DNA from: Raillietiella orientalis
Lineage: Eukaryota
DNA: 64,000 bases
NCBI GenBank assembly: GCA_036172245.1
Contig: JAYWIR010000037.1
Span: 620,001 to 684,000 of the forward strand
Direction: 5' to 3'
In this document: positions 1 to 64,000 of the stretch, piece after piece
Position numbering within the stretch: position 1 is the first letter of the stretch
Layout: the number at the start of each line of letters is the position of its first letter
Position numbers and translations under genes: made by a program
The notes under the pieces: generated by a model
What the model saw: the letters and a program-made list of their open reading frames with translations, nothing else
What the model was told of the DNA's origin: nothing
Databases searched by the model: none

Positions 1-12
1 GCACACACAAAC

Positions 13-3000
13 CTGAAGTAAACTGATATCTTTTTCCAATGTTGCACACTTAACTTGCAAGTCATGCTGCTGCTGCTCGAAACATCCTTTTAATGCTTCA
101 ATTTCGTTTTCTTTTGTGCGATGAAAATGGTCGAGAACACTCTGGAGGTTACTTAAGCATTTTGCGTTTTCTTCTTTACATTCTTCCACTCTAGACAGCT
201 TGCTGATCAAAAGATTCCGTTCTTGGATAACATCTGATAATTCTTGTTTAGCTATTTCCAATTGTTGAGCAAATTGCAGACTTCAATTATATTTTTACAG
301 ACGTATACTTCTGCAGAGTGTCTTACCTACTATTATTATAACACTGGGCTAGGCATTCTGCTTCTCGCAAATTGTTTTTTAATATTTGTTCTCGTTTTTC
401 CCAACTGATTACTTGTTCTTCGTAAGAGGAATTCACTTCCAACAAATGAGCCTTGAGTCGATCCACATCAAGCTTCAACTTTTCATTTTGATTTTCTAGA
501 TGCTGCAACTAAGAAAAGGTACAGCTTTCAGGGACAAGGACATCATGCCTACCTTTTCTGCAAGATGATTATCACAGTGTTTCGCTGCTAAATGATCTGT
601 ATCATTAATATGTGTGGAATCCACAGTATCATCTAACACACGAGTAATTTCATTGTAATCTTTTCCATTATCAGGGTGCGATTCTGAGTGATTATGATGG
701 AGTGATGCTAAATCTACATCAGAAAGTTCTTGTTGCAATTGAGTGATACGTATTTCCATGTCATTTTTCTCTATTTGCATATACTCTAAATTCTTCCGAG
801 TTTCTTCTAAACGGGCTGATAATTCATTGGATACTTGGGAAGCATTGCGAAATTTATTCTGCTCATCTTCAAGCTTCTGCACGAGTTGCTGTATTTCTTC
901 CTGTAAATATTGATTCTCTTGTTCTTGCTTTTTTAATGATTCCAAAATGTGCTGACGATCACTCTGATAAGCCAGTATCTGCTTTTTGAGTTCAGCACTG
1001 GTTTTATGAAAATCAGTCATCTCCTTTTCTGTTGTCTTATTCTGTGATTGTTGCGATTTCTCAGCTTCGGCAAGTTTCGATTTTAAATCGCTATTGAGAG
1101 ACCTTTCTAAGGCAACGGTGTTGATCAGTTGATGGTTCGCAGATTTTAAGCGATTGTTCTCCTGAGATTTCTCATTTAGAACTGACTTTAAAAGTTCTAG
1201 TTGATTTTCTAATTCCTTCATTTTTCTTTCAGCTTCAGTCTTTGACACTGCCAATGATGCGGTTTCTTCTTGTAGATTTTTATACATGTTCTCGAAATTA
1301 TTTAGCTTCTGTTGATTTTCAGAATCAATAATAGCGCTGCTTGACGTAATTTGTGCGATTTCGCTTTGCAATTGCTTGATTTTCTGATCAAGTCGAGAAA
1401 TAATCCATTCAGCATCTGGTGGTTCTTCACAACTGTTTTCTGGATTACAGGCTTTCCAAAATGTGATCAGTTTATCTTTCAAATCATTAGAAATCTCAGA
1501 ACTCGAATTTTTCTGTCTAAGTCTGATGCTACTGTTTTCCACTGCTATTCTTTGTATTGCTTCAGCCTTTTCACAAATGTTTAAGCTCATCATTTTTAAA
1601 AGTGCCTCGATTTCTTCTTTCTTAATTACACTGATCATTAAGTGCGATTTTAAAGTATGGTTTATTTGCTCATTTTCAGTTAACGATCTCTCTAGTTCAT
1701 TTTTGCAATTCTGCAAATGATCTACCTTTTGCTCTAGTTTCGTTATGTTTTCTTTAAGTTCGAGTACTAACTGAGATGCTTCGGATTGTTCTCTTAACAT
1801 GACACAATTTTCTTCCAGCTTCTTTCTAAGTGCTATATTTTCATTCTTAAATTCTTTTTTTTTTTGTTTTAAAGACTGAATTTTGGGGACAACTTCGGCT
1901 AATTCTGTTTCAACGCTAACTGCTTTGTGTTTAAGTACTTCGTATTCTCGAGAAAATGAAGAAAGCACATCTAGACTATCAGAAAACGTTTTAGGATTTG
2001 CTTCTGGACAAATATTGTGGATAAGACGTTCGAGCTGATCCTCTCGAGTCATGAGTTCTTGCAAACAACTGTCCAGTTTTTTGCGTAATTCTACTGAATT
2101 CTTTTTAGTCCTTTCCAGTTCAACAGTTTGATGATTATTTTCCTTTTCTAGAGATCCTACATGGTTTTGCAATGTGTCAACAAATAACTGCAAACTTTCC
2201 TTATCCAAGATTAAATCTCCTGAAGAAGTCCGGATATTATCGTTTCATCTGAATTCATATGAGCTATTACCTATTGTATTTTGGTATTTCTGATCTATCG
2301 TTAGCAAGTTATTGGAAGTATCGTCTTTGTCTTTTACCAGTCTCCTTCTTTCTTCCTCTAATGTTTCTATCTCATCTTGAAGTTTAGCAACAACTTCCTG
2401 AAACAAATTCAAAGTTTTGTCAATACATTTATCCCAGGTGCAAACGATTGGTACAGTGATCAATCCCAAATCAATACTTATGTTTACACAACATGGGAAA
2501 CATCTTAAAAACGGAAAAGCGATCCCGCTAGAAGAATTCTAGAATAGAGTACACTTACGGTTTGCTGAATACAGTTACAGCTTACCGAATTACGTGAATA
2601 TAAAAATGAGGTATCTTTTACAGTTCGTCTCGGCTGTAGTGAAAACATCATTCGAAGTGCTTTGACATGTTTTGGAAGTACTACATTTTTGAAGTCCGGA
2701 GTCTTCAAAATTTCAGAAACATGCCAACTTAATGTTCAAAAAGGTTTACGCTTCAAATTCACTGTTCGTGTAATTTGCCCACAATTGCTGATTTCCCTGA
2801 ATATGGGGTTACCATTACTTTGAACTTTAAGCGTTATGGAATTGACGCGGGCATTGCGTACTAAACTCTCGAATGCATCCATTTCGAATAAGAGACAAGT
2901 TGGCATTTTTGAAACTGCTGGAAAATAGTCTGTACGGGTAATATTTATGTTTACGGGATAATTATGCATCCACCATGTGGTGTAAATACAAAACAGCATG

Positions 3001-6000
3001 AAACACAATTTATGTGTATACTTTTGAAAGACCTTCCAGTTTCCCAGACCCACAGAAATGATTGCAACCAAAACGATCTGTACTTATTTACGTACCGACA
3101 AACTTATCATCGTTATAGGCTGCAAACTAATGAATAAATAATGGGAAAAAATGAATAAAAATTTACAGGGAATAACTATAGGACTACAGCAAGGATTACA
3201 GCGTTCATTCTGGGGGGGGAGGGGGGGAAGAAGGGAAACGTGGAGAGAAACAACGAAAGAGTATTTTGACATTTGATATTGCGTAATTGTGTCGGGGATT
3301 TTTTCTTATTACTTGAAAAAAAAAAAAAAAAAAAAACTGCTTCTGTATTAAATTTATTAAAGAAGGGCGAAATCAACATTCTTTAAAAGCAATAAGAGCT
3401 CAGCAAGCTGATAGGACACAGCAATGCGTTCGATACAGATACGAGACACGATTTTGCAGGATCTCGTCGGGAGAAATAAAAATCGAACTGCATCGACATT
3501 CGTCGTGAAGAAACAAAAGCGAGGAAGATCTGGCCCATGGAATCCAGTCAGTCTCTTCGAATTTAGCAAAACTACAAGTAGATTGCTACTGGAAATAAAT
3601 ATTACTGTACTTTACAAACTTTCCATGTACCCAGATCACGAAATAAACGATTTTCAAAATTTACCCCACTATACTGTTTTCCACTGTATTCACACTATCG
3701 GCATTGCATCGTTGGGAAGAATTCCTTGTTTCGAGTAAAGAAGGAAAAAAAAAAAAAAGATAGAAGAAAAAAAAAAAAGTCCTGATATTCAAGTAAATAA
3801 GTCAATTTGTGATTTAAGACGCTTTGAACTGTAACCCTGACCAGATAAGTGTCTTGGAAATTTCCCTAAAGCATTCGACTAATACTTTCCTCGGCAGCAT
3901 TTTGCAATGGGGAATTCATTTGATTCCCCCTCCCCCTCCCCCCCCCTCTATCATATTGTTGCGCCCGACATGATCGTACCAATTCTCCTTATCGGCTTTC
4001 CTCGTACTTTTCAGGTTGCCTAGGGAGATGCTACGGAGAATGCTGATCCGCTACGTTTAAAAATAGGGCAGCAGCAGGCGTGCACCGCCTGCCTTAATCA
4101 AAAAACAGCACCGCAAAGTCGGACTTCCGTTCGTGAGACTTTCAAGTGTTTTGGATGTTTCTTACAACTTCAGCTAAGCAGAATCGACGTTAAGTTTTCA
4201 GCAATTACATCACAGAATGGATACGGGGCCAACCTATTTTACGGGGGAAAAAAAAAGAAAAAAAGGGGGAATTCGCAGCAGCCCCCACTTTCCAGGAATC
4301 GTGCTGAAATGTGCTCTACGCAATGCAATATGTGAACGCATCGATTTGCTGCTATTCTTCACTTATTTAAAGTATACGAATAAAAAAAGCAATGCTCCTT
4401 TTACCTCGGAAACTTGAGAAGCGAGATCGTTGCAAATAATTTCTTCCGAGAATTTCTCATCTCCAGCCGGCGGCATACCACCACTACGTCCACGATTGGC
4501 AACCTGGCATTCTTCTTTTGGTTAAAATAAAAGTAAAAAAAATAAAAATAAAATAAAATAAAACGTTTGCGATGAAATGTTTTACCATGATCGACTACAG
4601 GAAACAGTTTGCTCCACCAGTCAACATTCTGTGCTCCGGAAAAGCAGGATTCCAGGTAGTGCACGATTTCCTTCCGCTGAAAAGAACACCTCTCCTACAC
4701 TCTTTCGCCAGCAAACCTCATGCACTCGTGTACACACACGTGAGTATCCACACGGGCATCCACTTTTTTTTTTTTTTTTTTTTCTCTACCCAATGCTGAG
4801 CGTATGTGTTATTCACGGACTACGCGGATGTTACGGGAACAAATTAAGCAAAATCATTTTCGACTTTTTTTTTTTTTTTTTTTTTTTTTATCCGAATGCC
4901 GACGGTGGACGTAATTTAAAAAAATCACGAAGAACGCAGCTTGTGGTAAGGAAAGCACACAACGTAATATAAATGCAATTGAAACACGACGTGAATCACA
5001 CAGTTGGAACAAAACCGTTACAATTGCATCCATTTATAGAGCACGTTTAGAAACCAAAGGAAAAAAAAAAAAAAAAACGTTTTCGTGAATTGTGTGAATT
5101 TATTTAAAAAAAAAAAAAAAACTGATCTTTTACTACTTGCAAGTTTCATACACACTGCGATGACATAAGGAACCATTTTATTATAACATCGTTTTTGCAC
5201 ACAACACTTATCATAAGATCAATGAAAATTGAACATGAAAATTTTCGACATGAGAAGAAATCAAATGGATCCAATGACCAAAAGATGAATAAATAATGAC
5301 AGCGAACTTACTTTATCATCATCAAGGCTTTGTAGAATTCTTAACTCCTGAACAACTTTAGAATTTCCGTAATTAGAATTACATTCTGCAAAGCACAAAA
5401 GCTCAATTGAGATAATTCAAAAAGTGTGCAATGCTTTCCACACATATTGATTGTGGACTACTTTATCAGTTGTATGACAAACATCTTACTTGAACAAAGT
5501 TCCTCCCCGTCTCGGTTCCTCCAAGTAAATTTGTTCTTCCCGTTTTTATTACAGATATAACACACCTGCAAAATTACACAATGTTAGATCTCTCTCCTCA
5601 GATCTCTTTTTCAATGCGTACATCACACAGAAGTTGCAATCAAATGATCTATTCGATTTTACACACACATATCCAGTATTTCTCTGATGATCACAGGAGA
5701 AAAGAATATACATATATATATATATATATATATGTATAAAAAGAAAAAAAATTTCGTGTATCGTAATAACTATGTGCGTTGGAAGGAAGGAATTTCGCAA
5801 TTCCTCTTGATTCCGAGCATTTTCCAACGGAGCAGGGAATTTTCCCATCGCAGCACGCGTATTCTTTGCACATCGGACGGTGTGAAATACAAACCAAAAC
5901 AAAAGAAGAGGGGACGTTTGCTGAGGACCTCCCTGCGAAATCCCGTTCAGCTACGCAACAATCGCAATGGAAGGAACCCGTGAATCGTCATGGAACAACA

Positions 6001-7837
6001 AAACCGATAGGAACCGAGGATGGCGTTGGCAATTACGTGCCGTATCCATGAGAAATTAAAAAACAGATACTTCAACTTCCTTCGCTCTCTCCCCCCCCCC
6101 CCGATTTTTTTTTTGAAAAAGAATAAAAATAAAAAAAAACGAAAAAATAAAAATAAGAAAAACGTTTTTCTATTTCTTTCCTCTTCTATTTCTACCTTTC
6201 TTTTTTTCTTTTTTTTTTTTTTTAAAAAAAAAAAGGAACGCCAACACACCCGATAATAATAATAATAATAATAATAATATTAAAGCAATATCTGATATTA
6301 TCCAGGTATTTAAAGAGAGAGTGCGCGTAGAAACGAATTCCACTGTTATGATGGCAATTAAACAGGTGCAACAACAACCGAGTGTGCCTCGGAAAAAATA
6401 CAAACGAGTTTTCTCTGCACAACTGGAGGTGACGTGGCAAGAACTTAAGCCTGGCATATATACACTGCATAAATTAAAACCATCCGAAAAATAAAAAGAA
6501 CCGTGGAAAAGTAATCGTGGGAAAACCGGAAAATAAAACGCACGTACACACATAGGTAAACATGTAGCTTACTTGCAGAAGAGCAACTCCATCCCGATCG
6601 CACGAGGAGGCTGAAGAGAAAAGAATATAAGTCCATCTTACTTCGCAAACAAGAATATTTACGTATGAAGTTAACATATTCTGGAAGCTACTCACGTTCT
6701 GCTTTTGAAGCTTCTGATCCTTCAAGATGAGAATGAGGTCCCAAAGTTTCTATTTCCCCAACACGAGAATCGGTTGCTTCTCCTGGTCGCTTGTCCACCT
6801 TTTGAAACAAAAACATATGCAAACGGAAATATGAGAAAATTAACTGAATCGAACGTTTTTACCTCAATTTCCGTTTCTTTCTGGTTTTCAGGGATGTCTT
6901 CGACCTAGAAGCACATTCTCTATTTAATACCTGCAATGATGAATGCCGTTGTGACAAAAGAAATAATGAATCAATATCAGAAGTTCACAGGGGAAGGAGA
7001 AGAAGAAGAAGAAGAAGAAGAGGGAAAAAAAAAGAAAAAAAAAAAAAGAAGATAATCAATTGAAGTAAACGATAATATGGATGCATATTGCCAGGTGTGC
7101 AAAATACAGATGTTAGTTTGCCTTGAAGGGAAGAGAGCATATTCCGAACAGCTCTTTGATATGCGTTATCACGTTGAAAGGAAACTGTTCTGGTTCCAAT
7201 CTTTTGACGAAATTTTCCTACTACAAATTTCGAGACTTTTTTTTTTTTTGTACGTAATAACTCATTTTTCGTGCGAATAGTTCCAGCACCGAAAGTACTG
7301 CGAATCATTTCACAATCACAATCATACATCAACCACAAGGTACATCGACCGCATGATGAGCATAGATTCTCCTCCGAGCACGTACTCAGTTTAATAAGGA
7401 TATAGAAAAAGAAGAAGAAAAATCCTATGTGTTCTCGTTTTCTTAGCATTCATTACATTGCAGATGCGTACCGAAAATTTCGGATGGGAATTCCATGGAT
7501 TGCTACGAGAAAGTGTCGCAGAGAGAGAGAGAGAGAGAGAGAAACCCTCTAACAAAGTAAAATTAGAAGGAGAGTTTCCTTTAGCTTAAAACCATGAGCG
7601 CACCAAAGCTCGAAGCGTTCCTATCTCAAAGCAATCAAGCAATCAGCATTTGACTTTTTTACATATTGATGGAAGAAATCACACTCCCCACCTCCAAAGG
7701 GAACCCCAAACTACAAACGCACACGCACACATGCACGTACATTATCCTCGTATTTCGTTTACCGAAGCGAACGAACGATCAGCCACGTTAGAATATTCAA
7801 CTTCTGAAAAGCGATTTTCTTCCCCTCATCTTTACGG

Positions 7838-7883
<46 letters not shown>

Positions 7884-10800
7884 TTTTTCCTTTTTTTTTT
7901 TTTTCCTTTTGTGCTTCTCCTGTTCTTTGCTTTTCGATAGTCTGCCAGCTTTGCAGCGCGTGCCCACATGATTTATCGCATGAAGCGTGATACGTTTGCG
8001 AATACAACGAGTGTGTTGATTAATCTGTAATTTTCCTGTAGATAATTCATTTTTTTTTTTTTTTTTTTTTTTTAAAATCGGAAAAACACATAAACAATAC
8101 GAAAAATAAATAAATAAATAATGATCGTCGAAATAATTTCGAGAGTTTAGCCGAGTCTCTCGCATCTGTGTCGTTCACTTTATACAAACACGGATGCATA
8201 GAGTTCTTGAATTATAACACCTGAGGTAAACTGGTGGACCAATATGCATTAATTATCCCTCTCGAGGGTAAAAGTAAAAAAAAATAAAATGAAATGGGAT
8301 GTTTCCAAAAGTGGCACGGGCCTGCGAGGCGCGGGCAACACGTACACGACTTTCCTTCGATCCGTACACTACGTGTGTGCGTTACGTAAACTTTTGATTT
8401 TCGTTTGACACCTGAAGTTGGCTCGGCTATCGCAATGTATACGGCACGAGTCACGAAAGCGCGCATGAACAGGTTTACGAAAGTCTTAGAATCCATTACA
8501 TTGAATACATCGCAACTGTAAGCCACCCCGGATGTTCACAGAGACGAGAGGATTCACGTCCAAAAACAAGAAGGGACACTCCACAAAAGCAGTATCTTCC
8601 AGCTAGCTGAAATTCCAGCAAGGCACATCCCGGTGGGTTACACTTCACAACCCGAGTTTCCATATCTGCTTTTGGAGTCGGGATTTTTTCCAACACTTGA
8701 AATACTGTAAAGACTAAAGGCAAAAGGAAACCCGATAATCGAAAGGTGTGCAATTCGAACCCTGCATCATTACTATCTATACTGTTTCACTACTCGAAGC
8801 TCCGCGCTTTTTTTTTTTTCCCCCTTTCTCGATTTTTTCAGATTGCCTTCTCCAGCATCACTCCTGGAGACCTCACCGCACTTCTTCTCAGAGTGCACAC
8901 TTTAGAATCCACAAAGATTTCAAAGCGTCGAGCCAAGACGTTTATCGGAGTGATTGAAAAGATATTATTCAGAGATATTCTTTCACGGCAAAGGGCACCG
9001 TGGGGCGATTCCGCTGAAGAAGTGATCTGCAAACTACGAATTTCTACAAATACACGGAAATCCACACATAAAGGTAAAAGTCGATTTGAAGCATGCTTCG
9101 TATTTAGAAAGTAATTCATCCCATAATAATAATAATAAAAGGTGTTTGTATGCAACGACGTGCTCAAGCCCGTGAAGATTTCCGTCCCATACTGATGGAA
9201 CAGCGATGCTGATGCGTCTCGTAACACACCATTGGCATTTCAGTGCATGGAAGAGTTTCGGTATGCTTGGGAGAGATTCGCCCCCATCTATTCCAGCAGC
9301 TACAGGGATGAGACTCGACTTGAACAGCAAACCGAAACACACAACAGGATATTTCATGTCCAGCTTGTGCTCAATCATTATAGCGATAGGTCGAGTCCTG
9401 TGAACTCCGCAACGCTTCCAGTTTTCCCGACAAACACTCCGTGTTCGGGGCAGACCTCCTCCTATTGCAATTCTCTGAAGAGCAATCCTGCACCTTTACA
9501 CCAACTATCAAATTCATTTTTTTTCGTGTATGCAAATGATCCATTCGCTTCTTCGGCAACTTGATGCTCCGAACCCGTCACAGAATCATTTCGACCGATT
9601 TTTGCTTCCCAGTTTGAACCAATCCCCTCATTTTCAAAGTTTAACGAATCCCAAGTTTCGCAGGAAGAAGCAGATGTCTAATGCACAGTCATTCAAAGTT
9701 GATGCATACACGCACACACGTAAACAAATAATGATAACGCGCTCAATGAAGTCTATCCTTGTTGGCATCCCAGTGGGATGACTTTTCCAGCCTCTCCCTC
9801 CCATTCCTTTGATTCAGACTAGCTTTAAGAAAAACGTTTGTACTTGAATACATTCCATTGGAACTTATTCGAATTCACTGCTACCGTGCATTCATTCCTT
9901 TCATTAGTTTTCAGCTCTACATGTTGATTCGCTCAATCCATCAAAGAACACACAAACACTTGACGGTCGATTAATTCGAAAGTCTGCGTGAAAGAACCAA
10001 CCATACACAACTACAGACTACTTATACAAGCACTTGACAAACTTTTTTTTTTTTTTCAGTGAATCGAAAAGGAATGGACGCCAGATTTCTTTGAATTTTC
10101 AGTTTTCGTTCGTTTGTTAATCAGTTATTCCCGACAGTTCGTAACGTGCACTTGCAACGAAATTCCCAATGCAGTCCTTCGGGTACAGCGCCAGGAACCA
10201 TGTCCCACATCGTGCAAAGTTGGGGGGGGGGGGGGGGAGGGAGGGAGGGGAGGGTCACTTTGCACGATTTTTGTCATCGCACCGAAAAGCACGAAAATGT
10301 GCACAGTTCCACCGTTGTGAAATCTGCGACCGTCGCTGCGGAGGAAGTCGGATCGGACGGAGGCTGATCCCCGCTCGGCAATTGATGATGACTTTGTGCT
10401 TTCGACCAGGATTTCCATTCGATCACTCGGGAAGCGGGAATACGAATCATGTACCTGCTCGCCTGCATTTGAGAATCGGACCGACTTCTTTTGGAACTTA
10501 CGTCATGAAACGAAAGCTTCCGAAAGCTACGCCGAATGACTGCGAATTCGTTTGGACTCGAGCCGCATGTGCCACACTTTAAATTCACACTCTGCAACAC
10601 TCAATGCACTTATACGCCATGTGTTGGACACGGATTCCGTAACGGATCTTGTGTGTCAGTGCCCCAGTCGGGAGGTAAGGACGTGAAAGGCAATAAATGT
10701 AAGCAATCCGTCGCGGAAAGTACAAGTTCGCTCAGTGTATTTTCAACAGACTTTTTTAAACTACCAAATCAAAAGGTGACTCCGGTGTCTGCAATTCATT

Positions 10801-13800
10801 CTCGCATGCTTTTTTTCGTTTTTTTTTTTTCTTTTTAAAAAAAAAAAGAAAAAAAAAGAATTCAATAAGCTTACATCGATTTCTTTTGCCCATTAGTTCC
10901 CTCATCCTTTTTCAATGAGGACACTTCAATCACACCGAATCCCAATCCTTGCATTCGCGACTATATGGATGCTTCAACAAGCGGAATCCATTTTTGTTGT
11001 TGTTGTTGTTGTTGTTGTTGTTTCCCCGATTTTCGCACGGGAAGCCCTGTGAGAGAATACAAGGAACAGACTCCTTGCAAATCCGTTCCATAACGCCCAG
11101 CCTTTCCACTTTATGCTTCACTCAATGCAGAACAGCCAACCATCATAATTCTGAGGTTTGCTGTGCAAACCCTTTAGTGTTTACAAGTTCATTGGAGTAC
11201 ATACTTTTTAAAAAAGCATCACTCGTGACTGCCGTTATTTTTCGGCACTCTAAAATCCAAAGTGTGGGCAAAATTGTACGAAGCTTTGTACCTTCTTTTT
11301 CCTTTCCTTTTTTTTTTTTTTTTAAGGATTTACTGAGAAAAATCCAGAGAGGGGAAGATTCCACGCATGCACTAACCGATCCCCTTACTACTCATAAGTA
11401 TAATATTATTCCTTTCTTTCGCCTTTTCAACCTGTCCTTTCCGGTAATTTCCGACATTTACGTTCGAATACGCCCGTTTAATCTACGCGTCCTAATCTGG
11501 GTGTAATCAACATGTTTGGATAGAATTTCATCCATTGAAAGAATTTAGGATTAATTTAGTCGCATAGTACACAATGTTCATCGCTTTGATGCGCCCGTTT
11601 TTTTTTTTTTTTTTTTTTTTTTTCCCCCCCCCTGCTCAATGACAAACAAGATGAAATATTTTGCTCACTTCGATATCGTAGCCTGAATCTATGTATGTGA
11701 TACAATGCATATAAAATCTCGAGTTGAGGAAAGTATGCACCATGAAAATTTTAGCTGCTGCTTTCCTTAAACATACTACTCTGAATCAGTAAGTGCTCGG
11801 TGTCCATTGCTCACTACCTGATCCACTGATATTTTTTTCATTCATGAAATTCTTCTTCGGCGGCACCAAACGCGCGCACACACACACACACACACACAAA
11901 GATATGCTTTTGGAACTAGCTGCCGAAGTTTACGATTTATAGATACAATTAATACATGAGCGTGATGACAAATATATACACACAAAGCCACATGTGAAAG
12001 CGAATAACCAATTATCACAAAATGTCTCCCCCCCCCCCCACACACACACACACATACACGAATATCCACTTTTCGAAAATCAGAAAATACTCAAAACGTA
12101 CTTTTTGCTATTATTTATTTATTCGCTGCGACAGTCCAAATGAGTTAAAGTGAAAAGCAATGTCCCCGCACATGAGCTGGGATTTCTTGTCGAATGATAG
12201 CTTACAGGCAAAAAAAAAAAAAAAAATTGACATGGAGAAGACACAGTGAAGACATTTTTTTGCGTTAAACTTCAACCTACTGATGCTCCCCGTTTTTTAA
12301 ATGTATCAAGTACATTCATTAAATCGGGGGAAAAAAAAAAAAAAAAAAAGAAAAAAGAAAAGCCGAACCCATCCTTTCTCTTTAGAATTCGAAATGAGTG
12401 GCAAACGCGTTGCAAAACCACGGTGAGATTTCTGAAATAACGCACAAACAGCTATTTTATTCAACAGTTGTGTATGCGGTCGCAGCCGCATATCTGAAAA
12501 AGGCGCCAATTAAATAAAAATCACGGGGAAAAAAAAAAAAAAAGGAGCGAAGGGAGCGACCGCAACCGTTCCTTGTTGAATGGGCAAAGATGCCCTGCGG
12601 CAATCTGTTGCAAAACGGGTCGGGCGTCGGATCGCTTTCGAATCTCTGTAGCCAGGATGCTGGAGATAGTACTTCTCGGGATGCTCTCAAGGATGAGTAT
12701 GAACCCCACGCAAGAAACGTGTGTCTGTGTTTCGCTCAAAGGCATTCGCAAGGAGACAACTTTGCACTTTTCACGATCTCTCGCCGCTGCCGCAATTTCA
12801 TTCGGTTGGTGATAATCATTGCATTACACGAGGAAGTTGGGGCGTCCAGAGTATTCATCTTCGAAAGGGGTGATACACCATTCGTGCACAACCTGCCAAT
12901 ACGACGTGTTGCCGTGATGCAGACGCGCCGGCAATCTGCTGCGACTCCTCTCATTCGTCGAGCGACCTACGAGCACCGTTTTTTGCCTCCTGTCTCGAAT
13001 TTCTCGCACGGAGCATAGATGCACCTATTATCCCCCATTGCTTCCAACGAACAATTAAATCAATACACTTATTCTTTTCTCTTCACAAACATTTCAACAA
13101 GTACAATGACTAATGGAGTTTAGATCTAGTACAATCCCTATTTATAATGGAAAGTCTACAGGTGCACGTGAATTCAGTTACAGATGTGTCGAATACATTA
13201 GCACATATTTAATTTCTGGAAGGGGAAAAAAAAAAAAAAAGACAGAGACAGCAGCAGCAAAAGAACCTATACACAAACGATGGGATGCCCCCCCCACAAA
13301 ATGAACATTAGAAAGTAAATGGCAATAAATAAAACAAGAAACTATACCTTATAGAAGTTTCCTGGAGATGCATCCGGGCAAGTAGGGAGCTCAACAGATA
13401 CCAGCTGCTGTAAAACGTCACTTTCTTTCTGAAGAACGAACGAAATTTTTAGCGAAAACATTTCGTCAAACGTTCACTGCGTGAAAATAAATATCAGTGT
13501 ACAAGTTACAAATAAAATAAAAAAAACGGTAAATATCAAGGAAGGATTCACATATGGCGATCGGAACCAATGATTGGGATCATCCAATGATCCAGTTTCC
13601 GCAAAACGAAAAGGATCAAACAGATGAAAAGAAGAAGAAGGAAAAAATATATATACGTATATATACATAATTTTTATGAGACGTACTTTGGGGGGGGGGG
13701 GGGGGGGGAGGTGCGTAGGTACAAACAAAACATTGGGTATGGTTTATCAATACAATTTCTTTGTCGGATCTTATCCCTTCGTGGATTCAAAAGGTCAATG

Positions 13801-16800
13801 CGGTCCAGTCGAAAGGATGGGACAAGACGCTCGCCGACAATTTCCATTCCGTACGATGGGGCGCGCTCTCGTACACAAAATGAACTGCGAAACGAGTCAC
13901 ATCGATGACCTTCCCAGTCGAAATCGCACGTAGCAATTTCGAAATGATGAACACACCCTACGTGTCTCCAAAGCACAACGAGAAACGGGAATTAGTACCA
14001 ACACGGTACCAGAAGAATAGTATAGAAGGATTCATTTTGAAGTGAAGATGGTATGCGAGAAGTAAAACTCGAAACCACAACGCCACAATGACAGGAACGT
14101 ACTCTTATTGCAACGCATATTTGAAAACGGAAGGGGAAAGGAGGAAGAGGAACGGGTTAGAATGAAAACCAAGACACAAATCTAGAACACGCAATCCCGA
14201 CTTTTCTAGGCTACTGTGCCTAGAAATAGAACTATTTGTGAATGCATAAATGAAGAGGAAGAACAGCAAGTGCAAGTTCGTGCGAAATTTGAAAACCAAA
14301 CACAACGAATCAAAAGAAATCAAGAGACCGAAACTCCAATCTCGAAAAGACCTCGTCATGTTCCTGTTCTAGATATGCAGAAACGTCATCAATCAGTAGA
14401 AACCAGCGCGTAAACAATTATGTCTTTTCACCAAGGTCTCAAAACGAAAATCAGCAATCAGTAATTACGCGTTACTTCTCTCTGAGAAATCGTCGGATGT
14501 TATAATAGAAACCCACATAATGTAGTTCGAGATTGAAAGCTCTTGACATTCTATGATCTGAACCGAAATGTGCTTCAAGATGTGAAAATAGAGAAACTCG
14601 TCTAAAAACAGAGATCATGCATTAGCAGCACAAGAACTTTTTTACCCAAGGAAGTCCACAGCAGGTTGCCATGACAAAACAGAGTCGAGACGGTTGAGAC
14701 CCAGGAGTCACATTACTATGACTCAACGGGCTTCAACGGCTATGAATGAACGAGCAGTTTTAACACATATAAGGTGGACTTCCTTGTAGGTTACAAAGTT
14801 CCGGTCAAATTTCTAAACGATGCTGCAAACTTGGAACTTGACGATTGGGATACCTAAATTCATCCGTCATACCCTGTCAGAAAAATCAAGTTTTCATATT
14901 ACCGAGATGTGTACTGATAATAACAGGATTTAATCCACCGTGATGTGTATACTTAAAGAGCAGAATTTTTGATAAATATGGTTTTGATACCTTGCTCTCC
15001 CAAATCTAATGAAAGTGACTACTCAAGCTACAAATAGGATCGGAATAAGATAGGGCACACACTTCAAGTGTTTAAAAACATGCACTTGTGACTTCCTGAG
15101 AAACTATGGAATCCTCTTTACTTTTACGACAGTACAATTGGGTACACAATTAAAAACACGGAAAGCAAATTACGAGCAAACACGAAATGGTGTTGCCAAT
15201 AATTTGCCTTCCTGGAATATCAAGTCTGTGAACCAAAATGAACGAAGGCAATCTCCAGTCATCGAACTTGGGAATTTGAAACTAGAGTTGCCCTAATCAA
15301 CTTGTCACTAATGCGAACATAATGTAAATAAAACAATTGTGTTAAAACAAAAAAAAAAAAAAAAGTCATTTATTTCCTTTGAACCTTTCTTGAATTTCAT
15401 TATTCCAAACACTTGTGTACAGAAACTTCGTCCTCCAATGAAGACACTGCGCCCTTGCCACAAATAATTTACTACCGAGCCACCGCTTGATCAACACGGT
15501 AATATATTCATAATTCTCTCAGAATTTGCGTTCTCTTGGTAGCTCTGATAAATCGTTTCCTGGAATATGTTATGGTACCACCAACTACGACTTGGAATAA
15601 CACAGCAATGCCCAACTTGCAACAACACTTCCAGGAGAGATCACGAATAAGAGTCTCATAATTCAACAGCGGATAAAAAAAATTAGCTTTGCGGATTACA
15701 TCTTGTTCTGATTTCATGGGATGCGATCTTCACGGTTCTAAACAACGTCATCATGCACCGCGAAAAAAACAATACTGAAGGCAGAAAAGACACAAACATT
15801 TTAATGACACTCCAAAACTGTGGCTGCTATGGACCTCGTTCGAGTTTCGTGTTCACGAAAGAGTTGAGCCGTATAAGATCCCGCGTTTGTGCAAAGACAT
15901 ACGTAATTCGAGTTCCATAAACTGGCCACGTGCTAAAACGATATTTGCAATTGCAAATATCTTCTTCTGGACACATTAAGGAGAGGAAAAGATTTACTCT
16001 CACTTTGCAAACGAAACTGGGCACGAAAATACGATTCAAAGGCAGTACAAACCAAAAAAAAAAAAAAAAAAAAAAAAAAAGAAGCACAAATCTCAGCTAT
16101 GAGTAATTCAAACTTATTAGCCACATTGCAATGTTTAAAACATGGATCTAAAATGATGAAAGACGAAGAATTTTTGAGGGTAAAATTTAACACTTCTTAC
16201 GTAATGAGCCGTAAAGATCATCGAGCTCAACCGACTAACCGATGCACCAACTCAAAACAAAACGAAACAACTAACTAAAGAACATGCTTCCATTTTGTTA
16301 AAGATTTTTTTGATCTAGCAGATAACAGTTTTCAAGCATGATGCCTTCATCAGACAGAGATCAGCAAAAAGGATGCCTAATGTAAAATCAAATAAAATCT
16401 TCATAGTATGACCAATCGGTGATCAGATCTAACTAAACGGTTCCCGACACCAAGAAGCCCTCGGGCGAAGAGTATTCTGCCAATGTACTTCTGAAAACTT
16501 CATGCACAAAATCTAACGCTGAATACGTCCTCTCATATCTAAAATCAGAAATTAGGATCTATTCAAGCTTCCATTTCTCTTTGCGTGCTTTTGGCTGAGC
16601 TCGAAAGAAACTTTGCAAAAGATGCAACGCTCTTTCTTGTCTTGAATTCACACACCATCAGTCGACCTCACGTAATATGGCTTTAAACAGAAATAGTTCC
16701 AAGAGCATACATCTTTGCGGTTGCAAAGATGACTTATTTTTTACAGAAATTGCAGATGCATTAAAATGATAGCAAAATCAAATCCTTCCTTTTTAGAGCT

Positions 16801-17106
16801 GTAAGTGTTGCTTCCAGACGAGTACCGAAGAAAAGTTTTTCCAGGGCAATGAATGAATAATGCTACGTCACGTATAACACTTGTTATTTTTTTTTATTTC
16901 TAACCGTTAGTTGATGTTTTAGAGTTCTGCACGTATGTGCAGTCTGAACGGTTAAAATCAAACCACTTAGAGGAGGATACCGAATGAAAGGCGCTAACCT
17001 AAAGTCCTAAGTAAGCATCCATTATTATAGAAAAGAAACCAACTTACGTGGATAAGGAATGGTAGTTCTCTGGAATGTATTGTACCGAGCTTACATGTGT
17101 GGGCTT

Positions 17107-17144
<38 letters not shown>

Positions 17145-20100
17145 AAAGGAAAAACTTCGTAAAAATGCTAAATCTGACCATGAAATTCAAATGAATCAAA
17201 AAACAAAACGAAAGCGATTCCGATAAAGAAATGGCTCTGTGGCTATACGCAGCAAAGATAAAATTCACAGGAAAAAAAAGGGTACGATTTGTTAAAAACA
17301 AACAGACCACAGATTGCAAAAACAAAATTTTGCAGTCTGAGTGTAGGCAACTGCTATATCCAATAAACGTTCCGTCATCGGAACAAATTTTTGGGTGCTC
17401 TTATCCAACCATTTTATAACATCGGCGGGATGGAAGCCAGTGACATCATGAAGAGATTAACTTTCATTTCAAAACTCATTCAGGAAAATCCGTTTCCTTG
17501 TAAAAGTTTTTAAGCACATTTCGAACGTGAGATTCCATCACTTGTTTATCAAGGTCGCGCATTCGTACTGCACAACTCCCGTACCAATTACGTTGAACGA
17601 AAGTTTGTATGATGATCAAATGATCTACTAAGTATGCATCGAGAACGTCCTGGAAATTTAAATAATGCAAAACATTTCGAAGGTAATAGCGAGAAAAATA
17701 TGACACAAGGCATCCAAAACACATCCACTCTGGCTGTTTTCATACATTAGGTGCGCATTTAATATTCTGAGATGGTATAGGAGTATTTACCTTTTTTTCA
17801 AAAATTTTTGCTTTCCGTTCTCTCTGGATCCCATGCAACTGCTCCTCGTAATCAACTGATCTTTTAGCAAACACTTCTGTCTGAAAAAATGGTTGTTTAC
17901 AACAAAGAATCCCAAAGCAATACAACCAAATTTCATATTTCTCACTCCATTCACTTGAAACGCTTTCGTAAATAGACAAAATAATAAGCAACGACTATCA
18001 GTAACTAACTTATCTGCTCTTATATCTGCAAATAATGAAGATTTTGAGATCAAATAATGCAATCAGAAAACAGAGAAACTGGAAAAAAAATTACCGAGAC
18101 CTTGCATACTTCGTAATGTCAAAAATATAGTAAATGTGGTAATTTTGAGGTTGAGCTGATAAAAAAAAAAAGGCATTGCATTTTCGTCGCAATTGTGCTT
18201 CGTTGCATAAAAATGGCACTAATTTGAATTTTCTCCCCTTAGTTCTGTATTTTTGCTCATATACTTTGAAATAATTACATTTTCGCCAAGGTGAATGTTT
18301 CAGGTTGTCTCAGTATGTTTCGAGTTTACCTTTTGTGAAACCATTACTCAGATTCTGATAAAAATTAGGCATTCATTTCATTTTCACTTTTAAATTTCGT
18401 GAATGTTGCTCATGTGATAACCGCAGGTAGCCATAAATCATCAGAGATTAAAAGACATTCTATCATAAATAGATTAAAAACTCTATTAACTTAACGTGTT
18501 GCAAGCACTAGCAAAGGTACAACTTCTAATATATACTTTATGCACAGACATACCCATGGTTATGAAATCATTAAAAAATGTAACAGCTCTTAAAGTAATG
18601 TATAACCAACTGCACGATTATCGATGTGATAAATGAAAGAGCCAAGGAATGCAGTTATTGAGAATTATATACTTTCAAACTCTAAGAGCTCAATCAAGAA
18701 AAACAATAGCCTGTAATATTCAACACTATGATAGCAATTCAGATTCAACACAGAAAAAGAATGCATACATTCCTGCACATGAATCAAAACTTTGAATGAA
18801 ATGGCACTTCACACAAATTTCTTTACGTTTTTTTCTCTCAAAAAAAAGTGTGCTTATACTGTGTAATTCAGTGTATTCACAAAGAGAAAAATCATCAAGT
18901 GTGTTCATTGATTGTAATTACTATCTTTTCTGCCTCGATATCACTATTTTAAGAAAATTCTGAAATCAATTACACAGGATTTCCTAGCAGCTCATTCCAT
19001 CCCAAACTCAAACACATATTGTACAATATCTAGCAATTTACGTAACTGTTTACGCACAATCATTTCTTGTGTTCACATCAAACATACTAATAGCAGCCTT
19101 AAAAAACAAAAGTGTGTTTGAAATGGAAATCCATGGATTGGTATATGTTGAGTTCTAATTGCAAGCCCTTAAACTATTGTAAAAATCTTACACTCAAACC
19201 TTTTATCATCAATGGTAATCACCATTGATGATAAAAGGTTTGAGTGTATTGTAAACTGATGCCCAAACAGTGAATTAATCACAAATCAATATATAAAACA
19301 ACTGCAAATAACAACAACTGACAATGAAAAAGGCTGTAGATAATGTACATTTTTTTTTAAAAAAAGTGCAAATCAAAAATTCTTAAATGTCTCAAAACAT
19401 TCTTTCACTTTAAATCATGGAAAGCAAGAGGTGAAAAACTTAACATCTATGTAAGTTAATGTAACCATTTTTATCAAATAACTGATCATTTTAATTGAAT
19501 GCCGAAATTTCATTGGTTGAATTTTTTCCCCTTTCATTACCTTTTCTTTTTGTTGTTGAAGTAAGGTTTCTAATTCTTTAAGACGTTCAAGCAAATGAGA
19601 AAGTGATCCATACTCTATAAAGTATAATGTAAAACAAAATCAACAAAAGCAACAAATAATCAACAACAGTAAGTAGCAACAAAAATCAAACAATAAACAA
19701 TAAAAATTCAAAAATTGATGACAACTTTACCTAAACATAATAAAAATAAGGTAATTTCTATGTAAACATTAGTTTTTCACAATAAGATTGGCACTTAAAA
19801 ACAGTGAAAGTCTAAAATTAAATAAATACTATTACAATAATAATAAACACTATTAAGTAATAAAGAAACTATTCTTTTGCTGAGTTGTCTATTTCATCCT
19901 TAAACGTTGAATATTTGCAAAATTTCATGTTCAATCCAAGACACTACTTTGTGTTGAGTTAGTGCATCACTTTTAATTGATGTTATAAGAATGACTGTCA
20001 AACATAAAAAAACTACAGCATTAGTACGATAAATGAGAAGCAATTACAATTAAAACCAAAGCATTTCAAAATAAATCAATTATTTCTGCATATAAAAGTA

Positions 20101-21371
20101 AATTTATAATGAGTTCATTTTCATGTTTCTAAGTCTCTACTCATTTAAATATTCAGCTGAACTCTAAACCATCCTTTAAAGAAACTAAAACACATAAATT
20201 AGTTTGCAGATAAACATTAGAAGTTGCAAATTAAAAACATTAAAAACAAGTACAAATAATAAGCAGCCAAGCTTGCAACAAGGCTCTCTAAATCTACATG
20301 TAAACACTTCCTTGATGCTACAGTTACTAATCATTACTCTATGCATTATGAAGTCTTAAAATACAAAGAATTTTTCCACAAAGCTCTTCTGAGAAGAGAC
20401 CAGAATAATTTTGAACATTCAATTATACTTTACAGAAAGTTTCTTAGAAACAACTTTTTGTACATTTTACTTGATTTAAGAAATGACAACTGCAAGCAAC
20501 CTTCAACACAAGTAACTTCAAACATATATAAATGAATTTAATGAGCATACATTTGTGTTTCTGTCCTTGCTTGAGCACTCTTCTAAAATACTAAGGAGAG
20601 AAGCCACAAAAACACAAATACAATTTCATAATTACACACATATGTTCTTAACAGTTATCAGAAGCATGCTAAATGATGCACAACAATACGGAATTGGTTT
20701 CTCAGAAAATTAAATATGTATCAGTTAAATTACTAAAAGTAGAAACATTAAACATGAATATTCTGAATATAATTCCCTGTAACAAAGATTCATGGAGTCA
20801 TAATGCATACCTGGAATGGTGAAGCATCTTAACTTTTGCAAGACATGAACTTTGAAAAGACAATAATAATAATAATAACAAATTTAGAAAACACTTGAAA
20901 TTATCACAATTGCAAAATAAAAACAAGCATTTCAGCACCCTTTTTTATCTTTTTCAAAACTAAATCCAAACTTTTGAAATTTGCTCTAATACATGCACTA
21001 CTACTAGTTATTCTGTAGGAATACAAATAAATGATTCGACACGAGTTGGAGAATACCTGCCCTTATAAAGGCAATAACTATTTTCAAACTGACAACAATT
21101 CCATAATAAGGAGGCCTCATATCTTTCAATCAAGTTTGGGGCTGTATGCACACATTATTACAAGGATACAATGATGCACAACAAATACAGCGAACCTTTA
21201 TGGTTGACAGAATTATAGGAAATCTTAATCCTTCTTTAAAATTTCCAAGTAAATTCCAAATATCTTACCACTTCCATCGACTGCACCATCCCTTTGAACA
21301 TCTTTGGCAAAATTACTTATATTTCTTAGCTCTCGCTTCAGAGATGAGAAACTACCTCCAATCCATGACAT
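13..21371 (-). CDS. TRIP11: GMAP-210/TRIP11-like cis-Golgi golgin (3'-partial, continues off the left edge)
   Basis: First coding exon 21371-21269 reads MSWIGGSFSSLKRELRNISNFAKDV, resembling the GMAP-210 N-terminal motif. Coiled-coil exons are 2397-2271, 2219-553, 502(or 508)-327 and 280-13, containing LKLDVDRLKAHLLEVNSSYEEQ and CLSNLQSVLDHFHR, which match the TRIP11 C-terminal coiled-coil blocks. Phase-consistent internal exons lie at 6798-6696 and 6610-6573. Further small exons between 6.8 and 21.2 kb are required by phase but are ambiguous. Confidence 0.8.
3200..17150. repeat. Simple-repeat and homopolymer-rich domain inside GMAP-210 introns
   Basis: Dozens of A/T runs of 10-26 nt, G/C runs (e.g. 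G16 at 10222-10237), (CA)21 at 7839-7880, (GA)11 at 7521-7542, (ATA)9 at 6253-6279 and (TTG)9 at 10994-11020. Confidence 0.9.
19189..19248. repeat. Perfect 28-bp inverted repeat, 4-nt loop
   Basis: TACACTCAAACCTTTTATCATCAATGGT-aatc-ACCATTGATGATAAAAGGTTTGAGTGTA. Confidence 0.95.
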
Positions 21372-22260
21372 ATCTACACATATATTCCTACATATTCTGC
21401 TATTCAGTTATATCACATATTACAGTTGCCAACAAATTCATGAAAGAATTTCGGCTATCGTGAAAACGAAATTGAACTCATCATCATTGAGCGCCCTAAA
21501 AGTATGTGAGGTAGGAATCAAAGCAAAATTCAAGGGAAGATCATCAATGTAAGAGTTTGAAATAATGGAAAAACTGTACGAAACTGCGAAGGACAGTTTC
21601 CTGTAAAATTCATAGATTCCTGTAGTACCCTGTTTTGAAGGGATAACTTGCGATATTCTTTTGACGATGCTCGGACAGATGGTTAGTGTACAAAGCAATT
21701 GCTCTAATTTCTAATTATAAGTGTTTTTCTGTATTAAGATGAATGAGTACTCTTTATTGCTTGGAGCACTTTCAGTGAGAAAAAAGCAAAGATTCACGGA
21801 GAAGGCATCCCAGGCCTCCGTGATTCAAGACGAATCGTTACATAGGTATGCACATTCCCTGTACTGTCGTCTTCTCAAAAAAGGGATACTTTCTGTTTGC
21901 ACTGCCTTGCTAACGCCCCCTATTGTTGCAGCGAGAATGGGATACTCATAAACACCCGAATACCCCCCTAAAATACTCGTGTAAAATGTGACATACGCAA
22001 CGAAGAAAGAAAAGCCTATCAGACTAATGAACCTATCAAAAGAGAATTCCCTGATCGTAAAGAAAGGCTTCTCCTGAAAGTTTACGCCGTTCCCCCTTTT
22101 TTTTTTTCCTTCTTTCTACTGATCTTTCTTAAAATGCTTTGATTTTCTCGATGTGCACAAGAAGTTTCTTTGCAAAGTCCATCTCCACGTAAAGAACACT
22201 TACGAATAGATGCACATTCACATTCCTCAGAACCTGATATGATTCAAAAAAACCATATGG

Positions 22261-22345
22261 ATGAATAAACGACCTTTGAGTATTTATTTCACAATTGATG
22301 GTGACTCTTCTGATAAGATTCAAGGAGCCACTAAAGCCTTCTACC
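22261..22345 (+). mobile_element. Possible degenerate RTE-type LINE reverse-transcriptase fragment
   Basis: LSIYFTIDGDSSDKIQGATKAFYQK loosely resembles the YLGSxITxDGxSxxEIxxRIxxAxxAF block downstream of the RT core in RTE-like LINEs. The match is short and weak. Confidence 0.25.
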
Positions 22346-23087
22346 AGAAAGATTTCCTAGATATCAGAAATTTAGAGAAGGCGAAAAGATGGGAGAAACA
22401 TGCATCTCCTTGCTGTCCAAAGAAATCAGCACTCAAAAAAGTTTTCATTAGAAGAAAACTTCTACTTCATTTATAGTAGTCGGATTTACAAGATTTTCAT
22501 TGCAATCATCGATTCGTTTCCCATCTGAGTTACTAATGTGACTTCACACGCTAACAACTTACGGCATAAGAGTTACAGTGTCCACACGTTTGATTTACTA
22601 ATTAAAGATTTTCAATGTCAGTAAGCTGTATTTCGTGAATGACGTGTGACTTTCGATTGCATGACTGACTAGGCATATGAAGACCTAGAAAACCGAAATT
22701 GGTATTTATAAATAGGCTCCACATAATAATCTTTCCGATCACATAATGAAGTCAATTTTGTCTGCATAGTCTTGCGATGACGGACCTCCCCTCTAATTAG
22801 TAGAATCCCAGAAACCAAAAGATCATTGTAGCACATCATAAAGTACAAAGATGGACGGTTTTCATCGTAGCTTGGATTTTTTCTTAAGGCATTAAAGAAA
22901 CCATAGACTCTGGTGTTTCCCGCTTGTCCCGATAACATTATAAAAGTACTGTTGGGTTTTAGGAGCACTTCACCAATTTGCAATCACTCTTTCTTTTGTT
23001 TGTGATGTCCAGTTGTATTCGCATTGTTTCACAACAAGCACTTCCAACAACGAAACGAGATGAGTGTAGAATTGAAATAATACTCAG

Positions 23088-23144
23088 TAATAAAGTGACG
23101 AGGTATGAGACCCAGTCATGGTCTCATACCTCGTCACTTTATTA
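23088..23144. repeat. Perfect 25-bp inverted repeat, 7-nt loop
   Basis: TAATAAAGTGACGAGGTATGAGACC-cagtcat-GGTCTCATACCTCGTCACTTTATTA. Confidence 0.95.
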
Positions 23145-25244
23145 TGGAAAGATTAGAGTCTAGTTTTTTTTTTGATAGATTTTAGTTTCGAAAACAGCTT
23201 TAACAAGCTCAGCATTAACTGTGACTGAAATTTCCATTCATTTCGTCACTAAAAAGAATCCTACTACTATTAGCCAACAATATTTTTGCTAAAAACAAGA
23301 TGAACCATCGAATTAAACTTTTATATATAAGAAAAATGAATTTTGAGTTATTCAAGACATTGTTCTGAGTTCCCTTTAAAGAATTTTTGCATTGAGTGAC
23401 AGACAAAAAAGACGAGGCTTGAAAAAAGTTTCTTGTGAATTCATTTTTTTTTTTGGAAAACGGCAACAGGATTTTTTTGTCTGAAAAACCGCAAATTGGA
23501 CAACAGGATAAGTTTCAAAATTGCAAGTTAGGGACTGAGAACTGCGCACTTATCATTTTAAAAGCCAGTTTTATAACGCCCTTGTATTTGAAATTGCAGG
23601 ATCAGTTACGGAAGGATAGAGAATTGGGTCTCTTAAAAGATTGCTTTAGGATGTCGTTGCACCAAAATTTTAATAGAAGTTTCAAAGTCCTTGCAATGAG
23701 TAATCATATTACATGTTATTTGTGGCACGAGCATGTAACTCTGGTGATAAAAATCCTTCACCTAGAGCATCAAAAATTTCCAACTCTAATTATGCAAACA
23801 GAATCCCTGATCCAAAGGTAACGCGGAACTGCAAATAAGCCATAACTTGCTTGCCATTTAGTTAATTTAGCATATGTCCGTGGAAATAGAATTCATAAAT
23901 TTTTAGGAATGAATGAAAATGAATTCCATCCGATCCTAAATGAATGAATTTAGGATTGGATGCAATTCTTTCTTTGTTAATTTTCTTGTTAATACTCAGC
24001 AGTTAATGAAACAAGCTTTCCCATATTCCTTTCTGACGTCTTTTTGGAATGATGACTATAAGGAGCGAATTTTTTTTAGGAATACTATTTCATTCTTAAT
24101 TAAAACCATTTTCAGCATTATTTCAACCTTGCTCTTCAAAGTTCAAGCTAATGCATTAAATTGTAGAATATCAATTAATTGAATACATCAGGGAGTGCTC
24201 TGCGGCTTCGAAACATGATATTAGAGTTCGTCATGGGGTTTATATTCAGATTTACGATACTGTGTCATAAAATTGCAATCAGCTGTGTAAAAAAGCAAGT
24301 TTTCAATCGTTGTATACTCTAGCCGGCACTATGAATATTTCACTTGATTTATTTTTGGAACTCTTTTTTATAGATTTCTATCCTTGCTCATTTATACACT
24401 CGACAACCTCAAGAATTCCTGAAAAATTTATGGACACATGACTGTTCTGAGGATCTCAGTTTCTTGCTTATATACTGAGTATTTTAATCTTTTCAGCATT
24501 ACGACTTATGCAAAATTTCTTTTGATTTTTCAAATTGTTGCAAAGTGATTTTTTTTTATGATGTGAACTGAATAGGGGATCATTAGGATGACAGAAATCA
24601 AATTGATGTTATCGTTCAATTGCAACAACACACTTTCCATGTGTAAGCTAATGGGTTTGCTTGTTGTTCTTTGCATCCTGCTGCCTCCATAAATCTCAAA
24701 ATAAAAATCCATACAAATCACATTTAAAGAACCTCATGATACAATCTCACGCTTAATTGAACTCGAACAAGAAGTACACTAAAGTGTTTCATAACATTTC
24801 CTTCTAATGAATATGTTTTCTAGTTGTTTTTCAGCTACATGAATATCCTCGCTTGTTCTTAGTATTCTGATGCACGTCGGTCAAAAACGCTATAAAGAAC
24901 AAATATCATACACCTATGAAGAGGTTGTCTTTTTCTTTGTCCAAATTATCAATTTGTTGATTGTTGCCTTGATTGCTTTCACTATATTTTAAAATGTATT
25001 TTTTTCCTGGAGTTAATGATACCAGTAAGGAAATGTATCGATATGAAATCATTACAGTGAGGGCATATTCGGAAGTCTCCTCGATTTCAAACTGTTTCCA
25101 AGTGCTCACGGTATCGAAGAATACGAACCTTGAATTCTGAGACTTCGGATCTATGCCTAAGAGGGGAAATCAGTCGCAAAATGAAGCATGTTGTAATCTT
25201 CCTACTAGTCATTTTCCTATCGAAATCCAGTTACAGGATCAAGC

Positions 25245-27424
25245 TTAATTCTGTATCCCCTTATCCTTCTGCCTCATTCGTCGCAGTTTGAAAGCATCTT
25301 GAATTTCTCCCTTTTCCCTCACGGGGCTGGTTGGTTTCATCTCACTGCAGCAGGAATCCTGCACAGTACGAAAGATGTCTCCGCTTCGGACATTTGGTAG
25401 ATGCTCTTCGTCGAAAGGCAGAGAAGCTACCATCCCCCGATCTGTTTGAAGTAGAACCCGTTTCTGGTTGAGCCCAAGGATGCCTCTGCAGCTCTGGCTC
25501 CGGACGGGGAGTTTAGTCGAGCTGAGACGTTTCTTCTGCTGTCGCGGAATGGGTTCCGCCCCCCGCCTAGGAGCCACAGAAGGTGAAAATCTCGTCTTCG
25601 AACAGTGAGCAGAACAAACGACACACTCAGCCGACACGTGAATTTTCTTAGTCTGGATCCTGTCCAGCATCCTATGTGGTGAACCTGGACCTATCAAATC
25701 ATCTATAAACAACTAACGTACCGACTGGAATGTTATACTTATTATGGCAGGAGCCACCACTTAAGCTCTTCAACAATTTCCCGCCTTCCCTGTTGCTCGT
25801 ACGTTAAGGGTGCTTTATACCTGTATGCAGTTGTAATCACAATATGCTCGCTAACTGTGAATGAAGTTGCATCGTGTATGCAATAATATCTTGTCCACTA
25901 CCCTTCTCGTGTCTCATGGTTTATATTTAATACTCCTTTCAGCAACAGTTGATGAAGAATGGCTGATGAAGCCTTTCCAAGCTTTTTGATTGTAACCTCC
26001 TTCTTCGAAAGCACCAGCTAATCACATCAACTAAGAAAGTGCTTCCTTAGCTGATGCTGTTTTTCATTGTTGAGAGTGCAGCTTCTCGCAAGAAGCTGTG
26101 CTCTGATGAATGCTAGGTACATCCTTACTGGTGGATTATATTTCTGAATGTTGCCTTCTGCTTTTAGCCTTTTTTCCCAGGATGCCGTTTTTCGTGTTGT
26201 CTGTAAGTGTACTTTTCAGTCACCTCCAGTCGTCCTGGCAAATGTGCGTTTCAGCCCCGCTACGTGCTAGCAATGCTGATCTACAGGGTGCTGAGACTCG
26301 TGCTTGAGTGACATTGTAAATCTGCACGATAAAAGAAAACTTCCCTAATATATCTGTCGGTGGCAGTGTATTGTAATTACTTCCGACGATGGGTTTTGTA
26401 TTGGCAACTGCCTTTTCAAATTTGCTAGAGGTTGATTGTTGAAGTTCTTCCAGCTAAATGATTCGTGTATGTTTCCTTTTTCCACCATGCTTCCTTCTTT
26501 TCTTTCGCCTACCCATACCTCCCTTTTAACCTTTAATGTTTCAATATTGATTTGGAAAATGGATTTTTTCCAGGAGATATGACTGCACCCGACCACCATG
26601 GATTATTTGCATCGACGAAGGAAGCCCGGCTTCTCTTCATCCCAGAGAAAGGTCAGTGAGCCCGAACATCTGTCGCTTGATCTGTGGGGATCCGAGAAGA
26701 CATCGCAGTAACGCTGTTGTGACTGCGCCTCGGTGCGCGAAGGAAGAGAAGGACGCTCTGCATCCTCGCGCTCCTCGCAATTTCCACTTGGAACTTGCTC
26801 CCGAGTCGTTCCAGCTCGGCAGCAACGGTCGTGCTGTGATCCACAAGCGGACGCCCAGATCATATGATGTCCAGACACTCCTAATGCCAATGCTCGGCGT
26901 TTCCTACACCCACGAGCTTTTTTTCTTCTATCCACTGTGCCATAGGTTGTGAAATGATTGCTGAGAAAAATTCCCAATTAGGGAATTCCCAGATTTCTTC
27001 ATCAAGATTACCTTATCTTTAGGTGGTGTCCACATCATAACTTGCTTGCTTATCTACTTGGAATCAACTCTTGCAGCAGTTTGGTCCTCTTGTTAATCTT
27101 GGGTTTTGTTCATAGAATATTCCCCGCGAGCTGCATAAGGCCACTCGTCCTATCCTTTCGTGAAGTAAATTACATTTTCAATTTTCTTTGTCTCTACGGC
27201 AGTCTTGTTAATTTCATGCCAAATTCACCGTGTTCCTGAGGTCTGCAGGTGGTTTCACCTTGCTGTAGGATTTGCTCCGTCTCCAGATTGGTGCACTCCG
27301 TGGTTTCGCGCGCATTCTTCTTGTCCGTTCACAAGTGCTGACGGAGTGCTGTGGACAGAATGTTGGCCAAGGGACACCTCATCCCACAGTCACGCTCTTT
27401 CGTGAAAGGAGAGGCTGGAGCCAT
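25245..27424 (-). mobile_element. Decayed retroelement region: R2/NeSL-like N-terminus, possibly interrupted by a Gypsy-like pol fragment
   Basis: GC-richer island with broken minus-strand frames. A C2H2-like RCPLANILSTALRQHL* (~27330-27380) is followed by Myb-like LMQLAGNIL*TKPKINKRTKLLQELIPSR (~27053-27139), and ORF 25245-25712 weakly resembles the pre-RT region. The middle (~25750-26600) has FSW..LANLKRQL and LLLKGVLNINHE, weakly like Gypsy RT-connection and integrase zinc-finger segments. Many stops and frameshifts; no YADD/YxDD motif seen. Confidence 0.4.
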
Positions 27425-29420
27425 AGTTTCAGACCTCTATCCTGAACGCTTTAATCATCTTAAATCAAAGCTTCTAAAGTTTCTCATTTTCTTTTTTTCC
27501 TTTCTTTCTCATCAAGCACGTTGCCATTGCGCGTTGCTTTTCTTTGGAAGCAGACAAGTTTTTTTCGAAACTCTTGTGAATACGTAATGTGAAGCGTACT
27601 TACGTGATGTATATTTCCTCGCGATTGTAATCGAGATGTTTTGCACTTGGACTTCCAAAAAGCATTCCTAAAAGTTTCCAAAGGCATTTTAATGACACTT
27701 AAGTACACTCATGGAAAACATCGATCTAAATCTACTCTTGGAACGTTGCATGAAGTCTCAAGTTAGTGATTGCATCAAAGCGCTAATTTTTCGGCCCTCT
27801 TCTTTTTTTTGCTTCTACTGTAGGAACGCTTTGTCCATCGACTTAGTTTGGTTGGTATGGAAGCCAAATTTTCGGTTCAGTGGTACGAATATTCGTTTCT
27901 TTGAAAACCTCATAAACTTTTATTTCAAACTAGCTTTACAAAGCACTAGGTAGAAACTGAAAAGTTGTTTGCTTCAAGGCCTATTCTACAAACTCTTTAG
28001 GCTGCATCAAAAATGGGCCTCACAGAGCAAGGCGCCACTTGAGATGAACTCTTGATTCTAACTAAACGTAAAAATTTTCGGTTTTACACTAGTTTTAACT
28101 GCATCAAGTTGTCACACTTTTCCTGAGTATCTGCGGAGCACTTTGTATTATGGATATTTTTGACAAGAGGCTATAAATCAAATTAGTATTGACAAGACAA
28201 AAGACTGAAAAACTTCATAATCTTTGCCTTCCGGAAAACCCTGTTCACAGAATATTTTCAATACTTTTGTTTGGATTGTGCATTTTTTCATCTTTTCATC
28301 CATCACTATATCTGTTTCAAACTGTTTCAACACAAACATTTCCTTTCCTCTTAATGCAGATAAACGGAATCCTTGCCAAAGTGTATTATTTTCAGAGCAC
28401 ACTCTAAATCCTTTCATCCTTTCACATGGATTTTTTAAAACAATTTCATGCAGGAATGCTTCAAAAAGTCTGTGAAATATATCTAACTGGAAAGCACACA
28501 TGCATAATGTCTTGTTGATTTTGATGGCTATTAATACCCTTGGGGATAATTCAGATTAAACTTTGAAACCTTTATAACAATTTTTTCTTTTATTTATCAT
28601 ATCATGAACATGTCTACATTGAGCATTTTTTTCTTTCATTTTAGACAATGTAGGATGAGTACATCCATAAGTTTCGCACATAGTGGATCACACTGAATGA
28701 TCTTTACGGGGTAATGTTTTTCAAAGTTTCGAGAAAGATTCCAATTCAAGAGTAAGAAGAGTCTTTTACTGTATGTGCAGCTATGGTAATACACAGATAG
28801 CTGTACATACACGTACTTTCCGTCCAAATTAAGAGAAAACGGACACAGTGGAAACAATGCAGTGCATCTACCAGGATTTCTCACATTCATGATAGGAAAC
28901 TCCATGGTTTTATAACTGCTGACTCAATCTTGAATTCCCTTTAATAACAGCAACTTTGAAAAAACGTTATAGCATAATTTATAGTTTTCTCTGTGTTTAT
29001 TTCGATAAAAGTTTAAGCATTTAAGAAAAATTTGTACATCAATCCACACTAATGATGTCCATAATCATCAAGCAAAAATAATTGAAGACAATCAGTTTTT
29101 CAATCTGAACATTCTTTTGTGATCTAAGAAATTGCCCAAACCCTTGCCCATTTTCTTGAAGTTGAGTTCTTGAATGAAGTAAGGTAACATGCCATTGGTT
29201 TTTCTCTTACTAAATTTTTAGCTAAAGCTTCTTTCTACACTTAAGGATACTTGGGAGAGGTGCTCTCAAAATTGTAGAACAGTGATTAACAGGGAAAAAA
29301 TTACCACAGAAGAAAATGTTAAGTTATTCCTTGAATAAGAAAACATCAGAAGCCATAGTCACTGTACAATGTGACTTAATGTGCTATCAATCAAAAAGAC
29401 ATCACGCCACAGAATGGGGT

Positions 29421-32400
29421 TTAGTGTATTCTTGTCAAATCTTCAACTATTTTGATGATATCATCTACAGTAGCATCTCTCTTCATTCCACTTCCATCAT
29501 CAATCTACAAGAAGAATGCATTACACACTTGTTAGCATTCATATATCACCTGTAAATTAACCACAATCTCTTGCATTTTTGCACGTGATAGATCAAGGAA
29601 ACTTTCTATCAAGTCTCCATCAATAAAGCCTTCACATGGTTCTCTCTTCCTGTCAGTGCAGAAACTTCGCCAAAAAGAATGTTCAATTTTGCCAACAGAC
29701 TTGATAACTTTAGTTAGATTTTGCTGTAAATCTTTCAAAAAATTAAAGAAATCTTGTGGCAGCTGTGTAATAACTCCTAGAATAGCATGAATAATGTACT
29801 AAGTGAAAACATCACCTACCTATAGCACCATGAACTGTGCCAAACAAGATAGAGCCTTGAATTGATGTGCTGCTCTCAGTTGCTTGCTGCATCACCAAAG
29901 AGCCATGACGAAACACATTCACAAAATCACCTAGATGAAACTGGCCTACTTCATGCATATGTTGTCTATCTTCATCAGTGGTTGCAGCACTATCCTTCTG
30001 ACAAACAAACAAATTAAAAGAATTTTCAGCACCCAAGAAAGTATCATCATCAATTATTTCCACAGCACACATCCAGTTGGGATTGTAATCCCGTGCCATT
30101 TCCTCAAAGCTGCCTTCTAGTGCCTTATATTGGAGTAATACCATAGAACGCATCAAGTCTCCAACAAGGATAAAATCTCCTTTTGTTTTCAAATAAAGTG
30201 CCACTATATTATTAAAATGACTGCATTCCAAACGCAGCTCTTTCTCTACTGTCCATTCAAACAACCGAACAGTGCTGTTCACAGTAGCCAAAAGCTTGCC
30301 ATTAAACTCAGAAAGGGAGTAGCAAGCTCCTTTGAGTTCCTTTTCAGCAACTTGCTGCAGCTTTCCTTCACTATATTGGAACAGGACAATGCGACCTTGT
30401 TTAGGCTCACTTTCTTCTGGGTTGACCAAAGCAGTGCCAACTACATAATAAGCATTGACATCATCCTTAAGACGGCATGACACAATACTCAAGGGCCACT
30501 CCATTTGCATAAACTGGTGAGCATGAAGAACTGCCCAGCCACATTGCCACAAGACTCAGCAAAATTTACCTTCAAATGTATGCTGATCTATGATAAGCAG
30601 ATTGTGCACTTCCAGCTCTTGACCAAACTCTGGTGCTGTAGAAGTTCCTGGTTTCAGAATTGATGTTGATGAAGAGGTGGTCTGGGCCTGAGTGCTAGCA
30701 GAAGAACGTACTGGAATTAAACCACTACTATCCTGAATATCAAGCCGCTGAGTAAGCACACCAAACGTTTGTGTAGATTCTTGATAAGCAATTCTTCTAG
30801 GAGATTCTCCTAGAGGGACAGTGCGAATGTGTAGTTTTTGAATTTCATCAATGGTGCCAATAGTAAATGTGCTAATGGTAGCCAATGCCAAACTGTCAGG
30901 ATATCCCTCAGCATGCAGAGGACACATGTGTGCAACTTCTTTCAGGTTCACATTGGAAAATACTAGTTTGTGATTGGAAGAATAAATAACTGTAGGTCTA
31001 TCTGAGCATGCAAACACATTGACAGTTGACAGTGATTTAAATGTACGAAGGGTAGTGGGCTGAGTGCCCAATGTAACTTTTTTCTTATCATACAATAATC
31101 CATTCTGAGCATTTAGCAAATAGTAGAAGAGGGATCCATCTCCCAAAGCACAAAGGAGATAATGGGTACTTTCAAATGTAGTAAGTAAAATAGAGCGTGG
31201 AATGATATCACCACCCAGTAATTCCCTGTGAATCTGTTTCAAATCAGGGAGAGTGAGGATACGCACAGAGATGTCTATCCAGAGTCCTACTGCACAGAGA
31301 TGTGCTTCAAGAGATCCTTCCAGAGTTGGAGTCACATCTAAGCATGACACCTCATACTCAAGACTGCTTCGGCCAGAAAGTTTCAAATGGCCTTGGCCAA
31401 TACGAAGGCAAAACAGTTCATTACCAGTGGCAAGAAGCACTTGACACTGATTACATGATATTACACTAATATGATTGCCATTAGGGGGTACCCACTGGGT
31501 GAGCAACTCTTTACTAACACCACATACTAAACGCAACTCAGTGGCAGTCACTTGCAATAGCTGCCCAAATACAACATTGCCACAAAACAGTGTTTGTTGT
31601 TCACATACAAAACCAATGATTTCAGTCTCTTCCAGTTCTCCTTCAGGGCTTAATGCTAAAATTCTGAAGATCTGTTATTGCAGTTTTGGTTGTCATTGCA
31701 CTTTACCTAGTTTGACCCACAAAAGACATGACAAGCATATTATCAAATGGTCCACTATTTCCAACACGAAGAGCCCAAATGCCCTTTATTCCAGGGACAT
31801 CATCCAAGGTGGCATGACTGTGAATTCCAATACCATTGCGAATTATTCTCAAAGAGCCATCCTTATAACCCCCTGAGCATGTAACCAGTTGTCCCTGTCC
31901 CTGTCTCTCTAGATCAACAACCACCATGTCACAGATTGGGCCCAAATTTGTGAAAGTCTCCATGATGCTAACATATGAACTATTTTCATCAGCTGTGACA
32001 TTTAATTTAACCAATTGAGAATCACCAAGGCGTGATCCAACATACACAACCCCATTATCTAAATAGGTCAAACATTCTGGAATACTGGTGTCTCCTACAA
32101 AGAATACAACATTCTTTATGAAAAATTTAACAATTCATACCAAGATATTCCACTTTTAAATCTTTAACTCCAATGGTGCCATCTATGCGTTCTTCTTTCT
32201 CTAACAACAAAACAAACAAGCGTCCTGCCATATCCCCCAACAAATAGCGAGAGCCATTGGGATCAACTTTGCCATAGCAAACAATGCTACTTTGCTGAAG
32301 ATTACAATGCAACTAGACATAATTCAAATCCATCTTACCTTGATAATAGGGGGAGCAATGGCTACATAAGAAGTACCATCATGATAAGTAATGGATTCTT

Positions 32401-33793
32401 GACCTATGATAAGAGCTCCTCCAAAAGGCTCAGGGACAGGTATTACTAGAGAAGCTTCTGTTTCTACATTGTCCTGCTTCCAGGGTCCCTAAAGTTGAAG
32501 CTATAGTTGGTTCATTCAGACCTGATATAGACAATAATCATTCAGAAGTACCTTAGTAAATTCTTTTTCTTTAAGAGAAATCTCATGTGTTTTAACATGG
32601 CGACCATGAGTATCTTGATGAATGAGAATGACTGTTGGATTGGCAAACCCATATAAAAAATCTAAATCCTGTACTTGCAATTCCTCAAATCTTCATTGAA
32701 AAAGCAATATATCTTTAATTACATATTCCTTTTACCTAATATTGTATGCCTTGAGTTCACTGCTATCTTTTTCAAAAGGAATAACTTTAAAAAGACCATC
32801 ATATAAGCGCAATCCAATAACATGAGCATGAGGATCAATAACAGCTAGGATGCCAGTTTCTGATGGTTTCCCAATTCTGTCTGCCACATTGCCATGGGCA
32901 CGGGTTTTTATTTCAATCTCATCTCCATCTCCACAACATTCAAGAATCATGGCATTATAGCGGGCTGTCACAATGAAAAGAAAATCTTTTTTCTCTCCCT
33001 ACAATAGATGTAATCCATCACAAGTAAAAACTATCAATTCTATTCAATGAATATGTCTGTATATTTATTAATAACATAAACGCAGATACTCAACCTCAGG
33101 TCGGAAGAATTTCATAACTGCTATTTTTCCATACAGACTAACTTCTTTGATAGCTCTCAATCCTTCAGCAGTAACTGAATAAATCTCCAGTCTGGTATTT
33201 TTTGCAAGAATTAAATTCAAATCATGACCAGATGTGAAATTCCCTTTGAAAAAAATAGTTGCATTTAGCAGTTCAAAATAAATTTCTAAAATTTCTAAAC
33301 TGTTAAAAGATCATAAAAACACATTGTCCTATTCGTTGTAGATGAAATCAAAAATTCTTGCAAAGAAATGGAGTCAAAAAACTTCTCATTTGATATCATG
33401 GAGATTTTGATTTTCACTGTATTTTCATAATGCTTGGTGAAACTCCGAAGTTACATTAAACTCAAAAGTGAAACTTTCAAAATGGCAAAAAAAGAAAAAG
33501 AAAAAAACAACAACCAAATTCAGGTTAGCTAGAACCTCTATAGCCATCCAAACGGAAAAAATCACTGAATTCAAACAAATGCAAATAGAATTGGAAACAA
33601 CAACCAAACACACAGCTTTATGATCTAATGGTTTAGAAACCTTAAATCCAGAATTAAAAAATCTCCCAAACATAGTAAGGGATAATTTATTCATGTTAAT
33701 AACTGCGGGTTAAAAGAAACCATAGCACATACCTGTAGCACATGCTGTTACAGCAGTTGGTTTCTGTGCTGTGACAACATAATTATGAGCCAT
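29421..33793 (-). CDS. DDB1: DNA damage-binding protein 1 (CUL4 adaptor; Drosophila piccolo)
   Basis: 11 exons: 33793-33733, 33243-33095, 32998-32736, 32690-32552, 32488-32339, 32294-32141, 32094-31707, 31663-30570, 30530-29820, 29776-29550, 29504-29421. Total 3420 nt = 1139 aa, from [15 protein letters not shown] to IVEDLTRIH*. All introns are GT-AG and phases are consistent. Confidence 0.99.
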
Positions 33794-36700
33794 TGTCTTT
33801 TAGAATGGCTTTAAACTTCTGGAAAGAAAAAAAACCCAGAATAACAAATGTGTCCTCCAACAAAAAACACTTCCTCCTCCCCAGACCTAATTCCACACAA
33901 TGTCGATAATTTAGGAATGAGCAAAATCCAACGTACGCCAAATGAAGCCTTCACAAAACTTTTTGAATGGCATCCGAAAAACACCCGGCATTGCAGAGGA
34001 CGGAAGTACCCTTTTACAATTATGCAATGTTCTTATGTTTATACGGAATACATGATCAATCCCGGAAAAATGTGAATTATAAGAGTACACCCCATTTCAG
34101 AAAAAAATAACCTTTTCACTAGAAAGAAAAAAAAGAAATCGTAAATAGCAATTAACTTAAATTAAATCTATGAATTAAATAGACTACTGACACAGTTATG
34201 CGTACGTGAGAATTACACATCAATTTTCAAATGAATATAATTCCTAGGAAACAAGTCTTATAGAATTAAAAAATTATGGATTCATCATCCATATCTATCT
34301 AAAATTTATTGCAGTCTGGATAGTTGACTTTTGATTTTTAAGAGCAAATTTCACTTTTAAAATGAAAACAATCAAAGCTTTCTGAAATATCCAAACACAC
34401 ACACATTAAAAAAAAAACACTTTCTTATGTTTTCCATATTCGATTAATCAAAACAAAAATGTACATTGATTATGAATTTCAGGAAAACATACTGTATGCA
34501 ATTGCATATCCTTGTATACAAACTAGATTTTTAATTTTTAAAGAATTCAAACTAAGGACCGATGGTTTCATGCTATCTATATCTTGAGATCAAAAAATCC
34601 ATTTAAAATTAATTTCCAAAACTAGTTCCACATGTCGAGAAACGGCAAGTCCATAAATTACATGTTGCATCCATTCCTTCCTTCATATGAAATTTTTCAA
34701 CAACGAAACGATAGCTGTGGTATCTTGGATTCTTCAATTAAGAATCATAGAATGAAATCGTGCCCTTGCCTAATCATCAGAAGAAAATGATTCACAAGCA
34801 ATTTCGGCATCAAAACATACATATATTTCCGTACATTCACGAAACTGAAATGTGCCTTAAAAGAACATTTTTTTGAAATCTTCGTATGTCAGTACACCTA
34901 AAAGGGGTGAAGATTTCCTATGCCATATAAATAAAATCAGTATTTTATCAGAATTAAGCGTTATTGTTTATATTAGTACATTACAAAAGCATTCTATTTA
35001 TAAGCACCTTATATTTACGACATTATGTTTATAGGATGCTCATAATAATGTTGTACAGGATTAAAAAATTACTTTATAGTGAACAAAGGAATCAATGCTT
35101 TGATCTAAGAATCAGTACCTGCTATTTAGAATTCTTTCTTTTTTTTGTCATTGATGGATTTTTTCCTGATTCGTCATTTTAACATATTTATTCGTTTTCT
35201 AACGCAGTTACGAAACATCTGTGTTTTTTCATTTATGGAATCGAAAACTTTCCTATAGAAAGAACTTTTTCTGTTATATCGAATCTGAAAATTAAATACA
35301 AGTTTATCTTGTTGGAAGAAAAGCGGATATTCTGTAATATAGACCCTTTGGATGTTGCGTTCCACGAAACAAATTTTGGAACTTAAATGGAATCGAGTAG
35401 CTCAAATACTGATCTCTCCAGTATTCCTCCGAGCTAGAAGATAATGGCTGTATTCTAGATCAAGTTTTTAAAAGATCAGTTTACTAAATGTGGAGGAGGA
35501 AAAATCTCGTTTAGTAGTTTGGGTTGTAAAAATGTTTCTTAAACAGAGGTTTATTTTCTGGAAGTCGGAAGCTGAAAAGTTTACTTGAAATTCTCTCCAA
35601 CTTAAAAATAATGTGTAATTGTTACATAGTGTGCAGCATTTTCCTCAAATAACATCTGCGCTATCGTATCTGTTGTATCTCAGCTAGTGAACCCCGAGGA
35701 TGCTCAGAAGGGTGCTCGTGGGTTGAGGAATAGTATTTCTCATGATACATTGGCGATGAAACGGTACGTAGTGTCTACAGGATAGTCAGGAGCTCAACAT
35801 GTTTTCTAGGGGTTAGAATAGAGACTTGTAGCAAAACTAAAGGATAATAATTGAGCGGCGGCGATTTCCATTAAATTTATGTTTAGCAATTTAAGGCGTT
35901 ATAAATGATACATTGATTTTCTTAAATGCTTGAGAAGGCACAAAAGCTAGGGAAATTGAAAAAAAGCAAGCGTATGGGATCAAAACTAAAAAAGTATATA
36001 TTAAAAGAACATATTAAAGTTATCTTGAAAATTTGTTAAATAAGGATTCCAGTTATGGGCAGGTTTCGTTTAAAATAATGCCGATTTGTTGCAAGTTCAT
36101 TTTATTATTACATGGAAAATCAGTATCAAAAAAAAAAAATTTCAACTGGCTTAGAAATAGTAGCAAACAGGTGGGATTTATGGATTTGGTCAGTTCAGGA
36201 TACCGGGAAGTGCAATTAATTTTATTCAAATGAAATTCGTTAAGAAAGAATAAAGTTGACATCTTTTTGACTAGAATTCCGAGGAAAAGAGACAAAAGAA
36301 TAGTTTGATCACATATGGTTCTCTTTGCATTTGGGACTAATGTCAGTTCCAAATGAATTGTCTTTGTAGTGATGGGAGAATTCATTAGGGTAGAATACTT
36401 AATTTGCTGAAGCTCTTATGCACACGGAGATACAAAAGTTTACTGTCAATGTGTAAGGAATCAAGTAATTTTTCTGAAGTTCTCTGTGCATGAACTTGTG
36501 CAACCAGTAGTATTTGTATAATTTTAGTAATTTCGATTTTTATTATTGCATAACAGATACACACAGGTTAGCATAGCATTGCAAAAGTTTGTTTTCGAAA
36601 TATGCACACAACCAAAAGTTGGCTTTGGGGGCAATGCATTTCAGCTAGGTGCCTTGTTTATGTAATCATGTAGCAAGTGATTTCATCATGTACAACCCAT

Positions 36701-37296
36701 AATCTTGCATAAAAGTTGCTTTGCATCTATGCCAGATTAAGGTGTTTGGTTGATATTGGGTTGTCCCAAAAAACAATGCATATGAGAAGGAAATTCTCGA
36801 AATGCAATTACGTATTTTTCTTATGTTTCCTCCATGTGTGGTGATGTTACAATGTTGGAATCCTGTGCATCCAGTTGTAGCAAACTGTATTGTATTTTTG
36901 ACTCACTACATATTGCAGTTACCATATCTGCACAGTTACCATTAGAGAATACTTGCAAAGGCTTCTTGCTTCCTTAATGAAAATGTGAATGTAGTCATTA
37001 ATTCTGTTGAGCACTAATTAATGCATGATCACCAGATCATAAACTCCAGTGGAATCTTTCTCCAAACTTGATTATATTTAAACAAAAAATGTTTGTTGGA
37101 ACAGAACATTTGGTTGTACAAGATAATATTATGACTTGGCATTCTATTTATTCCTTTTTCATTATGTAAATTAGTTATCAAAATTCAGTCTATCTTTATT
37201 GAACAACATCATAATTTGGAATACAGCATGATGATTAAATGACTAGACTAATAAATGACTAGATGAGGAAATGACTAAAGAAGCTAAATGCATAAA

Positions 37297-38537
37297 TCAC
37301 AGAGAAACACCAATGCAAAATGTTTCTGGCAAATTGATGAGCTTTACTGTAGTGGTATAAAGACGAATGGCATCGTGCATGTTGATTAATTGAGAATGCA
37401 GTTGGTGAATTTTGCAGTCACTATCTAAAAGTAGATATTCTTACATTGATTTGATATTACCTGAAATAACTTCCCGACACTTTTGCCAATTCTGGAGCAA
37501 CAGCTAAGTAGATCACTGTTTGTGCTCCTTTCCAAGGAGTTTTTGTGAAATACCATAAAAATGGAAATATGGACCATTTTAAAAAAGCAGAACGAAAGAG
37601 AACTGTATGGCGTAAAAGCATGGTGTCACGCACTAAACCAGGATCTACATTATTTACTGTTATCTTAGTATCTAATTAAAAATGGCAAATAAACAGAGTC
37701 AAATGTCTAATGCTTACTTTTTAATTTGTTTGCTAGATAGGTTGTCAGCAATGTTAGTGCAAGTTTACTTTGCAGGTAAGCAGCACGTGACTGATAGTTA
37801 AATTCCATATTTATGTCAAACCAACGAATCACACCTGAACGACATGCGAAAGTACTGATGTTAATTATACGCCCTTGATGTGCAGCCTTTAGTTGATCCA
37901 TCAATAGATGAATTAATAAAAATGGGCCTATGAAGAAAAGTGAAAATGTAAGAAAAAACACTTTATTACATTACCAAGGTAGTTTGTTGCTAAGTGCATT
38001 TCAAAACCATCTTCAGTGTATTGATGAGGACAGAGCATTACTCCTGCATTATTAACAAGAACATCCAGATGGTCATATTCTTCAAAAATCAAAGAATACT
38101 TATTAACGTGAAAGTTTCTCACACTTTTCTTGAATTTTTCAACAAAATCCATGATGCTTTCTTTAGAACAAAGATTCAGGACAAGTACTTCTGCTCTTGC
38201 ACTCATCTGATTCAGAACATAATTGGCCTTCTTTTCATCTCGGCATGCTAAAATAACTTTACCACCTGGAAGAAAGATGTACTGACATTCACTCTGCTGG
38301 CAAGAAACCTCTGCGATCTAGTTCTAAGGCTACTTGTTTTCCCAAGCCAGAAGTAGCTCCAGTCACTACAACAATTTTTCCTGGGATTCTGGAATGTGAT
38401 GGACAGTTGGGACCTCCAAAGATAAACCTAAAGGAATCGGATCTTTGAAATTCAATGTAACTTTACTTAAAAAATGTCAAAAAACCGACTAAAACTGCAA
38501 CTATCAATGGCATCCAGCTTTCCAACAACTTGTACAT
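37297..38537 (-). CDS. Retinol dehydrogenase 11/12/13/14-like short-chain dehydrogenase/reductase
   Basis: 7 exons: 38537-38467, 38427-38309, 38265-38125, 38079-37975, 37927-37718, 37671-37461, 37420-37297 (326 aa). Has an N-terminal hydrophobic anchor, the TGATSGLG cofactor motif, LVNNAG, TEDGFEMHLATNYLG and catalytic YLQSK. Confidence 0.95.
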
Positions 38538-38699
38538 GATGCTAGTTAGGGAAAAAGTAAAGTGAAAATAAAATGCAAAATCGTTCAGGAGGCATCAGCC
38601 TGGTGGTAACTTCCCTGAATGCTTAGTGCTTACCACCTATTATGTATATTTAATTAATAAATTTCCTGTTCAGACACCATGAAATGACAATTTATTTTT

Positions 38700-40387
38700 C
38701 TAATCAGTGTCACTACCAAAAATCTCATTTTCATTCTTCTTGTGCTGTTCATCACTATCATCTGCCTGGGAACTGTTGGATGGACTTGATGATTGTGACT
38801 GACTGGAAGACTGAGATTTATGACTTTCAGCATCTGAATTCTCAGAAGAACTGGCTGCCTTCTCACTGCTGCTATCCCTTCCTAAATCTTGTGCACTGAT
38901 TTTGCATATTTAATGCATGCACCTACCTTGATTATCTTCTTTTTGGCCATCACTTCCTTCATCTTCAGCTCTTTCAGCATCTTCTCCTTCTTCGTCTTCA
39001 TCTTCTTCATCCTCTGCAGGTGGTTCCAACTGTTTTTCACGGTACCGATGCATTTTGAATTCCTGTGCTGAGAGTGGCCGATGTCTAACTACTAAACGAG
39101 AATTATTGGGTTGAGCGCCAGGTTTGAGTCTTCTCTTGCTGAGTCTTACTCTTTAATGGAAACAAGTGAGTTTGGCTCTAGCTAACCATTAAAAACTTAC
39201 CTTGTTTCCAATTCATTATAGTATACACCATCAGCTCGGATCACAAAAAAATAATTCTCTTCATAGCCACGTGAAGCTTTATTCTTTACATTCCAGTTGT
39301 ATTCACGAGCCATTTTGTAATCATATTCCTCCTCATCAGCATACTGACAACCCTGTTGTGAATCCCGACGTCTTTTCTCTAAAGTTTCAGAAGTAGGCAG
39401 AAAATATGCCACAAATTGTTCTCCACTTTCATCCATGACACCTCTGATCATAGCTTGAGACATTTCTTCTAGCTGGGCAGGTAAAGAACGTCCTGCAGGA
39501 GCTGGATCTGAGTCAAAAATAACCTGAGCACATGGGTATTTCCATAACTAAAATGGCACATAATCATTAGGAAATAAACAGTTTCAAGTGTCACCTCAAA
39601 ATCTGGAAATATTGGCAATATCTCAACTGGAAAAACGTTTGGTTTTGAATAGTGCTGCCGGATAGTCTTTTGAGCATCTTGAAAGGTCTTCTCAATCGCT
39701 GCAATCTGACTTTCCCTGTCCATGTACAAGGTTTCCTCATTAAACAATTTTTTCACATTGTAGCCCACTTTAGCTTCAACTTTATCAATGACCTGTGGTT
39801 GGAATCTTGTATGCTCAGTGGAAATGTATTCAGTACGCCGTAACCAGGATACACTTTTGGCATGGTGGCGTGACCTACAAATTAGCATAAGATGCTGTTC
39901 TTCAACACTAAATCAACAAACACATTCTGATCACCTTTTGACATCTTGAGGAATCATTATATCCTCTTCCAAGAGTTTTTCATCTGCAGCATCCAATGTT
40001 TGATTGGGGTTCACTGCATAAGTGTCAGGATTGATAAGGTCAATAACAACACCCAAATCATGCTCTGTAAGTAACTCAAATTTGTAATTCCTTTCTAATG
40101 ATGTTGGATTATAACTAACAAATCTATGAATAAACTGTAAAAAGAAAAAAATATTCGACAATACTTCCAACCTATTGCTCTCAAATGGATACACCAAAAA
40201 CTTTGGATCAAAAGGAATGTCAGGAAGAGTGTTACTGTATTTCACTCTACATATTAATTCACATCTGCAAACACATTATTTGATTTCTATCCAGATGATG
40301 TATGCATCACTGTTACCGTTTTTCGCTGGTCTTGCTGGGTCTATGATCTCGATCATTATTAACTCCAGTTTGAATAGTAGGAGCCAT
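38700..40387 (-). CDS. PAF1: RNA polymerase II-associated factor 1
   Basis: 7 exons: 40387-40317, 40264-40172, 40123-39935, 39874-39595, 39547-39201, 39150-38927, 38881-38700 (461 aa). Contains [53 protein letters not shown] and an acidic/Ser tail ending EIFGSDTD*. Confidence 0.98.
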
Positions 40388-41324
40388 GTTAACGAATTGC
40401 AGTGAAGAATTCCAAGATCAACATTTACTCCAGGTGTTTCCTTTCTCTTATGTACTGAGAACACATATGTGAAAACGAAGATTTATAAAAATCTAAAATA
40501 ATGCTCACTTGAAAAATATATAATGCAACGAAACCACAAACATAACTATTGCATAACTGAAGAAAAAAAAAATACTGGCAATCAATGCAAACGAATAATT
40601 TCAAAACTTTAAGTAGTTCCTAATGAGAACAAGTCAATTGAAATTTGCTGACTTTAGTAATTGAATGTAGTGATCAGACCATCAAGGCATTTCAAATTAT
40701 TTCAGTATCCACCATAAATTCTTAACAATGGAAGACTCAGGTTCTCAGTTACAGATCACTGGATAAACACTTTACCGTTGTTTGTTCCACCAATTCTGCA
40801 GAAAGAAAATGAGCAATTTTGGTTTTCCAAACAAAACAGCGATCAAAAATAACCTAAATGAAAGCAATAATCATTAAATTTCATAAATTTCCTCAATTAG
40901 AGGATAGGAAAGAATTGAGCAACGGGCGTTATAGTTCGTTTCCCTAAACGGTTCGAATCATTCAAGTTTTTTAAATGATTCTTCTCCGTAGGCAAGGTAC
41001 CAACAAAAATTATGCTTTACGCAAATTTATGATAGTACTTTCGGATAATCACTGGTCTCTTGAACATCTCCCTCGTTGTTATGGGTTATCAATTATCTGC
41101 CAAGATTCAGAAGAGCACCAGCTATGTGATGCACCCTTCGCATGAATGATTAAACCCTATTCAATGGTCAGAATAAGGATAAGGAAAGTATTCAAATAAT
41201 TCGAAGGACATGATTGGGGTTGTCAATACTATGCCATTTAGGGTCACGGTATAATACAGTTTGTGACAACATAATTCTCATTTCATGATACAATTAAAAG
41301 AATTTGCAATTGGAGCTAAACTTG

Positions 41325-41396
41325 AATCGTGACATGCTTAAAGCAGAGTCGTTCCATCTCCGTTAAACACATGCGACGTTTTGAAGAAGCTTGTCG
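41325..41396 (-). mobile_element. Possible degenerate hAT transposase fragment
   Basis: DKLLQNVACV*RRWNDSALSMSRF resembles the hAT KLxQDVxTRWNSTxxMLxR block. It has an internal stop and no terminal inverted repeats were identified. Confidence 0.3.
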
Positions 41397-43014
41397 GTTC
41401 CTTGGGAACTCTGCGTCAAAACTATTAATAGAGACAAGTTGTTCCGTGGATGTGGTTATCAGCTGAACTTTTGCATGCTACTAAGAAGGGATTAAACTGA
41501 GTCGTCCATAGTAAACGCGACAGAGCAACCCCGGTCATCTTCGTAAATATATCAACCGCAGTAATGTTACTACCCTTTTTTCCTCAAACTGCCACTCATT
41601 CCAATCACTGCACATCTTACTGTTTTATTGTTTTTTTTAAAAAAAAAAAATCAAAGAGAGATCAAGAAAGGCAATCATACAAAAGATCCACTCAAGTAAA
41701 AATAATTCTTATTAAAAACAAAAACTCAAAGTCCTGCGATAGCATTCACAATTCAAAAGTAAAACTAAAGTTACTTAGATAACTCGAACCTTGGACAAAA
41801 TAAAAGTATCCCATATAAAGACGAGGAAATATGAAATTACTGAAACAGAATTAGGTTTAAGGGAGCTAAAGACATCTACTACATCTGGAATTTTTTATAG
41901 TATTGATTGCATTCCACATTTGCTTTAAATTAAAATGTAGTCTTTTGCTTTCTTCGAAACTTGCTTCTTTCTAGATCGCCAAAGTAGCATCCCATCTCCA
42001 AACCTAAGTGTATTTTCGATTGATAAAAGAATTAATTAATTAATTACCATAAATACATATGCTTGAATAGATTGTTTCAGCGTTTTCAAATCTCCTTATT
42101 TACCTTGCTTTCATAAAATGCTTAGTATTTCTTTTTTTTTGCTTTGTGCGTTCTAAAAGCTTTTACCATATTCCAAGATCTTACTAAATGCTCCATAAGG
42201 TTGCGAATTTCTTACACCTTACAGTTCACATGAACTGCAAACTATTTTATTAGATCAGTATCTATTAAAAAAGATTATGATCCATGAGATCTAAGAATCT
42301 ATTACATCCACTGAAGATTCAAGAACTCACTTAAAACTTCACTGTTGTAAATGACTTCCAATTATTTGCCATCACAAAATTTTGCCCATAAGAGAATAGC
42401 AAAAATATTTAGTGACAAATGTACAAATTTGAATCTGCAAATGATAGTATCAGAAACAGAAATGGATGCACTTATGAGATATGTGTGATAATATATTTAA
42501 GTCATACAACTATTTTGTGGAATTCACGCGATTTTTATTCTATTATAGCTTTTATTAGCATTGCATATTTTACTAATTAGAGTAGCATTCACTTTCATTA
42601 CTGTATATTTGAATTTCGAAGTTTTAAAATTCTAAAACGATTCAGACTCTTACTTGCATTCTTAAAACTATGAGAGCCAAATAGCTTTTGCAACAGTTCT
42701 AACTTTTTTTTCATTCATTTTACTGGATTTTACTGCGTATGTAGTGTGTGTTAGAAATGTGTGTTGTAGTCACATTCAAAAAATTTCAAATAAAGTGCTT
42801 CTTGATATGAACAAATGCGTGACAGACTTGTAACCTAATTGCTTTTTCATTGTAATCAGTTCTTCTGCAATTTTGTAGTAAATGATCTCATAGCAGTCCT
42901 TAGTGAAATATCTGCCTTTCTTAACTCGCAAATGCATTCCATTAGATTAGGGATGTTTGGTACTGTTTGCTTCAGTGCGTTGAGTGGTTGAATTAAACGT
43001 GAGTTACATGTGCA

Positions 43015-46000
43015 ATGGGCAGAGCTGGTATGTTACATAGCTTCCTAACTTAATTGTGAATACTATGAAGTCCACATATGCGTATATATAATGTATAGTA
43101 TTTTTGCTTCCAGCAATTTACGACATTCAAGAGCGAACTGAAACGCTTATAGTTTTTTTTCATTTCTAACTTGAATGATTGGATAATCATTCATTAGGTT
43201 ACTGATTTCAGCATGGAACATTTGTATTCAGTTGCGAGGCATAATAATTGTTTTGAATATTAAAGATAAATAAAAATCCCACTACTTCTGATTTCTAATT
43301 ATTTATGCTGCTTCGATAGTTTTGTTGCTATTTATTTCGTTTATACGAAATGTATATTTTATCTTCTGTGGCTTTGTGCATAGTTCAGTTCCAAAAAGAT
43401 AGCAATTTAAGTATTAGCCTTTGTTTTCTCTTGCAGCAATCTGAAAGATTTTCATCGATTTGTTGTATAAGCATTAATATTCGCTTCCTTCTCATGGTGT
43501 TAATTGCTTCCATGTCGAAAACTGGTTTTACTAAGTTGTATGTGGTTATTTCCCATTTGTGTTCTGTTAAGAAAAAAATATGTTTTAATACGTTTAAAAT
43601 AAGCATCAATGGTGCAGGCATGTTTGCAACATGTGCAATGAATTTTTTTTAGCCTTTTTTTTTTTTTGATGCTTTTTTGTTTTTATGATTACTGGTTAAG
43701 TTGATTTGATTTTTCGATTTTTCTTCCGTTTCTCTTGTTGGATTCTTTTCTTTGTACCCATCGATATTTTACAGATATCTCATATTAGAATAAGAAATCA
43801 GGAAACAGTCATATGCTTTGCACAAAGTAATGCATGTGTACTTGCAGATCAATCAGTTAATGAATTAACCTAATTACATAGAATTAACAAACAATCCAAA
43901 AGAATAAATAAGAACTCAAAATTATGATATAATATTGAGTTTAGATTCATGAATGTTGGAGATTCTTGAGTTTCTAAGTTTTCTTTCATAGTGTGTGTTG
44001 TTGTCTCCATTTGATTGCTTGGTACAATTCACAATTTCAAGAAATTTTAGCATATGGTTGTTCATTTACTTCTGGGTACGGAATTTGAAATTATGCAAAA
44101 TTTCTACCCAAAATGTATTTAATTGTTTGCTTCTTTTACTAACTGTAACTGATGAGAAGCTACTTTCCTTCCCATCAGTTACAAATACGCTAAGATTTTT
44201 AATTCCTTCTTCTCAGAATTGCCATTTAATTATTTGTCAGTGTCATTTTTATTCATGCAAATCTCCAAAATATCTGTTCAGAATTCAGTGTTTATTTCAA
44301 CAGATCTTGCCTAAAACTCATGTGGATTCCATGACTAATTCTGTTCTGATCAAATCTGAAACTCTTGCAGTTTTGAGAAGTGAATTATTCAGTTTTCATT
44401 TCGGATTCTTCACCATGAGGATTTTAATAGTGTTGTATTGCTATATTTTTAGTTTTACTGCAATAATTATTTTTTACATTTGAAACAGTTATTGAGAGAA
44501 AATATTTTCTTCCATTAGTATTTTGTTTCTTAGTGCAATATACAACAAATGTTTTTTCTAAGTTTTTGTTTCAGTGTGCTTTGCATACTACATTATTTTT
44601 TCGCCTTATGTTTATTGCATGTTTTGTATGATAATTTTGTATCCATTATTATTTATTTTTTTTGTCACTGTAGAGCATCACAAACTGCTCTCTCTTAAGT
44701 TCATTACTTGAATTTCAGGTTTTACTGGAGGAGGACGAGGGTTTGGAAGTAGAGGAGGTGGATTTAGAGGAGGTGGAAGAGGTGGGAGAGGGGGCTCTTT
44801 CAGATCTCCTGGCGGATTTCGTGGTGGTCGGGGTGGTAATCGTAACAGTGGAAGATTTGGAGGACGAGGAGCTGGGAGAGGTATCTAGTTTTCTGTTTTT
44901 CTGGTTTGATACCAAAGAATAAGATATGAAACTTGCTCAGAGAATTCATAAAATCACGAAGTGAACTTAATCGCATTGCAAAAGTTTCTTAGTTCATACC
45001 AACTATAAAGCATAACTCCATCTCTAGGGAAGAAAATTTTGTTACTCCTGATTCGTTTTTTATTCATAAATTTGTAATCTGAATTACATTGACTGCAACC
45101 ATCAGATCTACCCTGTCTTTGTTTTCTATTTTTTTTCATAGAGAAAACAGTGGTTGAGAATTTGCAAGAATTCATATTTATGTCTGTTAATAAATCGTTA
45201 TAGTGTATTGATTTTAAGTTTTAGATAAAAGTAAAAGTTATAGTTGTGTTCATTGATACATATGAAAATAAATTGATGAAAACAATGAAATCGGCAAAAA
45301 TAATGTTTCAAAAGAAAAGAAATTCCAAAGGGGATTTAATATAAATGGTTGCATTTTATTAAGAGGATCAAAAAATTTTCGAAGTACAAAATGCTTTTTT
45401 ACTTATGTGTGTGTGTGTGTGTGTTTTTTTTACAAAGCCCAAATTTTTCACAAGCTTACTTTCTTATGTTTAAGTTATAAGTGCGTTAGTAATGCGAAAC
45501 CCTTATTTGCTCTTGTGCTACTTTGACCATGTGAGATTAGATGTTTTGCTTGTTAATTTTCCATCTTCACATGAATCCAAGTACATAGTTTGTGAAATAA
45601 TTGCAATTCATGTCAATCAATGCTGAAAGTGTTCAGTTGCTTTTTATTGAATTCAGCACAACAGTTAGTGTGTTTCCTAGCTGCAATTGCTATCATATCT
45701 GGAAATATGCTTGTAGTTGATTCTTTATGATAATTTCCAATGGTGCATATTCGAGAAAAACGTTGTGGCTGTAGATATTTTAGGATACCTTATGAAAAAT
45801 GCAGTGTATGTCCACTTTGGTACTGATTTTAGCTGCAGGTCTGTTGTCAAGTAGTTAGTTGGTGTTTTGAGTTTTGCAAAAAATAAAAAATTGATGGAGT
45901 GTGTTTTAAAGTAAATAAAAATCTCAATATTTCTCCTATCCTCAAATTTAGGAGGTTTCAAAGGAGGCTCCAATGTAGTTATTGAGCCACATCGCCATCC

Positions 46001-46776
46001 TGGAGTATTTATTGCCAAAGGAAAGGAACATGCTTTAGTTACAAAAAATCTAGTTACTGGAGATAGTGTCTATGGAGAAAAGCGCATATCAGTAGAGGTA
46101 AGCATTTATTTTGTGATTAAAACACCACTTTCTCACAGGATGAAAATGGTAAAGTTGAATACAGAGTTTGGAATCCATTTCGTTCAAAATTGGCAGCAGC
46201 AATATTGGGTGGTGTAGATCAAATACATATGGCTCCGGGAAGCAAAGTGCTTTATTTGGGAGCTGCTTCAGGTACTACAGTCTCACATGTATCAGACATT
46301 TTAGGGCCTGTAAGTAAAAAATATTTTATCTTGGCTTCGTTTCTTGTTAGCTGTAGAATGGTCTTGTGTATGCTGTTGAATTTTCCCATCGATCTGGTAG
46401 AGATTTACTGAACTGTGCTAAAAAACGAACGAACATCATCCCTATTATAGAAGATGCACGACATCCTCACAAATATCGCATGCTGGTGTCTATGGTGGAT
46501 ACTATTTTTGCTGATGTCGCCCAGCCTGATCAGGCACGCATTGTTGCCTTGAATGCACATCATTTCCTTAAGAATGGAGGTCACTTTGTTATATCAATCA
46601 AAGCAAACTGCATTGACTCCACTGCTGAGCCTGAAGCTGTTTTTGCTGGAGAAGTTCGAAAAATGCAAAGTGAGAAAATGAAACCACAGGAACAGATAAC
46701 TTTAGAGCCTTATGAAAGAGATCATGCTGTTGTTGTAGGTGTCTATAGACCACCACCAAAAAATAAAACAATATAA
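43015..46776 (+). CDS. FBL: Fibrillarin, box C/D snoRNP rRNA 2'-O-methyltransferase
   Basis: 5 exons: 43015-43027 (MGRA), 44719-44880 (RGG/GAR domain), 45952-46097, 46139-46309, 46357-46776 (303 aa). Contains [28 protein letters not shown] and DVAQPDQ. The 13-nt first exon is inferred from phase and its GTATGT donor. Confidence 0.98.
44143..44183 (+). repeat. 16-bp hairpin in fibrillarin intron 1 matching RPA2 exon 6
   Basis: Arms 44144-44159 and 44168-44183 pair at 15/16 positions. 44143-44164 matches 47102-47123 at 21/22 nt. Confidence 0.9.
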
Positions 46777-46801
46777 AAGATTGATATTTTTGTATTTTAT
46801 T
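46762..46801. terminator. Back-to-back polyadenylation signals of fibrillarin (+) and RPA2 (-)
   Basis: AATAAA on + at 46762-46767 (inside the last fibrillarin codons) and AATAAA on - at 46801-46796 (abutting the RPA2 stop codon). Confidence 0.6.
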
Positions 46802-48303
46802 TTAACTATCTGTAGCTTTAAAATAGCTATCATCAATGGTGGAGTAAATGTGCCCTTCTCCTGTCAAAAACTCCAGAATATTGCTGAAAAAAATATGAAT
46901 TATCCTTTAAATAATTAACATACTTGATCTCATCAGCATGCAGTCGTCCATGGAGCATGCTGACTATTGTACTTTGGTGAGCTCCACGCTCATCTTTGCT
47001 AGCCTGAAACCCATGAGTTCCCAGTGTTAACATATAATTCAATCTTACACTGATAATGTTGTAAACCAATTGCTGATTCGTAGTGAGGCTGTCTGTCACT
47101 CCTGTAACTGATGGGAAGCTACTATTCATCCTCATACTCGCATTTGGTGCATTCGTTGCTGCCTCTGCTCTCTAAAACTATTGTCATTAATCTTGAAGAA
47201 GCTTCATCAGACAGACCTCGCACTGTTGTAGCTGTTTCAGTTTGAGTTGCGCATAAATGACTTCCAAAATGTGCAAAGAAATCTCATTTAAGTCACTAAT
47301 TGGCATAATCTTGAAGATCATGACATATTTTTTATCTTGCTGTGATCTGAGACTACCAATCACACGGCAGTAGGTATTTTCCATTACTGGTTGCCTGTTT
47401 AATTCATCCTAAGCCACTGATATGTTCATTTGCCTCTATTAATTCATCGTACCATTTCACTTTCATTCCAATATACAGCTTCGATTAATCCTGATGTATC
47501 ATCAATAATGTAAGTGGTTTTTGTACTAGTTTGCTCAACCTTTCTTATTAATCCCATTATTTCGATCTAATTTCTCAGTGAAACTTTGGAACTACAAAAA
47601 CAACTTACAATGTGTGCTTCTGTACCAGACACTTTCAAGACATCTTCAGTAACAGAGAATATATGTTGAATGCTTACAGGAACCAAATTTTGAGCCTTTC
47701 TTGACTAGAAATACATGTGAATGCTTTAACAAAGAAACATGCTAAAGTCACAAATTCGATTTCAATTGAAATTTCGGGAGAAATTTGTTTTATGCGATAC
47801 AAGGTTTTTTGTTTTTCATGATAACCACCTTTTTAAAGCCATCCGGATCATTAGGAGAGAAAGTACTGTTCATAAAGCCACCACTCGTCTTCTGCCCAAT
47901 ATTACCGGCGCCGAAACTTCCAAATCCTTAAAGAAAGACAATCAGACAACATAGAGCTACCAAAGGCTAGTAAAAGCACATACATTATTGAGAACTAAAT
48001 CAACGTTCAAAGAATAAATAAACTGAATTGTGGTTAAACTAACTTCATTGTAATTCGCCACTTGCGGCATATGCATTCTTTCAAAATCACTGCAAATTGT
48101 TTGCATTTGCTATGATCGTATCGAGTGTGATCGTTCCCAAATCTGAGTATGCATCCGCATTTATTTGCAAATTCCCCATTAAAACACTGGTTTCAGTGCA
48201 CACTCTGAAACTATTCCCATTTCATGGCCGAAATTACTCATTTCCTTCAAGCCCAGATAAAAAGGGCTCCAAGTATCATTTACTTACCGTCGTTATTCCA
48301 CAT
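46802..48303 (-). CDS. RPA2: Replication protein A 32 kDa subunit
   Basis: 8 exons: 48303-48288, 47926-47829, 47704-47609, 47566-47453, 47408-47217, 47171-47049, 47003-46924, 46883-46802 (266 aa). Begins MWNNDGFG..GGFM, has an OB fold (TYIIDDTSGLIEA, YCRVIGSLRS, DLNEISLHILEVI) and a winged-helix tail LEFLTGEGHIYSTIDDSYFKATDS*. Confidence 0.97.
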
Positions 48304-51300
48304 GTTGGATTACTTGGAAAATCGCGCCATTACATGCACTCCCTGCCTGCTCGAAAGCGGAGGCGCGCCTTTTAACCCATAACACGCAGCCCACGGAAAA
48401 CACCAACTCGAGTTTCGAATAAAGGCTCCAGATCGGATATCTATGAAATACTATTTTTGCAACTTCAGCTGGAATGTAAATTGTCAGTACGGAAAATTCG
48501 AAAATGAATTCACAAGACTATTAGTAGCGAACAAATAGTTGATTTTTGATGTTGTAATTCATTCTGAAAACAAAAGTTTTATCTTTTGTCCTGCAAAATG
48601 ATCACTTTCCATGTTTGCACATTTGCTTTTTTTAAATTAGAAAACGATGCTCTCCAGCATTGTATTCTATTGTTTTTTGTCTCAAAACAAGTCTTTTTAT
48701 AGAAATGACCTTATTTTACTAATGTTTCTAAAACCTTGGTCGTACTATATATACAACATCTGAAATTGCTTCATACACGAATAATCTGAGCCCAATATCA
48801 TACAAACCATTCTCTAAAAATGCAGATACATTTCTCAGTGCTCACAGTTGCATTTTAGATGTAGTTCATTAACCCAGAGTATCCTCTGCAAAGAATTTCC
48901 TTATTGAAGTTATTGATTCCATGAAGAGCGATTTCGCTAAATCAGAATCAAATACATGTTCCGAGTTTAAAATGAAAGGAAAATTTGTAACTATATCTGA
49001 GGCAACGGGACAACCTAAATTTGGAAAACATCGAGTATTAGTTGCTTTGTATTGTTTAATCATGTATTTGGTAATTTTATCATGACTCTAAAACCTCTGC
49101 ATTCGTTCAGATGGAGAGGAACAAATTATTATTCAGCTATGAAATAGAACTGATAAGAAAGCTTCCTCATTCCATATTTTCTTCACTCCAGAATATTCTC
49201 AACATGAGTGTTCGAATAATGTGAATTCGAATACTGTTGCACTCATTTGATGTGTTCTGTGTTACAGTTTAAGTAATCGTTTTCAGTTGAATATAAGTGC
49301 TTCACTGACCCTAGTTAGATTGAGCTCACTAAAGACCTTTTTGAATGATGCAATAGTATTCGATTCTGACGGCGTTTCTTCTCTCCAGTAAGGAAGAAAC
49401 GCAATGAAACGATTAAGAATCACTCTGTGTTAGCTAATTATCGCCGTTTATTGATAGTACAACACCAACAAATCATTGAATTATTTTAATCGTTCGGCAA
49501 TTGTAAGTTCAAGATGAAGGATCCTCTGTGACCCTATTCCAGTCTACTTTCATTTCGCAATTCTGAATTCCCAAACTTCCAGGCTTCACGATAAAGAAAC
49601 TTTAAATTAAGTACCTGCAAAAACAACAGAAGCAAGGAAATTCATAATTATATCTCATCTGATCTGTTCTTTGCATGAAGAGGAATCCAGTACAGCATAA
49701 TAGTTGGCAATGTTAGGCCGGAAAGAAGTGACTGCAAAAGAATTTGCAAATCATTCGATTCTTCAAAAGGAAAATATTAACAGTAAAAGGACAAAATTAC
49801 TTTTTGCTTCGATTCACGTAGTTCGCTGCATACTAAATATCTTCACGCCACTGGAAAAAAAAAGTTTTGAAATGGCTAAATTCAGTTCAGAAAATGTCCC
49901 ATGAAAGAATAAATAAAAGAATTAAAAAGAATACACTTTGTCTGACAAGACAATAAATACTCATTTCTAAAGCATGAACACGAATACCGTGAAAGTTAAA
50001 ATGTTACTTCTAAACAACTGTTTCATCAATTCAGAGAATATACTATGATCTTAACGTGCACATTGTCCTTTATGAGGCATGTTTTCAAAAAAAAGAAGTA
50101 TTTTGGTAGTGAAACGAAATAAATACCGGTGACTATGGCTGGTAATAAAGATGAGTCTCACAAGCAATCATCAATTGGTGATAAAAGAAGTGCCTGTGAT
50201 TTCCATAGATCGTTCCATACAACTAAAGAATCTCATACAGAATTGTTAGGCATTATAGATGAGAGTTTTTATTTATATGTGAAAGGAAATGTGAAAGGAA
50301 ATTGTATTTCAGTACACTCCTTACATTCGGCCTCCAGTTTTCTCTGTCTGTTCACGAATATCACCCCTACAAAGCCAGTAATAGCTAGGGCCTTCTTCAT
50401 CATATGGTATTTTCCTGTAAGTTTTAAGCATGTCATTGACTACGCGTCTAAGTCTACCTTACAGTAAAAACCAATAAGCATCGCTCAAAGAGTAGCATGC
50501 TTTTTTATGTAAGTTGTAAACAGAGACAGCTAAAAACGTTTCAATGGAGCACGCTGATTTTACGATGGCTAAGTACACTTACTCTACAATTCCTTGCTTA
50601 AATTGTATGTGCATTCTTCACTTTTAACATTAGATCGGGAATGCAAACATTTGTCGCTCGATAGGCCATGATAAATAGTCGTATTAGGGAAAAGTGTCAG
50701 TCTTCTATTTGGTTCCTGAAATTTGAAAATGCATTGGCTAAAAATTGCAGCTGAACCATCAAGTTACATGCCCCTTAAGAAGAGAAAAGGACATAAAAAA
50801 CGTATTTGTACAACAGATCCAGGGTTTTTCGCTTTAGAATTTCAAGGAAGGGGAATATTTAATGACTTCTTTTAGGGCAGGAAATCTAAACAAATTTCTA
50901 AGTATTAATGCTTTTATATTTTCAAGAGCGCTTTCGGTGAAATGGTATTCATTATAGGTCTTTTATACTGTAGGGAATGATTGCCTACTCCATTGCCTAC
51001 TGCCTTAAGGATTATGAAAATAGCTCTTTTCAGTAGGGAAAATAGAAAGCTTAAAATTTTATAATCCAACATATAACTACGGCTGCTGGAATACGAGTAT
51101 GGATTCGAATGCAACTGTTGTGGGTGCAGCTAGTCATTAAATACATTCGCTCACCCAGTGGAGTGTGTCAATTTTGGTAATGGAACCTAAGCGTTTACGA
51201 ACTTGCACTTTGTGAAGTCGTAAACTTTAAGTCTAACTTGTCCAATAACCCCTAAAACACCGATTTAAAGAATTTTGTTGCAGATACTTCGATATCCGTG

Positions 51301-51648
51301 CGTGACTCAAGGACGCTGCAATGTAAACTGTAACTTGTAGTTAATTTAGTTAAATATCGTGGTAAAATTGTCGAATCGATCGTCTCAGATGCTGGTTTTA
51401 GAGCATCAAGTTCATATGTGTGTACCAAAGAGTGGAATTTCTTTGTATGACAACGGTGTACTTACGAATGTGTTTGTGTGTGTGTTTTTGTCATCACTAA
51501 TTTCCATGTTAGTATATGTGGTTATTTTGGCCAGTAGTTCAAAATGTAAACGGTGTAAATTAAAAATAATGATAAGTACATTTCATAGAGCAGAGCTCGT
51601 TCTTTACATTTTAGTTGTACCCTTAATGATCCAGTTAAAAAACAAAAA

Positions 51649-53317
51649 ATGATTGTAGTGCGTAATTCGTGTTTGTTGCTTCCACGGATTACATGTAATG
51701 CCATTTTGCGACCCCTAAGGTGTCACTCTGTGAAAGATCAACGTGAGGTAGTTTATCGGCGCATATGGTTGTCGAACTTATATACTTAAAATCTTTGTAG
51801 GATGAAAGCGATAAACTTTACAAATTGATAGAGGTAGAAGTTAGAGGTCATGATCGTGCAGTACTAGACAGTTATGAGTGGTTTGCAACTACAGCAGCCA
51901 AGCATTTGGACATTAAAGTTGCAAAAGTGTAAGCCTCATTATACTTCTGTTATATCTCGATTATATGGCCTTAATTGTATTGATGTTGACAAAGCAAGTA
52001 CGTGAATAAAATGTATGTGAATTCAATTTGTTTAAGTACTCATAAAATGGTGAATAACTCAAGAATATGGAAAAAGTATCTAATAGTTTGTCTGAAACAG
52101 TACATTTGTTTCAATGAATTCTCCTAAAAGATTCAAGAAAGAAAGATTGAAGGAATATGTAAAGTGAAGAATATTCCAAGATTATAGTTGCTAATTGTTT
52201 GGTACTATTAAAAACCTACATTCAGATTTTTAAAATTTATTGTTTTCCTTCTTTTCTGAAATTGTGTTATTATTTTTAAGTAATTTAGTTAGTTTTCCTT
52301 GTTGCCAGTAAGGATTAGTAATGATTGAAATGGGCAAAGTGGAAATCTGAATAATAATATACTGCTTGAAGTTTATTAAGTTAGAATGTGGTTTTGTTCT
52401 ACCTGTTTTGTTTTCCTACCTGTATCTTAATTGGCATTAGTGTTTTGGTTAGTCTGAAAAAAGATCTTTTATATGTGTAGTAACAGAGTATTTTATTAAT
52501 TCCACATAAGTTCAGATGTGCAGTTTTATTTTGTCTTTCAAAATATCTCAGAAATTGAACATTATTATTTGCATTGATATGTCATTTGTGCATTTATGTG
52601 TTCTGAGGAGCGAAAATTCAGAATATAATTTCCTAAGCAGAATTGATGTTTTTGTTTTGAATAGATTCCCTAAGAATTATTATTCTTGGTCATAAATCAG
52701 TCAAAAGAAAATCAGTACATTAGCAGGCTGTGTTCACTGAAATGGAAAGATTCAAGCAAGAGTATCAAGGCTTGTAAATTATTGGTAGTGTAATTTGTGC
52801 ATTATAATTTAAAGGGTTTTGAAAACTTGGTACCTTTGTAGTTCAAGTTAGATATACCAATGAACATGTTGCGTGTACTTGTTAAGAAAGCATCAACACT
52901 GAAATGTATTATTGGTCTTCATATTATTGCTTTTCTTTTATTAAAAGTGTGTTGTTTGTCATTCTAAGAAGCATATTAATTAACATTTGAGAGCTGAAAG
53001 GATTTATTCTGATTTTAGGTGGGAGCCACCAAAGCATTTGTTGCGTAAAGATTTTCTTCGTAGTGCCCATGTTCATAAGAAGCATTTTGTACAATACGAA
53101 TTTCGTACATATTTCCGTATTATTCAGTTGGTCAGACTTACAGGCAGTACAGCTGACACTTACCTGGAGTACATTCAACGAAATTTGCCTGTAGGAGTGG
53201 CCATGAAGGTGAATAAGGTGAAACAATTGTGCTTTTGTTGAAATGGAATGCTTCCCTATACATCTTCCATAGCATGAAATCCAGATGTTGCCAGAACATA
53301 TTTGTCAAGGGCGTTAG
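51649..53317 (+). CDS. MRPS10: Mitochondrial small-subunit ribosomal protein uS10m
   Basis: 4 exons: 51649-51747, 51801-51928, 53019-53217, 53273-53317 (156 aa). Has an Arg-rich presequence-like N-terminus, [38 protein letters not shown] and [25 protein letters not shown]. Confidence 0.96.
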
Positions 53318-53544
53318 AATGAGGTGCTGAAAGAAGAAGAGGATAAGGTGGCATGTGGATGGGAGAATCAAGACCCCAGTAACGCGACGCGTTAGACAAG
53401 AAAATCGTACTAAAAGACTGAACATGCATTTATTTCCGAAGCCAAACAAAACGCATGAAACAAACATGTCCGAGTTTGCGCAACCCCGCATCGGCATCGT
53501 GTACTGTTACACCGAACCGCGCTGAACCGGAATAAAAGCGTTCC

Positions 53545-55614
53545 TCACAACGGTCGGCGCAGGGGAGCCGGGTAGGAGACAGGGGCCAAACGATCCACCA
53601 CACCTCCGAAACTGCATCAAAGAGGAACGTTATTACAATTAGGGCACGGTGTCACGCACTGCACCATACAAGATCTGCAATCTCCTTTTGTTGCCTATGT
53701 GCATCACAAATGCTTGAAAAGGCACCAGAAGGAGAAAACAGTGGGTAATATAAGACAATATTGTTTGCTGGTGCTTTATGCAAAATAAAAACATTCCCCG
53801 AACGGTTACAATTGACCGAACGGGTCACTTACCTTCTACCTGAAGGTAGCATAGGATCTCTAGTAAAATCCATATGTCCTTCCTTTGCTATTCTGAAAGA
53901 TTTTACAACTACCTAACATGCAAGCATACAAGAATATACCTATCATTACGCATTCCTGCTATAGGAAATCCCATCTGATGGACGCCATGACCAACCAACG
54001 GTCTTTTGTACATTTCTTCGCGTGGATAGCCCATCTCTCTTGAAGGTGGTGGAATTATTGGACGTTCATAACCATTACCTTTTGCATATTCAAAATACCT
54101 GTCATAATCACGAGCATAGCGATCGTATCTTTCGTAAACAAGAGGAGGCTCCTTAACAAAACACATCTGATTATCTAATGACGTACAATAAGAATATGTA
54201 AGCATACGTATTTTTCTCTCATGTATGTGTCGGGAGGCAGTGGTGGTGGAAACATCATATCCCGTCTCCCATGCATTGGTGGTGGTGGAGGAGGCATTGG
54301 ATCTCTCCAGCGAGGAGGAGGTCCCATTGGTGGACGCACAGGTGGCATAACCGGAGGCATAGTCCTACATCACATTTTAACAAAACCCATTAAGCAACTC
54401 CTTACCTTTCACGGAAACAATCTTTGGACCAGTGACCTCTTCCACCACACTTAAAGCACATGTTGCCTCCACCCATACCTGGTTTTTGGCGTACAGTACT
54501 TGTTGATCTTTCCACAGATATAGCCCGTCCATTAAGCTGATAGCCATTCAACTGTTTTATGGCTTCAGTAGCCTCTAGTGAACTATCCATATGCTGAAGC
54601 AATTGAAAGAGCATGTTAACCTCATTGCCAATAATTGCACATTCAACCAAAGTAATGGTGGTGGTCTTTCAAAAAACGAGAAAGCACTAAACAATGCAAG
54701 CAAACAAAATGCAACATTACTTGTTTCTATTTCACTGCATACTGTCAATTAAATAGTAAAATTTTTATTTCAAAAACTGCAGAATACATACCTTTGAGAC
54801 ATATAAAATGACAATATTTATGTACTAAAACCTTACCACAAATCCATAACTTTTGAGAACATCACACTCAACTACATGACCGAACTTTTCAAATAGTGGT
54901 TTCAACTCATCAGCAGTTACAGTTTCTGACAAGTTTCCCACAAACAACTTTGTTGGTGCTGGGCGAGGCTTCTTCACTAAATAACAATTTACATTCCACG
55001 TATTAAATTAAAATTTTTTATCAGCACCTGGACTTTGATACCAGTCATAGTATTCTCCATTACTGTTCATCGAGCGTTTGGTACTTTGACCAGTTGACAA
55101 TTCCACAGAGATCGACTTTCCCTTCAGGATATGTCCATTTAATGCTTTTATAGCCAACTTGGCACTTTCTGGATCCTCCATGTGCTACACAAAAAATGAT
55201 AACAGATAAACGAATGTACCACAAATTCTTAACTTACCACAAACCCATAACTTCTGAGAACTGCACATTCAGTAACTGTTCCAAACTGTTCAAAGAGGGG
55301 TCTAAGGTCACTCTCCGTAATGGATTCATTCAAATTGCCAACAAACAATTTAATTGAAGAATTAGCTAGAAAACAATGAGAAGTTTCAATAAATAGGAAT
55401 TTAAATAATTGGAAGTTATCATTATTTTTCTTTGAACTGGACATGAAACTGAACTGATCTCCATGTCCAGTTTCATCTCAAAAGTACTAAACGTACGATT
55501 TCTATGCGCAGGTACAGTCCTAGCAGATAGTTGAACAGTTATATTTTCACCTCGATTATCAGAAGGCTCTTCTTCAGGAACATCCGTTTTCACAGGAACT
55601 GAATTCTCAGCCAT
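53545..55614 (-). CDS. lark: lark/RBM4-like RNA-binding protein (RRM-RRM-CCHC knuckle, Pro/Arg/Tyr-rich tail)
   Basis: 9 exons: 55614-55551, 55365-55238, 55184-55028, 54976-54837, 54593-54406, 54364-54208, 54151(or 54166)-53940, 53892-53833, 53611-53545 (~390-395 aa). Has two KLFVGNL...YGFVHM RRMs and the zinc knuckle CFKCGGRGHWSKDC. First and last exons are inferred from splice sites and phase. Confidence 0.92.
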
Positions 55615-58600
55615 GTTATAACTTGATGAATGCTGCAACAGTAAACCACTTTAAATACGAACTGGATTAGAGATCCATACTGTATCAAGAAAATTCTAAC
55701 AACTGTGCAGTAGTATATGTTTCAAGGAAATATTGGCAGGTAAAATTACAGCAGTACTCAATCCAAATCTGTAATATATTCCAGAATTTATTAGGAATGA
55801 TTCAATACGTCCTTTATTAACTTAAAATCCACAATTATGACATTCCTCAATAATGGCATTCCAATTTAAATAAACGTCACAAGTCTTTCACTGTAGTACA
55901 AATGGGTATTACCTTTCAGTATACTAAAGTACCATTTATAAAATAATTATAAAAGTAATATGTACTGCATCCCTTATATATGCCAGCTTGAATTCAAGTT
56001 CTGAATAACTAGTGCCATGAGACATAACCACAATCTTTAAAATGCTTTCAACAGTTTCTACTTATTTAATAAGACTTAGATAGCTAAAAATGCACACTCC
56101 CAAGTGGAATAGCTTTGGATACCATATAGAAATGTGTTACATTCCTTGTTATCATCATCTTATTAGGAAATTTACTTGATTATTCCACTGCCTAATGGCA
56201 TATCAAATGCATCAATGAAACAATATTCTTCATGTGATGCATAACAATGCATGCCTTGTAAACCCCTGATGATATAACGAAAATGCTGCCTTTACTCAAG
56301 AATTTCTAAAAAAAATCTGATATAGAGCCAATAAAAGATTAATGTCCTGTAATCAACAAGATGGATGATCTATTTCACTCCTGCCTTCAGCATGGCAGTA
56401 GGCAAGATGAACAAAATCTAGCAGGAAAAGTTCTGTAACAGTGCTTGGGTCATTATTATTAACTCTGATTATTAACGAGAGTTTCAAGCAACATATGTGC
56501 ATGTATATCGATTAATTTCTCAATTAAAAGTGCCTGCTCAACAAAAGTTTGCATTTTTATGAGAACTGATAAGATAAGATATACTCCAATCAGTCCATTA
56601 GTTTAATAAAATTTTTCCACCACCTATGGAAACAGAACCTCGAGTTAACAGGATCTTGATGCTTTGTGCGAAAATCTTTTTTGTTACTAGCAATAAATCA
56701 CAAATACGGAAAACACACTGTTGTAATGCTGGATAATTCATACCATGACAATCATTTAAAACTTTCAAAATAACATGCAATAAAATTTGCATTACAGTAA
56801 ACATAAAGGTTTAAGGATAAATGCTTGTTTGCATGCAATACAATCTGATCAAATATCATATGAAGATGCAAAAGACTTACATAAGACAATGAATATTATT
56901 CATAAATGAATGAAACAAAGTTGATTATAACACGTAGTCACATTAGCTTCCAAGACAATTACAGTAATACATGAATAGCATTTTCTACATAAATTTCAAG
57001 CATTTCATGCACAAGTATGTCAACACATGTTCAGATTGACAGCAAATTACCTTCTCAGTCAATTTTTCAGAACTGTTCATTTCTCACTCCAAAACTTTTA
57101 ATTCATAATGTCTCAAACAACACACCACTCAGAGTGAAATAACAAGGAAAGATTTGAAATCCTGTTCCACTTATGTTACGGACTTTCCACAAGAGTTAAC
57201 TCCCACTTTTTACTATTCTACTTGGAACAATTTTTTTTTTTTTTTTTTTAAATCAAGCTGCCTAACTATGATGCTTAATTTTCTGTTAATGGTTACTACC
57301 AACAAGAAAACTCATTATGTTTCTGCACCCTAACCTAGCACTTTGAGAATAGGCACTAAACTAATGAAATACTGAGGAATGATTTTGGCTACATAATTTG
57401 CCAATCGTAAAAAAAAATTAAATAAAAAGCCACTGCCACAGGAAAAAACTACAATTTTAAATAAATATTACTCTAAGTATAATTTACAAAAATAATCGAA
57501 TGATCAGATAATTTTAATTATTTATCAGGTATTTACTTTTTCGGTGCAAATGCATTAGTCAATACATGCACGAAAATGAGAAAATAATTTGGTTTTCTGC
57601 CCACAAAATTAGTTTCGTTGTTTTGTACCTTATGGTGGTAGATTTGGTTCTATTCTCTGTGATCCAATGCTCCGCACTTACAAATGCTTAGGATGTTATA
57701 GAAATGCAAACTCTTGCAAAAGCTTTTAACAGCAACTTTTGAAAAAATTTACGAATTGAATCAATTTCCTTGATGATTTGTTATAACTAGAGGCTAAAAT
57801 AATGAAGAAAAACAATCAATAAAACAGTACAGCAATTTTTGCAATGCTTCTGTACATTCAGATCAGAATGTGAATTTTCTGAAAACATAATGTAATACTA
57901 TTCATGAAATATTAAACACATTATCTATCACATGTGCATTTTGTGCAACTTGATTGATAAATAATTTATCAACTGCACAATCTGTGCAATTCACATCGGC
58001 ATCAGAGTTTAATAAATGTGAGATATGTATTGCACACAATAATATGAACTGAAATAATATAAAGATTCTCACATCCAAGCAACTATCAGAATAAATTAAT
58101 ATTCCTTTTCATTTTCATAACATCACCTTTTAAATTTAAAAAATAAAAAAAGTGTGCTAATAAGGATATTTAAAAGTATTAAGCCAATACCAGAGAATCT
58201 GAATTCCAAATATTACACATGCAAAATTGTACTTAATGGGCAAACATCACTCGGTAAAATAAACTAACTACAACAATCAATTAAATTATGAAGCTGTAGA
58301 AAAATAATCCCTTTTATACTCTTTGCTAGCATGGTAGCAATTTCATAAGGTAATTTAATGAGCATTAAAAGCTAAATATATTATCAAGACCATGTTCAGT
58401 AAAAAAAAAAAATCTGCTTGTGGATGAAATTGCGCAAATTAACAAATTCAACAGACAACTCTAAAAAATGTAAATAGTTCCAATGTTTGTACACTACAAA
58501 AAAACTTAAGTTTCATAATTTATTTAAAGAAAGCTCATGAATGCATATAAACTTGGTAATATAATTCATTACACTAATCAATTAGTATAGTTTTCCTTGC

Positions 58601-61600
58601 TAAATACATAGGCCAGCCACCAGGAAAATTATATAGCAATTATTAAGATAGGTTCTCTAAGAAATTTCTAGCTATAAACAACTTGTGCATTTTAATGCAA
58701 AACTAATTAACCTATTTATTAGCAAATTATACATTTAATGCATTGAACTTTTTCACTAAAAATATTTCAGATAGTCTCAAAAATTTCAATTTTTAACTCA
58801 AAATAAAAAGTATAAATTTTGTGCTTTAACTAACTTTTATTTGCAGATGCCTAAATTATTTTTAGCACATATGATGTGATCGTTACATGAGATCCAATGC
58901 AATCCTAATTTTTTCAAAATAATGAAAAATAATTTTAGAACTTAAACATAAAAACATAATTCATATGCTTAGGTTTGGATTACTTATAACGTTGTAGGTA
59001 ATAACTGTTTTAATCAATAAGTACTTAAGGTAAATCTTATTCGTAGATCTAATTAACTTTTGCAAAAAAAATCTCAAGATTATAATCTACAATGCCATGA
59101 AACACAAAAAAAATAATTTGAATTTATTTAAACAATCGTTACATACATATCAGATTATGAAGACAAGTAAAAACACACATAGTTCACGACAGCCATCGAC
59201 ACCTATTGTGACATACAGCGGCATGCACGCTGCTCAACATCGATAAATACTGCACAGGCGAATTCTTAGAATTTATTTGTATTACTAAACAATGAAATCA
59301 CTGCTGAAGCAAATATTAACAATAATACATCATTGCTTTAAAAAAAAAAAAAAATCACGGAAACCAAAAATCCTGTAACTTTTTACAACATTTAATAAAT
59401 TCACAACCAACGTTCAGTATCACGAAGATTCATTCAACGATAACGCTACTACATATAATTACATACAATGCAACTATTGTGGTTATGCTGAAGTGCTAGT
59501 CTAAGAGCACTGGAAACATACACGCATATGTAAATTTGCTCAGGAAGAATACGTGGCTACGGTAATCATGGAACTTACAGATCTGATTCGCATTACGTTA
59601 ACACTAAAGCAATTAACGTTTAATTAACAAATATATGCAAAAATAAAGCAATAAACTAATCCATCGTTTTCGCAAAGGAACAAAAAGAAAAACGAAATAT
59701 AAAATATGGAACAAAAAATCAATAATTTTTCAAATTATCAATAAAATATCGATTACGCACACGGAGCATACAGCTTCCCAAGCGATCCCTTCTGGACTAC
59801 GAAATAATTTCATCAATCAAATACCATCACGTATTAAAAACATGAAAAGCACTTGCATACAGGAATAAAATTTAATTATAAGAATGAAGTACACAAATGA
59901 AAGAACAAAATTCATGCACTCATTTTCTGATTTAACTGAATTGAGAATAACCAAATTAAACACTTGACTACCGCATTTTGTTTAAAGAAATGAAACAAGA
60001 AACAAAAATAGTATTCACGAAATCTACAAATAAAATGTTTTCAAAATAGAAAATATAGCAAAAAAACAACAAAAACACGTCTAGAGAAAAAAAAACAGTA
60101 GATGTTAAGAAAACGCAGTGCTTAAAACGAATTCATCAAGGAAAATGAACTTTTTATAATTTTTTTTTTTTTTTACACAATTAGTTTCAATACATTTAGC
60201 GACATTCATTTTCAATACTGAATACGAAAAGCCACTAGAATCAAAAGCATAAACATGTTTAAAAATTGAGAAAACTGATTCGCAAATCTGGAAATTTAAT
60301 ACTTCAATGTAAGGTTTAAAGAAACTCATAAAAACGGTTGCTACGGCGAGAATATTTGGAAATAACCAAAATAGAGAAGAAAAAGTACTAACGTTAAAAT
60401 GAAATATATTGAGTAACTTGTTCATATTCAGGTTCTGAGAAATGGAAAAAATATATTTGTGCACTTAAGATGATTATCTTCAACATGCTACTTTGCTCTA
60501 AATGTTTCAAATGCTAATTGTGATAACAGAAATTGATTTTTATTTTCCATTTACATATCCCCAATCTGAAAACCACTAGATTAGATAGTAGAAGGAAAAT
60601 CACAAAGATTCTATTTTTATTTTTATCCCAGTGTACTTGATTTCGTAGAAAAATCAACCCAAGTAGAATAATCTATAAAATAAGAGAAAATGATTATACT
60701 ATGATTGATTCATTTCATCTGTTGCACAGTTTGTGAACAAGAAATCATAAATTGAGCACATCTAGGTAACGTCCTGGTTCTTGTCATAAAAATAAATTAA
60801 GATCCACATAAATAAAATTTTGTAATTAGTTCACGTTTAGAAATCTTGGGAAAATACCATATATATGCAAAGGATGTGAATTATGTGCAGGAGCTTCCGT
60901 AATATGGTAAAATGGAGAAATAGGATAAATTCCTATATGTGCTACTGTTTATTACGAAGTTACAATTTACAAATCACAATTCTACCTATACTTACTTTGA
61001 TCTATTGAATACTACTAAAGCCTCCCATTCCATCGCATTTTAATATTTGTTATCAAAAATTTTTTGCAATTCACAATTCCAAGTTATAGTATGTTTACTG
61101 CTTCAGAGTTTCTTCAGTTTTCTATACCAAGCTATGGGTAATAATATCAAAGTTTCATTGTTCTTTCCTTCAGAGCACAGAATATGTACTGAAGAAAATC
61201 TCCCTTTGTTTCTTTCGCAAAAGATGGATTAGATTAATGCATTATTTTGTATATATTTGAAACTTGTGTGTTAACTGCTTCAGTGTTAATATAATGCGGA
61301 TCAGATTTGCAAGTACCATGGTTACCGTTGCCACGTATTCTTTCTTAGCAAATTTACATACTCTATGGATGTTTAACAAAGCACAGTATTCAAAAATGCT
61401 TCTATAAATTTTGTCAGAATGGTTTATTTCATGCACAATTGCTGCTCCGGACCAACTTTGCTTATTAAGAAACAGTGATCAAGCTTGCTTTCAAGCCCTA
61501 TTGATAAGCAAAACGCAAAATTCTCACGAATATGTATCCCGTACCCATTGTTTACATTTATTAAGAATATGCTAAGCACCTCAAAAAGAAATGAAAGAGC

Positions 61601-62375
61601 ATATTTTGCTTAAAAACTATCCATGTTCTACTTAAAAGAATTCTAATATTAATGAGACTTACATGAGGATATCCTACATCTAAAGGCCATTATTACAAAA
61701 TTTTGCATTCAAGATTTGTAAATCATTTTTCGATTGTGAGATATATCGTTAATTATTGAAAACTTAAAATAATATCTTGTATTCAAAAAATCTCAGCAAA
61801 GATGAATCCATATCAAATGTATTTTGAATGTTAAGTATCAACATTTAAAATGCATGATATGGTGTTTATGCATGATGTCTTTCATTACAATTAATATAAA
61901 TGCATCAAAATGTAATATATATATTACATTTTAATAATTTGTATATCTCTATATTATATTTTAATAATTAATATGTGTATATATGGAATAAATTTATACA
62001 TACATATAATAGAGCGAGTTTTGTCCCTACCTTTCTATATAGACAAAAGACGTTACTTTATGAGAAATACTTATTTCATTTACTGTCATCGGATGCCATT
62101 CAGTGAAATAAGTCGCGTTAAATCCAAACGGTCATTTGCTTGACATAATAAGTTAAGCAGCGAGCAATATTGCGTTCCATGTGTTACGCTGATAGCTGAT
62201 TTTGCACGTGGTTGAGAGTAGGTAGTGCAAATTTTTTTTGTCCCATCCATGATTGGAATGAATTATATAAAAACAATTTAACATGCCACCTGGACATTGA
62301 GTAGAATCAAAGTTTTATAGAGTTTCAGGGAGCTGGGTCTCACCCAATTCATAGAAGCATAACTCTTCATTAAGG

Positions 62376-63617
62376 ATGGATTCAGAATACCATTTGAATT
62401 TCGAAGCCTTAATAGAGTATATATCTGATGAAAGTCTAGAAATCAAAGATTCTCTGAAATGTTTTTTGCCCAATACAGTTAGTAGACCTTTATAATATTT
62501 ACTGTTATGATTAAATAAGTAAACTGATTTCATTCGTAACATGGAATCATAACATTATTGCCGGATGTCTTTCTAGTTCGTGACTTCTCAAAATAAATCC
62601 CAAGTTGTGGATTTCACAGCTTCTCTTTTGCTAAAACCACATTTAGCAGAAAAAGTTTTTTGGACTTCGCCATCCTTTTTCTACTTGTGCTTGCAAGATG
62701 TATTTAGAACTAAAAATTGTTTGGATACCAATGAATACATAAGTTTAGCAAAATTAATGAAATATTCGGAATATAATTGGTAAGTGATGGTTTTTGTAAT
62801 GCGAGTGTTTACATATTCATTTTCCATGCGCTGTAATTTTTTAGCAATTAAGTTATTATTTATGGGCAATTGACAAATTAGACTATTGGGTTTCAGAAAT
62901 AATGGTGACTATTTGTGGAGCCCATTTTGTTAATGCTGTTAGTTAAATATGCATACTAGTTAGCAAAAGTTTTGATCCTAAAAGCACTCTCAATTACTCA
63001 ATATTTCTGCAGTACTTGCATTTACACCATTTTTTTTTAGGTATTTCTTATCAAAAGCTTATGAATCGTATTGGCAACTTAATGTTGAGGAACAGAATCA
63101 TTTCCTATCAAAACAGATAACAGATGTCCAATCAAAGGATATTGCAGATGCTTGCGCAGAAGCCACTTTCCAAATAGTTTTGAATTCCAAGGATGTTCAT
63201 AAGTCTGCTTCTTTGTTTGCATATTTAGTAAATGCTTTGGAGTTCAATTTGCATACCGTAGCTGGTCTATGGTAATTATTTTTCAAGTTTTTATTTAAAA
63301 GCACATGCAATAATACACTGCTTATTGTTGGTGTGATCATACACTCTCTTTACAGGTTTGCTCTAAAAAGTGTTGCTATAATTTTGTGCTGCTCGCCTGC
63401 TCATTGGAAGCTATTGGCAGCACACTTTTTTGATAAGGAAGTCGATTTTTCCTGGAAAATAAGAAATTACTTCTTGAAATCACCAATGATGAAAGAAAGC
63501 AGTTTAATTTTTGGATCACATAAATGCTCTTCTAAATGTTTTAAACTAAGTGACATAGCACCTAATTTGAAGTGCATTTCTGGAGTGTTTTTTTCCTGTT
63601 TCAATTCATCATCTTCG
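62376..63617 (+). CDS. MDN1: Midasin (MDN1/Rea1) AAA-ATPase, N-terminal exons only (continues off the right edge)
   Basis: Phase-consistent exons 62376-62477, 62577-62779, 63041-63271, 63356-63617. Blocks LKCFL..FVTSQNKSQVVDFTASLLL, YISLAKLM, LWFALKSVAIILC and SDIAPNLKCISGV occur in the same order as in the remembered N-terminus of human MDN1. The AAA domains are not in the window. Confidence 0.7.
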
Positions 63618-64000
63618 GTAAATATTTCTGTTGCAATGATAAGGTTTTACAGCATGCCAAATTATTTGTTTAAATGCTGCTGCTTTATGCATTTGATTTG
63701 ATTAATTCCTCTCAAATGGATGGGAGGTTTATGACAAATAGCTCACAGTTTTCTTGTTAGACGTATGTAAAATCAAAAATTGTAAAAACTGTTCATGCTG
63801 TTAAGAGAATTCATCACATTAGGATATAATCATCAAAGTTGTTTAAACTGCTGATGTTGGCTTGCATGTTTTAATGTGCGATCTTTCATTTGTAAGTTGT
63901 AAACATTTCTATTTGATTAGCGTTAGGTAAATATTAAATGAAATGAAATTTTTTATATTCTGTGCATGGTTTTAACAAAGATCTTTAATACTGCGGTGTT

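Follow-up and report, generated by a model that had tools for sequence, protein, structure and literature searches.

The locus lies in a window of 64,000 nucleotides (64 kb), which is the whole stretch of DNA analysed. On the + strand, a homology-based model predicts a fibrillarin gene. Its putative exon 1 (43015..43027), placed by homology only, includes the ATG, codons for M-G-R-A and the first base of a G codon, and is followed by the donor GTATGT; a possible alternative ATG lies at 43512. Predicted intron 1 (43028..44718, 1,691 nt) leads to exon 2 (44719..44880, + strand), which encodes the glycine-arginine-rich region. The best fibrillarin matches are 91–93% identical and span cnidarians, insects, echinoderms and fish. 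Fibrillarin is too conserved to assign the host to a group. A DDB1 exon reaches at most 66–68% identity, to ticks, cockroach and termites. We take the host to be a bilaterian invertebrate, without close relatives in the collection searched.

The neighbouring gene, on the - strand, is RPA2, identified by the similarity of one of its exons to human RPA32 (E 1.4e-11). The adjacent exon (47049..47171, - strand, 41 codons), a putative exon 6 according to the original prediction, has an AG on one side (47172-47173) and a GT on the other (47047-47048) and encodes the linker joining the RPA2 OB fold and the C-terminal domain. It includes a 22-nt segment (47102..47123, - strand) which specifies S-S-F-P-S-V-T plus one nucleotide. 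An exhaustive search recovered 431 RPA2 relatives at E<=0.001, the best with only 57% identity, so that the linker can be compared only with distant proteins; a word-index search with a 64-aa RPA2 exon retrieved no relatives. In the alignment with eight distant RPA2 proteins, the NQQLVYNIIS of the exon corresponds to a block conserved in all eight, while S-S-F of the 22-nt segment coincides with a motif of the linker (N-S and then L, F or M) present in seven of the eight.

Within fibrillarin intron 1, 535 nt upstream of the predicted acceptor, is a hairpin (44144..44183, + strand) composed of a stem (44144-44159 and 44168-44183) and a loop (44160-44167, CTACTTTC). Its 5′ arm and most of its loop belong to a direct copy (44143..44164, + strand) which, as the original prediction had noted, is identical to 47102-47123 at 21 of 22 positions, the one mismatch being A44155 against G47114. 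The 3′ arm (44168..44183, + strand) had been described as an exact 16-nt copy of RPA2 sense sequence, and it is indeed the reverse complement of 47103-47118, with 100% complementarity. Because the template overlaps a linker motif common to distant RPA2 proteins, the RPA2 exon is, on this sequence evidence, the template and the intron site the copy.

The stem, announced as 16 bp, does extend over 16 positions but comprises 15 pairs plus one A·C mismatch, with arms 94% complementary and 8 nt apart. The mismatch is at stem position 12 (+ strand), where A44155, flanked by G on both its 5′ and 3′ sides, faces C44172. This is the sole difference from the source, and two-against-one parsimony would place the substitution, G to A, in the 5′ arm. 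If transcribed from the + strand, 44143-44164 is antisense to the RPA2 mRNA, as had been claimed: the minus-strand frame across 47102-47123 reads NSSFPSVTG (ORF 46833-47171). With C44143 on one side and CTACT in the loop, the direct copy reaches 6 nt past the stem. It therefore cannot have been made from the 3′ arm, whereas snap-back on the direct copy could have produced that arm.

The + strand RNA folds at -20.7 kcal/mol (z -5.5), a value equalled by 0 of 200 shuffles, and the hairpin is kept when folded within its 201-nt context. That fold includes no basal stem, with 13 and 3 unpaired nt beside the hairpin stem. The loop, CUACUUUC, is 8 nt long with pyrimidines at 7 of 8 positions. A 163-codon open frame (43992-44483) runs across the hairpin; a Pfam search with it returned no family, and the T-rich composition of the strand probably explains it.

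Uniqueness of the paired copies

Across the 64-kb window, a search for the 22-mer allowing up to 3 mismatches gave a single other match, 47102-47123 on the + strand, with 1 mismatch. Two matches for the 22-mer occurred in 0 of 100 shuffles, and the two sites form the sole direct 22-mer pair with at most one mismatch in the window that is not of low complexity. The remainder of intron 1 and the hairpin flanks have no match in the window except poly-T runs. Longer alignments can be drawn but were not relied on: a gapped local alignment extends the 22-mer to 49 columns across T/C-rich flanks, and an ungapped one extends the match to 30 nt at 87%. A slightly longer copy is an option if one slipped base is allowed (CTACT-TTC against CTACTATTC).

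Could the resemblance be due to chance? Taken alone, its components are not extreme. The 21/22 match is expected at 0.03 pairs per dinucleotide-shuffled window (5 of 200 shuffles had at least one), in agreement with the earlier estimate of ~0.02 per window, and the 16-nt exact inverted match is inside the shuffle range. In addition, a scan of metagenomes with the 21-mer returned one match, an exact 22-mer of the intron variant, on an unrelated contig (L001). There it sits in a 246-aa ORF without a Pfam family, in DNA of 45% GC; the contig shares no further similarity with the window and has no inverted arm, and, given the very large size of the collection, we treat the match as chance level. 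A hairpin of at least 15 pairs combined with an arm-plus-loop match elsewhere is, however, expected only ~2e-7 times per window, or ~0.05 times over ~250,000 windows, even before an exonic source within 3 kb is demanded. Chance is therefore effectively refuted as an explanation and is hardly credible for this locus, and the proposal of a templated insertion with fold-back from a gene 3 kb away stands far beyond it.

A second alternative is that both sites derive from a dispersed repeat or from the end of a mobile element, for instance the hairpin at a Helitron 3′ end or the terminal repeat of a MITE. The window is indeed rich in hairpins: five of at least 14 pairs were found, against a mean of 0.27 over 279 shuffles. 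In addition, CTAA occurs 6 nt past the intronic hairpin and loosely resembles a Helitron end. By our estimate, however, AT-rich DNA should by chance alone offer a CTRR-type end within ~10 nt, and the other hairpins of the window share no sequence with that at 44144-44183. The original prediction had itself allowed that the 22-mer might be a dispersed repeat, which is not what the 64-kb window holds: only one other copy is present. With two copies only in 64 kb, flanks unmatched elsewhere in the window and an RPA2 copy lying in frame in a coding exon on a motif common to distant RPA2 proteins, Helitron 3′ and MITE ends were rejected, and an origin of this type is very improbable.

A chimeric or mis-polished stretch of the assembly might also be suspected, since long homopolymers fill window bases 3,000-16,000 and may indicate a noisy assembly. 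Apart from this, however, both genes are intact, as is the intron on either side of the hairpin, and we know of no assembly error that makes a 22-nt direct and a 16-nt inverted copy from 3 kb away, plus a substitution. We consider such an artefact very unlikely, if slightly less so than a mobile element end.

A probable templated insertion with snap-back

Intron 1 contains two copies of the same coding-exon stretch, in opposite orientations and with a single difference of defined polarity. We consider it very likely that they represent a young compound templated insertion, without function, that arose in the germ line through template switching or the error-prone repair of a break. In this mechanism, fibrillarin intron 1 would carry a 3′ end left free to copy ~22 nt (perhaps 25-26 nt, given a 1-nt slip) of the RPA2 exon located 2,959 nt downstream. 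The RPA2 transcript could be an alternative template to the exon DNA; as the copy is confined to one exon, DNA and RNA templates are indistinguishable. Folding back on itself, the new end would next use the freshly made strand as a template for 16 nt of reverse copy (snap-back); the extended end and the opposite side of the break would then be joined. One event would in this way yield the exon stretch twice, in direct and in inverted orientation, and thus a hairpin, in which a subsequent G-to-A change in the 5′ arm would create the A·C mismatch. An origin of the 3′ arm by snap-back from the 5′ arm requires the mismatch to be later than the insertion, and this single later change would mark the insertion as young; if the mismatch is instead a polymerase error, the two arms would have been copied separately. 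Polymerase theta would be the leading candidate enzyme, a replicative template switch being indistinguishable from it.

Several properties expected of templated insertion scars are observed. Near-identity to sequence elsewhere is found for both of its parts (21/22 direct, 16/16 inverted), and the reverse-complement part adjoins its own putative template, 8 nt away and 15/16 complementary, as in snap-back. In view of the excess of hairpins in the window, mutation that generates inverted repeats seems to be at work in this genome. Templated scars should have at least 1 nt of priming identity where they join, often together with a deletion. In the filled allele alone, no microhomology is visible on either side, the flank having A where the template has C; an ACT common to flank and template lies 2 nt further out from the junction.

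Scars of this type have been described in C. elegans, where POLQ generates templated inserts through reiterated priming, extension and dissociation, and where snap-back gives reverse-complement inserts; the error rate is about 1 in 30 bp (PMC5068794). Pol theta is also reported to switch between templated extension in cis (snap-back) and in trans (PMC4912351). Like the scars of polymerase-theta end joining (TMEJ), the patch examined here is a short insert from existing sequence with direct and reverse-complement parts (PMC5068794, PMC4912351), and its one error in ~40 nt is compatible with the TMEJ rate of ~1/30 (PMC5068794). It differs in the distance of the template. For about 85% of the C. 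elegans POLQ inserts reported, priming took place no more than 10 bp from the break, and the template at 2,959 nt falls outside this majority class, whose templates lie a few to tens of bp from the break; the patch would thus correspond to the rare inserts, ~3%, which map to distant sites (PMC5068794). At 38-41 nt, it is also longer than the ~10 bp TMEJ average.

The class 2 templated sequence insertion polymorphisms (TSIPs) described in human resemble the fibrillarin-intron patch in that a distant transcribed region, possibly through an RNA intermediate, templates a patch that fills a double-strand break, and in that both are without target-site duplication and without poly(A) (PMC5110952). 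In contrast to those TSIPs, the patch is much shorter and includes a fold-back (PMC5110952). A third comparison is with template-switch hairpins, in which a complete intronic sense stem is likewise produced in one event and mismatches are introduced by later point mutations (PMC10710096). Those hairpins copy adjacent sequence, whereas here both arms come from a gene 3 kb away, and the stems of the miRNA candidates among them are given as 30-55 bases, compared with 16 here (PMC10710096).

Comparison with small-RNA precursors

The original prediction saw in the hairpin the possible birth of a small-RNA regulator. In such a scenario, the intronic hairpin would be freed by a nuclease and loaded, in the manner of miR-451, onto a slicing Argonaute, and it would guide cleavage or repression of RPA2. 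Several properties are consistent with this. The 5′ arm plus loop is 21/22 complementary to the coding exon of the neighbouring gene, that is, antisense to the RPA2 mRNA, and the guide-like strand starts in the 5′ arm and runs into the loop, as in miR-451 (PMC5737282). Engineered saiRNAs also have a 16-18-bp stem together with a loop that is complementary to their target, and overall the hairpin resembles miR-451, AgoshRNAs and saiRNAs in its ~40-nt size, stem length (16-18 bp) and high target complementarity (PMC5737282, PMC4633630). An intronic position in sense orientation would provide free transcription, as proposed for template-switch-born miRNAs (PMC10710096). Finally, when a hypothetical minus-strand transcript is folded, the mismatch becomes G·U, giving a stem of 17 pairs including the G·U and a purine-rich loop.

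The geometry of the hairpin argues against such a function. In the rules set out for miR-451-type Dicer-independent hairpins, the stem has 17-18 bp (active at 16-20 bp; G·U allowed), and for AgoshRNAs stems below 17 bp are listed as inactive, with an optimum of 17-18 bp, and mismatches as not tolerated (PMC5737282); the present stem covers 16 positions, one of them an internal A·C. AgoshRNA loops are described as having 5 nt or less, pyrimidine-rich ones being harmful to activity (PMC5737282), while the loop here has 8 nt and is pyrimidine-rich. The hairpin differs from miR-451, AgoshRNAs and saiRNAs also in that it has no defined ends: miR-451 needs Drosha, and the flanks here are unpaired in the 201-nt fold, with no basal stem. 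Moreover, miR-451 is a vertebrate gene and the host is a bilaterian invertebrate, and in Drosophila miR-451-type precursors have been reported mostly to stall after slicing (PMC3919586). Since most of the design rules published for Dicer-independent short hairpins are broken (PMC5737282), the proposal of a nascent regulator gains nothing from this comparison.

Other routes fare no better. Canonical pri-miRNAs are described as favouring a stem of ~35 bp with an apical loop of at least 10 nt (PMC10710096), against the 16-position stem, 8-nt loop and unpaired flanks observed here. The predicted splice sites are 1.1 kb and 0.5 kb away, which rules out a mirtron. No described miRNA family was recognized: Rfam gave no match at E<=1 over 38000-52000, nor at gathering score across the window. 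In plant MIRNA genes and hpRNAs, the arms measure tens to hundreds of base pairs and undergo dicing. The 16-position duplex is too short to provide a 21-nt duplex by dicing, although, as in young plant MIRNA genes and Drosophila hpRNAs, both arms are homologous to the would-be target (PMC1790633, PMC3237417, PMC10317233).

The original prediction further proposed that the mismatched A44155 lies in a context favoured by ADAR and that editing would perfect the duplexes. The argument from context holds in part, A·C being a preferred edit-site mismatch; the neighbouring base does not fit, since a 5′ G is ranked as the least favoured 5′ neighbour (PMC11417349). Editing at 44155, or derivation from the minus strand with its perfect stem, may play a part in the most elaborate version, in which a ~40-nt miR-451-like hairpin born in one repair step is co-transcribed with fibrillarin, loaded onto Argonaute and dampens RPA2. 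We regard a target-derived small-RNA gene in general as a very doubtful explanation, and this elaborate version as more doubtful still.

With its 16-position stem, its A·C mismatch, no basal stem and no Rfam match, the locus most probably represents an inert scar of DNA repair rather than a new regulatory RNA, the fallback that the original prediction had offered and the best-supported reading. As modelled, the hairpin appears too short and too imperfect for activity to be expected, and its worth is therefore that of an illustration and not of a new regulator. As such, the scar provides a clean natural germ-line example of an in-trans copy from a neighbouring gene combined with snap-back. It illustrates how a single repair event can plant a ready-made hairpin, complementary to a nearby gene, in a transcribed intron. 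Hairpins of this kind, whether as template-switch-born miRNAs or as target-derived inverted duplications, are the proposed raw material of new small-RNA genes.

In a genome so rich in hairpins, this instance invites a genome-wide tally of like events. Exact-repeat counts gave no sign of many further trans-templated patches in the 64-kb window. With a minimum length of 14 nt, 34 direct and 34 inverted exact matches were counted, compared with 23±5 and 29±6 after shuffling, a weak excess of short exact repeats.

Gene context of the duplicated stretch

The two genes concerned are convergent. On the forward strand, two exon ORFs match the Pfam fibrillarin family PF01269 (E 6e-62 for the longer), and the Gly-Arg-rich exon, which starts at 44719 (+) in phase 1, is preceded by a TTTCAG acceptor and contains no in-frame ATG. 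The best upstream candidate for a first exon (43015-43027, +) carries an ATG, encodes M-G-R-A and the first base of G, and ends at a GTATGT donor. This model is favoured because of the N-terminus it provides, MGRAGF, which can be compared with the commonest first six residues of the 120 fibrillarins listed, MRPGFS (35), MGRPGF (13) and MGKPGF (12); intron 1 is then predicted to extend from 43028 to 44718. With an alternative ATG at 43512, the hairpin described below would still be intronic. This ATG is in frame and 43512-43532 reads M-S-K-T-G-F-T. The final 9 nt of this segment, GGTTTTACT (43524-43532), are an exact repeat of 44718-44726, which includes the acceptor G and the start of fibrillarin exon 2. 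The repeat could be due to chance (estimated at ~0.01), represent an alternative first exon or be a trace of the origin of intron 1.

On the reverse strand, an OB-fold exon of RPA2 (47408-47217, 64 aa) matches human RPA32 (E 1.4e-11) and is followed by an exon with AG/GT borders (47171-47049) encoding ...MNSSFPSVTGVTDSL...NQQLVYNIIS. The fibrillarin and RPA2 stop codons (46774-46776 and 46802-46804 respectively) are separated by 25 nt. AATAAA immediately follows the RPA2 TAA and also occurs within the last fibrillarin codons, so that the 3' ends must abut or overlap, and any transcript reading through from one gene would run antisense to its neighbour. The closest proteins in the collections share at most 68% identity with DDB1 and 57% with RPA2, and the source of the DNA was accordingly placed as a bilaterian invertebrate lacking close relatives there.

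A hairpin with a match in a neighbouring exon

When up to three mismatches are allowed, the first 22 nt of the intronic patch (44143-44164) recur just once elsewhere in the window, in the same orientation within the RPA2 exon (47102-47123), where the only difference is G47114 in place of A44155. The 3' arm (44168-44183) corresponds exactly to 47103-47118 in reverse complement. Both the 22-mer match and the exact 16-nt inverted copy had been part of the original observation and were confirmed by sequence reading and by search. Of the 16 positions in the stem (44144-44159 with 44168-44183), 15 are paired, and the arms enclose a loop of 8 nt. The hairpin has a folding energy of -20.7 kcal/mol as + strand RNA (z -5.5; none of 200 shuffles was equally good), -27.9 kcal/mol as - strand RNA, where the mismatch becomes a G·U pair, and -11.1 kcal/mol as DNA (z -7.2). 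A stop-free frame of 163 codons (43992-44483, +) spans the hairpin and gives SFPSVT in the RPA2 frame; it matched no Pfam family and is probably due to the richness of this strand in T.

Taken alone, a direct match of 21/22 is not rare given the length and base composition of the window. Dinucleotide-shuffled windows contain 0.03 such non-low-complexity pairs on average (at least one in 5 of 200 shuffles), near the ~0.02 initially proposed, and the exact 16-nt inverted match is by itself within the shuffle range. Once low-complexity sequence is set aside, the real window contains no direct 22-mer pair with one mismatch or fewer other than the exon/intron pair, and all four inverted 22-mer pairs are local palindromes. 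Hairpins with 15 or more pairs, no more than one mismatch and a 3-40-nt loop occur at 0.075 per shuffled window, and the chance that the arm and loop of such a hairpin match elsewhere at 21/22 is 2.6e-6, giving a joint expectation of 2e-7 per window. Provided that the assembly is correct, the hairpin with its outside match is real. A scan of metagenome contigs yielded one exact copy of the intron variant of the 22-mer, at 3000-3021 of contig L001, in unrelated DNA of 45% GC and within an ORF of 246 aa that matches no Pfam family. L001 includes no inverted arm and no further similarity to the window, and the match is regarded as chance-level.

Origin and possible function of the intronic copy

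The RPA2 exon is the original and the intronic site the copy, as judged from the linker motif, the two orientations present in the intron and the position of the odd base. RPA2 exon 6 was aligned with 8 of 150 listed relatives, chosen as full-length sequences ranking among the first 17. MNSSF aligns with a linker motif, N-S with L, F or M as the next residue, that is present in 7/8 relatives and whose S-S-F is encoded within the 22-mer; NQQLVYNIIS aligns with a block conserved in all eight. The intron carries two copies of the stretch, one in each orientation, and the exon only one. Where the copies differ, the 5' arm alone has A; the exon has G and the 3' arm has the complementary C, indicating that the substitution arose in the 5' arm.

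These direct and inverted copies, together with the joint statistics, support the templated fold-back insertion that had been proposed. The direct copy overruns the stem at both ends (C44143 on one side, CTACT of the loop on the other) and, being longer than the stem, could not have been templated by the 3' arm. The 3' arm could derive from the direct copy. In the simplest history, the 3' end of a broken intron would be extended on the RPA2 exon or its transcript, DNA and RNA templates being inseparable because the copied stretch lies within one exon. The new strand would be released after ~22 nt or, if CTACT-TTC is read against template CTACTATTC, after 25-26 nt with one slipped base. It would then snap back and copy 16 nt of itself before its end was joined to the far side of the break.

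These steps match the repertoire described for polymerase theta, which alternates between non-templated extension and templated extension in cis (snap-back) and in trans (PMC4912351). For C. elegans, PMC5068794 attributes templated inserts to reiterated priming, extension and dissociation, and reverse-complement inserts to snap-back, with distant sites supplying ~3% of mappable inserts and an error rate of ~1 in 30 bp. Human class 2 templated-sequence insertions, described in PMC5110952 as break-repair patches from distant, transcribed regions, provide a further parallel for the RPA2-derived patch. In contrast to typical polymerase theta inserts, most of which have a template within 10 bp, the template here is 2,959 nt away and, unlike a textbook insertion, there is no visible junction microhomology in the allele at hand. 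A replicative template switch may instead have made the insertion. If the 3' arm did snap back from the 5' arm, as in the break-repair history, the G-to-A change came later and the scar would be young but not brand new. The patch is a fresh example of an already known kind of mutation, and its interest is chiefly illustrative unless expression data were to contradict an inert reading.

The hairpin had also been suggested to represent the birth of a target-derived small-RNA regulator. This received no support, stem and loop geometry disfavour it, and we consider a functional small RNA very improbable. Judging from the predicted fold, the canonical miRNA route would be closed: the stem has 16 positions, whereas primary miRNAs prefer ~35 bp and an apical loop of 10 nt or longer (quoted in PMC10710096), and in a 201-nt fold the flanks are unpaired over 13 nt and 3 nt beside the stem. 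The hairpin was unmatched in Rfam at E<=1 and at the gathering score and, being distant from both splice sites, is not a mirtron. A miR-451-type route would by analogy be the closest fit, yet most of its rules are failed. The overall shape resembles that of miR-451-type hairpins and of the engineered saiRNAs (stem 16-18 bp, loop complementary to the target; PMC4633630), and the guide-like strand occupies the required 5' arm. However, according to PMC5737282, AgoshRNAs have an optimum stem of 17-18 bp and lose all activity below 17 bp; their stems permit no mismatches, whereas position 12 of the present stem is an A·C, and their loops should not exceed 5 nt or be pyrimidine-rich, compared with 8 nt including 7 pyrimidines here. 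A fourth count against this route is that the ends of pre-miR-451 are still made by Drosha (also in PMC5737282).

The favoured ADAR context proposed for A44155 holds for the A·C mismatch and the 3' G and fails for the 5' G. A 16-bp duplex is short for ADAR. According to PMC11417349, A·C is among the mismatches that ADARs prefer, G on the 3' side of the edited base is favourable, and G is the least favoured 5' neighbour.

Other hairpins and unusual sequence in the window

The window includes five non-low-complexity hairpins with 14 or more pairs; the average over 279 shuffles was 0.27, and no shuffle reached five. Three of them have 15 or more pairs (shuffle mean 0.075). Judging from this surplus, inverted-repeat-forming mutation would seem frequent in this genome. 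The surplus is consistent with the intronic hairpin being a scar but leaves the trans-templated part unexplained.

Two are perfect. The first, 19189-19248 (28 bp, loop 4 nt, -43.6 kcal/mol), gave only sub-threshold matches to plant miRNA families in Rfam. TTGTAAA occurs 5 nt ahead of it (19177-19183) and immediately after it (19249-19255), and its right flank TGTAAACTGATG (19250-19261) is similar to TGTAACTGATG of the intronic patch, a resemblance which is probably coincidence. The second, 23088-23144 (25 bp, loop 7 nt, -45.6 kcal/mol), has no second copy within the window and no Rfam match. Two others, 23927-23962 and 28770-28811, have 14 pairs and one mismatch each. No convincing third copy of any of these four hairpins was found in the window, two having isolated near-matches of a single 16-mer, and their Rfam matches, far below threshold, look like generic hairpin matches. 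There are also two AT-rich perfect palindromes, at 15940-15961 (22 nt) and 61907-61932 (26 nt). Finally, the region ~3000-16500 is dense in homopolymers (T, A or G runs of at least 20 nt) and CA repeats, with GC up to 42%, reflecting either unusual low-complexity DNA or poor polishing of the assembly.
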